Origin: Yuukianura sp. NJ FZ-2021 | Taxonomy: Eukaryota | Direction: 5' to 3' | NCBI GenBank assembly: GCA_046563655.1 | Contig: CM102286.1 | Coordinates: 1,674,001-1,738,000 of the forward strand | DNA length: 64,000 nt | Shown here: positions 1 to 64,000 of the stretch, piece after piece | How the letters are laid out: each line of letters starts with the position of its first letter | How positions within the stretch are numbered: position 1 is the stretch's first letter | Program-made: the position numbers and the translations under genes | The notes under the pieces: generated by a model | What the model was told of the DNA's origin: nothing | The model's input: the letters and a program-made list of their open reading frames with translations, nothing else | Database searches by the model: none

Positions 1-128
1 AAAATACGTTGATAATGGGATAATAATTTATTGGCATTAATTTGTTAATTGCATTTTAATTTTATAGGAGTATTGAGCATATCATTATCATCCACTCGGT
101 TCGTTAGTTTTAGTTTAGTAACAAAATA

Positions 129-1870
129 ATGGACACGTTTTTTGGAGCCACTGCGATTCAGCTGGAACCACATGATCGATTTGATAGTCAAGATGAACGA
201 TTATCAATGGTACAGGAAGGAGGAATCGGGTAAGTTTACTTGAAAGTAGTACTTTCTAGAATACCTCTTGTACTTGTTACTGCGTTAACTTGAGCCGTGT
301 TATTATCTCAATTGCAGTTATTTTATGACGTCATCGTCATGGAATGCTGGATATTGCAATACCTGACCTTTTGTCAAGGTTAAGTGACTCTTGATCTTTG
401 AACTTTCAGATACATCCTGCTCCAGCCATCTGACGAAAATCCGAATAGTATAACAATGTACATCAATACAGGATCACAGGAGATTGCTGAACCAACTCAT
501 GCCACACTAACAGTGGAATCGACAAATCCTGAAACCAATCAAAAACAGGTCCAACGATTCAAGTGCGAATATGACGGATGTACCAGGACGTATTCGACTG
601 TTGGCAATCTTAAAACTCATTTGAAGACTCACAAGGTACTACTACTATTTACTTTGAATTCCAGCACAAGAATAGTCAATACAATTTCATCAATTTTATT
701 TCTTTCAGGGTGAATATAAGTTCACATGTACCGTCGACAACTGTCACAAACAGTTCCTCTCCAGCTATTCACTGAAAGTTCATGTCCGCGTTCATACGAA
801 GGTGAGGTTTTCCATTTTTTAACAACCAATTTTTGAAAAACATGACACTAAAGTTGAACATTTATAAAAATACCACCGTTATTAGGACAAACCCTTCAAG
901 TGCACTGTGGACTCATGCGACCGTGCCTTCACGACACTTTATCGACTAAAAGCACATCAACGTCTACACGATGGCAATACTTTTAATTGCGACAGCTGTT
1001 CGAAGCACTTTACAACACTATCTGATTTGAAGAAGCATTATCGAACGCATAATGGAGAGAGGCCTTTTAGGTCAGTCGATTTTCAAATTCTCTTAGTTCC
1101 AGTGTAGTTATCCAAATTTTGTAAAATTGACATTGTTTTTCAGATGTGCCGTTACGAACTGTGACAAGAAATTCTCGGCCTCCCATCACCTCAAAACCCA
1201 TACCCGTGTCCACACCGGAGAACGGCCTTACATTTGCCCACTGTGCGAAAACAAAAGTTTCGCTACACAAACCAGTCTCAAGGCCCATGTCCTCAAGAAA
1301 CACGGATCTGGAAGAGATGCTGCTGGTACTGGCGGCAGTAGTTCGGGTGACGACACGTCTATGTCAATTGTCTTTGATGAATCAGAACTTGAAGAACTGG
1401 AGCGTCTTCTGGGTGTCCCGCTGGAAAAATTCGATCACAGTGTCAAGGTCGAACAGCTCAAGAACGTCGGGGACTCAAACGACTGCAAGTGCAAGAAATG
1501 TTGCAAGACAAATTGCCAACCGGATTGCTGTTGCCTCAAAACTTTGGACAAACTGAAGAAGTTCATGGAGACAAAGAAGGTTTGTATCTGCCCATGTCCA
1601 GAAGAGCCTTCAGGATTCAAATTAGTGGAGCCTTCGAATTGTATTATCTTAGAAGAGGAACAACCACCGACCTATTCAATGCCAAATGAAGAATGGATTT
1701 GTTCCACTCCTGGATGCACTGTCACGTCACCGTGTGACATTTGTAAAGACTTGCTACAAGCAGCAGCCACTTCAAAACCCGTCCTTGACTACCAACTTCC
1801 ACCAGATGATGGAAAGACTGTTGATGAAGAAATTGCAAGTTTTCTTAGTTCGTTGCCTAGCTCATTTTGA
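129..1870 (+). CDS. MTF-1: Metal-responsive transcription factor 1 (six C2H2 fingers plus Cys-rich C-terminus), about 5 exons
   Basis: Spliced fingers read [27 protein letters not shown]..., [56 protein letters not shown]; this is the MTF-1 finger series, preceded by ATLTVES..PET. ATG at 129, GT-AG introns. Confidence 0.95.
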
Positions 1871-2679
1871 CTGAACTCCGGAGAGTCTTGACGGTAAAAA
1901 ATAGTCTAGTCAAATCCAGTGTTATAAAAGTTACAATCAACCATAATCCAAGATTAATCTCTTCCACGGTGCCATTAATCGTCTTTTACCAAACAGGTAT
2001 GCCTCTTAATGCTTTTTGCTGTGAATTACTTAAGATCATATCCTCTAGATTAAACTGTTCCATGTAATGGTCAACAACAATTTGGTCAAAAAGTGAAAAG
2101 GTTCAGAACCGAGAAGGTCACAAAGTGAGAAAATCCAACATACGAATAAGAAAAGCCAGCTTTTTTGACCTTTTTAGTTTTGATCAAATTTTTTTTGACC
2201 ATTTCATCTGCTGCATAGATTACATCGTTTAGTAATCGAAATTAAAAAATTGGTTTACAAAAAAATGTCAAAAATTGTTGTAACGAAGTAAGAAATGATT
2301 CACACAATGATGCCTTATTTCATGCGTTTGTGTTTTCCGTGTAATAACGTCAATGTCTAACCATAAACTTAACACTTGATTTATTGGAAAGACCACTACT
2401 GCCTTTAACCTGGATTTTATTAGACTTTTAGACGAAAGTAAAAAGTCCAAATAAAATTATTTGCCACTTCCGCTACTTTTTGTCACTTGCGGTTTTTGTT
2501 TCTTGAGAAATTTTGATCACTTTGACTAATTTGACAGGCGTTAATCATTTTATTTAAAAGTGTGAGACAAAATGTCATAAAGTCAACTTACTTTCTGGAC
2601 AAACCTGCTCCACTCCAATGGCCCACATTTTTTTAAATTTTGTTCACAAGAGCGGCAAAATTTTTAAATTTTAAAAATC

Positions 2680-5173
2680 ATGGCGGTGAAAGAATTTTCG
2701 ATCGTTTTGGATACTCCCAACGACGGATTTTTTAGACCTGGAGACACTTTGCGTGGAAAAGTTTTAATTTCACTTGAAAACTCAAACCCATTTCACAGTA
2801 AGTGGAAATTTTTATGCCTAAAAATTTTGAAACAGCTTTTCAAAAAGAAAAACTTTGAGTTCAAAAAACGTTTATGAAAACTTTTTGTTTTGTATTTTAG
2901 CCTTGAAAATCGTTCTGTTTGGAAGAGCCAAAAATTCTTGGAACAAGAAAAAAGACGGCGTGCCATGTATGGTCGAAGCTGTCGAAGAATATTTGAATTT
3001 TGAAGCAGAAATGAACATCGAAGGTACAAATATTCTTACTTTATATACTTTTTATTTCAAAAATAATCAAACTTTCCCAAAAAAAATGTAAATTAATCAT
3101 TTATTTGACGTTAGATTCCAAAACTGTTGAAAAAGCGGAGTATGGATTTGAATACGAGCTTTCCGAGGGACTTCCATCTTCATTCTCCGGTGTCCAAGGA
3201 GACATCAAGTACGTCGTCAAGGCCTTTCTCGATGGCAACGCTGAATCTAAAGAGACCTCTCAAGAATTCACCGTCAGCAGTCAAATCAACTTGAATGAAG
3301 TGATGGAAGCAGCAGTGCCGGTGGAAGCTACATTTACGCAGCCACTTCTATTCGAAGACGGCCATCTTCACATGAATGTCAAACTTAACAAAACTGGATT
3401 CGTTGGTGGAGAAAACGTTTTCATTGAATGTCGATTCATGAATCCCAGCAACCAAGAAGTTCGTGTGGATCTGAGTTTAATCAAGGTGAAATTCAATCAA
3501 TTTAGTAAATTAATTTAATTAATGATTAATTGATTAATCGGTAAATGTTGATTTAACGATAATTCTGTTTGGAACAAATTCGGCAAAACGGCCACTCGAT
3601 TTTTTACGATTAAAATATCGTTTTATATCAACTTTTGGGTGTAGATTCCGAATCTGAAATCCGTTTTTGGCGGTCACGCCTCCTTCTTGGTAAGATTGAT
3701 TAATTAAGATTCTAGTGTAAATTTCATATACAGAATGAGATTTTTTGTTGTGTAACCAATGGAGATTAGAAATTATTGTTGTTATATGCTAACCAAACCT
3801 AACGCGCGCCTTCGGCGCGGGGATATAACAAACAACAATGCTTAGTATCCACTGGTTACGGTAGAAATTTTCATTCTTTATGTGAAATTTACCTGGTTAA
3901 TTAGAATCTTAATTAATAAATCTCACCATGAAGGAGGTGCGACCGCCAAAAACGGATTTCAGATTTGGAATCTACACCCAAAAATTGATATAAAACGATA
4001 TTTTAATCGTAAAAAATCGAGTGGCCGTTTTGCCGAATATAAGCCTTCTGTTTTAGGAAACAACTTATTTTGACAAAGACGCCGAAAACAGAGTGTTTCC
4101 AATAGCAACTTTTCCGGAAACGCTGGTTAGCGTAGAAGGTCCAACGCTGAAACCGCAAGAAAGTGGATCATGGACGGGAGATTTACTAAGAATTCCAGTA
4201 CTTCCGGTGCCACTTCCATGTTTTCAGAATTGTCACATCATTCGACAGCACTACTATCTTGCGGTAAACAGATTTTTTAAAAGTGTGACTTAAAAAGTTT
4301 GATCTTGTTTTGAACAGTGCTTACAATGAAACTATTTGTTTTGAATTTCAGTTTGAAATGGACATTGCTTTGCCAAATATCAACTTGGACGGGAAGATAC
4401 CGCTTATCCTCGGCACCGTGGCATTGAAGGAGCCGAACACTTCCGGAGACACGATAGATGTGCCTGTCCCAATTGCTAAAGCCAGAAACTTCCAAAAGAA
4501 GAAAGCCGTTCGTCGAGATAGAGCCATGACAACATGTCTCGTTTTCCGACCTGACAGGCCTCGTTTGAAACTTCCAGAACCAAAGCCGGAGTCTTGGACT
4601 CAGCCCAAATCCAATCCCAAAACTCCGCCAGTTACTGCTGGCGAGGTGAAGATGATTGCACAAGACCTTCAGCTCACGCTGATCAGTGATACTGCCAAGC
4701 ATGCTGAGAATCTTGACACGCCTCCAGCAACGCCGTCGTCAGGACACGACGAAACTGGGAAATACAAATGGCCAAAACCGTACATCCGACGGAGACAAGT
4801 TCCCCCAGAACCGAAAAGTGACGAAACAAAACTGCCGGTACCGACTTGTACCGATATAGAAAAGAAACCGCCACCAAAACCCGCGAGACTCAGGAAATCC
4901 AAGTCGAAACAAGGCGGATCACCAGTAGCCGCCACTCGATATGTCGCCACTGACCTTCACAGCGCGGAAGAATCCAGGTCTGAATCTAGCATTGCTCAAG
5001 GTCACGTTACCAAGGAAACGCCGCCCTATCCCAGGACGACGGCAGACCACTTCCCGGTTCCGGACTTTTCGTTCAATGTTAGTATAAATGGACACAGGCA
5101 GGAACCGATTGGCTGGAACGTAACACGGAATACACTGACACTCAAACGGGGCGTTTTGAGACTTCGGGAGTAA
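2680..5173 (+). CDS. Alpha-arrestin (arrestin-domain-containing) protein with Pro/Lys-rich tail
   Basis: FRPGDTLRGKV, LPSSFSGVQGDIKYVVKA, KTGFVGGENVFI and IPLILGT are typical Arrestin_N/C motifs; multi-exon. Confidence 0.85.
3578..4038. mobile_element. About 460-bp palindromic MITE/foldback-like element in an arrestin intron
   Basis: Left end ATTCGGCAAAACGGCCACTCGATTTTTTACGATTAAAATATCG... is the reverse complement of the right end; imperfect symmetry continues to a central CGCGCC-TTC-GGCGCG hairpin. Non-coding. Confidence 0.8.
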
Positions 5174-5400
5174 AGTTAATCACAAAAGTTAACCAAAAAT
5201 GGGACAAGTGTCAACCGACTCCCGCCATTTTCAGATTTTAGAATTAGAATTAGTTTGTGCTTTTGCTTTTAGTAATCAGCCTTTTAATTCCACTACTCAT
5301 ATTTTGTTCGGTTAAGCATAGGATATTCACTAGAAGTCAAACGTATTTGAATCGACATTGAACATGAAGTTGTTTTTAGTACACTTGTTACCCGGGTATT

Positions 5401-5833
5401 TCAAAAGTACACAATCGGATCAGATTCGGTTTTTGGACCTCTGATGCCCTCCAGAGTCTCTTTGCCATGTAAATCCTGGAAGATCTTGGCATGGTAGTAA
5501 ACTTGTGAATCGTTCAGTTGATACTTGACAAAGTAATTGATTCCAGCGACAACTTGTGATTTGTAGGTAATTGGTTTGAGGCTATAAACTGGACCGTTAC
5601 TGGCATCCTCTACTTCCACTTCCAAGTTACGCTTGATCGTGTCCAGTTTCGTCTTCAGTTCAGCTGTAACCGGCCTCTCGTTATCCGATATTCCACCCGG
5701 CATCATCTAATAAATTATAAACAACGAATTTCCAATTTCCATAAAGCCGGGATTCAAAGTTTCGAAAAATTTATTTACATACGGCTATGGCGGATGCCGC
5801 TAGAAGAAGGTTGACGAATGTCGTTGGTCCCAT
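5401..5833 (-). CDS. Stefin-like (type 1) cystatin with N-terminal signal-peptide exon
   Basis: MMPGG, QVVAG(INYFVK) and C-terminal DPIVYF. Exon 1 (5833-5783) encodes MGPTTFVNLLLAASAIA, joined by a 76-nt phase-0 intron. Confidence 0.85.
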
Positions 5834-6479
5834 TTGGAAACTTTTGATCGTAGATATCAAATCGTGGATTGGATCGTGGATCGTTTTGGTGGATATGAAA
5901 CGTTCGTCGTTCGAACTTTAACTGCACTCAATTATCCAGAAGAAGCAAAAACTTTGTAATTAATCGACCTAGAAAACAACAAGTTGTTAGGTGTGTTTAA
6001 GAGTACAAATGACAATGTAGAATTTATTACCTTGTGTTGTTGGTAAACCTCAAATTTAGAGTGAGGTGTGACAGTATAGTTGAGCAGACCTGTAGCTGTT
6101 ACAATCATTAAGCATCATTATATTGAAGATGATCCATTCGGAAGGTCATTGTCATTAAATACAAACAAACCAAAACCTGATTTTACTATGCGCCCCAGGT
6201 AACATTGAGGAAATGCATGTCATGCAATAAGCCAATTGAAACTGAAGTCCATGCGTATGTGCGACGGAGAGTTTCTAATGTCATTAGTTTATGTTGATGA
6301 TTTTATGATTGATTGTTGAAAGAAAGATTAAAAAAAGACAATTGAAGTAAGAATTTGTACATAAAAGGACATAATAAAAATGGACAGAATTAAAATACTG
6401 GGAATGTTTAATTTAGTTCAAACAAGATCGAAATTACTGTGGTTTTTGGCGTCTGGAGCAATTGTTAAGATAGTTTGAA

Positions 6480-7003
6480 CTAGTAGTGGTGGTGGTAGTC
6501 ATGATGGTGGTGATGGTGGCCGTCGTAGTGGCCATGATGATGATGATGGTCGTCATGATGATGATGATGTCCTCCGCCAAAACCGATACCAAACAAAAAT
6601 CGTTTCTGCCGGGTGCTTCCTTCTGATTGGTCAGCAGCTGTAATCACTGGATTCTCATTGGCTGGAACTGGAGATCCCCAATCCTGATCTGTAGTAACAC
6701 CGCCAGAATTTAATTTCAAGTTTCAAGGATTTTCAAATTCTGTTTGTTTTTAGTCTTAAAGGCACCGTCAACACCATCGTCAGAAGAGACCGGAAGAATT
6801 CGGAACGGAGACTCCGACTCAGACTGTTCGACGGTAGGGAGTACAACCATACTGTGGTGCAAATTGTCGTGGTCAACCGATGCTACATCTTCCTGGGGAG
6901 CTCCAACTCCTTCCTTAACTGTCGGAAATCCAGCAATTCCTTGAAGAAAAATGGCCAGTATGACGCAGACGCGGTAGCTTGAGTCAGTAGCTGAAGAACT
7001 CAT
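6480..7003 (-). CDS. Secreted prepropeptide with His-rich C-terminal peptide (148 aa if intron 6765-6689 is spliced)
   Basis: Two listed ORFs join in frame through a 77-nt GT..CAG phase-1 intron; signal peptide, acidic pro-region, RQKR site, then a His-rich tail. Confidence 0.75.
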
Positions 7004-7087
7004 CCTGATTGGATCTTTGTAGATTTCCGTTTGTAATCTTCGGAGTTGTAGCAGAAGTGTGAGGATTTATTGCTTTCTTGGCCAGTC

Positions 7088-7094
7088 TTTTATA
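7088..7094 (-). promoter_or_regulatory. Candidate TATA box for the His-rich peptide gene
   Basis: TATAAAA on the minus strand about 85 bp upstream of the ATG at 7003. Confidence 0.4.
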
Positions 7095-7959
7095 GCAGAT
7101 CATCGTGAGGGTTATTCCATAAACGTGTGGCGATAAAGTGACCAACGAATTGACGTGTGTCATAAAGTTTCGGAAGAATTTGATGTCCAGCATAAAAATA
7201 TGGAAGTCCAAGAAAAGAGTCACGATGTGCCAAGATCAGAAATGACGTCGTCTCTCCTCAGCCTGAGTAATGCAGCGCATGACTCTAAAAAAGAGATGGC
7301 AGAATGATTAGTTGTTATTGTCTTTGACAAACAAGAACATTAACATTCGTTAATTGAAGTGCAAACGGCGATTGGTAGTTTATAAGGTATGCAAATCTGA
7401 GAATCCCCAACACTTAATTTATATTCCCCTGGGGGTACATCAAAAATAGATAAACTTAAACAGAAGTGGAGTTCATTTTTTTGCGTCTCAAATGAGTGAA
7501 TTACAACACATAAAACGATTTCTCGAAATCCGAAGATCAACCTTGAACTTGATTGAGGATGAGACATGGTCGTAAAACTTCCTGCTACCTTCCCAGAATA
7601 TGAATAACCTCCAAGTATTATTAGTAATTGACAATTTCCACAAAATCTCAATGTTTGTTTAAAAACATGTTGTACTTTCTTCTGCGAATCGGTAGAAATG
7701 GATGCTACGTCAGTACTGGATGATGGCTTGATATGATAAGCTGTGTTAATTAATATTATAGAAGTTATTTTTAATATTTTCCTGGAAGACAGACTTCGGT
7801 GAGGTCTGAAAGGAGACAAAGGTTAGGTAAGATTTTTGGCAACATTATATTAAATAAATACGGTAATTACTTTAGTATGTAAGTGTAAAAAAATCTCTAA
7901 GAATAAAATTAATACAAAATAGATCATGTGTCACGAATTCGTCAGAAGAACGAATGATT

Positions 7960-8546
7960 TCAGCGGCGGTGTCTGCGTTCTTCGGAATCACGGTGACGAT
8001 CACGGTTTTTTCTATCTCTGCTTGTACTACTGCTCCTACTTCTGCCTTTCCTCTTATTAGTATTGCTAGATTTAGATTTCTTCGACTTTCGATTTCTGTC
8101 TCGTCGCCGTTCCTCCTCTGAAGAGGATGAATTTCCGCTAGAAGAGGAACTGGAATCAGAGGATGACGATGATGATGAGCTAGACGACTGACTGCTTGAA
8201 GTTGACGTGTCACGTCGTTTCCGTGTACGTTTCTTCTTGTTGTTTCTCCTGTGCTCTGCTTTTAATAATGCAAGTTTTTCTTTTAGTTCTTCCGCTCTTA
8301 ATTGAGTCAACGGCGTTTCATCTTCCGATTCACTGGAGGTACTGCTTACGTCCAGTACAACTTGCTAGAAAATTGTAAAATACAGTTATTAAAACTCAAT
8401 TTCCTTCCAGTTCGTTTTCACATTTAATGGGTTACCTTGTCCTGTTGCGTAGCAATAAAATTCCGGCATTGGTAGGTCAAATGTCCGCTGTATCCACATT
8501 TTGAGCAAGAGGATCTTCCAGTTCCATGACCCGTCTTTCTTTCCAT
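7960..8546 (-). CDS. SREK1IP1: SREK1-interacting protein 1-like (zinc knuckle plus Ser/Arg/Lys-rich tail), 2 coding exons
   Basis: MERKTGHGTGRSSCSKCGYSGHLTYQCRNF then VVLDVSSTSSESE matches the SREK1IP1 CxxCGYxGHLTxxCRNF...LDVSSTSSE signature. Confidence 0.88.
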
Positions 8547-9479
8547 TATGGTGTACCTGAAATGTATAGAATTTATATCAGCTCAACTAATCGTTCCTTG
8601 ACACTCCCCACAAGTAAATCCACAAATTGTCGACCACAATCATTAAAATATGTTAAAAATAAATTATTCTTAAAAAATAAAATTGGACCAAGAAGCTTAC
8701 AGTTTAACACTTTACCAATTACTAATTGTAAGTAAAGGGAATCGGCAATGATAACACAAATCCCAATCGGGTGATTTTCACTATTTTACTTTCAATTAGT
8801 AATTGAAAACAACTGAAATCAAGAAGTCAACTTAACAATTTACGAATTAATTACGAAAACAAAATCAATTGATTTGAGTGGATTTGAATTGGATTTCGCC
8901 TTTTTTTTTCGTAAGTTATTATTTTTTTAAAATTTTTCCCGCCGTTTTCAAAAAAAAAAAGATCTATTGCCACTAGATGTCGCATGATGTCAAAGTTCTA
9001 CCTGAAAAAGACGCTATTAAAATAATAGAAATAATCGCAAAGATATATTTTATTGTATCAAAATATAATAAAATATCATAACTCAAATACCTCAAGCGGC
9101 CAATGGCAGGTGAATATTGTAAATGGATCAAACTGAATATTATTAAAATAAGAACTACACAAAATAAACTCAACTATACTTAATTGTATTCATACAATAA
9201 ATAAAGTTAAAAAAATATTATGTTTTTATTACTTTTAAATTCTCTTATAATTTTAATAATTTTGATTTTAGATATTTGCTAATGAAATTAGAAACCTAAA
9301 AATGCGATGGTAACCAGTAGTCGTATAGCCGTTTTTTTACACCATTCACTTTTCTTTATAAATAGAAATCAGGCGAGCTCAGTATTGCCAATTTTACGCG
9401 AAATCAGTTTTGATTTTCCTATAACGCCAATAAGTTAATCAATTATTTATCCACCAAAGTTCTGAGGGAGCTCACAAAA

Positions 9480-11635
9480 ATGCAAGGCCCAGACAGACAT
9501 AAACGTGGAAGTAAAGAGCCGGAACGAGTCTCCGATTTCCTGGCAAATCAACGCCAATCACTCTTCATAAAGTAAACTTTTAGTGTGAACATCAATAATT
9601 TTAAACTGTTGTTAACTTTTGATGTAAATCAATTCACTTTTATAAAATTTACAGAGGTGAGGGTGAAAAGAGACCAGTTCCATCGTCGCATATTTTGAAA
9701 ACTCCAAATGCATCTGTTGGAAATCTGAACGTGTCTTCAGACGAACTGCTCCATATTCACCAAGTAAGCAGTTTCAACAAAAAATCTGAATATGAATCTT
9801 TAAATTTCGTTGAAAATGTTTTTAAAAATTTATTTTTAGGCAAACAAAACTAAAAGTAAAGATGGCGGAGATCGAAAGAGATCCAAAGACCCAAAGAAAA
9901 GTGGCACCTCGGATTCCGAACCAGAATCTTCGGGAAGGAAAAGATCAACGCGATTCAGTAGAAAATCTGAAACCCGTCGAAAATCATCGTCTCCTAGAAC
10001 TTCCAAAGGACCGGGGAAAAAACCGAAATCCGACGATGACGACGACGATGCTATAAGACTTTCTGAAGCGGAACGTGTGACTGATCTAAACCAGAAACTT
10101 ACAGGCAAATCCGGCGATCGTAAACAATCTGACGACACTTCAGGCGATACGCGGAAAAAATCTGACGATACTCCAGCTGATACTCGGAAAAAATCTGACG
10201 ATTCTTCCAGCGGTCGGAAAACCTCTGGTGACAAATCTGACGAACCAAAAACAGCTGACGATAAAACAAAACCGGAAGATATCTCTAACCAACCCAAAAT
10301 TAGCGATAAGACCGAAGGAGATAAGAAAGCCAAAGATAAGGAAAGCGATAAATCAGGGACTCCGCGTACCAAAAAACTCGTTCCAGTACTTACAGACGAA
10401 GAATTGGGAAGATCAGATAATGATGAAGATGATGAAAAATCTGGCAAAAAGAAGAAAAAAGGCAAAAAAGACAAAAAGGACAGCAAAAAAGACAAAAAAG
10501 ACGGCAAAAAGAAAGGGAAAAAAGGGAAATCCGGTTCCGAATCGGAAGGCGAACTTGAACCCAAAAAAGGCAGCAAATCGGATAAGAAAGAACCCGAACC
10601 AGCAAAACCCCGAAAATATCCAAGCGCGAGTAAACTTTTTTTTAAACTGAAAAATTGTGAGTTTTTAAACACAATCCAAATCACATTTTTGTCTCAAAAT
10701 TTTAGAACGCAGTGCCGAGGATGACGAAATATTTCAGTACTTACTTGACGAGGAGAGTCGGAAGTCGGAACGTTTCAGTGCCTACGACGCTGCGACTCTT
10801 TTACGTGAAATGCCGGATCACCAGTGGATGCTTGTGCCCAGTATAAAGTGGTCAATCATGCGTGATGACAAGGAGCGTCAGCTGATCCAGCGACAGTTGG
10901 AAGAAAAAGAAGCGGTTCGCTTAAAATCGCTTGCAGAAGAAGAAGTTAAAGGTGAAGAACCTGAACTGATTGAACTATTTCCACCACGGCCTTTGGCTCT
11001 CTCAATGCCGGATGACCCTTGTCGTCCAAATCCATGTCCATGCAAAGACAAGAAGCGGGAAATGGCACTTCCCTCGTGCAAAGAGCCTGAAATCAAGCAA
11101 ACTCCGTCTGAAAAATGCTGGCAGGACTATTTAGCAAGAGATCAGAAAGAACGACGCATGCGTTGGTTCACTTGCGTCTTGTTGTCTGCACATACCAGAC
11201 GGCCCAATTGGATTCCACCGCCAGAAGAGTACATTCGGAAGCAGCATCAAGCACTCAAGGAGGCGGAGCCTGTAGAAGCTCCACCTCCACCGGAAGAGCC
11301 AATAGCAGCAGTGGACCAAAATGGCGCTGATACTGCTCAACCGAACACCGAAGTACTGGAAAGTGCTGACGCAGGCGTAAATCCCACCCTGGTCAAAGAA
11401 AACAAAAATACTAGAAAGAGCAGTGGTGGCAGTAGTGCCAAAGGTTAAATGCTGAAAATGTTGAATAATTAACACTGTTAATGAAAAGTTATAGTTAATT
11501 AATTAAGTAATTATCATAACTAATTAATTATAAAAATTGTTTTGCTTTATAGGAAGAGCATCTTTGCAGAAAGTTCAAGGTCAAAAGTTGACAGAGAAGA
11601 AGGGGTCTGGAGCGAAAAAGGCTTCGCGAGCATGA
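9480..11635 (+). CDS. Uncharacterised Lys/Asp/Ser-rich, largely disordered protein, about 5 exons
   Basis: Long biased ORFs (10077-10724, 10810-11448) linked by canonical short introns; internal repeat RKKSDD; no recognised domain. Confidence 0.7.
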
Positions 11636-11918
11636 TTTTTTATCTAAAAATTTACAATTTATAACAAAATGAACATTTTTTGATTAAAAAATGTCAGTGA
11701 CCTTTGACCTTTCATATTTTCTAAATCTGATTCCAATAAGATGAGTTCTTTATATCAGCTGGAAATGAGGCGCGAATTTCGTAAAACTTGATTCCTCGTG
11801 CTCTTGTTTTTCAATTTTTGTTTGCTTTGTTTTCTTTTGTGTTTGTTTTTGTTTTCAATGAGTTTCAATTTCGTATGACCTCTGACCTAAATTATTTTAG
11901 GGGTAATACTGTCAATTG

Positions 11919-13695
11919 ATGGACTTTGAGAAGTATTCGAAGTGCGATGTGGTGCTGGACGAAGGATTTTCAAAAAACCCGCACTGTCAACACGGTAAGT
12001 TTTTAAATCTATTAATTAAAAAAGAAATCGTTTCCTTATACTAATTTGTGGTTTTATGTAAATTTTAGGCCCATCGGTGTTGTTTTCCAGACAGGGTCAA
12101 AAATTTTATGCCTGTTCCGCCTACCGTAGCCGACATTTGTGTCCGTTCTACCAAGAATTTGATAAGGTCAATCCAAATAAGACTAAGACGATAGAGAAAA
12201 CTCGAAAACGAAAAGCTGCTGAAAACATTGAGGTAAGGTATCAGCGTTCGGTTTCTGTAAATGGTGTTAAGAAATGTAGGTGTTGAACAAAATATTGCAG
12301 GTAAGCCCGGAGGACAATCAAGGTCAAGCGCAGTTCTTCTTCAGCGACTCCACACTTGGATTTTTACTGGATTTCTTGAAAGCCGAAAACGTTAGTAACG
12401 TGTTATGCATCGGAACGCCCACGATTCACGAAAAGTTTCCCGGATCTTCATATCTGCTTGACATTGATCCGAAATTCGTAAGCAATCTAATAGTTTCGTA
12501 CATCTTTGATATTGTCCTAAGTCCGTAACTGGTTTTGGAAGCCTAATCGGCGTAGAAAGTTAGTGCCTTGGCCCATGTCACTTCGGAGGAGGAATGTCAT
12601 GGGTCCAGATTTGGTCCCAGATAGTGAGGCGATCGCTGGAATGCTATTTGTCATGGTGAGGAATTTGAATTTTTGGCGGCAAAAAGTCAACTTTGTAGGG
12701 AAGAGGAAGGGAAAGGGAAGACTTGTTTGTTTGCAGCGATACGGTTCTGACTAGTGTTATGAATCTGGGATGAAGAGTACTTTGAGGTGGTGATGGTAAG
12801 CACTGGTGGGGAAGCAACTGGAATTTGGAATGTGTCAGCAATAGATGATTGCTTAACCTTGTGGTTGAGTTAATGCGTGTTCTGTTTTCTTTTTTCCTAG
12901 GAAGATTCCGTGCAGGATTTCTCCCGCTACAACATGTGCAACCATCATTTCTTCACTAACCATTCGCAGTATTTGGATCATCTCAAAGCATCAGCAAATC
13001 TTATTGTAGTTTGTGATCCGCCATTTGGAGCTCGACTGGAACTTCTTTTTAACACATTCAAGCTAATTGAAGACGACTGGAGATCATGTTGGAGTAACGA
13101 TTTAGGCAAAGTCAATTGTAAGTTTACATCAAATCTCTGTGAATCTGCTTCTGCTTAATCAGCACCCAAAAGTTGCACAAACACTAACACTACTACGTTT
13201 TTAGTTATTTTTGTGAATCCTTACTTCGCCGAAGGGAAAATTTTGAAACTGAATCGCAATTTCAAGATGTCCGACTTCAGGGTGGAGTACGCAAGTCACA
13301 AAAAATTCAAGAAAGGTACGATTTTGCTCTTACTCCGAAATTCGTAAACGGTACACCCAATTTTTAATAAATTATTTTATGTTTCAGGTGAAAAGTCACC
13401 GATCAGACTATTCACGACGCTTAGTTTATCCAAGTTCATTTTACCTTCACCGGATTACAAGTTTTGTTCCATATGTCAAAAGTACGTTTTTTCAAATAGC
13501 AAGCACTGTCGGTTCTGCGAATCATGTGACTCACGTGACGGAAAAAACTACTACCATTGTAAAAAGTGCCAAAAGTGTTTCAAGGAGACATGGACACATT
13601 GCAATTCCTGTTCCACTTGTCACTTGGCTTTGGCAAATAACGGAAGTTGTAAAAGGACCAACAGTTTGACAATTCCTCAAAAGAGGAAAAAATAA
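11919..13695 (+). CDS. ZCCHC4: rRNA N6-adenosine methyltransferase ZCCHC4
   Basis: N-terminal GRF-type zinc region (NPHCQHGP...FYACSAYR..CPF), VLCIGTPTIHE, LLDID, RYNMCNHHFF, catalytic DPPF and C-terminal Cys/His-rich repeats. Confidence 0.93.
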
Positions 13696-13982
13696 AGTCA
13701 TGTCCGAGGACATTCCCAAGTTTCCTACTAAAATTGCGTCGTACTCTCCATTCGTAGAATTTCAGTCATTAATCTTTCAAGTTTCCTTGAAGGAAAGTTT
13801 AGGCAACAAGGACCAACCTAACCACAATTTCGGTATACCAAACAAGGGCCTTTCTGAATATGGTAACAATTTCTTCATTCTCTGTCATTACTATCACAAT
13901 AAACTTGTAATCTAATTTAGCACAACCATAGTTACATTAACTTATAACGTCAATTAACTCATGTCAATTACTTACTTTAACA

Positions 13983-14601
13983 ATGAGTTTTCAATTAATA
14001 CTGGTTTTTCTTGGACTTTTTTGTGTCAGTGGAACCCTGTGTGCAGTCATTCCGTTTCACCTTTGTCAAATTCACTGTGAAAACTGTACTCAGCAGGGCA
14101 TGGAGATCGATTTGAAATGTGGGTCAGACGGGGTCACGTACTTGAACGACTGTGAACTCAACTGCGCCAAGGAACACTGCGACGTTTGTAAGTAAAGTTA
14201 ATTGAATCGATTAGTTTTAAGATTAAAATTTGTGTTATTCTATTTTGAATTATCACAGCCCTGAAGTTAGAACATGGTGGCTTGTGCTCCGAACTGGAAT
14301 TGAAACCAGCAACAGCAAGTACTAACACAACAGCCAATGCGACTTTAACGGAAGATACTGCTGCAATTACTATCAATGCCTGTGACCCCTACGACAATTG
14401 TGACTGCAACTACGATCTTCTGTTGACCTGCGGCACAGACAGACAGACGTATCCGAATGAATGTGTTCTCAACTGTGCCAAGAAATGTGACAAACGTAAG
14501 TTGAACGTTATGTTAAGTTGGTCTTGATTAGTGGAAGGATTGATTTACAACTTTAATTATTTGCAGACTTGGACGTTTTTCATTACGGAGCTTGTTACTA
14601 G
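13983..14601 (+). CDS. Secreted two-domain Kazal-type protease inhibitor, 3 exons
   Basis: Signal peptide; CGSDGVTYLNDCELNC and CGTDRQTYPNECVLNC; domains end HGGLC and HYGAC. Confidence 0.9.
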
Positions 14602-14755
14602 AAGGTCAAGGTCAAACGATTCAGTAATGGCGAAGATTTTAGTCACAAGGAAAAAGATGGAAGACACAACTTTAGAAATAAACTTCATTCATTTTCAGTC
14701 TCTTTTGAAAATGGCGCGTATGGCTGGTTACGTTCGTACTCGCTGAACCGCTGAA

Positions 14756-15299
14756 TCAGTCGCGGTGATAGTATCGTCTCAGGTTACGCAGGATCTCTTG
14801 TCGACGTTTCCGTTTCGTTTCCTTTTGTAACTTTCGGAGTCGGATCTTGTCCTTGTTCAGTTGGTTGATTTGTTTCTGACAAATCAGAGGATTAACCTGT
14901 AGATTAATCTTGGAGACTAGTTAGTTAATTGAAAGTCGCTTACAGCGATGTTGTCGTATTCCGTATTCACTTCCTTGATGATCCGTTCAGCATTTGCCTC
15001 TTCTTGGACTTCTTCCTCGTCTTCTGGCTTGGAATGTTTCTCCAGTTCCTAAGAATTTTTGATTTTTTTTAACGTTGTCCCACTTTGTCAGCAAATCTGC
15101 ATTTTTTCTCAGTATTTTAAATTTTCGAGGATACCCTGACGATTGAGAGTGCCATTTTCCTGGCTTGAGAATGACCTCGACCTCGCAAAGGCGTCACCGC
15201 CTGACGTGCTGGAATGCGGTCGTCAACCAACGACAACATCCGAACTTCAGTGGAATAGAGGACCACCATCCAAGCGATGACCAATGTTATTCTAATCAT
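14756..15299 (-). CDS. Small putatively secreted protein with acidic middle and basic C-terminus, 3 exons
   Basis: Hydrophobic N-terminus MIRITLVIAWMVVLYS; spliced exons ELEKHSKPEDEEEVQEEANAERIIKEVNTEYDNIA and KQINQLNKDKIRLRKLQKETKRKRRQEILRNLRRYYHRD*. Confidence 0.6.
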
Positions 15300-15717
15300 T
15301 TTTCAGATTGATCAAACATTAATTTTTCCGAAAAGAAAAAAATTCAAGTCAGAAAAATAATCGCTGATGCTGACAAATTCAAGGACGAAAGTTACCCTAT
15401 AATTTTTTCATGCAACAAATAACGTAACATCCACTTGGTCGTATCCCATAGCAACGCGCTAAATTCTCCGTAATTTTTTCAAAAGAAAAGTTTTACTATT
15501 GTGCTCACTTTTTTGGGGCTACGTGCAACGTTCCTCCCGCTTATCTGCACGGGCGGCAGAAAGAGATATTCAAATCAGAGGAAGTCAAAAAGTGAAAAAG
15601 AAGAAGTCAAAGTGTGAATATAAGGAAGACACGCATAGATTTTGTTCAGAAATTTAGTTTTTGTTTGCGATTTTGATTAATCTCAAACGTTTTTTTTTCT
15701 GGAGAGAAAAGAAAGAA

Positions 15718-17368
15718 ATGGAGTATCGTCGACGAGTACCATTCAGGTTTTCGAATGCTCACGGGGGTGGAGATACGGATCCAGGCAAATTATCGACCTT
15801 GCAAATACTTCGGAATCCACTTCTCTTCCAGGCAAGTGCCGGACTACTCCAGAAATTACGTACAAAGGAAATGACGGCCGAAGAAGTAATGGGTAGAATG
15901 GGCTTAGAGGATTCCCAGCTAGAACCTGTCGACCCACAAGAATTCAATCAGAAGAATGAATCCAAGGAATCTCCGCGTAAAGTCAAGAAAGGAAAGGCCA
16001 AGGAAGGGAAGGTCAAGGAAGGAAAGGTCAAGGAAGCGAAGGTCAAGGAAGCGAAGGTCAAGGAAGCGAAGGTCAAGGAAGCGAAAGTCAAGGAAGCGGA
16101 GGTCAAAGAAGCGGAGGTTAAAGAAGCGAAGGTCAAGGAGCAAGGAGAAACTCTGATTCGAGAGTTTTATGATCGAGTAAATGCTACCAGTAAACCAGAG
16201 GGTTTGTCACATATCTCCATCTTTATGATTTCTGACCATTAAGAAGCAACATGTCTTGACAACAGAAAACATTTTTTTAAAAGGTTCGGCAATAAGTCGA
16301 TCTTCTAAAAAATCCTGAAAAAACAAACAAAGTCTTGAACCAATTTTGTTCAGGAGTGAAAAAAAAAACCAGTTTCACTTCACTTTTGAATTTTCTGAAC
16401 GATTTTATTCTTCTGGACCTTTTTTAAATTCAAATTGCAATAACTTGGGTGAATTCATTTTCGAAAGTTTGGTTAAAAATATTCAGAACGCGAGTTATTG
16501 CCTAACCTGTTAAAGAAAACGTATTTCTTTGTTTATCAACCTTGATGAAAAGTATAATATGTATTTGCTTTGTTTTGAATTGTTAGAAGACAACCCCAGT
16601 GATACTGATACTCGGAAGACATCCGCTTCTAAATGCTTTCGAAAAGCATTTACTGGATATGAAAAGAAATGCGAAGCTTATAAACGGCATTGCCGGTGAG
16701 CTGATTGGTTGGTTATGATATACGTAGCTTTCAAATGTTTCCAATATTAAATAATATATAATAAATTACTTTTTCGCTTAGGAGGATTCGTAAATTGACT
16801 TTGGAGAGACTCGAGGTTCATTACAAAGCAATCCGACCGATTTTGCGAGACATTTTTGAAGGGAAGGTCCAGAATATGCGGACGAATGTAAGTTTTTGCT
16901 ACTTTGAAGTTGAAACTTGAAAAACTGACACGACTAATCTTCTTTTACTTAAAAATTCCAACATTTTGTTATGAGTTCTCAACTTTTCCTCTGGTTCAAT
17001 TTCAGTACTACCTTCAAGGACCTGTTGGACTCAAGATTCTGCAAGACATGAGTGTGTCCATTCCCTTCGAACATAATCAAACGGTTATCATCATCAATAA
17101 AATGCTGGAGTACTTTGTTCCTGATGTGCTGGATAGACCAAATGTAAGTCCTTTTCGTGTCAGCAGTGGCAAGTATATTAGTTCTTAATTGTAATTTTAC
17201 TCACTTACTAACTAATTTCGATTGTTTTAGTGGAGCAACTACATCAGTTACGTTCTACTTCCAGAAGCTCTTATAAACATCTACGCCCGAGTCAACAAAG
17301 TTTCATTTGGAAAAGCTGAAAACGAAATGCGGTTTCGAGGGTGCTATGAAGATGAGGACGAAGATTAA
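15718..17368 (+). CDS. Uncharacterised protein with (VKEAK)n repeat and a C-terminus reminiscent of MUM1/PWWP3A or RTC4-like domains
   Basis: ORF 15718-16200 plus downstream exons ending WSNYISYVLLPEALINIYARVNKVSFGKAENEM...*; the internal exon structure is uncertain. Confidence 0.55.
15990..16140 (+). repeat. Coding 15-bp tandem repeat (AAGGTCAAGGAAGCG)n, about 10 copies
   Basis: Directly visible; encodes VKEAK/VKEGK/VKEAE. Confidence 0.95.
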
Positions 17369-17666
17369 CCTGCCGCAGACTGAAATGAAGTGGTGATTTA
17401 GTAATAATTGAATAGCTAAGTGATTACTTTTCGTCAATATTTCTTCATTGAATTCTGTTTTTGTGTTTTTTCATTCGCCTCTCGTACAATTTTCTTTTTC
17501 ATTTGATTTTTCTAAGTATTTTTGAGGGGATGAAGGTAAATACTTACTCAATGGCGGCTAATTGACGTGACAAACTTTTTGTACAACAACGGTCAATAAT
17601 ATCTTACTTATTTCTTCAAAACTGAAATTATAACTTAATTATAGTTATAATTATAATAGTTATAAT

Positions 17667-20372
<2,706 letters not shown>

Positions 20373-22009
20373 TTTGCATAACCTTTGACCTCAAACACTT
20401 TTTACACTGCGCACAACTCTAATTTTTGATCACCTAAACTCTCATTTTAAAACGAAACTTGAACGTTTCTGTCAAAAACTTGAGTATTTGTAATCTCGGC
20501 TTTTATATTTTACGAACTGTTGAAAATTAATCTTTCTCTAGGAAAAGCTAAAGTCGACTTAAAGTTTTTGAGGAAATTCTTGCAAAAATTCTACTAATCT
20601 ATCCTGGACCAGTTTTTCTCAATGCGAATTCCAGGTAAGTAAAAAAAACTATTACATAACAGAAGATTAGGCTCAAATAAAGTCAGCTTGGCTTGCAAAA
20701 TTGTGTGCAATTTTGGTGCTCTTATGGAAGGTGTTCAAGATTTTTGGAACAAAAAACTTCCTTTAACTGCTAAACGTTAACCACCTTACTATTTCCTTGA
20801 CTTTGTGAAAACTACTTTTAGGATTAGTAAAAACTGCTAATGCTGATGCTGCCTTATAAGGTGTGAGGTACACAAATCGTCTGAAATTTTTTATTAGCAT
20901 TAAGTCATTAAGTGTAAATCCCAAAAGCTACAGCAAAAGACATAAAAATTTGTATGAATAAATTTACGATTGTTGTGTCCGTCGTGCTTCGGACAATGTC
21001 AAATCAAGCAAAGGCATTTAATTGTGCCAAAGGTCACAAATTTCTGTGGTCCCTTCGATTAGTGTTCAATTAGGTTAGGATTGTCTGTGCACAATTGCAG
21101 CTTCCCCTACTGGTTATGCTAAAGTTGTCCTTGGTCCAATGTCGAACTCTAACAAGGATTTAAAGCAGTTGATCCTGAACTAACTTGATGCAAAAGCAAC
21201 TTCAAGGTCAACAATACCTCGTGAACGGATGCATTTTAGCAATGACTAACTTCATATATGAATAGGAATATATAAAATATAATACAAATATATATAAACA
21301 TAAATATGATATTTGTATGGAACAAGGTTAGAAGTAAAGGTTTTTGCGCCACCATCCAGTTTTCATACTTTTAAAAGAACCGCGATACACTAGTACCGCG
21401 TACCACCATTTTTGAAAACATGAAATGCTAAAATTTGAAAATCATTTCCTTCAGGCACTCAACACCCTAGCCACAACTTTTTCAAAAAATCAAATTTTCG
21501 ATTTGAAACTGCTTGTGCTGTTTTGAAAAAAAAAACGAAGCCAAAAGGAGACAACTTCGTCAAAATTTTGTGTCTTTAAAAAAATGTTGTCTATTTTCGA
21601 AGCTTTTGTGTGTAGCGTTTTCGTTCTATTTTTGTAGGCTTCCTTTGTCTAGTGGGCCCTTAGCTTAGGTTTTAGGCCTTAGCTTTTAGTATGGCCTGAA
21701 GCCTTAACAATGTTTTTGTATTTGAACAGCCTTCGAAGGGACAAAGGGACCCTTGGAACAAGGAAAAATACAAAAAAAATCAAACTCATCGTCAGTATAG
21801 TACAAACAAAGAAACTCCAATTTTGTTTTGCTTTGTTCGGTTCTAGAAACATAGGAGAGAACTTGCACTGGGCTTATCAGTCTCAAACGGAAATCGTCTC
21901 TTACTAATTCTGTTAGTTAAGGATCAGCAGGAGCCGTCTTAATTTACAATTGCTTTCTACTAACAAAGTAATCACTGATTAACTTTACTTTAACTTTGTG
22001 TTGGACAAG

Positions 22010-23337
22010 ATGGCGACCCCTCAAGTTCTGGCAGCAGTCCACAGTGAGGTGGCGGAATACAAGATCAGATTCAAAGTACACAACATTTCCAAACTGAAGA
22101 AGAAGTACCATGGACCGAACCTCAGTACCCTCGGAATGACCTTCACCCCCATGATCAAACCATGCGAAAACAAAGTAGGACGATTCACTACACTCGGATT
22201 CTTCTTCAAATGTAAGTTTTCATGTTAAAGTTGTTTTAATTTAAAGTTCAATCGGTAATCTTTTTACATCTTCGATTAACTTACTAACACCTATTTGTTT
22301 ACATTTTAGGTCACTTTCATCGTCCAGTTAAGGAAGCCCAGAAGCATTGCAAAGTTCTGTTGGAATTTAGACTGATTTCACAAGAAGCAAATGAAAAAGG
22401 AGAGAAAACTAAGGACTTGATCCGAAACAGTAAGAATATTTTTTAGTAAAAGCTACTGTATCTTTTTGTCTGTGTAGCTGTCGCTCTGTCCGTCTGTCTG
22501 GCCGATCTTAACTCTAAATGATGTTATGTTCATTTTGTAGTAACATGTTTTATTTTGTTTTTACAGCAAAGTGTACCTATTCATCGACCGTACCAGACTG
22601 GGGCTACCGTGAATTCATCCAATGGCACGAGATGATCAAAACGATTTGGATGAAAGATGACACCATTTTGCTTGAAGTTTCGTTTACAATTGAGGAATCT
22701 TTTATCCTCCTTGACACTCCGGATGAAGAAGATGATCGGTCTCAGACTACTGCTATCGAAACGGATCATGATAAAAGCGAAGCTGATCGAGTTGAAACCG
22801 GAGTAGCCAAAAAAGCTAATAAGAAAGCGAAGAAAGAAACTCGACGTCAACGCAAAAAAGCTTTGGAAAAGAAAACTTGTATCGAAATTTTGAAGGAAAT
22901 ACGTGACGGTCATAAGAAATTTCTGGAAGATTTTGATAAAAAGCGGAAGGAAAAGGACGAACTGAAGAAGGAAGCGCAAAGCGTTGCTCAAGACAAGACA
23001 GAAACCGCTCCAGCAGGAAAAGCTGACGGTGATTCGGTCAAAACCGAACAAAACGAAATGCCGGGAACTGAAGTTGTCGCGGCTGGAACCGACACAGAAG
23101 ACGAAACGTCCGCACTGGGACTGGAAATTGCTCAAAGGTTTGAAAATAATGCTAATCAAAACCAAATTCTAAAAAAAATGTTATTGAAATTTTGATTTTT
23201 TCAGCAACGACAAGGATTCTGAAGAGGGAAAACTTGAAATTGGATACATCGACGAAGAGTTGCTCTACTTCGCTGATCTCAAGAAGTCTTCTGGTTCCGA
23301 TTCGGATTCTTCTGAGTTCTCAATGCTTGACGACTAA
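22010..23337 (+). CDS. MATH/TRAF-domain protein with charged coiled-coil tail, 4 exons
   Basis: IRFKVHNISKL, LGFFFKC, LEFRLISQ, DWGYREFIQW and DDTILLEV are MATH-domain motifs. Confidence 0.82.
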
Positions 23338-23921
23338 ACTCAAACGAAGTTTCACAAAGTTCAGAGTTTTTGTACTTTTTGAAAAAATTTCAAACTTATT
23401 TATAGAATAAGCGTTTAGTATTCTCGGACTTTGCCAAGTTTTTTAATGTCGGATAATGCCGCTTACACTTTTTTCTAAACTTTATTATCTAAAACTAATT
23501 TTGTCGAAATTAATTCCGAATTTATATATTTACAATGTTAATTCCTTATTTCATTCTTTTTTAGAAAACAAATTGACTGATTTTTCAAATTGGAAAATAA
23601 AACAAAAAATTAATAAAATTCGAGTAAACCATGCATCTTCGTGTTAGCTTTAATTTCGGTTTCTCCTCAACTTAACTTTCAAACAAAGTTTTTAGTGGCG
23701 TTAACATTAGTAAATGCGGTAACATTTAAACACGGAACAACAGATTTTAAAGCTCGAGATTTCTAAAGCTTAATCACAGTCAAAGTGAAGTTAAAGTTCA
23801 GAGTAGCGAACACACAAAAAGATAGAAAATAAAACCGATTTCGGTTTTTGAACCAACAGTTTCGCACTTCCAGTTTCGGACCGAATTCGGTTTTTTTTTT
23901 GAAAAAATACAGAGGTTTTAC

Positions 23922-26501
23922 CTAAGCAAAACTTTCTGTCGGCGGAACCAATTCAAATTCGCTTTCGTTTGCATTCGGATTCTCAGGTTTGATCGGCTCT
24001 GCCTGTCCTAGTGCCGGCTGTTCATAAACTTTATCTAAAAATGACCAATCCGCTGATTTCCCTGATCGGCGCAGATCCAAGTTAACGCAATGAGACAATG
24101 GTAAGTTCCTGGCAGTTTTTGGCCACATTGGTTTGACATAAAAGTAGTAGAAAACAGTAAAGAATGGTAACACTGTAGCACAAAATATTGGGCCAGGAGA
24201 TACTTTCAAAGTGACCAACCCCAGAAATGTCACTTGGGCCAACACGAGAGCTCCGACTAAACAGTTATGTAAATGCGGCCAGTACACTCCAGTTGAGTAC
24301 TTGGATGGATCGTAAACAAATAAAAGTTGCCTTCTATATACAATATCTGATAAGAAAAAATAAAGTAAAGCAAAATATGATAGAAGAGGAGCAATGACAC
24401 TGAAGGAAAAGAGTAACAAAATGGCCAGAAAATAGTCCGCCAATTTCAAAGTTTGAAAAAATTCTCCCGGTCTTTTGGCCGGTTGCAGTCCACACCAAGC
24501 TGAAGCTTGTTCCCGGGGAGTCACGCTTGGTGCAAAGATATTGTACACCAATCCTAATGATATCGGAACAATGCGTAGAAGTTCCAGACTTAACTTCAGG
24601 CCTAATTGAATTATCATGTAGGCCATGAAGGTTGTAGACTGCGTTGGTAGGGAGGTTCCAAGCATGGGGACAATGGACATTGGTTCCTCAATGATGTGCT
24701 TGAGGTTCTCCACAATGTCAAACAGTGTTCCGGCAATGACTGACACAAAAAACGTTTGAAACGTTTGGAAATACACGAGTTTTCTGAAGTGAGAGGCATT
24801 CGCTTGTGTGAGAGATGGATGACCTTCCTTCTTCGACAAAATTCCGAAGATGACTGAAGCCAGAATGGGCATCACGACGAGCGCCATTGGAGCGATTTGT
24901 TTGAGTAGATTTCTGAGGGCTGCGTTTGATTCTAAAATGCTTTCCAGTGGAGGAAAAATTTTTTGAATAGATTCAACCGTTGCGAGAGATGCGACGAACG
25001 CTGTTGGAATTGTCCAGAACAAGATGATTAAAAATGTTGCCAGCCACGAGAGTATGCTCCACGTTCGTCTTTCATGTAGCGAGTAGCCAATGTTTTCCCA
25101 TACAATGTCTTTAGGATCCGGAGCTGGCCCGATGTTCATCAGTGACGGATCTTCTGTCTGCAGCAATTCTACAACGAAAACAAAACGTTTAGTGTTTTAA
25201 GTTTCGGTAATCATGATTGGTGCGTTTTTTCAATTACTTACGCTGTGCCACTTGTGCTGATCGAAGTGTAGTAAAAGACACAAATGCAGATTGTTTCATC
25301 AGAATTTTCATTTTGGGAACCTTGTTAGATGCAACTGTTGATGCTGGTGATTGCATAATTTCCGCAGCATCTCCTTGTCCCTTTTCTTCGCTAGAGTCCG
25401 ATTCAGGCTCCGGTTCCGGTTCCGGAGTTGCATTCGGATTTTTCGTCATCTCTAGAAGTCTTTTGCCAATTTCATCCTCGTGATCCTTCAGCCGCTCAAT
25501 TTCACATGCAACTTGAGAATTCAATTCAACAAGTTTTTCTTGATAGTGTTGTATCGAGTCCACCGGAGCCGGGAGTCCAGTGAGAGACAAAATGGTATGT
25601 GTTGGTCGTTTTCCAGTGGTATGATAAACTGCCAAAGCATGTTCCAGATTACTTCTGACTTCGGCTCTATCTGCCACTTTACTTTCTAACTTGTCACATG
25701 CGAGGGCAATGTGGACAGCTCGAACGGTATCTGGAAATACGTAGTCCATGTACTTGGTAAGTGTTTGCTTTGACCTGTATCTTTTTGGCAAGTAATTGAT
25801 GACAACAGAGTACTGTTGCGGTCCTTCTTTGCCCAGAAACTCGTGCCGACGTGTGACGTAGACCTTAAGAAGAAAAAAACATCTTACAGTGATATGTTAA
25901 ATCGATTATCAATTTTTGAATTTGTGAACTTGACAATCTAAATTACCTTGTATTCCTCTACGAACAAATAGATTGCAAAGAAGCTGATGATGTACATGGC
26001 AATAATAGATGCCCACAATCGATCTTCGCTGCGTGACAGATTGGACATTGTTATCCTCTCCAGCGGATCAATTTCGTGGCGCTGCCCTTCCCGAGGATTC
26101 GTTCCAGTGGCGTATACCGGGAACAGGAAAATTGATAACCCTATGCCACAGAGAGCAATTTTTTGACCCATCCGAAGCAGGCGAAGAAAGCAGTACGTAT
26201 CCAATCCACATTCTTGAAGGATGTCGTCATCTGATACTCGCAGTACTGGAAATAGCCAGCCGAGGATTCCATATTTCTGTTCTGCTAGCGACCATGTTGT
26301 TTCTTCTTTGAACTTTCGAGACACGTAGATTTCCTCCCATCTTTGTCGTATAAGTTCAAAAATAACGAATGCTCCAATTAGAAGTGGAAAATAGAGTGTT
26401 ACTGCTGTGATGATTGTTCCACTCGGATTTATGTCAGCGTCCATCGATGAATTTGAGGCAGTCGTCGTAGTTGGTGGTTCTGTTGTTGTAGGATTTTCCA
26501 T
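23922..26501 (-). CDS. OSCA/CSC1/TMEM63-family mechanosensitive (hyperosmolarity-gated) cation channel, 807 aa, 3 coding exons
   Basis: Exons 26501-25947, 25863-25242 and 25168-23922 total 2424 nt; CGLDTYCFLR, ITMSNL, AFVSF, APDPKDIVWENI, FWTIP, IAPL, YRRQLLFVY and G.YWP motifs; multiple TM segments. Confidence 0.93.
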
Positions 26502-26940
26502 TTTAGGACAGTCGATCTGTTGGTCACCTCCGTGTTCTTATTCTGTCTGACACTTCGATCCGGTGTGACTCTCTCTCACCCTATGGAATTCATCAATCGA
26601 TCACCACGGCGCACGGCAGGGACGGGCTACAACCCACAACCTGTAAACGAACAGACTATTAGTTCTAAAAATACCAACGGCAACATGTGGCACAAGTTAC
26701 CTAACCCTCTTCCGTCATTGCTTTCGACCTTGATTTGACCTTTACAACATAAACAACTTTTCATATCCATCCTGCTAAGCTTTAACCTAAAATCGGTGAA
26801 ACAGATCATGTTTTCCCGAATTTAGATTCATACCTTGTATGAGGCAGAAAAATTACGGTAAACTTACTTTTGCAGTTCCCTTTGAATTATCAACAGTAGG
26901 CAGCTGGTGAATCACACTGATACTGATTAATCCGTATACT

Positions 26941-27068
26941 AAATTGTGACATCACTTTAAACCTCACTTAATTAAGGTTTACTATAAAATCCTTCCAGGA
27001 TGGGAAATTGTGACATCACTTTAAACCTCACTTAATTAAGGTTTACTATAAAATCCTTCCAGGGTGGG
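26941..27068 (+). repeat. Near-perfect 64-bp tandem duplication
   Basis: AAATTGTGACATCACTTTAAACC...CCTTCCAGG(A/G)TGGG occurs twice back to back with one mismatch. Confidence 0.95.
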
Positions 27069-28359
27069 AGACACAAGACACGACGGTAGAGAAGGGGCGT
27101 GGCGTGAGAACCTGTAGATAGTAACGACAAAAGGATATGGGCAAATCGCAAAGATTTGCAAAGAAAGTAGGATGCGATAAAACATAGACGACAGACGTAT
27201 TTAGATAAACGGATTTATTTCATCCAAATCGAAACAAATCTGAGGCTAACTACACGCTTAGAGCATGACAAATTACGTTTGGTTAATTAATAGTTCTGGG
27301 AATTAACCAGCGAAACGATTTACTTCTGCCGATTCCTTTCGTCGGCACGAAGCCAACGGAACGGAGTAGGCATCTCCTCCACCAGTTTCGTTTCTGTTCA
27401 AAGTACTGACGGTAGTCACTACCTGTAATTATGCAACAATGTAAAATGATGAGTAAAACGTATCTATGATTTAGCCTAACAAAGCAGTATTTCTATTAAA
27501 ATAATTGTACAGTACTTACCAAGATATCCATTGCCTTGAAGAATTGTAGGTTCGTCTGATCAAAGTCCCCGATGAATTCAAACACCTTGATTCGGTCTCT
27601 TTCTGTTCAGTTTAATATTGTCGTTTGTAAGATTCCTTCCCGAAGTATGTTAGGTCACCTGGAATGTATCGAACTATTTAAAACAATTAACCTGAAATCG
27701 ATTTTTTGGAATTTGCATGCAAACTTACCACAGATTCGGAACCACGTTGTCTGACTGAAGAGAGTTTTGGTCCCCCTTTTTTGTGCAATACGGAAATGTA
27801 GTGGGGTTGGTCGGGTGATCACATGAAAATCAACACGTCCGCGGGCATGCGCGCGAGAATTTTGACTTTCAAAAATTTCGTAATTTCTCAAGGAATGCTT
27901 TCACCACTTACTTAGCCTTCGGGCTACTTTTTGGAGCTTTATTTTAATAGCTTCGACTTCCACGTTCTAGTTAGCAACAGAGGCCTTGCATTAAATATTG
28001 AAAATCATTGACAAATCGATGTCCTTGGGTTCAATCCTATTGATTTTGGCAAAATTACGAATTCGATACATCCACCCTAATTCAAAACTTATGACTGGAT
28101 CTAGGACATGTCGCTTTTTACTAACACCGTAACTTAGAAATTCTCAAAGTTTCTCTAGAAATTAATAGCTCCTTCAAAGTTGACCTTCGATATATTTTCG
28201 GGTTTTGAATTCCCGGGATTTCGACATAAAGCAGTAAAGCTCCAATGCAGCAACATCCTGAGTGTTGTCAGCAGCATCTTTGTGATTAATTGAAAAAAAA
28301 ATTGAACTGAAGCAATCGTTTTGAAGTTTCGCTGGCTTTTTCGGCATTTTAGTTTAAAA

Positions 28360-29930
28360 ATGCCAAAGTTCAAGAACTTGCTTAGCCACCGAAGTCAGAC
28401 TTACTCCACCCTTGAAGAAGACCATGACAGCGGAAGTGGCGGTAACTCTCAAACTCAACCGGAAGTTGAGCACCCTTGTACTAGCATTTGGAATTCCGTT
28501 TTGGAGAATCTTCGAACCCGGGTAACTGGTTGGGTGGAATTTGATTCGTCCGTTGACATTGGCGAATCCTGTGAAATTGGCGGGAAGCTCCATTTGGATT
28601 TCCATGAAGGGTCAACAACCGATCCCGTGTCAATGGGACTTCTATCTGAATTTGATTCCATTGCTGCAGAACCCACGTCAGCAGTCAAGGGTGCGAAATT
28701 TAAAATTTCAAAGAATCATGTTAATCGGTTAATCACGCTAATTGATTAATCACATGAACATAACCTAAGGTTAGGTTAATCAAGGTTAATAAGGTCATGT
28801 GATTAATCAAGGTTATTAACCTTGACTTTGTTTGCAGGAATTTTAGTCTGTCTGGAACTGAATATTGGCATGTACTTGAAGGGCCACAAGGCCTTCGAAG
28901 CTCAAAACGTTCTGCAGCATGAAGAATGGGCCAACATGTACATCGCTTGGAACCAAGGTACAAATTTTTAAAACAAAACATTGAATTTCATAAAATGACA
29001 ACTTTTTTCCATTTTTGAAAAAGACATCGAAAATGCACTTTCTGAAAACGAAAGTTGGACAGAGGACGTCGTTTTCAAAACTGACCGCTCCCTTCCAGCA
29101 ACGATGAATGAAACTGACTTTAACATCAGCTACCAGGTCACAGTTCACTGTCTTCTAGGCATTCCAGAACCACAAATAATCAAACTGCTTCTGCGCAACG
29201 CCTCCAACTTCCTGGTCACCAGCAAAAAACTTACTCTGACTTCCGGTCATGGTCAAATCATGGATCCATCCAGAGCGATCAACTTAGATCATGCCATTGG
29301 AATCACTGGCAAACTGAAACTCGATTTGCCAAAATCCGAATACTTGTTTGGAGAAGTGATTCTTTTTGGTCTCTGCATCTATACGTTCTTGGTGAACAAA
29401 TTTGCCGCGAAAACAATAAAAGTGGAGCTAATTCAAAGAATTACGAAGAGAATTCGGAGACTGGAAGAATCGAGTGACCGAGCACTGGGCACAGTGACAA
29501 AGTTAATTGAAGAAGATCTGTTGAAAGGGAAGGAATGGAAGTGGCAAGACGAGATCAATGTCGCCATGGTCACTGGAGCACAACCGTCCATGCGCTATCT
29601 GTCCTTCGAAATACGTCATCTACTTCAAGTAATGTTTTGAATTGTGAACCTGTGATGTCAGAATTTTAAATTTAGTGTTTGGGATAAATTACGCTTTTGT
29701 AGATAACAATTTTCAACATTTCTGGAGAAATTGCTTATAAAAGCGAAACTAACGTTATCATTGGGACAGCTAAGAAAAGTTTGGACTGGAACAACGATTT
29801 GAAAGCCGACGAGGATAACTTAACTGAGAATGCAGAATACAACGATCCAATTGAAGATGCGGAGGAGGTTGATGGGGCCGGTGCGATCTGGGGAGGAATA
29901 CATGCGCATTTTGTGCGGAAGCGTCTGTAA
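28360..29930 (+). CDS. Divergent arrestin-domain-containing protein, 4 exons
   Basis: IGGKLHLDF, FKTDRSLPATMNETDFNISYQVTV, KLDLPKSEYLFGE, VELIQRI, QPS...FEIRHLLQITI and NVIIGT match the arrestin N/C pattern. Confidence 0.7.
28742..28811. repeat. Short intronic palindrome with TAACCTAAGGTTAGGTTA core
   Basis: TTGATTAATCACATGA...TCATGTGATTAATCAA, 16-bp inverted arms. Confidence 0.75.
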
Positions 29931-30525
29931 TGGTTGTGGCATTGGCAGAACATTATCCCGACTTTTTAATTTGGCATGCTCTAGTATGTGTTATTTTTAC
30001 AAAAAGGGATAAAACAAATTACGAATTTCTCACGGTCTCCGCAATTCGAAAACGTGCTCTAATAACATTGGAAATGCGTCCGATTGCCTAACTCCACTGT
30101 TTTTATAATTACTGGGTAGTCAATTTACATTGAACTTGCATTTGCCTGAGTATAGGTTATATCAGCTTTACCCTAGTAGATATAAGCTTTGAGTATCCTG
30201 TTTTTAGATTTTCAATTGAATACGGCATTGATTGTAGTTAGTCATTAGTCATGGGCAACCATCGCTAGTGACAGCGATTTTTATCTTTAATCACCTGTGT
30301 TATCATCATCAGCTAAACAGGGAATTTGGATATATGCTCTCTTTATTTCAGTGGATTAATTGCTGGTATTTGTTTTAAAAAATTCGGATAATTTCAAACC
30401 AAGCGGATAGTCTCTAAATTTTAATAAGTTTCCCATCACGTAAAATAAAATCACATTGATATTGCATCATGTTGTAAGTATTTGTAGCAGTGATATAAGA
30501 GAAGTTCCATTTCAAGTAGACAGAA

Positions 30526-31833
30526 ATGAACAAGCAAAACGAGCATGTTGGAACAACACTGATTCCTTCTAGTATCGTAAAACATTTGATCGGGAAGGAT
30601 GGGGCGATGATCAGGGTAATCAAAGGCCTTACCGGAACTCGAATCTACTTTGGAACTGGTATGTAAACATTGAAAAAACATTTGCATTGCAACTATTACA
30701 GTACCCTCTCCAACTTATTCCATGTCCAAAATACGAAACAAATTGCAATTGACAAGTACAAAACTCGAACCCGTACACTGGCGGTAAACTGGCAAAATGA
30801 AACATGAAATGACAAATGGGGGCTTTTGCAGTGACAATTTGACCTGAGACATGTAATTTTCTAACCCAAGTGTAGTGCAATTGCAATTTGTTTTGTATTT
30901 TGCACATGAAATAAATTGGAGAGGCTACTGTATTAACAAATGTTAGTTTTACTTCTCTAAAAGTTAGATACCATTTGGCTTAATACCACTGCTCATGGTT
31001 TATTGAAGAATCTCTTTTCAATTCCAAGAATTTATATAAATATTAATTTTGAAAAAAAAATTTTCCGAAAGCTAACAAGACGGATCAAACCGAAGTTATA
31101 GTCAAAAGTAATACACAAAGAAATGTCGCAGAAGCAATTGCTCGTATTAGTAAGTTCCAAACGAAATACGAGGGACAAATCGCAGCTGGGAAATTCAGAG
31201 GATGTCAAAACGATCCTGATTTTTGTAATCCCCTGGGAGATATTGAAGCGGTAGCTTGTTCATCGAAGCAGTTGTCGGGATCGCAAGTCGACAATAAAGA
31301 ATTGAATGACATTCAGCTGAATCCTTCAAAAAATTTGCAAGTTTCCGTTGATAATCTTGGGAATGGTTTATTCAAGTCCATAGTGACTATTCCTGTTCAA
31401 TCCGTGCCTCACTTTTTTGGCAAAGAGGGATGGCGGATTAAGCTGCTTCGGAAGGATACAAACACTTGGATCTTCCCAGTAAATGCAAGTATAACAGAAA
31501 TTGTGTTTAAGCAATTTATTCTTTATTTTAATTTATACCGTGTGCCGAGTTGAGTTTTATTATTCTGATTACATAGCCCCTTGTGATGAAAAATGTTGGA
31601 AACCAGATTCAGAGAAAGACGGAATTACCCGATTTGCCGTAGTGGCTAGAGACGAACGAAATGTCCAGCGAGCAGTTTGCAAAATCAATGGTTTCAAGAC
31701 CGGATTTAGAAAAGGAACTCTTAAGGGGCCGTTGCTTTCCCAGCAAACGGATGATGAACCTAAATCTTGGAAGTTTGACATAAGCGGCCTTGTTGATAGG
31801 CCACCAAATTCGCGTGTAAATACCAAAAAGTAG
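30526..31833 (+). CDS. Protein with two KH-like domains
   Basis: IPSSIVKHLIGKDGAMIRVIKGLTGTRIYF and IPVQSVPHFFGKEGWRIKLLRKDTNTWIF both carry GxxG loops, each followed by a helix (NVAEAIARI, NVQRAVCKI). The start codon is uncertain. Confidence 0.7.
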
Positions 31834-32302
31834 TTGACTGATTTGTTTCTATCTTACTTGAGTTAATACTTCAAACTGGTTGTGGTAGGTTAACGTCTTG
31901 TAGTCAACTTTCAATAGATGCGTTTGAGTAGACGGATAATGATCGCATAAAGGTAACTTGCTTTCCGTATAGATTTATATTTCCTTCTAATAAATGTATT
32001 TTGATTTCAAATATGAAAAACAAGCAAGGAAAAAAAAAGACTTATCGATTTTCGTTTAGTGATACATAGACTCTAATACTTTCTGGATTTTGTAAAATTA
32101 CGCATAGTCGACTTTATTCTCCACAAAATATAACGTGACCTATTTAGTTTAATAAATGAAACTCGGTCATTTTTCCTTTAATACAGTTTTGGTGAAAATC
32201 AAAATCAGCTCTTAACTAATTTCATTTGTTTTAAATATTTAAAAAGTTACAAAGTTATCACAATTTGTACATGGATAAAGTATCACGCATGGTCTCCTTA
32301 CT

Positions 32303-35300
32303 TCATATCAACCTTGAAGCAGAATCTAGGTTTAACGATTTCCAAAATTCAACACGTTCCATAAACGGTGGATTCGTCATGCGTGGAACGTCGTTAACCT
32401 CAAGTACTCGAAGACCTTCAGATGGATTGCTCAGCTCCCACTGAATATTTCCAAACGTTCCTGGATAACTGAATTTGAAATACAAAAAAGTCAAAAATTT
32501 TCTCATCATGATTTGTTATTTGCTTTTGAAATTTACCCATGTTTTGCAAAATTCGCCCAGAGTTTGATAATGGCTGCTGAAAATGGAAAATCTTGAGTTC
32601 CTGGAGCAATCTCTCTTGTGATGAGCGGAATGTTGTAAAAGATTGGCAACTCATCTGCATGGCACACGCCTGTATCAATTGAATTGTTTTTTGTAATACA
32701 AAAGTATAACAAAATTTCCAAAATATGAATTTTTCCACAATATGGAAGGCGCTGCTTTACCATAATGTTTTTGTTCGCCCAGGCGGAAAACGTTTGTTAG
32801 AAACCATTCACGCGTATTTGACAAAAACGCGAAAATTGTGTCCAGAGACGCTGGAAGCGCTCCAGTCATGGAAAACAGAAGATTGGCAAATCCAAATTTT
32901 CCTTTGTAATTGTAGTAGTATGGGTAAACTGGCGCCCATTTCGATTGTAGTCGTACAGCTTCAGTGAATCCTGAAAAATTCGTCACCAACACAATGATTT
33001 TCAAAATTTTGAAAACCTTTCAAATTTTAGAAGTACCTTCAAAAAATTCCCGGTCTGAGAACATGTCCACCGTTTCGTCCAACGTGCTCATGCCAATTTT
33101 GTTACTGTCAAAGTAAAATTTTCGAATTTTCGCGGAAATGACTGTATGATTTGGTTCTTGGTCGTAGTAGAAAACGAGCGGTGCAATTTTGTTCCATTGC
33201 TCATTGACCATTTTCCGTTGTGTTTTGTTTTTAATGGCGTCTAAAATTTCAAATTTTAATTCAACACTCGCACAATTGAAATTTTATGCTTTTTTTCAAA
33301 ATTTTGAACTTACTGGCAGCATAGATGAGTCCCTCTTCCGAATTGACTCCAGCGATCCATGGCACTGGATTTGCAATTTCGCCTTTTTCCAAAAGCCTTC
33401 GGGGATGTTCGGTCAAAAACGATTTCGAGTCGGTCACAATTTCAACTGTTGGAGTAAACAGGGCTAGACGATCTCCCACAAACTCTTTCTAAAATTCAAA
33501 ATTTCTAAAATTCATCAATTTTGAAAATTCAAAATTTGAAAAACCAACATTTTCTAAACCTACAGTATAGTCAACATGCGTTCGGACGATGCTTCTAGCA
33601 CTTCTCGTTTTCAGACATTCGACCATTTCTCGTGTCGTATCAATCGGACAGCTCAGTTTTTCTGCTAAACGCTGCGCTTGTTCTTTCGGTTTGTCTGAAA
33701 TTGCCCATGGATTTAGTGCTGAACCACTTTGGGAAATGGCGCGATGAAATAAACCTAAAAACATGTAACAATTTCAAAATTTCAATAAAAAAATTAGAAA
33801 AATTGCCGTAATTTCTACAATTAAACTTGCCTTTTGACAGAGGCGACAGTGTATGCATGTGGACTGAAGCAGCACCAGCACCTAAAGTAAAGTCAACATT
33901 TCTTAAAAAGTTCAAGTTAAATTTCACTTTATGATCAACGGTCAACGTAAATATCAACCGAAGGTCAAAGGTCAACTTACTTTCTCCCATGAGTGTCACT
34001 CTAGTGTTGTCTCCTCCGAAGTATCCAATGTTATCCTGAATCCATCTCAAGGCCATGCTTTGGTCCTTGAGTCCCATGTTCCCACGGATAAGCCCATCAC
34101 CAGTATTCAAAAATCCTGCAATTGAAACAATAACAAATTCAAACAAGTCAAAGCACGCTCCTGTAATTACTCTATGTAATTCATGTAATTATAAAAGTAA
34201 TTCGTGTAATTTTGTCAAAAACTAGCGTGCCGTCTATTAATTTCAGGTATTTCCCAAACCTACCAAAAGAGGCGAGACGATAATTGAGTGTGACTAGAAC
34301 AACGTCTTCTGACATGAAGTATTTTGGGCGGTAAAAGTTGGACAGACCAGCCATGAAGGCTCCACCTACAAAGTACAAAATAATAATATTAATATAACAT
34401 ATTTCTATACATATAATAATATTTTGCGTAGAAGATGATGCCAGGTTAAGTAGTTTGCATTTTGAAAAATATACTATTGACTTGGAGTTAGTCGATGGTT
34501 TGAGTAATTACATACTGAGAAATATTCATATGTAATTATTTAAAAAAAACAACAATCAAAAAAATAAATTTACCATGAATAAATACCATCACTGGTTTGA
34601 GATTGGCCTGAGAGATTTGATCTTCTTCTAAAACCTACATTTGAAAAAAGTAAAAAATATATTCGTTTTCAAGTTAAGTTGGTTTCAGGAAAAGTTTCTT
34701 TTTTTCAAAAAAAAATTCTCACACTACTTTATAATTTGATTTTTTTGTTGCACATAATAAATTAAAGTAGTCTTGAATTACAAGCGCTGTTTTAGGCACT
34801 GTCCTGTTTTATTTTTGTTTACTATACGTGAGAAGCTCATTTGTGGAAAGAAGAGGCAGTAATTTTTTTCTTTCTTTTTTTTTGGAAAAAAGAAAATTTT
34901 GAGTGAAACGGTGGGAATTTTCGGAAAATTGAAATTGATTATGACAGAATAATGTCGGTTTTTATATAATTGTGGTATAATTGTGTACGTGGCAGAGTAA
35001 AATTTATTGCTGGAATATAAAAAAGGAATCACGGAACGTGTACTTAATTGGAATTTTGAGGAAAGTTTTTGTGTGAAGGCGTTTGCTTCCTGATCCTGAG
35101 TATTTTTTTTTGCTTATTCGTGCAAAACCCAACTCTACATGTAAATCGACATATCATTTTCTTCCTTTATATTCTTGTTTACTAAACTAAAGTAAACTTT
35201 TTTTTGCGTGGTACCTGATGAGTAAAGACATTCAGGAAGAGACAATCTTCGTCTCCTTGAACAGTTCGCGAAAATCTTTCAAATTGCCAACATCTCGGGC

Positions 35301-36143
35301 CATAACGTAAAGCGTCACGGATTCCAAACCACGTTTCCGGTGGAACCGGTGGCTACAAAAGAAACAACCAAAAATTTCAATTTCGACCAACATTTTACAA
35401 CATAACCACAAAGTACGCCATAAATTTTCAAAATCACTCAAATTTTAGCGTACAATTTACAAAAGAACTCCAATTTCAACAAAGATTTTAGAAAATAATC
35501 CACAATTTCGAGCGAAAACGCTGAAAAAAAAATTAAAATTTCGTCCAAGGCTGAAGAATTCTTAAAAGCTTTGGGCAAAACTTGAAAAATTACTAAAACT
35601 TTTTTCCAAAAATGACAGCTTTCCATTTTGGCAAAATGAAAAACAAAGCGGCACTTACCATAAACACAAAAATTGCACCAGAATTACTAAAAATTGAAAT
35701 TAGTATTTGGAAATGTAAAGAAGAAAAAATGAAATTCTCAAACAATGAAAATGTTTGAAACTGCATCGAGGTCACCTTAAAATCACTTTGACGTTACAAA
35801 TTATTTGGAAATTACTTTGAAATAAGAACGAAATAGTTCGTGATGGTTGGGTAATTTGAGTAATTTGTAAGAGACAAAAACAAGAGAAGTAATTGACACT
35901 GACCTCAAAACGTAGGTCTCCAACAGGAGGAGTGGCATAAGGAACACCCAGAAACTCGTAGAAAATTCGTCCATTTCGCGCCGTACTTTTTGAACCACGA
36001 AGTTGTCCATAATTTGTGTCCGCAACGACAGTTGACCCCGGCAGTTCCGCAATGTGATTAATCGTATTGTAGAGACCAAGGACTGAACCAAGCAGCAGCG
36101 CCACTGGCTGCACCCTTCTTGATCTACTTAGTCTTCGTGCCAT
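32303..36143 (-). CDS. Type-B carboxylesterase, paralog 2
   Basis: [39 protein letters not shown], spliced GESAG, NSEEG and CHADEL. Confidence 0.93.
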
Positions 36144-36939
36144 AGTTCAACTAAATTTTGAAAAAGTCACCGCCAAAATTCAAAAACTTTTCCAATTGGA
36201 CAAATTTAGGACGTCCTTGCAGTCATCCTTGACTACAAAAAGTATCACCAAGAAACAGAAAATTTAGCTAAACTGAGAGAGTAGGTTAACCTCAACTCCT
36301 CATCAACTAAAAAACCTAACTGTTTACTCACTCAAGTTCTTAACGTGACTACACCTTTGCAAATTTTTGCAAACTTTGCAAAAACGAGCAGCCTGATTTG
36401 ATTGTTGCGCGAATTTTTTTGCAAAGTCGAAAGTGGTCGTGCAGGTACAATCAAGATAGTCTTTGGGCATAGTTCCTAAGAACAACTTTTGTTGTGTGAA
36501 AAAATACAACGAGGGGGCTCGTAATCCGTAAAATTTTGCATGAATTTTTATACACTTAAGTAAAAACGTAAATAAATGACGTGTCAAAGGTATTTCTGAG
36601 AAGATGCATATAAATGGAAGTAATTTCTCAATCTGCACACAATTTGGATGTGAATAACCTTGTAAAGATTAACGTAAAAAGTACTAAACTAACAAACTGG
36701 TGTGGAAATTCAGTAAAATTTTCAGTAGTTTCAACACTCTTCATTACTGTCCAACTGACAAACGTACGCATGCGCAAAGTCACGAAATCAAAACGCCAAA
36801 TCAATTGCGTTTAAGAATTTATTAAAAACAAAAGACTTAAGTAATGCGTAGTGACTTCCGACCTTGCATTACAAAATTGTCACGCTAAATTTCGAAACGC
36901 TCAACAAAACATAACTTTTGAAATTTTGTTTTTGAAAAA

Positions 36940-37571
36940 CTAAAATTGTGAAATGTCGTTAGTCTCGTGGTAGTCTTCATTAAAGTAGCACATGCACGAA
37001 CAAATTGAACCATTTGTATTATTTTCTGCAGTTTCAACATTTCCCGCCAAATTTTTGGTCAAAACTGGACAAATCGTTCCAATGTAAGTAAAAACGTCGG
37101 GGTTTGGATTCTTTGTTTCGCAGTACAAATTGCATTCCGAATCAGGATCTCTCACACAATTCTCTCTCGGAACCTGATTCAAAAATCAAAATTTTAAATC
37201 TCCATTTTTTTTTTTTGGAATTTTCACTCACATCTCTGCAATCACAGATGCAATTGCCGCTGCTACTTTCGCAAAATGTCGCCGAGTACGACATGTTCAA
37301 CCTGTCTTCGTTGCAAGCACGTTGACAAATATTTTTGTCCGCACTGAGATTGCAATTCACAAGATCATCGGCCCCAGTCAACATAGATGCAATCTACAAA
37401 CATCCAAAAAGTGAAGCCCAAATTAACAAAAAACGAAATTGCAGAATTTGGAGAAAAAAAGTTTCTGTTAAAAAAAACTGACTTTATTTGGTTTTCTTTC
37501 TAGAAAGTTCTAGAAATGTTTACCTTCAACAGAACAGCAAGGACAGCAATTGCAGCAACCGTGAAATTCAT
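36940..37571 (-). CDS. Secreted 147-aa Cys-rich protein with two CS-alpha/beta-like repeats, 3 exons
   Basis: Signal MNFTVAAIAVLAVLLK; exons 37393-37232 and 37173-36940 each carry C..CxxxC...C...CxCxC. Confidence 0.75.
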
Positions 37572-37977
37572 GCTGCTTCAGTGTAATTTTTTTTTGCGTA
37601 AACTAAACTTTTTGCGTAAAATAAACTGTAAACAGATCTTTTGTGCTATGCTGCGTAACTATTGCAATGTACTATTGAGGTTATGTTTTGAATCCACAAG
37701 TTTCCAAGTGCTAATTGTAAACAACTTTCACAACAACACAAGTTGAACTGAAATGAAGCTTTAAGTGCAAATGTGAATGTGAAGATTACCAAAAATAGTA
37801 AACAGAATCGTCAAAAAAGGTTTTCAGAAACAGACGGTAGGATTCAAATTGAATTTGGAGCGTAAATTTAGCAGATTAGACACTACAAGAAATGTCAAGA
37901 AGAACATAAAAATTTTGGAAATAGGGTTTGCACATAAGTTTTTTAAATTTTAATTTTGTGTATACGTTACTTTTTCA

Positions 37978-38948
37978 TCAACCAAATAGGTTTCCACTAG
38001 CTATCTCAGCTATTTTCTTGCGTGACTTTTCTCTTGCCGCATCTGATTCAGCTTTTTCATGTCCACTGTTTTCTAGTTTGTATTTTTTGGAAGGTTGTTT
38101 GACATTTGCCCCTTTTTCAACAACAGTCAGTGTACCCCACATCCCTCCAGCACAATTAGTACTTGTCTTTCCTGTTGTTTCACAGTGGTACGTCACATTC
38201 TCCTGTAAAAGTATCAAAAAACAGCACATTTGACTTTCGGCCAAACTTGACTTTTTCGGCCCAATTTGAGATTTTCGGCCTAATCTGACCTTTTCGACCC
38301 AATTTGACATTTTCGGCCAAACGTAACCTTTTCGGTACAATTTGACTTTTTTGGCCTAATTTGACCTTTTCTGTACAATCTGACCTTTTCGGCCGAATTT
38401 GACCTTTGAATTTAAAAGTTTCTTACGCACGACTTTTGTAAATGTCTGTTTCCACACATATCCAGATTCCTGATAGCCCGAATGGAAAATGTCCAATTTC
38501 TTTTTTTCTTCTTCATCCACCCATTTGCATTTCTCTGCCAGGCTGACTGATTTGGTCACCGTGTGAGGCACTATGCTATTGGACATTGCAGCAAGTTCAG
38601 TATCTTGAAATGCCCCTGGAGGTCAAAGGTCAAAGCTACTTGAGTAATATGTGGCAAAATAAGATTTAAAATGGCCTTGATTCACATTTGAAGACGACTG
38701 TGTCACCAACGTTGATTTCTTGATGTTTAGGGTCATATGTCAGTCCAGGTCCAACTATCACTACTACCTCATCTCCTTGTACTGTCCCTGTGTATAAATA
38801 TATTTCGTAAACTAATTAGTATTGACAATTTATGACTTTATTTATTACTTAATTAAATATGTAGATCAATAAAGTAGTTAGAGAACTCACACAAGTTGAT
38901 TCCAGTCATCAAGGTGATCCATACCAAAGAAAATGTGCTTGACAGCAT
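37978..38948 (-). CDS. Secreted single-domain cupredoxin (plastocyanin-like), copy A, 4 exons
   Basis: Signal peptide; VIVGPGLTYDPKHQEINVGDTVVFKW, PHTVT, FHSG and YHCETTGKTSTNCAGGMWGTLTV. Confidence 0.82.
38229..38408. repeat. About 20-bp intronic minisatellite (TTTGACCTTTTCGGCCCAA-like)
   Basis: About 9 degenerate tandem copies in intron 3 of cupredoxin A. Confidence 0.85.
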
Positions 38949-39529
38949 AGCTCAAGAAATTCAGACAACCGCAAGCGAAAAAGCTGTGCAAGTAAAAAAA
39001 CGTAAGTTTTAAAACCTTGTTTTCGGAAATAAAAAGGCGGCAATTGTTTTCGCTTTTGTTTTGAACCAATAAGAATTGTTCCTTTTATTTCAATGTTGAA
39101 ACGGTGCCATTGAAATTTTTGTGAGTTTTGATTTTACAGTTGAATAGAACTCATAAGGTTTTTGCGATTGAATTTTTATTCAATTTCGAATCCATTTTTG
39201 AAAAATGTTTTATTAAACGTAGAAATAAAAAACAAATAAGTTAAAATTATACTCGACGATTTTATACTGTTTTGTTCAAAAACTAGTGTGACATTGGAAT
39301 GAATTCCGGAACCGAATTAATTTCCGAATTAAAATTTATATTGGTCCACGTAAAATTCTAGCGTCAATGAACTTTTCACAAACAGACGGTATGATTCGAA
39401 ATCCAATTGGAGCATAAGGCTATTTATTGCGCAGATTAGACACTACAGGAAAGGTCTTGAAAAGGTTCCAAATTGTAAAGATAATTTTTGTACAAGTTTT
39501 TGAAATTATGAATTTGTGTATGCGTTTGT

Positions 39530-40542
39530 TCAAAAATCAAAGTCTCCACCAAGTGCTGCAGTTGAGTGCTTGCGTCCTACCGTTCCTGCTTTTTCTGCCT
39601 GAGCATTTGTGGGTCCATCGGCTTCCATTTTGTATTTTCTCGAAGGTTTTTTGACATCTGCCCCTTCTGCAACTACATTCACTGTACCCCACATCCCTCC
39701 TTGACAATTTGTACATGTTATCCCAGTTGTTTCACAGTGGTACGTCACATTCTCCTGTAAAAGTATCAAAAACAACACTTTCAACTTTTTCGGCCTAATT
39801 TGACCTTCTCAATCCAATTTGACCTTTTCGATCCAATTTGACCTTTTCGATCCAATTTGATCTTTTTGGTACAATTTGACCTTTTCGATCCAATTTGACC
39901 TTTTCGATCCAATTTGATCTTTTTGGTACAATTTGACCTTTTTGGTACAATTTGACCCTTTCGGCCCAATTTGAACTTTCCGTACAATTCGAACCTTTTG
40001 GCCCAATTTGCCCTGTGAATTTAAAAATTTACTACGTACCACTTTTGTAAATTTCTGTTTGAAAACATCTCCGGACTCCTTGTACCCTGAATTAAACAAT
40101 TTCCGTTTCTTTTTTTCTTCTTCATCCACATATTTGCATTTCTCTTCGAAACTGACGGATCTGGTCACAGTGTGAGGCACTTTGCCATTCGACATTGTGA
40201 CCGACGGATCAGGACGTCCAGAATCTGGATATGCCCCTGGAGGTCAAAGGTCAAAGTCAGTTGAGCAATTTTTGGCAAAATAAGGTTACAGAATGGCCTT
40301 GATTTACATTTGAAGACAAGCGTGTCACCGACGTTGATTTCTTGATGTTTGGGGTCAAATGTCAGTCCAGGACCAACTATCACTATGACTTCATCCCCTT
40401 GTACTGTCCCTATAAATGTATAAATAAATTTTGTTATGCTAATTATTTAATTAATTGAATATATAAAGTAATTGAAAAACTCACAAAAGTTGGTTTCGCT
40501 CATCAAAGTGATCCATACCAAGCAAAATATTTTGGACAACAT
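39530..40542 (-). CDS. Secreted single-domain cupredoxin (plastocyanin-like), copy B, 4 exons
   Basis: MLSKIFCLVWITLMSETNFWTVQG; VIVGPGLTFDPKHQEINVGDTLVFKW, PHTVT, FNSG and YHCETTGITCTNCQGGMWGTVNV; intron positions are the same as in copy A. Confidence 0.82.
39780..40012. repeat. About 20-bp intronic minisatellite (AATTTGACCTTTTCGATCC-like)
   Basis: About 12 tandem copies in intron 3 of cupredoxin B; the source of the spurious repetitive ORFs there. Confidence 0.88.
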
Positions 40543-40906
40543 GATTCCAGACAACTCCGCGCCACCGTAAGTGGAAAAACTGTGCAAGATTCGAGTAAAA
40601 AACGTAAGTTATAAAACCTAACTTTTAATTTTCTAGTTGTCCTCGGAAATTAAAAAGCGGCACTTTTACGCTTTCGGTTTAAAACAATGGAAATTTTATA
40701 TTTTTTTGTTAATGTTCAAAATTTGACATTGAAATTTTTATGAGTTTCAAATTTTCGGTGACATGAGTAAAAGTTATCAAGCTTTGCGGCTGAATCTAAC
40801 TTTTATTTAATTTCAAATCAATTTTTTGCAAATCGCATTAATGTGAGAGTGAGCAGGAAAATAAGTTAACATATGATAAATCGTAAACTTGAATTTTGTG
40901 TTTTGT

Positions 40907-43533
<2,627 letters not shown>

Positions 43534-44464
43534 ACTTATTCTGGAACTTTTTGTACTGAATCTGTACAGTAAAGTTGCAAAAACACTAGTGTTTTTTAGA
43601 TTATTTTTTAAAGTTGTGCACAGGAGGGAGTAATAGTTTGTGTCCGTGGGAGAAAATTTAACAAACTTCTGCTACTTTTACCATAAAAATAAAATAAAAT
43701 TTCACATCAACCTTTGTGATGTTATGTTTTGTATGTTGAATGTTATTTAGTTCGTTCTTAAAGTTGTGTATAGTCAGTCTACCATTTGATTCCAAGGTTA
43801 ATGTATAAAAAAAATAACCGGTTTCTTTTGTCTATCTTTTAGTGTTTAGTCTCCAATGAAGCATTGTAGATCGCATACAAACAAAAAAAGTTAATATACT
43901 GAAGCCTTTATACAATATAAGTAGGAAGCGCTAGCAGCGGTGTAGTGCTAATTTTGAAAAAAATTAACAAGCGATAATTATTTGTGTAAATTTTTATAAA
44001 AACAGAAACATGATACTTTTGATGTTAAAATTCTTTACACTTACCCTAAAACGACCACAACACTCTATGCATCTTTTTACTTATGCAGAATGGGGTTCTG
44101 GTTGGAGTAAGGTTTAACGATTCTAATTTTAGCCACATCGCATGGGTGGCTACACCATGCGGCGACGTTTGTTGCCACTTTAGGTTAGCTATTTATTGAG
44201 TAAGAGCGGATACACATGTTGCCACCAAGTGCAGCCACCTATTGTAAGCACACAAACGTCCGGAGTGAGTGAGACTTGCGACTACAATGACGGCCGTTAA
44301 TCCTTACTTTGACCGACCGTTTAGTCAAAACTTTAGTTTTTGCTGAAATCAAAGCTACCGTGATTTTTTTCTCAGAAAAATGCGTACATTGCATTGTTTT
44401 GTGACTTTGACCTCGATTGGTAACAAAAACACTTGTAAACATACTAATTAACTTCTATCATGAG

Positions 44465-45100
44465 TTATTTAAAAACAGTTATTTTCCTACTAAAGTTTTA
44501 ACGTTTTGAAATTTGCAATTATGTAATTTAAAAAGAGTGATTTTCCTGCTAAATTTTTAACGTTTTGAAATTTAGAATTATGTTATTTAAAAAGTGTAAT
44601 TTTCCTACTAAGTTTTTAACGTTTTGAAATTTAAAATTATTTTATTTAAAAAGAGTGATTTTCCTACTAAAGTTTTAATTTTCTGGAATTTGGAATTATG
44701 TCATTTAAAACGAGTGATTTTCCTACTAAATTTTTAACTTTTTGGAATTTGGAATTAAGTCATTTCAAACGAGTGATTTTCCTACTAAATTTTTAACTTT
44801 TTGGAATTTGGAATTATGTCATTTCAAACGAGTGATTTTCCTACTAAATTTTTAACTTTTTGGAATTTGGAATTATGTCATTTAAAAAGAGTGATTTTCC
44901 TACTAAATTTTTAACTTTTTGGAATTTGGAATTATGTTATTTAAAAAGAGTGATTTTCCTACTAAAATCTTAACTTTTTGGAATTTGGAAGTATGTAATT
45001 TAAAAAGAGTGATTTTCCTACTAACTTTTTAACGTTTTGAAATTTAAAATTATTTAATTCAAAAAAAGTGATTTTCCTACTAACTTTTAACGTTTCGAAC
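44465..45100. repeat. About 59-bp AT-rich tandem repeat, about 11 copies
   Basis: Unit ATTTAAAAAGAGTGATTTTCCTACTAAATTTTTAACTTTTTGGAATTTGGAATTATGT repeated with variants. Confidence 0.93.
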
Positions 45101-46345
45101 TTCAAATTTCGAAGACAAAAGTTATGCCACTCTTTTCAGTTTTGAATTTCAAAATACTGGTCGCGATCTCAAATAATAAACTAAAAATTGCGGCAATCAA
45201 TACATTTCTGGGTTTTAGGGCCACCATTTCAGAATTCAAAGGAAATTAAAACATAAATTAAGCTTTTTCTAAACTTAGGAAAAGATTTGCATGAGATTTG
45301 AAACTTGTTTTGATGTACGGATCCAGAGGCCTGGAAAATGAAAAATAAAGACTAAAATTACTAGTTTAGATTTCCCACATTAAGGAAAATGACCTGGACA
45401 ACATATGGAATTCCCACGCGTCTACAACATTCTAACTGCAAAGTGTAAATACTAAAATAGCTTTAAAGATTTTCATGCTCATTAAATATATGAGTGCAAG
45501 TGTACACTCATTACACGTGCTGAAACCTAGCCTAATGATAACTTAATTACAACCTAAATTAACAAACTACATCAACATCAACTTTATTTCTACAAAAAAA
45601 AACTCCCTTAGGAAAGTCTCGTATTTTGCCCTAACTTTTGCAAATAAAAAAAACTGGAAAACTTTTCATTTGTTTTCCTTATTTGATATTCTTGGAACAA
45701 AAAATTTAAAAAACAAGTTTTTTCAACAAAGAAAAACTTTTAATTGGGTCCAGTTCCACGACTTTGGTACGTAACAATGCAACTTTAAAATTCTTTGTGT
45801 TTATGTTCAGGTAAAGTTAATGTTGGTTTCAAATCTGCTTCAGTAAGACGTAACCACGAAGTGGTAGGTTACAGTGTAATTCCGCTTGTTAAGTTAGTTT
45901 TTAAAGAAAAAACTAAAAAGTTGCTTCATTTTTGTATCTCTAAAGCAAAATTGAGCAATAGTGGACATCCTCCTTCGTAATTGAAGTTCGGACTTTGAAT
46001 TTTGGAGTCGTTCATATTTTTTTAGCTCTTCACAAAACCTGAATTTATCCCCTGAGGGTTCCTTTGATCTTCCTTGTTGTGGCATAGGTTATCCGGACAC
46101 TTTAAAGCGGATCTTAACATCTTCTGTTTTCACTTTTACTTTTAAGAGTCAAGTTCAATGTGAAGGGGTTGAGTGCACAACTTCCTTCATTTCTAATCCG
46201 GAATGAGTAACTACGAGAAACAATTTTAGTGTTTTTAGTTCAAAAATTAACAACATTTTTTTAAAAGGTGCTTGACCTCAAGGAAATCCGAGTTACTTTT
46301 AGATTCAGAGCGTGAAAGCCAATCAGATTTAAGCTTTTGAAGAGG

Positions 46346-49300
46346 ATGCCACCGTTGGTTGCCTTTGGGCGGAAGTGGGCGATTGGAAGTGATGATTTTG
46401 TGTTCCCAGGAATTCGAAATTTATGTGTTAGAATACCGTGGTAAGCAAAAACCTGAAATTTCGTGGGAAATTTTAAAATTGAACACAATTTTTTTCGAAA
46501 TGGAAAAACTTGACCTACGTTAACTTCCTTTGTAAAGGTGCATAGCTACCGGGGTCATTTACTGGCAAAATTATGAAAAACTGAACTGTAATGGCGGGCT
46601 GAACATCAAAATTTTTCTGTTTGGCGCCTTTGGAATTTTGAATTTGATGATTTTTGGAGATTTGGTGTTGATTTACAACAGTAGCTTAGGATCGATAATG
46701 GAAACGAAGCCAAGACGATTTGTTCCTCTTTGTCTTTATGCCAAGTAAGAAGAATTCACTTCTACGCATGTGCAAAACTGTTTTTAGTCTTTTGCTAACA
46801 TAAATTGACCAATTGCAGATTAGTGTTGTACTGCACAGAGCTTGGTTGGAATTCTTGGGGTACGTGGGCTCATGCACAGAAAAAATTTGTCTGCACAGAC
46901 GCTCCTGAGCTCTCAGCTGTGATTTTAGGTAAACAGCTTCTGCGCAGCACCAATTCTGATAAACTTCCAAGGTTCTTGGACACCCGAACTGTATTTTCTA
47001 CAACAGGTTGTCCAATAACTCGGGGTTTGCAAAAATTTTGCTTCAAATGATTTTCCCCCCCAATTCCATTGCTTTACATGAAAATAATTACCATAAAAGA
47101 AAAAGTTTTTCAAATTTTTTAACAAAATGAAAAACATCGAGTTATTGGGCAACCTGGTGTAGAAAAAACATTTTCTTTTGTTTACGAACCTTGATAAACG
47201 TCGTTACGCAAGTTTTTTGTTGTTGTTGTTGTTGCAGGACTTATAATTTGTAACTGGTTGCTGCTGTTGTTGTTTTTAATTTTCTGGGTGAGACAATTTG
47301 ACCCGGCGGGCACAAAAGCGCCAAATTTTGAACTCATTCCGTCTGACGTCTTTGACTATTTGCGTGGACCTCCAGCCACTTCCAGAAGTGGGCATTGGTT
47401 CTGCAGGCTCCGCCTATTTTTCATTCTGGTTTGTGGTGAAGCCAAGGCAAAGGCACTGCGTCAAGTGTACCAAACAGCAGCAAGTGAGTCTGCGCATGCC
47501 TTGAAAAATCCAGGCTTCTAACCACTATTTATGTCTTTTCCAGGAGGATTTGCGTACATGTTCATGCACTATGACCTCGTCCAATCAGATCTCGTCGCTG
47601 GCACATTTCTGTGTGGTGTCAAAACAAGAATTGCCCGGGAAAAACTTGTTGAACAAACGTACGGGTCAAGTGGGTTCACGTTGAAGTCAAGCATCAACTT
47701 TGACCCGGCAGCCAAAAGTTCAAAATCTCACATTCGGTTGCCGCCGTCCGACGATTGGAACTCGATCAAAAACGTTCGTTATTTCTTCAAATATGCCGTT
47801 ACGATATTCACCATTCCTGCAAACTTTGTGTTTTTTCGGAACAAGTTCATCAAGTCCTTCTGCTGCAACATCCAGTGCTGCAATTGTTTACCGTAAAAAT
47901 GAAACATAAAAAATATATTATAATTTATGAAAAAAAATATAATTAACTAAATTATGTGATAAAATATCAAGTGCAGATTTGGTTTGAATTTCAGTGGAAG
48001 AAAAAAACCGGTTCGGATTGTCCAGGATAATTTTTTTTATGGAAAAACAGCAGCGATTCGAACCGTAGTTGAAGACAAAGATTTGGCTTACGCTTCCTAC
48101 GATAACTCAGATTTCTGCTGTCCGTTTTTCGTTGCGCTTGATCACTCTACCAAGAGCATCGTAATTTCAATTCGTGGTAGTTTTTCATCAGTGGACTTCC
48201 TTGTAGACTGCAGTGTCATACCAACACCTATGGAGGTTCCAGGACTTCCAGCAGAATTCAAGGTCAGAAGTCTGAATTTGAAAAAAAAAACTTTTAGCTT
48301 TGGCTAAAATTTAAAAATCTTGTTAAATTTTGAATTTTTTGTTGTGAAGGCTCATCATGGTTTCCTTACGGTGGCAAAAACGATTAAGAAGAAGTTGGAT
48401 GAACTGCAAGTTTTGTCGAAATTGGTCACGTCATATCCAGAATACCAAATTATGGTAACAGGTAATTTAATACAAGTTTTCAAAAGATGATTACATCAAA
48501 TTACGTTATTATTTTTCTTATGAAAAACAAATTAGCTGCGTCAGTAACCGGTTTTTGAATGGATTGTTTTTACCAGGAATTAGCTTGGGTGCAGGCGTTT
48601 CCACCATTTTGTCCATGATGCTTCATCTGGAACATAAAAATCTCAGGTGTTTAGCATACGCAGCACCAGGTAAAAACTATAGAAAACAAATGACGCAAAT
48701 GCAAAAACGTAGAAACAAAGTACGACAAAAAATATTTAATGATTCATAACTTCTTATTCCTCAAATTAAAATCTCAAAATGCTCACATTTCTATGTTTTT
48801 GCATTTGTCTATTTGTGATTTCAGAAAGGTTCGAAATTTTTGAAATCATTCAAATTTTTTCATAAGGTTCTGCCGTATCGCTGGACGCTGCGGAATATTG
48901 TAATGACTTTGTAACTTCTATCGCATACGGAGATGACATTGTTCCGCGTCTTGGAATTCCGTCGTTCAACAAAGCCTTGAATGACATTCAGTCAGTATTA
49001 CTAGAATCAAAAATTCCAAAAGTAAGAACAAATGTTTTAAATTCAAAATTGAATGTAGATCTTCGGTTTTTCGGAACTCTTTTTTTTTGTGAATTTAGTA
49101 TAAAATTCAATTTGGAATGACACTTTCCTTGCTTGGACTGAGAAAGTTTCGTACCGAGTTCCATGAAAATACTGAGCCGGCAGAGCAAACAGAAATCGTC
49201 CCAGTGATTCCGAAGCTTGTTGAAGATTTGAAGGGTGACGGCATGAATGTAGTAAATTCCGAAGCCAATCTTGTCCAGCAAAGTATCAGCGCAGAGTGCA

Positions 49301-49754
49301 TCTACTCGGTAAGCAAAAAAAGTGTCAAATGTTCAAAATGAAATGCAAACTTTCAAACTTTCATAACCTTTTCAGCCTGAAGAATTGAGGCAGCAAGGTC
49401 TGGAACGCTTCCGCCATTTCCCGGCCGGAAAAATTCTTTACTTCACGGAATCTCCAGCATACTTCAAGTACGTCGACTTTTTCAAAATTATGAAAAAATG
49501 TTATCATGTACATTAATTATCGAAAAACTAAAATTTGAAAATTCTATTTTACATTTTGCAGACGAAGAACGAAGGGCAGTGTTCCTCCACCACGATGGGA
49601 AGTCAAATGGGCCAACAGAACCGATTTCAATGACATTATTTTTTCAAATCGGATGATTATGGATCACATACCACTCAGACTTGTCAACGCCCTAAAATAC
49701 TTTTCAAAATTCTCTGAATCCGAAGTTCCTGATGTCATAAAAGATGTGAACTAA
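46346..49754 (+). CDS. Divergent diacylglycerol lipase-like protein (lipase class 3, 4-TM N-terminus)
   Basis: [56 protein letters not shown], spliced [13 protein letters not shown] and DH.P. Confidence 0.85.
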
Positions 49755-49993
49755 AGTCAAAATTGTCATTTTAAATCCGTCGCCATTTTCATACCTGATG
49801 AAACTGCTCAATTCAGTGAATTTAATTTAAAGTCGTTAAAACCGAGCTATGAGATATCCAAATATACTCAAACGTTATGTTCTTCAGTTTCTTCATATGA
49901 AGTTGCCCACAAGAACAATAAAACGAAACCGTAAAACTTACTTACTGCGAAGCTTATTGACTAAAATGAAAATTAACTTCAGTTTATCGCTAT

Positions 49994-52900
49994 TTAAAGT
50001 GGTATAGTTACGCTGCTCTTCACTTCCAGCAGTTCTTCCGGAGTCAGAAACAGTGACATCCCTGTAAAATTAACAACAATTCAAAAGTAATTATTCAGCC
50101 GCTAATTACAAAATTACTTTTGATTAATTTCGGCCAATTGATTTAAATCATACCTTGTAAACATGGTTGAACAAAGTCCACTTTGAAACAAGCGCCAACT
50201 TCTCCCGCCAATTCTTTAGTATCTTTGTTATCCCTAAACTTTTTAATGGCTCTTATGAATCGACTGTAGTTGTCTCTGCTCAGAGTGATTTTCACCTAAA
50301 ATTCGAAAAAAAAATCAACTTTAAAAAAACATGAAAGATTTCTTCATTTTTTGAATTTTAGATTTGCGTACGGTTATACCCATTGCCAGAATTCTGACGG
50401 AGATGAAAACGCGGCAACTTCGGTTGACTTTTGATTTGAAGTTTTAGTAACTTTGATTAATCGTTGTCTTGATTCCGTGATTGAAAATTTCCCCACCGGA
50501 TGGACAACTCGTAACTTCTTTTTAGGATTTCCAGATTCTGGTGCGAATTCGGACTGCTGACTGCGAAAAGATTTCCTTCCCTTCAGACCCGGAATGAACA
50601 ACGGAGAATAGTCAGGCGGCGGTGGCAGTTTCTCTGGAGATTTCTGTCTATTTGAATATGCTGCCAAGTCTTCAAACAAAGTACTTCGCGTGTCAGCCTT
50701 CTTAGAAGATGCTTTGGCTTTGTTTGAGGTTCTGGCAGATGAAGTACTAGAAGATGATTGGCTGAGTGAACTTATGCCATCTTCTGGTTCTGGTTTCGGC
50801 GAGTACAAGCTGTCGAGATCATCATCAGTTATGTCAATTACGAACGGGCTACGTTTTGATTTGGCTTTGAACTTTTCGATATCCACCTCCGTCGTTTTCT
50901 TCTGACTTGCCAGGAATCTTGCATGAGAGGCAGCACGCTCCTCCTACAAAAATTATAAGCATTATAAAAACGAAAAGTTCACTGTTTTAGCTGAGAGTTG
51001 GACATACCTGCACGGAAGATCCAAAAAACTTGGCCAATTCTGAAATTCCTTCGGAGAACTTCGTATAAGATTTGAGCCTTCCAGATACCCATTGTGACAG
51101 ATTTGATTTGACATTGAAATCATCACAGCGACCATCACAGAAAAGAATTGCTCCGTAGTCATGAGCATGTCGAATGATTCTTCCTACCGCTTGGTTCAGA
51201 GCTCTGGAAGCTTCTAGTTGATACCACTTCGCACCACTAATACTCTAAAAAAAGCAAACAGAAACATCAATTCATAGATTTCAAACTTAATCCAGCATTT
51301 CTGAGAAACAAGATCAATACATTTCCTGATGATCCCGATCCAGTACGAAATTTAACATCCAAGTACTCCCGCTTTGCAACAATTTTCGGATCTTTGGCTG
51401 GTGAGTAGGGAATGCCAGTCAGAATTACGGCTCTCCCAAAGTCGTCAGTAAAATCCAAACCTTCTGAAACCTGTGACAAACCGAAAACGCTGAATCGCTG
51501 AACGCTGAATATCGAAATCAAAAATCTATGAACAGAAGGAATAAACGCAGATTTTACCTTCCCTCTACAAACTGCCATCAAACATCCGCCCCCTGCTCGG
51601 ACAGCGGCGTAGTAATCGTCCAGTACTTGCTTAAATAGCTCCGCTGATCCACGAGGTTCCACGAGCACTTTCTAGAAATGACAAATCAATCGATTAGTTT
51701 ATCAAATGAGGTCACACTAGAAGTTATAAGTTAAGTTAAGTTAATATTTGACCTTGAACTGCTGAATAGAGGTCATAATGTTACTGTCTTTCCAACTTCT
51801 GACGCAAGAGTCCATGACGTAGTACGACGGAAAGAAAACCAAAACGCCTCCCGGAACGAGACTGCAAATCTTGGCTATAGATTCTCCCAAATCGTCCAAA
51901 TATTCTTTCTTCTCCCGATTTTCGTAAGACGACGTAAGCTGAACGTTTTTGGGACCAACTTTCATAACTCCCACAAAAAGTTGGTTGTCTTGAATGATAT
52001 GAGGATTTGAAAGCTGAATTGGAAATGGCAGTGAAAGTTCCTCTTTCAAAAACGGAATTGGCGACAGCGTTCCACTTGATAGAATGATCGATCGAGGACC
52101 AAATCGGCTTAACGTCTCCAGTCTACAATTAATCGATTATTTAGTTAAAAAAACGTTTTATAAGGTTGAAGGTTGACGACATACCCAACAGCAGGATTGA
52201 AGCACCAGAAACTGAAAACTTTTGCAGTCTGTTCCAACCCTCTAAAACCTTGTCGTGATCCGTCTTTCCGAGCTTCCATCTCAACGTATACCTGGACATA
52301 GTGTAACGTTGTTAAAACGTAGTAATCGTACGTAACGTATCGTTAGTTTCTTGTTCAGACTCACTTTGTAGGAGTCTGTGAATGTCTTCTGATGTGAATT
52401 GGAGCTGAGAATCCTGAGAATTGAACCGAACTTGTCACAACCAGTGGCTTCGTAATTGACTCCAGTCAAAAAAGTTCCTACCAAGTCCAAATCAGCTGTT
52501 AGGCGAGGAATAAGTGAAGAAGTGAATCCAGAACTGGCAAGGATGTCAACAAATCGTTCCCCTCCAAGTGTATAACCCTGAGGCTTTCCCTCCACTTTAT
52601 CCAGTTCCTGTTCCAGTGCCAAGAATTTTTGTTTGAGGCGGGCAATGCTCTGCAAATTGAGGTCTTTCGTCAGCCCAGTATTCCCGTTTTCTCCGCTTTC
52701 TTGTTGTTCTTTCAATTCATTCATGGCCTAACCAACCAAATAGAAAAAGTTGTTCAAATTATCAGCAACTGGAAAATGTTGTACTTAAAAACGTTGTGAA
52801 AAGTACTGACCTTGGTGAGTTCAAATATACAACTGGCGATGTGGCTACTTCGGATTTCAAACGAAACAGCATCTTCACACAGTTTGGGAATGTTGTGTCC

Positions 52901-53831
52901 TTCGTCCAAAATAATTATGGAGTTCTGTGTTACAGAAAATTTCGTTAAACCCAACTTACACAAAAATGATCAACGAAAAGAGTCACTTACTGCAAGATCT
53001 ATCCCATGTGTTGACCGAATCTTGGGATCCAGGATGTAGTTGTAAGGCATAAAGACAATGTCAGCATCTTTTACAAGTTCTCTGGACATGAAAAACGGAC
53101 AGAACCGGCCTTGTTTCCCCTTCTTGATAATGTCCTCGATGTCAACCACAGTTGATGTCTTAATCGTAACGTCTTCCTTCCGTTGCTGAACGTTGTTGTG
53201 GTAAGTACAAATTCGACGCTGGACTTTCGCTTGACACGCAGCAATCTTAGCCGACGAGTTGGGAATCCTCTGAACTTCTTCGTGAATGCACAGAACATCT
53301 CTTGACCCGAGTACAATCGCTTTCGTTTCTCCATAATGCGATCGTTTAAGCTCCAGCACTGCTTGTGACAGCTGAGAGTGGGTTCGAGAAGCGTAAATAA
53401 TTTTGGGGGGCTCTAAAAGACAAAGCAACAGTTAAAAATGCGTGTAGATCAAACAATATTTCAATTAATATACCAAAGGCTGCTTTGACAGCATTGCTCG
53501 ACTGGAGTGAGAGCTTGAAATCTGCTGATTGGATCATCATCCGGTAAGACTTCTTCTCCTTTTGCTGCCATGCCAGAGCGGCACAAAGAAGAGACAGTGT
53601 CTTGCCTGTTCCGGTAGGGGATTCCAGTAGACCATTGGATTTCTAAAAATCAGAAAAAAACGTTTTGTTTACCATAACAAGCAATACTTTAAAAAGGAAA
53701 TGTCATTCACTTACCGTTTGTATGCATTCAACGACTTTGGTCATCAAATCCTTTTGAATATCGTAAGGTTCAAATGGAAAATTGACTTCCAAGTCTCCAA
53801 TGTTTACAACCCGAAGACCTCGCGAACACAT
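49994..53831 (-). CDS. RTEL1: Regulator of telomere elongation helicase 1 (Fe-S SF2 helicase)
   Basis: [91 protein letters not shown], plus a C-terminal harmonin-homology-like helical domain. Confidence 0.9.
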
Positions 53832-54381
53832 GATGAATCTCTTTCCTTCCAAATTGAATACTAACCACGTCCCAGTTAAACCTTTGACCTTGACCTTTCT
53901 ATAAATTGCATACATACAATCAAAACACGAAGATACATTAGGTTACAGCAGCAGCAGTGAATTGATAGATAAGTATACCTTACCAATTCCGGAAATTGTT
54001 AATTGAAGTTAACCTTTGACCTCGTACACTAAATTAACAAATTATAACTCAACATTTGTTTTTCACTTTTGACTTTTGTTTATTTTATTGACTTGTTGCT
54101 TTGTTTTGTGAAATTTGAATAATTTTATTTGGCGCCTCAAAAACCCGCTCTCGTACGGGATTGGTCGATTTGAAATTCCCGCACCGGACAAAACTGACCT
54201 TTGCAAAACATGTAAGTCTTACTAAATAATTAAAAATACTTTACGTAGCTTTTAAAATTGAAATGAATCGTTACTACTACATACTCCGAAGGTTCGGCAT
54301 AATCGCTGAAGATTTACTTTAGATGGCCAATGCTAAACTTAATTTTAGTAGAATAAATCAACAATTAGTCCAATTATCAAC

Positions 54382-55509
54382 CTAAAGTTCATAGTATTTG
54401 CCTTTCTTAGTTATGGCATTGTATATGGCCATGATGAACCTAATGTAGTTGTCGTCATCTCTGTAGTACTTGCGCAGTATCGGTACTGGATCCCACTCTC
54501 CACTTCCAGTATCCGAGTCACCACTACTGTGGTCTCCAGTGAGGCTCCAATCAGACGGAGTTTCTTGGTTCTTCATGGAGGCTTTGAATTTTTCCCGCCT
54601 CAAATGTCGCTCATAGTCATCGAATATCTCAGTCACAACTTCTTTCTTAACGCCTGGTAACAGTCGGCTCAAAAACTCGTCGTCACTGGAGTTCTCAGAA
54701 GACCCGGGAATTGTAATGCCGATGTGCGACGGCGCAGGTTTCGAACGGTCGTCAACTTTTAGTTTATACAGAGCACGAGAAGAGGCGGTCGGAGTCACAC
54801 GACTCGTCATCTGACGCAATCTGAGCGGCAAAGTCCAAAACCACCGTAGAATAAAACAAATGAAGCTACACAGATCACATGACCTTGACCTTGATCTTTT
54901 CATTTCAACTTGTACTTGAGCATCCTGTGTTGCAAAGTTGTAAGGTTCAAGCGGTGGTTCAGGAGCGGTAAAATTCAAATTTTTCTGTGTCCGCTTCAAC
55001 AAGAAGTTCCGTTTTCTCAGTAGATCGTAATCCGATTCTTGCTGAGTGTAATCCGAACTGTCCGAGTCGTCGCTACTGGTTCGGTATCCAGCACGAACAC
55101 TTAGCAATGTTATGTTTGTGTCGGTACTGCAACGATTGTCACCATCACTGCTCAAGTTGCCATTGTCAGTAGCTTCATCATCTGCGTCGGTTTCAGTGTC
55201 AGTACCGGTTCGACTACAATCTGCGTCGGTTTCAATACCAGTACCGGTTCGACTACAATCTGCGTCGGTATCTGTGCCAGTACCGGTTTGAGTGCGATCT
55301 GATTCAACACTGTCTCCAACTTGTTCCGAAACAACTTCCGAATCCTCTTCGTCTTCCTTCTCCTCTTCTGCCACTGTACCGTAGCTTGTAGAGGAGTCTG
55401 AAATTGTGGTCCAGTCATCGCTGTTTGAACTATCTTCGTCTGACGATTTGGTGTCACTCGATTCTGGTCTATTCGCAATACAGTCTCCAGATTTTTCAGC
55501 TTTATCCAT
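54382..55509 (-). CDS. Intronless 375-aa acidic low-complexity protein of unknown function
   Basis: Long open ORF rich in D/E/S/T with a 13-aa repeat and one short hydrophobic Cys-rich stretch (CDLCSFICFILRWFW). Confidence 0.7.
   Translation of the reverse strand: MDKAEKSGDCIANRPESSDTKSSDEDSSNSDDWTTISDSSTSYGTVAEEEKEDEEDSEVVSEQVGDSVESDRTQTGTGTDTDADCSRTGTGIETDADCSRTGTDTETDADDEATDNGNLSSDGDNRCSTDTNITLLSVRAGYRTSSDDSDSSDYTQQESDYDLLRKRNFLLKRTQKNLNFTAPEPPLEPYNFATQDAQVQVEMKRSRSRSCDLCSFICFILRWFWTLPLRLRQMTSRVTPTASSRALYKLKVDDRSKPAPSHIGITIPGSSENSSDDEFLSRLLPGVKKEVVTEIFDDYERHLRREKFKASMKNQETPSDWSLTGDHSSGDSDTGSGEWDPVPILRKYYRDDDNYIRFIMAIYNAITKKGKYYEL
55181..55290 (-). repeat. Coding 39-bp tandem repeat (about 2.7 copies; TGTxTxTDADCSR)
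   Basis: Directly visible in DNA and protein. Confidence 0.85.
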
Positions 55510-56048
55510 AGTTTAACAACTACAGTAGGATACATCTTTCCAAAAACTAAAAATATTTACAAAAAAAACGTTTCAAAATATGAGGTAAAAAAACATTACA
55601 ATGGTAATAAAACACGAAGCAAAATGACGGTAGCCTTGACGACTTCGTTCCACCATTTAAAAAAATTAATGTAGAAACGAAAGAGAAAAAGAAAAGTTTG
55701 ATGAATTTTCAACATTTGCATTCACAAGTGCAATTTTTTTTAAATCGTACCAATTCAGGATCTAAAAAAAAGTTAAGTTTTCAATTTTCAAAAAAATGCT
55801 AAAAATTTTTTTAAAGTTAAAAAAAAATATTTTATAGCGTAGACGTGCCCAATGAGTAGGAGAAAGTTAGCTTTCACCGGGAATCGCCCCGAGTCCTCAT
55901 TTTTTTTGTGTACACGCATAGCAGTACGTGTGTAGCAGTGGATAAGGAATTTGATCTGTGAACATATGATCTCTACACAACTTCGTTTTTGAACAAAAAT
56001 TCTCCGAAATTTTGAAAAGTGGTTTTAGTTGTCTGAGTTTTTTAAATT

Positions 56049-56993
56049 ATGAATGTAGGAAACAGCCAATTTGTTGGAGAGGGTAGTAGTATTGTATCTG
56101 TTGGTCAAAAATTCCAAAAGAGAAAGTTTGTTTGTAAATTTGAAAATTGTACAAAACGATTTTTAACCAAAGGCGGACTCCAGTTGCACTCAAAAACACA
56201 TTTTCCAACCAAATTCCTACTCAAAGTAAGTTTACACTTTGACCTTTGACATTTGAAGTTCTAGAAAGAAAAAACTTGGAGAAATTTTGAAATGATTTTT
56301 TTTTTTCGAAATTTAGTGTTTCGAATGCGAGTTTACGTCTTTTCAAAAAGGGAACATGACCAAGCACTTGTCCAGTGTCCACGGTCGCACACTGGAAGGA
56401 GAATTTCTAACAGCAGATTTCAGTTGTACAATTTGTGACGACCGATTTTTAACTGAAAGTCAACTGAAATCACACACTTTAAGAAAACATACTTCTGCGC
56501 AAGACAAGCCATTTAAATGTCAACTATGTGACTACACTGCCACTGAAAAATCTGACTTGCGCAAACACATTCGCATTAAACACACCGGGGAACGACCGTA
56601 CGGTTGCGAATTTTGTGAATTCAGGTAAAAAATTCAAAATTTTTGGTTTAAAATCACCATTAATCAGTGATTAATTGATTAATTATAATTTGCAGGACTC
56701 ATACTGCCAGTGGAATTGCTCGGCACCGTCGAAGCCATACCAATGCAAAGCCGTTTCAGTGTCACCTCTGTTCCGACACTTTTGCAGACAAGAAACGACT
56801 GAGCCACCATATCATGCGACACAACAACGAAAAACCGTTCCGCTGTCTCAGTTGTTCCTATGCGACAAACCGAAAAGACAATTTGAAAACGCATGTGCGT
56901 AGAAACCATGTTGAAACGGCGGGAACGTCGACAATTCAAAATCCCGTTTTCGTAAGAATTACGACTGAAGAAAACCCGTTTTCTCTAAGTTGA
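56049..56993 (+). CDS. C2H2 zinc-finger protein (about 7 fingers), 3 exons
   Basis: Repeated CxxC..HxxxH fingers with HTGERPY and KPF linkers. Confidence 0.9.
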
Positions 56994-57352
56994 AAGTTTC
57001 AACTTGAAACCGACACCACGAAACGGTAAACGCGAAACGGTTTCCGACACCTCGTGTATCGTATGTAAAGTGACGAAATTTAAAATTCCCGCCAAACTCA
57101 AAACGAAGTTTTGTCGCGTAAAATGTACATGAATACTACATACGTGCAACGGTTTTCAATTCACAATTTCTTGTCATGTTTCCGTAGTAACTGATTTTGT
57201 ATAAACAAAAAATAAACAATTTTTACCGAGTCCTTCGCAGCGCAAGCACCAAAAACGCGGTAAGTTCGTCGCGTTGTCATTTTTTCGTTTTGTATTCGTT
57301 TCTTCAAAATTCTAAATTCTGGATGCCCTTCTTTTTCGCGTTCGAAATTGAA

Positions 57353-57556
57353 ATGCCTGTGATTACAATTAGTGCTTGGACCTTGGGTGTCATCTTGTGT
57401 ACATGCGTCTGCCCCCCACTTGGGGTACTTCTGGACCGGGGATTGGGCCCTGATCTCGCCATCAATTTGCTACTGTCACTTCTGACTGTTCATCACTGGC
57501 GATGGGGAGTCATCCCTCTCATTCACGGCCTCTTCGTTGTCACTTACCACGAATGA
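57353..57556 (+). CDS. Pmp3/RCI2/UPF0057-family membrane proteolipid (67 aa, intronless)
   Basis: ILCTCVCPPLGVLLDRGLGPDLAINLLLSLL...GVIPLIHGLFVV matches the PPLGV..G...IN.LL.LL...P.IHA.YV family pattern; two TM helices. Confidence 0.8.
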   Translation: MPVITISAWTLGVILCTCVCPPLGVLLDRGLGPDLAINLLLSLLTVHHWRWGVIPLIHGLFVVTYHE

Positions 57557-59013
57557 GTTGACCCCAAGGTCAACATCACTCCAAATTCTAAAACTACAGT
57601 AAGGATACCCGAATCCTTTCATTACCTTGGTCATCTAAGAAAAATTTCAGCGACTAATCTTACGTTTTTGTTTTGTCTTAGCTCAGAAAGTTACTGGCGG
57701 GAGATGATAGATGAAATGGAAATTTAAAATGGCTGACAGTTTGGCACCATCTCTTTGTTTTACTCTCTTTGCTTTGGGATTTCCCGCCTTAAATAACGGA
57801 GTTCAAAAGTAGAGGTCAACGAGCGAAGGTCAACTTCAATGAATTCTATGTGAACCAATAAAAGGCAGACGCCAGTCGTAAAAAAAATTAAATAAGCGAT
57901 AAAGCAACACTAAACTTCAAGGTTTCTGACTTTGGTTAACTTAACTGAATGTTAGATATTTAATTGGCCGTAAATTTGTTAATGTCGTGCCAATTAGTTA
58001 CGTCAATACTCCAATTTAATGTTTAAAATGTTCCAGAAGTGCCCATGCAGGATACATCCGAATGCGGGCGACATAGCAGATGACAGTTCGGTTTATGATT
58101 GGTTTGTGAATATAAATTAAGAAGGAACTCAGCTGTTTTGTCTTTAGTTTTAACTTTTAGCTGTACTGCGGTTAGTTTTTTAACAGCTACAATAATTAAC
58201 GTGGTAAAGCAGTTACCATAATTAACGCAAAGCTTAGATTAGTTGTGCGTTGCTGCATCGCTGCATGTTTCTCGGTAAGGCCTTCCGTCTTGTCAAATTT
58301 CTCAAGAAGACTGATTAATTCGTAAGTAATTGGATACTGCTCGGTTTTCAAAATCTATGTTGTTGGGACTCCATGAACAGCTGACTGGACATAAATTGAC
58401 GAGGATTCCTTAGAAGGTCAATGGATTCAGGTTTGTTGAGGATTTCGATAGCTTGAGGTCATTGCGCAGTCGCGGTTAAAACATTGTTAATAGTTTCTAT
58501 GATCTCGAATTTTGTATTTGTATCACAATATTTAAGTATTCTTTGGGCGTACACTTTATAGTGGTAAAAGATAAAGACGTAAGTCTTTCGTGTTATTCGA
58601 ACTCATCTTTGACAAATATGCCGACAATTTACGTCGTTGAGTACTAAAGAAGTAGTAAATTTGATATCTTCATACACTTAAACAATTTCGAACCGCATGA
58701 CGCTGAATGCGTGCCCTTTACCCTTTGACCTTCTGCGAACTCAACTCATAGTTTGCCGAATTGTTACTTCCTACGAATATCATTATACAAATCAGCTTGA
58801 GGAAATAAATGTTTTATAGCTTTAACACGCAAAAACTAACTTTTATTTATCTTTTTTTTGTCAATAGGCTCCAGTACTTTGGAATGAGGAAGACGCAATG
58901 GATGTCGGATTCTGTCAGTGCCTTTAACCTTTGTCGAGGAGATTTTTAGTCAGTACCAGAAGAAATCAACGACATTTTAGTATTAGTGAACCGTTACCAT
59001 TGTAGTAGTCATA

Positions 59014-61915
59014 ATGCCTGCATTGGTTGCATTTGGACGAAAATGGCAACTGGCAACTGATGACTTTGTGTTTCCTGGCCTCATTGATTTGCTAGTTCGC
59101 GTTGCGTGGTGAGCAGTTTATAACTATGACGTAGAAAACGAGTTTCGTGTCAAGAAAGTGACGATTGTCTTTTGTTTCAGGATAATTGCTGTTTGTATTA
59201 TTTATTGGAAACATGATGCCAACTTGGCATGTGAAGGTGGACATTACATGAGAATTTACCTCTATGGGAACTTCGCCATACTCCTGTGCTTCATCTTTAT
59301 CGATGTCATGCTAATTCAAAACAGTATGAGCAGCCACATCATGGACCAAGAAGCCAGGAAATACGTTGTACCAATTATATACATAAGGTAAAAACGTTTT
59401 TACAACGTCTGTTACTGAAGTTCTGCTGTGATCGCTAGTTTGGTAAACTACTGTTTGAATACTTCAGGCTTCTGCTTGAAGTTCCTGAAGTCGTTTGGAA
59501 TGCACTTGGAACAATTTGGATGATCGAGAATACCGTGTCCTGCCCGGAAGCTCCAGAAGCCGTTACTTATATGCAAGGTAATGTCAAAAATTCAAAGCAA
59601 TCATTTTTGAAAATTATTACGAGCATTTGATCTTTTTAGGTCTGATTTGGTTCAACTGGGCAGCTTCATTGTCCATCCTCATCGCAATTGCTTTAGCATT
59701 TGATCCTCTGGGATCTTCAAGTACACGCCACGAAGAAAGTGATTACGAGCGATTCGAAGCTGGGTTTCGTTCAACCCGAAAAACTCGTCTGTGGGAAAAG
59801 CGATGTAAAGTACTCATGTGTTCCTGCATGGGAACAGATGAAATGAGCCGAGATGCTTTCAAGGAAATGGGAAGTGAGTCTCACCAGCACCATATGTACT
59901 AGTAAAGTTAATGCCATCAACACTTTAACAAATTGTTTTCATACTTTTCCAGAAATCATCAGTTTGCTATTTGAAGATTTGGATTTTGTGCCTTCGGATA
60001 TTGCCGCTGGGTTGATTGTGCTCAATTTAAAGTGTAAGGCAGAAGCTGAACGTAGAACACGTAACGGAGTTGGGATGGAGAGCGACTCGGAAGAGAATTT
60101 GTTCAGTGTTGTTGCACATGAAGGAAGTATCAACAACGGGAACGGACACTTGAAAGTGAATTTCCGAATGTCATCTCAATCTGTCCAACATGATCCGTGG
60201 AACACACCGAGACAAATTAGTCACTTTATGAAGTTTGCCTTAGCATGTTACGTAAGTAATTGCAAAATTATAGTGTAAAAATCATAATTAACTTAAAATT
60301 AAACTATTTTACAGGGTTGGCCTTGGTATGTCGTTGCTCACATGAAAACTGGATTGTGTAGGTTATGGGAAAACATCCTTTGTTGTGGTTGTTGCATGTA
60401 AGAAAATTATCTCATTGGTTCACGTGACTTCCAAGTACGATTTACAAACGATTTTTTTTCTCGTAGATCTCATCCATGTAATGTAGAAGGTGACAACTGT
60501 TGCTATTGTAATTTCTCCGCGCTCAAGAACACTGCTAAACTTGATAATAGCGATATGTTGTACATTTCATTCAAAAACAATTTATTTCAAACGCCATTTT
60601 TTGTTGCGATTGATCACTCTACCAAGTCAATTGTAATTGCTATTCGAGGAACAATGTCACTACGAGACGCCGTTACAGATTTAATGGCACAAGCAAAACC
60701 TTTGGACGATGCAGAATTTCCCGCCAGTTTCAAAGTATGACGAAAACTTTCAAAGTTAAGACGTTTGTGTTTAACTGCGAAGTTAATATTTTTTTTTCAT
60801 GCAGGCTCACTACGGCATGATACTTTCTGCCAAAAATGTACTGGAGAAATTGGAAAGTCTCAAAATACTTCAAAAAGCTCGAAGCAGTTACCCAACTTAT
60901 ACGTTAGTCATTACAGGTCAGAATATTCACCAATTTTTTTTTCAATTTGAATCTGTTTTTGAAAATTTAGATAATCAAGTTTTGAAAATTTTGTTTTTTA
61001 ACATTGAACTGCTGTAGGACACTCATTGGGAGCCGGAACGGCGACCATCCTGGCCATGATTCTGCGCAAACAATACCCGGATCTACGATGTTATGCGTAA
61101 GTTTTGAAGTTTTGGCGGGAAAATAAGTGATTGGAGGGTTTCAAATTCATAATTTTGTGTACTTAAGGTACTCTCCACCTGGGGGACTACTGACACTAGA
61201 TGCTGCTAATTACTGTGATGAATTTACCACTTCGGTTGTATTGGGAGACGACATTGTGGCACGTTTGAGTGTCGCCGCCTTTGAAAAGTTCAAGGCCAAA
61301 CTACAAGAAACTATCAAGTATTGCAAAGTTCCTAAGGTAAGTAACATCTTAAGCGTTCTGTTGAAAATGAAAATTTGAATTTTGAGTTTCTTTTAATTTA
61401 GTACCGAATCATGATGGGTGGATGCTGGTATCTGTTGGTTGGCGGGATTCCCAAGAATATCGTTTCTAGCACAGAGCAGAATGCGGAGAGAAGTGGCAGT
61501 GATCTGCAACTGTTGCAGGGAAATGCTGAGACGAACTACCACACTTATGTTTCACTTGCTGAAGAAAGTTACCGACTGCATCGCGAAGCCGTTACAAAGT
61601 GTCCGATGTTCATGCCTGGAAAAATATTACTTGTCACGGAACGTCCAATTTTTCAATCCAGACCGGATTTGGTTGAAGGAGCTCGTTATGAGTACAGATG
61701 GGCAGCCAGAGAAGAGTTTAGTGAAATCCTGGTCACACCGAATATGTGGACACATCACTACCCTGACAATGTTTGGAGGTAGAGGCAACGCAAGCTTTAA
61801 AACTTTCGTTAAGCCAAGTTTTAACTAATTAATTTGAGTTCTTTTTTTTTTCAGAGCGTTAACCGACATTGCCAATTTTGAGCCTGAACCATTTTCGGTA
61901 TTCAGCAGTAACTGA
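59014..61915 (+). CDS. Diacylglycerol lipase (beta-like architecture, short C-terminus)
   Basis: [74 protein letters not shown] and HYPD. Confidence 0.92.
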
Positions 61916-62668
61916 ACTGCACCTCAGCAGCACTATACGAAGAGATTGAAATTCAAAACACGTTCCAAAATCTCACAAGATACAAGATCAATCTTTCACA
62001 TGTCACGTCTTTCACGTCGAGATTAACTTTGTTCGTTATCCCTGTAGTGACAGGATATCTATGTATGGTTATCCTTATCCCCTTATCCTTATATCCTTAT
62101 TTCCTTATCCCGCGTTGAAATTTTTGATTAACTACATTTTGTTCTTAGGTTTTACATACGGTTTGATTGATCTATATCGTTTGCTATGTAATGTAGAAAG
62201 TCGAGGTTTCGAGATTTGTTAAAATCTGAGATTTTTCAAAATAAGTAGGACCTATTTCTATTTATTGTGTAGAATCTAAAAATAATTTTGTTAATTTATT
62301 TTCCAAGTTTTAGTATCTTTTCAAACGAAAAGATAATAAAAACTTGATCGCTCACTTTTGGTTTCGTAAGGTACATTATTAGTATTAAGTTTGTTCTTTT
62401 TTTTTACATTGTTGAATACTTGAAACTTCAAGTGTCAACAATTGAAGTGTTTTTAGGAATTCACAGACTTGAATGTGGAACGCATGAAGTGTTTTTGAGT
62501 TCCGTTGTTTCTACACGCAGTGTAAAACGAGACAACCGAAATCGGAAAGGGGATCAACTGAAAGCGGGTTTTTTGTTGGAGATTACGGTAAGCGAAAAGT
62601 CATTTCTTGTAGGAATTAAATGGACTTTAGTCTTTTGTTGTTTTTGTTTTAGAGTAAATCGATCGACC

Positions 62669-62700
62669 ATGACAAAGGCCGTGGAGGATGAGCTACCTTG
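62669..62700 (+). CDS. Possible first coding exon (MTKAVEDELPW) of a gene continuing beyond the window
   Basis: ACCATG context followed by a strong GTGAGT donor; no downstream exon identified. Confidence 0.3.
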
Positions 62701-64000
62701 GTGAGTGAGAATTGCAATTTTAGTGATAAGCCTGCAAACAAAGAAGCACTTTGGTTCCAATGTCACTTTCACCTTGAACGTCAATATGTCATCTACTTCC
62801 CTTCAGGGACGCCCAAATTAGGTCTAAAAATATACCTAATGTATCTGCTCTCCTTTCTAAAAGTTGCGATTAATCTATTGTTTGTGGCTAATTCCTTGAG
62901 TTTGGTTACTTTTCAGGTTTTATAGGAAGGGATTTTAAATTTTTAATTACATTTTTAGTTACAATGATTCAAAAACATCTACTTTTTCGTTTTCAAACAT
63001 TTTTGAAATTGAACTTTTATGTTTTCGTTTTCGCCCTGAGGGCAGTGGAATGTCAATTACTTTTTCCCGGAATTCCCAATTTTCCAAAATTTGTTTTATC
63101 CTATAAGAAGCGGAAGTATTTTATTTCATTTCCTTTCATTAAATGAATGGATGTTTACGGACTGAAAGGAAAGTGAGTGAAATGTTCCTGAAATCAAATT
63201 TTGAAAAGTTAGCTACTTATTGAAATCGGATTTTACAATACAGTTTCTCCTTTTTGTTCAGATTTGATGAAAATTTTGAATTTTCATTTGCTTTTAATAC
63301 ATTTAATACTTTCACCAGTGGGAAAATTTTGGACGGAAACGTTATGTTATAAAATAGTTTCAAGTTACTCTATTTTGTGGACAGTTTAGCTCATGATTTC
63401 AGTGAAAAGTTTTGTTTTGTAAACTTTTGGAGTGAAAAGTGAAGGAACCATACTGTGAATACAGCTCGTTAAAATCCAAATCCGGAAGCTGTCAAAACTA
63501 TTTACTCGAAATTCCACAAATATCATTTACTACATCTCAGCATGAACTTCCAAAAGTTTAAAAACAGTTTGGCTCAATTTCAAAATGTAGTAAACAAAAG
63601 TTGAAGAGAAAAAAATTGTTGACTGTGTTTTTTGTAAACTTTGACAAAAGAGAGCTTCGGACTGAAAAAAAAATAATAAGCTCACAAACTTTACCGATAA
63701 CTATAACTGACAAATTGGATGGAAAATTTGTCAAACGATTTTCAAAATTTGTCGTTTGTGAAAAGAAAATTCAAAAAGTGGATTTGGACTATTGTAAGCC
63801 TTTTGAACACAAAGTTCTTGTGAAATCACTTTCACTCTGCTCTCCACCTTAACATTTTATGAATATTACTTTTTCAAGAAAAGTTTTTTTTTGTTATGGC
63901 ATCACCAAGTGAAAGTGGAAAGTCTGTGATGGAAAAGTTGCGCTTCATAAAGCAATGTCAGACACAAAAGTAAAATTTTATGAAATACTTTTCAAATTTC

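Follow-up and report, generated by a model that had tools for sequence, protein, structure and literature searches.

The described proteins closest to the channel reported here are the CSC1/OSCA1-like proteins of the Saprolegniales (such as Aphanomyces astaci DYB35_010547, A. invadans H310_08708 and Saprolegnia parasitica SPRG_15856), for which our literature searches found no functional characterisation. These proteins have the same three-domain architecture, are 785-801 aa long compared with 807 aa for the channel, and show 49-52% identity to it over the exon encoding the 7TM region. The gene studied here, which lies well within a 64-kb piece of DNA that we refer to as the window, differs from them in being carried by an arthropod genome, with the codon usage of its host (GC3 0.42) and two introns, and in the acidic insert, rich in Pro and Glu, that the cytosolic domain of its protein carries. 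Plant OSCA proteins (Arabidopsis OSCA3.1/ERD4, OSCA1.1 and OSCA1.2, and rice OSCA1.2) have their Pfam families in common with the channel, but the identity is only 24-29%. The titles of the matched plant structures in the PDB label them as mechanically activated or hyperosmolality-gated cation channels. The metazoan proteins TMEM63A, TMEM63B and TMEM63C belong to the same superfamily and adopt the same fold (TMq 0.51-0.60), but are far more distant, at 16-20% identity.

The genes that animals are known to have acquired horizontally overwhelmingly encode soluble enzymes, with roles in carbohydrate breakdown or modification, detoxification and antibiotic synthesis. The same pairing of donor and recipient has been argued for springtail alternative oxidase (AOX), and the available passages of that 2026 bioRxiv preprint (10.64898/2026.06.01.729305) make the case for an oomycete-to-springtail transfer of an intron-bearing gene that is surrounded by animal genes; its placement with metazoans is rejected by an AU test, and its patchy occurrence is read as an ancient gain followed by losses. 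AOX is a mitochondrial enzyme, whereas the channel is a multi-pass protein of the plasma-membrane type, and the word 'channel' does not occur in these passages of the preprint. Here we describe what would be a second candidate for the route proposed for AOX, an OSCA/CSC1-type gene that a springtail-like hexapod carries in its nuclear genome and that was, with high probability, acquired horizontally, most likely long ago and from a water mould.

The gene lies on the minus strand at positions 23922-26501 and both a reading of the sequence and a script check found it to be intact, with three exons and 807 codons (Table 1). The spliced coding sequence of 2424 nt accounts for 807 aa and a stop codon and contains no internal stops, a model that matches exactly the coordinates, protein length and two short introns given in an initial annotation of this DNA. 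Pfam searches identified RSN1_TM in exon 1 (2e-37, 128.7 bits against a cut-off of 27, covering positions 2-156 of the 156 in the model), PHM7_cyt in exon 2 (1.3e-17, 65 bits against 27) and RSN1_7TM in exon 3 (1.3e-52, 179.3 bits against 28.7, positions 3-273 of 274). The three domains occur in the canonical order and all score above the gathering threshold, which places the protein within the OSCA/CSC1/TMEM63 family. The motifs to which the initial annotation had drawn attention (CGLDT..FLR.LRMGQK, DPLERITMSNL, QYSV, FWTIPTAFVASLATVES, EGHPS, KLVYFQ, ELLRIVP and VYRRQ) are all present in the translation, and in the alignment the Aphanomyces and Saprolegnia proteins match several of them exactly or almost exactly. 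DPLERITMSNL, EGHPS and KLVYFQ are common to the channel and the Saprolegniales proteins, which are also its neighbours in the tree described below.

Table 1. Features of the channel locus and of the flanking genes, in positions of the window
Feature	Position	Strand	Description
Left neighbour	22518..23337	+	Final exons of a host gene rich in Lys and Glu, without a Pfam family; convergent with the channel gene
Segment around the gene	23395..28071		Whole channel gene with intergenic flanks; replaced by 25 other letters in some public same-sample contigs
Channel exon 3	23922..25168	-	Encodes the RSN1_7TM pore-forming region; stop TAG at 23922-23924
Channel intron 2	25169..25241	-	73 nt, GTAAGT...TGTAG, GT..AG, phase 1
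Channel exon 2	25242..25863	-	Encodes the PHM7_cyt domain, cytosolic, which carries an acidic insert rich in Pro and Glu
Channel intron 1	25864..25946	-	83 nt, GTAATT...TTAAG, GT..AG, phase 0, after residues ..EEYK
Channel exon 1	25947..26501	-	ATG at 26501, 185 codons; encodes the N-terminal three-helix RSN1_TM domain
Right neighbour	28361..29640	+	Arrestin-domain gene, ATG at 28361, divergent; Arrestin_C 4.2e-06 on 28999-29640
RTEL1 (host marker)	51008..53816	-	DEAD_2 3e-39, ARCH_RTEL1, Helicase_C_2

The family standard is eleven transmembrane helices, three N-terminal and eight C-terminal. In the product of exon 1, residues 30-48, 111-133 and 163-181 form hydrophobic peaks, and over the whole channel a Kyte-Doolittle scan, the only method used for this count, gave 12 peaks which overlap and, once merged, leave about 9-11 segments, located where they are expected. 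An AlphaFold model of the part encoded by exon 3 reached a pLDDT of 81.2 and a pTM of 0.78, with long helices throughout. Using this model as the query in Foldseek, OSCA chains took all of the best 25 places (TMq 0.54-0.70), with TMEM63 next and TMEM16 after it. The solved structures of OSCA3.1 and OSCA1.2 aligned with a TMq of 0.62-0.70 at 24-29% identity, compared with 0.51-0.60 and 16-20% for TMEM63A and TMEM63B. The predicted fold of the pore-forming region is that of the plant OSCA channels. By homology to OSCA1.1, OSCA1.2 and OSCA3.1 the protein would function as a non-selective cation channel gated by membrane tension or hyperosmolality, with conduction predicted to occur through the RSN1_7TM region, and would act either beside a native TMEM63 or in its place.

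The searches and trees used the part of the protein encoded by exon 3, which is 414 of the 807 residues. From 8000 word-sharing candidates of 726-2070 aa the protein search returned 56 matches at E<=0.001, comprising 39 named oomycetes, a single fungus and 16 entries without an organism name. No named animal appeared among these matches, nor in the other channel homologue look-ups. The nearest named relatives were Saprolegniales (Aphanomyces, Saprolegnia and Thraustotheca) at 49-52% identity, with those from Peronosporales and Pythiales at 42-46%, and the fungal match, from Gigaspora, at 25% and 76 bits. Identity to the channel drops from 52% in the oomycetes to about 25-35% elsewhere. An exhaustive HMMER search gave 3198 matches at E<=0.001, with representatives that carry no organism names; the best was P0058 (57%, 506 bits), followed by P0006 from Saprolegnia parasitica (51%, 414 bits). 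In a sequence search of the PDB, matches to plant OSCA channels reached E 6e-40, with OSCA3.1 scoring 140.8 bits and OSCA1.2 about 120 bits. TMEM63A reached 30.5-30.8 bits, whereas the oomycete-type matches scored 414-506 bits. This sets the channel outside the metazoan TMEM63 subfamily, and judged by sequence it is no orthologue of the metazoan proteins. The initial annotation had suggested an affinity to oomycetes over TMEM63, and to Phytophthora and Pythium in particular. The first part of that proposal stands, with 39 named oomycetes and no named animals among the matches and oomycete scores of 414-443 bits against 31 for TMEM63A, but the closest named relatives are Saprolegniales and not Phytophthora or Pythium. 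Several springtail proteomes are present in the same database, as seen with RTEL1, and no named springtail protein was found among the channel matches; the gene may be absent from those species, or hidden in unnamed clusters made at 50% identity or in length classes outside those searched. A look-up in a protein atlas returned the family as mixed plant, fungal and chordate clusters.

The initial annotation had proposed an ML tree as a check on the oomycete origin. In a careful ML tree of 47 rows and 405 columns, drawn from matches that included no TMEM63 sequence, the channel nests inside the oomycetes. It pairs with a metagenome locus, L001, at 100/98, and the two fall within a clade of 14 rows, the other 12 being Saprolegniales, at 91/90. 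Their sister relation to Saprolegniales paralogue A is supported at 92/45, and we consider the support for the Saprolegniales-specific grouping to be moderate. The 14-row clade is in turn nested within a 35-row clade (100/99) in which all 28 named rows are oomycetes, with Saprolegniales-specific paralogues on both sides of the window clade and a clade containing a diatom outside. An AU test, for which the group was set after inspection of the tree, rejected a topology joining the 33 other rows of the oomycete clade without the window channel and L001 (delta lnL 25.8, p 0.0144).

This placement bears on whether the gene could instead be an ancient OSCA paralogue that was inherited vertically and retained by springtails after almost all other animals had lost it, with slow evolution accounting for the likeness to oomycetes. 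The OSCA/TMEM63 family is pan-eukaryotic, with plant, fungal, chordate and protist clusters, and the clade of the channel is a deep one whose members are 47-61% identical, both of which would suit such a history. However, the order of branching, with the channel inside the oomycete paralogue clade and the diatom-containing clade outside it, mirrors the phylogeny of the stramenopiles, and the AU test rejects an outside position. Taken with the lack of named animals among the 56 matches and the drop in identity beyond the oomycetes, we regard vertical inheritance as very unlikely.

We also considered the identity of the host. An exon of RTEL1, located 27 kb from the channel gene, gave its highest identities to Collembola (61-64%), residues 1-716 of Allacma RTEL1 are colinear with its counterpart in the window, and in a tree of 26 rows and 139 columns the window sequence grouped with three Collembola at 100/99. 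These results support the view that the 'soil animal' of the initial annotation is a collembolan-like hexapod. A carboxylesterase exon tried as a host marker gave no match at E<=0.001 among 631 candidates, and Rfam at its gathering thresholds gave no matches within the window. Domain searches of the flanks agree with the earlier description of animal genes around the channel, identifying carboxylesterases, arrestin-domain genes, a C2H2 zinc finger gene, a KH domain gene and RTEL1. The carboxylesterase, arrestin-domain and RTEL1 genes link the channel to the host on both sides within the same 64 kb, and the gene to its left ends with a stop codon at 23335-23337.

Could the channel nevertheless be a contaminant, the gene of a water mould that infected the animal or was sampled with it and was wrongly joined to animal sequence in the assembly? 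Its best named matches are all oomycetes, and the contigs of the sample are heterogeneous, with the likeness classes 99+, 95-99 and 90-95 all populated. Saprolegniales include parasites of arthropods, as one report notes (PMC3681718). Against this, the GC3 of the channel is 0.416 compared with 0.418 in 19 host exon ORFs, and its RSCU correlates with that of the host (r = 0.71). The GC3 of oomycete coding sequences is much higher than this. The two short GT-AG introns are AT-rich, at 73-83 nt, and with the host-like GC3 and codon usage they argue that the gene is not contamination; the channel also lies in the midst of animal genes, including the collembolan RTEL1. A Logan contig of 2909 nt from X5 covers 21804-24716, thereby connecting the left neighbour with exon 3 of the channel, and in a second study one run (X4) contains 23629-25006 at an identity of about 98%. 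At the right junction no bridging contig was found among those listed. Since identity to any named oomycete is at most 52%, no known contaminant fits. Composition, introns and linkage to host genes all argue in the direction that the initial annotation had taken, and we consider contamination or a chimeric assembly to be extremely improbable.

To return to the transferred gene, its relatives in metagenomes suggest something of its age. A metagenome scan with an alignment of two sequences found three loci, of which only L001 is close, with 423 of 791 residues identical to the window protein (53.5%). The position of intron 1 is common to both genes (..EEFK | VYV.. in L001), and intron 2 is absent from L001, where the reading frame is uninterrupted. 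Three metagenome fragments join the same clade, and these environmental relatives and the window channel together form the clade of 47-61% identity mentioned above. The shared intron, the extent of divergence from L001 and the three fragments make the transfer look old, and from these sequence comparisons it was probably common to several host lineages. Using tblastx and blastn we found no similarity between L001 and the window outside the channel gene, and the ORFs flanking L001 gave no Pfam matches. Given this lack of synteny beyond the channel, L001 and the fragments could come from unsampled protists and not from animals, and the shared intron 1 could have been inherited from the donor.

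We propose that the donor was an oomycete belonging to the saprolegnian lineage or close to it, and that it gave one CSC1-like gene to an ancestor of the springtail-like host. There the gene would have adapted to host composition by amelioration and acquired introns, with purifying selection maintained. A fuller scenario, which we offer tentatively as a possible but not favoured outcome, is that a saprolegnian-like oomycete long ago passed a gene for a mechano- or osmosensitive cation channel to springtails or to several lineages of soil animals, and that after gaining introns and under purifying selection it serves as a working sensory or osmoregulatory channel distinct from a native TMEM63, and is today a presence/absence variant. 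The transfer may be part of the same oomycete-to-springtail wave as AOX. Literature searches found no report of an OSCA/CSC1/DUF221 transfer into animals, and the terms DUF221, PF02714, RSN1, CSC1 and ERD4 do not occur in the portions of the Folsomia candida genome paper supplements that were available, which is a weak negative. If this scenario is correct, it would, to our knowledge and in the literature searched, be the first description of an ion channel that an animal has acquired horizontally. A whole sensory-type channel borrowed by an animal from a microbe would be a rare case, and a complete multi-pass channel from a family that senses membrane tension and osmolality would represent a different class of borrowed function from the enzymes discussed above, one feeding into Ca2+ and electrical signalling. 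For springtails the cuticle is the route of both breathing and water loss, which makes an additional OSCA-type sensor a plausible contributor to responses to drought and humidity. A role for this channel in the water balance or mechanosensing of the animal is a guess.

It is also conceivable that the transfer was real but left a gene that today is only a relic, non-functional or dispensable, and either unexpressed or in the process of being lost. Some contigs from the same sample join position 23394 directly to 28072 without the gene, at depths of 22.6 in X2 and 34.3 in X5, so the channel may be dispensable or polymorphic, and the matches included no named springtail orthologue. In contrast, the frame is open for 807 codons with three domains at full model length, the splice sites of both introns are canonical, and the structural model is confident (pLDDT 81). 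Exon 3 of the window gene also keeps 34 of the 35 columns that are at least 94% conserved among the oomycete-clade rows (35 of 35 in L001), the one missed being the codon split by intron 2, and between the window gene and L001 dN is 0.40 while synonymous sites are saturated (pS 0.79). We therefore think it unlikely that the gene is a relic. Even an unexpressed relic would still represent a clean, well-dated transfer from a eukaryote to an animal with intron gain after the transfer, and the gene-less form of the locus, if confirmed, would provide natural knock-outs. Coverage holes seen in single runs, such as that at 25015-27519 in X5, are contig artefacts and were not taken as evidence. The repeat search around the channel gene found neither flanking terminal repeats nor a target-site duplication, and an insertion carried by a transposon is therefore not supported. 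Separately, we observed a 64-nt tandem duplication upstream of the channel gene.

Direct reading of minus strand 26501-22922 gave a model of the channel gene in which three long open frames are joined through canonical GT-AG introns. Scripted splicing of the coordinates produced a coding sequence of 2424 nt, equal to 807 codons and a stop, with 0 internal stops, and thereby reproduced exactly the length, the span and the count of two introns reported in the initial annotation. The combination of RSN1_TM, PHM7_cyt and RSN1_7TM defines the OSCA/CSC1/TMEM63 family, and the gene has all three. Hydropathy along the spliced protein marks three hydrophobic segments near the N terminus and about six to eight towards the C terminus, a pattern compatible with, and short of proof of, the 11-helix topology. 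Upstream of the channel ATG, by 440-570 nt, lies a tandem duplication (26941-27068) of a 64-nt unit whose copies are 98% identical.

Exons and introns of the channel gene with their Pfam domain matches (window coordinates)
Feature	Position	Strand	Details
Exon 1	26501..25947	minus	Pfam RSN1_TM 2e-37, model covered end to end
Intron 1	between exons 1 and 2	minus	83 nt, phase 0, GT-AG
Exon 2	25863..25242	minus	Pfam PHM7_cyt 1.3e-17
Intron 2	between exons 2 and 3	minus	73 nt, phase 1, GT-AG
Exon 3	25168..23922, stop TAG	minus	Pfam RSN1_7TM 1.3e-52, model covered end to end

Homology searches used the exon-3 translation (P0001, 414 aa) as query. Among 8000 scored candidates, a word-indexed search of longer proteins returned 56 matches at E<=0.001, comprising 39 oomycete-named proteins, one fungus (Gigaspora, 25% identity, 76 bits) and 16 without an organism name; animal proteins accounted for 0 of the 56. 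An exhaustive HMMER search covering 1.84 billion representatives gave 3198 matches at E<=0.001, 206 of them at E<=1e-30, headed by an unnamed metagenome protein, P0058 (57%, 506 bits), with Saprolegnia parasitica next (51%, 414 bits). Against solved structures the sequence scored 140.8 bits with OSCA3.1, about 120 with OSCA1.2 and 30.5-30.8 with human TMEM63A. The motifs that had led the initial annotation to call the channel oomycete-like rather than an animal TMEM63 were therefore a correct guide. They had pointed to Phytophthora and Pythium, and here the oomycete part stands but the nearest named group is different: the best named matches in the word-indexed search are Saprolegniales (Thraustotheca, Aphanomyces astaci, A. 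invadans, A. stellatus, A. euteiches, S. parasitica and S. diclina) at 47-52% identity, against 42-46% for Pythium, Phytophthora and the downy mildews. The closest Saprolegniales homologues are tandem paralogues (P0002, P0006, P0039). The Thraustotheca protein P0002 (1574 aa) has two complete 7TM matches, at residues 367-773 and 1164-1564, and S. parasitica SPRG_15855 and SPRG_15856 have adjacent locus tags on one contig.

In a first FastTree of 164 rows the window gene and P0058 already fell among a set of Saprolegniales sequences. The more careful tree (IQ-TREE, LG+C20+F+G4 PMSF, 47 rows x 405 columns) was built without TMEM63 or plant OSCA rows, the distance to these being taken from the sequence-to-structure and fold comparisons. 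The window gene and P0058 are paired at 100/98, and this pair forms a 14-row clade (91/90) with 12 rows from three Saprolegniales paralogue groups, within which the exact sister relation is weakly resolved (92/45). The sister of the 14-row clade contains 11 rows (100/100), the 10 named ones being Peronosporales, Pythiales, Lagenidium and Albugo. All 28 named members of the enclosing 35-row clade (100/99) are oomycetes, and five further members are unnamed. Outside this clade an unnamed ENA protein branches first, followed by a clade of 8 rows in which the diatom Odontella is the sole named member. The branching order follows that of the stramenopiles, and the animal gene sits in its oomycete part. 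The best tree constrained to unite the 33 oomycete-clade rows and to exclude the window pair was 25.8 lnL units worse (p-AU 0.0144), for a group chosen post hoc with the tree already in view. The maximum-likelihood tree nests the window gene within the oomycetes.

The AlphaFold model of exon 3, from a 38-row alignment, has a pLDDT of 81.2 and a pTM of 0.78. Its top structural matches are the solved plant channels OSCA3.1, OSCA1.1, OSCA1.2 and OSCA2.3 (TMq 0.54-0.70, 23-29% identity), followed by animal TMEM63A and TMEM63B (TMq 0.51-0.60, 16-20% identity) and, in third place, by TMEM16 scramblases. By homology, the RSN1_7TM region is predicted to form a cation pore that would be gated by membrane tension or hyperosmolality. 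The solved OSCA1.1, OSCA1.2 and OSCA3.1 are such gated cation channels according to their PDB titles and to the abstract of PMC6265326. It is plausible that the window protein is an active channel, and that it serves water balance or the sensing of humidity, in a soil animal that breathes through its cuticle, is a reasonable hypothesis only.

A Pfam run on 21 long ORFs of the 64-kb window identified three carboxylesterases, two arrestin-domain genes, one of which directly adjoins the channel gene, a C2H2 zinc finger, a KH domain, Pmp3 and a multi-exon RTEL1 helicase. The DEAD_2 exon of RTEL1 (52970-53431) gave 691 matches at E<=0.001 among 1011 candidates, led in identity and per-domain score by the springtails Allacma fusca (64%), Orchesella dallaii (63%) and O. 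cincta (61%); insects, crustaceans, molluscs and amphioxus score below these three. In a tree of this exon (26 rows x 139 columns) the window copy joins the three Collembola at 100/99, and residues 1-716 of the Allacma protein are colinear with window 53816..51008. Taken together, these identities, the tree and the colinearity place the host within the Collembola or very close to them, and the RTEL1 identity of only about 64% separates it from the database's named species. The animal genes noted initially on either side of the channel are borne out by these assignments.

The channel gene resembles its surroundings in composition, with a GC3 of 0.416 versus 0.418 for 19 pooled host exon ORFs, an overall coding GC of 0.438 versus 0.429, and codon usage correlated with that of the host (RSCU r = 0.71). 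Both of its introns are AT-rich, short and canonical. Five public sequencing runs from two studies contain the window stretch, and four were compared at contig level. A 2909-nt contig from run X5 spans 21804-24716 and so connects the left neighbour with exon 3 of the channel. Run X4, from the second study and under a different organism code, has a 1380-nt contig covering 23629-25006 with 26 differing letters and 4 gaps. Among the contigs listed for the four runs none bridges the right junction, and the best-matching run may be the sample of the window's own assembly, so the contig support is partial and not fully independent. We consider it likely that an oomycete-derived gene is integrated in a collembolan-type genome.

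The contigs also revealed a form of the locus that lacks the gene. In runs X2 and X5, from the main sample, contigs with depths of 22.6 and 34.3 pass from position 23394 to 28072 through 25 unrelated letters. The first breakpoint lies 57 nt beyond the left neighbour's stop codon (23335-23337) and the second 289 nt ahead of the right neighbour's ATG (28361); as both are clear of the neighbours, this form is without the whole channel gene and nothing else is missing. Three origins are conceivable: an allele with a deletion or an empty site, a second locus that is paralogous or homeologous, or a related genome if the sample was mixed. A repeat search around the channel gene found neither flanking repeats nor a target-site duplication. 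A further joint, running from about 32499 back to 23582 across 'AAA', occurs in contigs of X2 at depth 53 and of X5 at depth 151.6. It hints that the channel 3' flank abuts the carboxylesterase region in a second arrangement; it may be an artefact or a paralogue effect, since 32499 adjoins the end of the compared stretch.

P0058 is encoded on a 7062-bp metagenome contig, L001, as a two-exon channel homologue. Its intron lies exactly at the window intron-1 position (..EEFK / VYV..), and window intron 2 has no counterpart there. Either the shared intron came from the donor, or it arose after the transfer. Upstream, L001 has 4 kb of 32-37% GC without long ORFs; its gene has a GC3 of about 0.50 and an unrelated codon usage (RSCU r about 0.2). 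This composition and codon usage point to a different, intron-bearing, AT-rich host genome, of another species than the window's. Judged by the composition usual in oomycetes, such DNA is presumably not typical of them either. No synteny was detectable between the window and L001. Over their full length the two proteins are identical at 423/791 positions (53.5%), with a Nei-Gojobori dN of 0.40 and saturated synonymous sites (pS 0.79). The metagenome fragments P0067, P0206 and P0207 (47-60% identity) form one clade with the window and L001 proteins (SH-aLRT 98; quick LG+G4 tree, 50 rows). Of 35 columns at least 94% conserved among the 33 oomycete-clade rows, L001 keeps 35 and the window protein 34, its single missed column being the codon split by intron 2, outside the exon-3 translation. 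Together these observations suggest long residence under purifying selection in two or more putative host lineages, probably four. The ORFs of the three fragments break just past a YLIVQ motif with intron-like read-through (..VSLALV; NFFFFQ..), and these protein ends suggest a possible extra intron at a site that is uninterrupted in both the window gene and L001.

Cases of horizontal gene transfer to springtails are well documented. A 2026 preprint argues that a springtail alternative oxidase (AOX) is oomycete-derived, on the basis of animal neighbours, introns and an AU p of 0.008 against metazoan placement (10.64898/2026.06.01.729305). The evidence set out there is of the same kinds as for the window channel, and the word 'channel' occurs 0 times in the portion of its main text covered. 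No report of OSCA/CSC1/DUF221 transfer to an animal was found in the literature searched in full text, nor in the part of the Folsomia candida genome paper supplements that was covered. The present case stands out in that the cargo is an ion channel, not an enzyme, and in being a possible presence/absence variant.

Several minor features accompany the locus. The PF00135 carboxylesterase genes (18089-20390, 32675-36146 and 41190-43671, all minus) form a dispersed tandem family around it. Two paralogous multi-exon genes with common protein stretches lie at 47522-48307 and 59847-61782 (plus); we take them to resemble class-3 or diacylglycerol-lipase-like genes, and their exon ORFs 47963-48307, 60402-60740 and 61402-61782 gave no Pfam match at E<=0.001. 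The ORF at 15658-16242 (plus) encodes a run of KVKEA/KVKEG pentapeptide repeats. A MITE-like multicopy element is suggested at 30694-30935 by a 58-nt inverted repeat whose arms are 90% complementary and lie 126 nt apart; contig depth in its bin is ~10-fold over adjacent bins (3423.6 in run X1).

Follow-up and report, generated by a model that had tools for sequence, protein, structure and literature searches.

Can a springtail carry, and still use, a blue-copper protein of the microbial kind? Monodomain cupredoxins are electron carriers of bacteria, archaea and plastids. An earlier note pointed to a tandem pair of cupredoxin-like genes with an altered copper site in a 64,000-nucleotide stretch of DNA from the springtail Yuukianura sp. 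NJ FZ-2021 (contig CM102286.1), here called the window. The locus raises the questions of whether these are genes, whether their products are cupredoxins, whether the altered site can hold a metal, and where the genes came from.

Splice modelling of the window resolves the interval 37978–40542 into two intact genes, copies A and B, in tandem on the minus strand; position 37978 belongs to the copy A stop codon and 40542 to the copy B ATG (Table 1). The note had described two duplicated, intron-bearing paralogs of four exons each, and this description holds, with open frames across GT..AG introns in both copies. All six introns begin with GT and end with AG, and the phases 1, 1 and 0 are common to A and B. 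The model is based on frame continuity and on agreement of the paralogues in genomic DNA. The intron-3 donors that keep the frame open are GTGCGT in copy A and GTACGT in copy B; an alternative donor 4 nt further on breaks the frame and was rejected. Carboxylesterase genes lie on either side of the pair, and the animal gene families in its flanks are COesterase, arrestin and DEAD_2. Both genes are covered by contigs from two studies (5 runs, all DNA contigs), and a 1970-nt contig of the second study links copy B with the neighbouring carboxylesterase exon.

Table 1. Features of the tandem pair and its surroundings, in positions of the window
Feature	Position	Strand	Description
Copy A gene, ATG to stop	37978..38948	-	4 exons, 189 aa; open frame, GT..AG introns
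Copy A exon 1	38891..38948	-	presumed signal peptide (hydrophobic N-terminus); exon end in phase 1
Copy A exon 2	38686..38787	-	first strands of the domain (VGPGLTYDPKHQEINVGDTVVFK)
Copy A exon 3	38431..38615	-	His71 (38563-38565), Cys83 (38527-38529), charged insertion, F.SGY; aligns with the HTVTSG..C..FdS block of the bacterial profile
Copy A exon 4	37978..38202	-	Cys122 (38182-38184), Asn131/Cys132 (38152-38157), Met136 (38140-38142), fast-evolving tail, stop codon
Copy B gene, ATG to stop	39530..40542	-	4 exons, 193 aa
Copy B exons	40485-40542, 40308-40409, 40040-40236, 39530-39754	-	
19-bp minisatellite filling copy A intron 3	38224..38407	.	Tandem Repeats Finder: period 19, 9.1 copies; intron 228 nt
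19-bp minisatellite filling copy B intron 3	39797..40014	.	Tandem Repeats Finder: period 19, 11.5 copies; intron 285 nt
Two duplicated units	37821-39199 and 39373-40826 (span 37821..40826)	-	blastn, unit against unit

The motifs on which the note had relied are all found in the two proteins, namely VGPGLT[YF]DPKHQEINVGDT.VFKW, PHTVT, EKCK, F.SGY and YHCETTG.T.TNC.GGMWGT. The spliced A and B proteins were compared with our own profiles of prokaryotic plastocyanin-type (PF00127-type) domains and with 10,000 shuffles. A mixed prokaryote profile of 121 sequences gives 21.6 bits for A and 19.7 bits for B (best shuffle 13.2), a profile of 33 Bacteroidota domains collected by phmmer gives 28.2 and 26.8 bits (best shuffle 13.9), and a profile of 103 HC-type domains gives 27.1 bits for A and 28.5 bits for B (best shuffle 15.4), these profiles being built partly from sequences chosen by the same C-terminal motif that had served to choose the locus. 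No shuffle among the 10,000 equals the scores of A and B on the three profiles, showing that the resemblance goes beyond chance. Hhalign against the three cupredoxin profiles gives probabilities of 98.1%, 97.7% and 97.5%, with E values from 6.8e-14 to 7.2e-12. The predicted spliced proteins are thus monodomain cupredoxins of the plastocyanin/amicyanin kind (PF00127 type). A signal peptide followed by one cupredoxin-like domain had been claimed for each; the domain stands by these profile comparisons and the N-terminus is indeed hydrophobic, its Kyte-Doolittle 9-residue means reaching 1.8 within the first 14 residues, while secretion is presumed from this leader.

The closest known counterparts are the bacterial cysteine-pair monodomain cupredoxins, with the pattern HTVTSG..C..G.F.SG ... 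Y.C.PHC..GM. We collected 103 such domains from Planctomycetota, Myxococcota, Bacteroidota, Verrucomicrobiota and others. The pattern H.V..S..C...F.SG...YxC..HC..GM, which had been called fungal, is therefore widespread in bacteria. One bacterial example, the seed P0002 (L093/L360, a Bacteroidales MAG), consists of a signal peptide, a cupredoxin domain and a T9SS-like tail, and scores 44.9 bits with Pfam PF00127, above the cut-off of 21.2 bits. The springtail proteins agree with this type in length and in the order of their domains, and have in common with it the starting motif F.P..I.VGDTV.W, HTVT with a Cys behind it, F.SG, Y.C, a Cys behind the second ligand position, and GM.G..V. Against the HC-type, hhalign gives 97.7% probability and 34% identity over 89 columns. 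The bacterial proteins are exported, and the same is suggested for the springtail proteins by the leader. Unlike the bacterial type, the springtail copies have Asn for the loop His, 6 extra residues before that position, and introns. About 11–15 residues are inserted ahead of the first His, and a charged insertion of about 7 residues follows the first Cys. Their tail is charged, where the bacterial example has a T9SS-like one.

Other cupredoxins are more distant in kind. The solved structures closest in sequence to P0002 as an intermediate are 1bxu, 1aac and 1bqk (plastocyanin, amicyanin and pseudoazurin; PF00127). These proteins are electron carriers in photosynthesis or periplasmic respiration, with a full His-Cys-His-Met site and short ligand loops, and without the cysteine pair. 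They share with the springtail proteins the order His...Cys...Met and a single Greek-key copper domain, which in the springtail is presumed. The phytocyanins and early nodulin-like proteins (PF02298) have a disulfide whose second Cys comes right after the loop His ('HC'). Phytocyanins are plant-specific and usually GPI-anchored, and the early nodulin-like proteins have lost copper ligands. The springtail proteins, by contrast, retain the ligand Cys, and PF02298 is a Pfam family distinct from theirs. Among fungi, FoCup of Fusarium oxysporum and MoPtep1 of Magnaporthe oryzae, the latter said to bind copper, are secreted proteins with a cupredoxin domain, described as plant-pathogen effectors in passages of PMC12753967. 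By those descriptions they resemble A and B in being small and extracellular, with a signal peptide and one cupredoxin domain.

A type-1 (blue) copper protein has the ligand set His, Cys, His and Met, and in the springtail proteins the second His is replaced by Asn, residue 131 in copy A. The other three ligands were correctly described as kept, since His71, Cys122 and Met136 of copy A align to the ligand columns. The proposed Asn beside a conserved Cys, at the position of the second His, is borne out by hhalign, in which N131-C132 of copy A pairs with the H-C of the bacterial profile. The corresponding residues of copy B are His75, Cys87, Cys126, Asn135/Cys136 and Met140, and the extra Cys reported for this copy is present as residue 133. 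There is no His between the ligand Cys and the Met in either copy. In Bacteroidota domains collected regardless of motif, a His follows the ligand Cys within 6 residues in all 33 of 33. The stretch from the Cys to the second ligand position is 6 residues longer in the springtail than in the bacterial profile.

Both copies have the cysteine pair of the HC subtype. Cys83 and Cys132 in A, and Cys87 and Cys136 in B, align to both Cys columns of the profile; the upstream Cys occurs in 102 of 103 HC-type domains, but in the mixed prokaryote and Bacteroidota sets only in 4 of 121 and 1 of 33. The loop departs from the C-x-P-H-C-x-x-G-M of this subtype and reads C-x9-N-C-x-G-G-M. The mature part of copy A has three Cys. 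The two cysteines of the pair are most likely joined in a disulfide, by which the ligand loop would be stapled.

Is the remodelled site still in use? Of the opening 28 residues of exon 4, 22 agree between the copies, and the ligand loop is the best conserved stretch between the paralogues, despite a synonymous divergence of 0.5, about half of the synonymous sites. With the three remaining ligands, this conservation indicates that the site probably is in use.

In our preferred reading, to which we assign a probability of about 0.55 on the sequence evidence, A and B are intact tandem animal genes for an extracellular cupredoxin, with a remodelled site that probably binds metal and a probable microbial origin. 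Each protein would consist of a hydrophobic leader, one monodomain cupredoxin and a fast-evolving charged tail, and the domain would belong to, or descend from, the cysteine-pair subtype. The type-1 copper site is remodelled in both copies, with Asn in place of the exposed loop His and 6 residues added to the Cys-to-His stretch. Copper or another thiophilic metal may still be bound by Cys, His and Met, with a loop residue or water as the completing ligand; in copy B the extra Cys of the C-x-x-C could perhaps take that place. The proteins would then act outside the cell, in copper binding or in redox reactions at an altered potential, a role unlike that of the classical blue electron shuttles. 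A plausible history for the pair is that the gene passed long ago from a microbe into the springtail lineage, where it gained introns and was duplicated.

The most serious rival holds that the fold has been kept as a metal-free module: the loop His was lost, copper is no longer bound, and the proteins serve in extracellular binding or signalling. The loop His is the solvent-exposed, usual electron port of a type-1 site, and loss of an equatorial His usually abolishes such a site, so that the springtail proteins may be metal-free. Neither copy has the second equatorial His, and both have a lengthened loop. The charged tail, with a dN/dS of 1.65 between A and B, suits a surface-binding role, and the early nodulin-like proteins of plants have a metal-free role in binding or signalling. 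An animal precedent is the receptor-binding domain of ephrins, a cupredoxin fold whose copper site was lost, as stated in passages of PMC6485061. By that description, ephrins resemble A and B as animal extracellular cupredoxin folds with a degenerate copper site; they differ in having lost the ligands altogether, in being attached to the membrane and in binding Eph receptors, whereas the springtail proteins align with copper-binding monodomain profiles. Against a metal-free module, both copies have kept three ligands, Cys, the first His and Met, as well as the ligand loop, over the synonymous divergence given above, and copy A would be left with an unpaired, functionless thiol in a secreted protein. 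We consider this rival possible but less likely than the preferred reading.

As to the origin of the genes, the earlier note had inferred horizontal acquisition; no donor or relative was found. Single-exon queries of large protein, genome and metagenome collections returned no relatives. Homologue searches gave 5 candidates for copy B exon 3, 14 for copy A exon 2 against longer proteins and 2 for copy A exon 4, none of them scored. The exon queries are 33–74 residues long, and relatives below about 45% identity would therefore be missed. A match of an exon-3 profile among protein representatives (E 8e-4) was rejected as spurious, being 15 residues of a 382-aa tandem-repeat protein. The motif [H/N]-C-x-G-G-M-W-G in metagenome and genome contigs was also rejected, as all 239 of 239 loci were chance occurrences of at most 16 bits, none with the upstream Y.C. 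In a FastTree phylogeny with prokaryotes only (255 sequences, 112 columns), A and B share a long branch (2.1 substitutions per site) next to atypical Bacteroidota, with supports of 0.79 and 0.70, and not inside the cysteine-pair group; this placement may be long-branch attraction. The GC3 of A and B, 0.38–0.40, is close to the 0.40–0.46 of neighbouring genes, and the composition thus carries no sign of transfer. A horizontal origin is plausible.

Vertical descent would make A and B fast-evolving survivors of an ancestral animal monodomain cupredoxin. The introns, the host-like composition and the fruitless exon-level donor search agree with such descent. Passages of PMC6485061 report that non-bilaterian animals have monodomain cupredoxins; they also report that these proteins were lost early in bilaterians, which speaks against it. 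The cysteine-pair subtype is shown in bacteria, and the exon-level searches, weak as they are, returned no animal relative either. We regard vertical descent as improbable, and a microbial origin as the better account.

The pair could also be silent, decaying or mis-modelled copies that yield no product, and the exon joins were in fact chosen to keep the frame open. We hold this to be very improbable. The duplicated units are 71% identical over 1497 columns by blastn and include, for each gene, about 250–280 nt ahead of the ATG; a tblastn search of the window gave no third copy. The proteins are identical at 123 of 193 aligned columns (64%), and the four-exon structure, splice sites and open frames are common to both. 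In the domain, 40 of 294 non-synonymous sites have changed between A and B, compared with 30 of 82 synonymous sites (dN/dS 0.30; Fisher p 9e-6). The substitution pattern indicates that the cupredoxin domain is under purifying selection and the C-terminal tail is not. When the two DNA data sets were compared, there was no exonic indel among the 12 of 54 indels listed, and four exon substitutions among the 40 of 283 substitutions listed: two are synonymous in the domain, one is K145Q at its last residue, and one lies in the tail. A and B are thereby confirmed as real genes at the level of genomic sequence.

None of the six single-exon translations matched the Pfam model PF00127 at E up to 10, and single exons did not match phytocyanin PF02298 or ephrin PF00812. 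Exon 2 of copy A alone has weak, unrelated Pfam matches below the cut-offs (Cpn10, E 0.068; Rrp40_N, E 0.19). In phmmer searches of the PDB it weakly resembles plastocyanin 6yez_P (E 0.53) and also matches an Ig-like repeat protein (E 0.007, from summed weak repeats), exon 3 has no relevant match, and exon 4 matches camelid VHH domains (best E 0.13). In a protein atlas, all named clusters listed for residues 1–34 of exon 4 are cupredoxin-type copper families (PF00127, PF13473, SoxE and COX2), a lead only, with scores all at or below 0.84; exon 3 is poorly recognized there and has no usable match. Complex prediction with the three exon-encoded pieces of copy A scored 0.16 (mark 0.34), which is neither support nor counter-evidence. 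An origin from a multicopper oxidase was rejected: against the domain 3 profile (PF07731; 30 domains) hhalign gives 0.2% and E 0.31, the HMM gives no match for A and -1.8 bits for B, and the HCH motif of these oxidases is absent, the springtail sequence reading HCE. That A and B are no cupredoxins at all, but chance motifs in a different beta-sandwich (an immunoglobulin V-like domain, for example, or a multicopper oxidase fragment), can hardly be maintained, for although exon 4 weakly matches the VHH end YYC...WGxGT.VTV and single exons lack a Pfam cupredoxin match, hhalign aligns the domain over its whole length with three cupredoxin profiles at E 1e-11 or lower, the multicopper-oxidase control fails, and the exon-2 region, on reading the sequence, is without the Cys that a V domain needs.

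Horizontal gene transfers are already documented in springtails, which are models of soil ecotoxicology. Our literature search found no report of such a cupredoxin gene in springtails (Collembola), or of its horizontal transfer in arthropods or metazoa. The word 'cupredoxin' is absent from the searched supplements of the Folsomia candida genome paper, and in those of the Orchesella cincta genome paper, with one file outside the search, the 2 of 6 'cupredoxin' rows listed hold only multicopper oxidases.

With such a conserved and duplicated pair in a soil hexapod, the animal repertoire would gain a class of metalloproteins and, if the transfer is true, the known springtail gene transfers a new case. 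The fullest form of the preferred reading is that a bilaterian acquired a blue-copper protein from a microbe, that the gene was duplicated, and that the metal site was rebuilt on Cys, His and Met with a lengthened, disulfide-stapled loop and without the exposed His, copy B adding a C-x-x-C. In that complete form it is possible but doubtful. If true, no monodomain cupredoxin would have been seen at work in a hexapod before, and the rebuilt site would be a type of copper centre, or belong to a type of extracellular Cu(I)-handling protein, undescribed among cupredoxins. The site variant would offer a natural experiment, a cupredoxin scaffold without its electron-port ligand, in which the Cys, the first His and the Met appear to be under purifying selection. 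If copper is bound, the pair may bear on copper handling or tolerance in springtails.

Both strands of positions 37500-41000 were read and every stop-to-stop frame was listed. On the minus strand four open segments lie in line, twice over, giving two tandem cupredoxin-like genes, copies A and B. All six introns are bounded by GT..AG, and their phases (1, 1, 0) are common to both copies. The splice model is based on frame continuity and on the agreement of the two paralogues. For intron 3 the donors that keep the frame open are GTGCGT in copy A and GTACGT in copy B; GTAAGA and GTAGTA, 4 nt downstream, are more obvious by sequence, but the frame is lost with them. In both copies intron 3 has a length divisible by three and continues the frame of exons 3 and 4, interrupted by one stop codon only, and a 19-bp minisatellite makes up nearly all of it (9.1 copies in A, 11.5 in B). 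The earlier note had placed a pair of four-exon paralogues at 37978..40542, which is exactly the interval from the stop of copy A to the ATG of copy B. The frames open across matching introns bear out this proposal, and every motif quoted there, as well as the extra Cys of copy B, is found in the spliced proteins.

Positions in the window of the two cupredoxin-like genes, the duplicated unit and the carboxylesterase genes
Feature	Positions	Strand	Length
Copy A, exons	38891-38948, 38686-38787, 38431-38615, 37978-38202	minus	CDS 570 nt, 189 aa
Copy B, exons	40485-40542, 40308-40409, 40040-40236, 39530-39754	minus	CDS 582 nt, 193 aa
Copy A, intron 3	38203-38430		228 nt
Copy B, intron 3	39755-40039		285 nt
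Duplicated unit, copy A	37821-39199		
Duplicated unit, copy B	39373-40826		
Carboxylesterases (PF00135), at least three in tandem	18089-20390, 32418-36146, 41190-43671	minus	

The duplication claimed for the pair is evident from a repeated DNA unit of 71% identity, which also takes in some 250-280 nt before each ATG, and from proteins alike in 123 of 193 aligned columns. No third copy was found within the window by tblastn with proteins A and B. Between A and B, dS is 0.48 and the overall dN/dS 0.49 (Nei-Gojobori); by part, the ratio falls to 0.30 in the domain (A residues 21-145) and 0.27 in the leader and rises to 1.65 in the C-terminal tail. The domain shows a shortage of non-synonymous change (Fisher p 9e-6), and the tail's surplus is not significant (p 0.28). 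The aligned identities of intron 3 (0.78) and intron 2 (0.86) lie above that of synonymous sites (~0.64).

The pair occupies the gap between the last two carboxylesterase genes, which flank it on the same strand. Elsewhere in the window are a further carboxylesterase, arrestin-domain exons, a DEAD_2 helicase and a C2H2 zinc-finger gene. Both genes are covered by DNA contigs from two studies, one set almost identical to the window, the other a few per cent divergent. In the second set, a single contig of 1970 nt starts within intron 3 of copy B, spans its exons 1-3 and reaches the 3′ exon of the adjacent carboxylesterase, showing that the genes belong to the animal chromosome in two assemblies. 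The variants listed comprise 40 of 283 substitutions and 12 of 54 indels. Four of these 40 substitutions are exonic, all in exon 4 of copy A: two synonymous ones in the domain, K145Q at its last residue, and A171T in the tail. A and B are intact, selected, chromosomal genes.

The spliced proteins were scored against three home-built profiles, with 10,000 composition-matched shuffles and two reversed sequences as controls. A mixed prokaryote profile (motif Y-C-x-P-H-x3-G-M-x-G, 120 loci, 121 distinct domains) gave A 21.6 bits and B 19.7 against a top shuffle of 13.2, the alignment spanning positions 10-106 of 109. One of its domains, in protein P0002 from a Bacteroidales MAG (locus L093), carries the whole pattern that the earlier note described. 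In P0002 a cupredoxin is preceded by a signal peptide and followed by a T9SS-like tail; the protein scores 44.9 bits with PF00127, above the cut-off, and has plastocyanins as its nearest solved structures. Its search of 401 Bacteroidota genomes, 41 with matches, provided a second profile (33 domains from 30 loci), with A at 28.2 bits, B at 26.8 and the top shuffle at 13.9; here PHTVT falls on the first ligand His. The third represents the HC-type, or cysteine-pair subtype, with one Cys after the first ligand His and another right after the second (motif Y-x-C-x-P-H-C-x-x-G-M). Its 121 loci come from Planctomycetota, Myxococcota, Bacteroidota, Verrucomicrobiota and others, and it was built from the 103 of 107 distinct domains that the mixed profile recognises; B scored 28.5 bits and A 27.1, the top shuffle 15.4.

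Compared profile to profile by hhalign, the alignment of A with B reached a probability of 98.1% with the Bacteroidota set (E 6.8e-14), 97.7% with the HC-type set (E 2.4e-12, 34% identity over 89 columns) and 97.5% with the mixed set (E 7.2e-12). The sequences behind two of the three profiles were picked by a C-terminal motif, and motif likeness had also been the reason for choosing this locus; the Bacteroidota set came from a phmmer search, and the score there is distributed over the entire domain. As a control, 30 type-1 domains of multicopper oxidases were made into a profile; A had no hit with it, B scored -1.8 bits, and the hhalign probability was 0.2%. With bits above the best shuffle in all three profiles, the cupredoxin-like domain stands, and the profile alignments show homology of A and B to monodomain cupredoxins.

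Database searches used unspliced translations of single exons (33-74 residues). None of the six exons matched a cupredoxin family in Pfam, and no relatives came out of word-indexed searches among 5.8 billion protein clusters. The sole match of an exon-3 profile among 1.84 billion representatives (HMMER) was a repeat protein, judged spurious, and matches to the loop-motif pattern in metagenome and prokaryote contigs were chance only. In the PDB, exon 2 weakly matched plastocyanin (E 0.53) and exon 4 weakly matched the end of VHH domains (YYC...WGxGT.VTV, best E 0.13). This likeness of exon 4 residues 4-38 (37981-38202, minus; TYHC...GGMWGTLTVV versus YYC...WGQGTQVTV of camelid framework-3/CDR3/framework-4) was judged a convergent beta-strand pattern. 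When exon 4 residues 1-34 were looked up with a protein language model, the named clusters among those listed were all cupredoxin-type copper families; with scores of at most 0.84, this is a lead only. Relatives at about 45% identity or more are absent from the collections searched, and distant ones may still exist.

In the hhalign and HMM alignments, copy A His71 falls on the first ligand His, Cys83 on the conserved Cys downstream of it, Cys122 on the ligand Cys, Met136 on the ligand Met, and Asn131-Cys132 on the His-Cys of 'PHC'. The remodelled site proposed before, with the first His, Cys and Met kept and Asn for the second His, is thus recovered. The stretch from Cys122 to Asn131 has 6 residues extra compared with the profiles. 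Independent of alignment, no His lies between the ligand Cys and Met in either copy; in the Bacteroidota set, whose collection did not depend on a motif, all 33 domains have one within 6 residues of the Cys. The upstream Cys occurs in 102 of 103 HC-type domains, versus 4/121 in the mixed and 1/33 in the Bacteroidota set. As aligned, A and B show the cysteine-pair subtype features, with the loop His lost from a lengthened loop.

The co-occurrence of the two non-ligand cysteines suggests a disulfide tying the ligand loop to the protein body. A comparable disulfide links these parts in plant phytocyanins, which the springtail pair would resemble in how the loop is held. Mature copy A would then have a single disulfide, with the ligand Cys left as its only free thiol. 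In copy B a fourth Cys of the mature part forms C-x-x-C with the loop Cys.

Among the prokaryotic loci L390-L510, Planctomycetota (Phycisphaerales, Isosphaeraceae) and Myxococcota (Polyangiaceae) often carry the cysteine-pair subtype (Cys after HTVTSG plus PHC), and several contigs (e.g. L426) have two copies or two domains. Another fetched locus, L368 (G168:C1:1078291-1086543), holds a Bacteroidota open frame of at least 3350 aa with at least 11 tandem cupredoxin-like repeats (loop YYCIPHG.PGG.GM.G, middle HT.TSD...WNSG), a poly-cupredoxin giant protein.

Gene transfer from a microbe to the springtail, as the earlier note supposed, would be the more economical reading, in part because A and B have the bacterial subtype features, and we incline to it at somewhat better than even odds. 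PMC6485061 describes monodomain cupredoxins as having disappeared early in bilaterian evolution. The composition of A and B is host-like; their GC3 is 0.38 and 0.40, and five coding stretches nearby range from 0.40 to 0.46. The single-exon searches brought up neither a donor nor a relative in the collections covered. In a tree with prokaryote sequences only, the branch leading to A and B measures 2.1 substitutions per site (support 0.79 and 0.70). Fungi have secreted cupredoxin-domain proteins, FoCup and MoPtep1, the latter said in PMC12753967 to bind copper; the motif pattern taken as fungal-type is abundant in bacteria too.

The N-terminus of both proteins is probably a signal peptide, judging from hydropathy, and the bacterial relatives are exported. 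Continued metal binding at the site is favoured, with a probability of about 0.55, since the three remaining ligands are kept in both paralogues and conservation is highest in the loop, at a dS as large as ~0.5. Copper-abandoning lineages such as ephrins, as described in PMC6485061, lost the ligands, and this too speaks for a bound metal. The main rival, a metal-free binding module, is the less likely of the two readings. A classical electron-shuttle role is unlikely because the missing loop His is, in cupredoxins, the solvent-exposed ligand serving electron exchange. An extracellular copper-binding, copper-buffering or altered-potential redox role would fit better.

No gene of this kind is reported in the literature searched on cupredoxins, springtails and horizontal gene transfer, or in the supplements of two springtail genome papers (for the second, all files but one). 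By its sequence, this is a real animal-encoded monodomain cupredoxin of the cysteine-pair subtype. The kind itself is already known; the new aspect would be its His-less, lengthened ligand loop.
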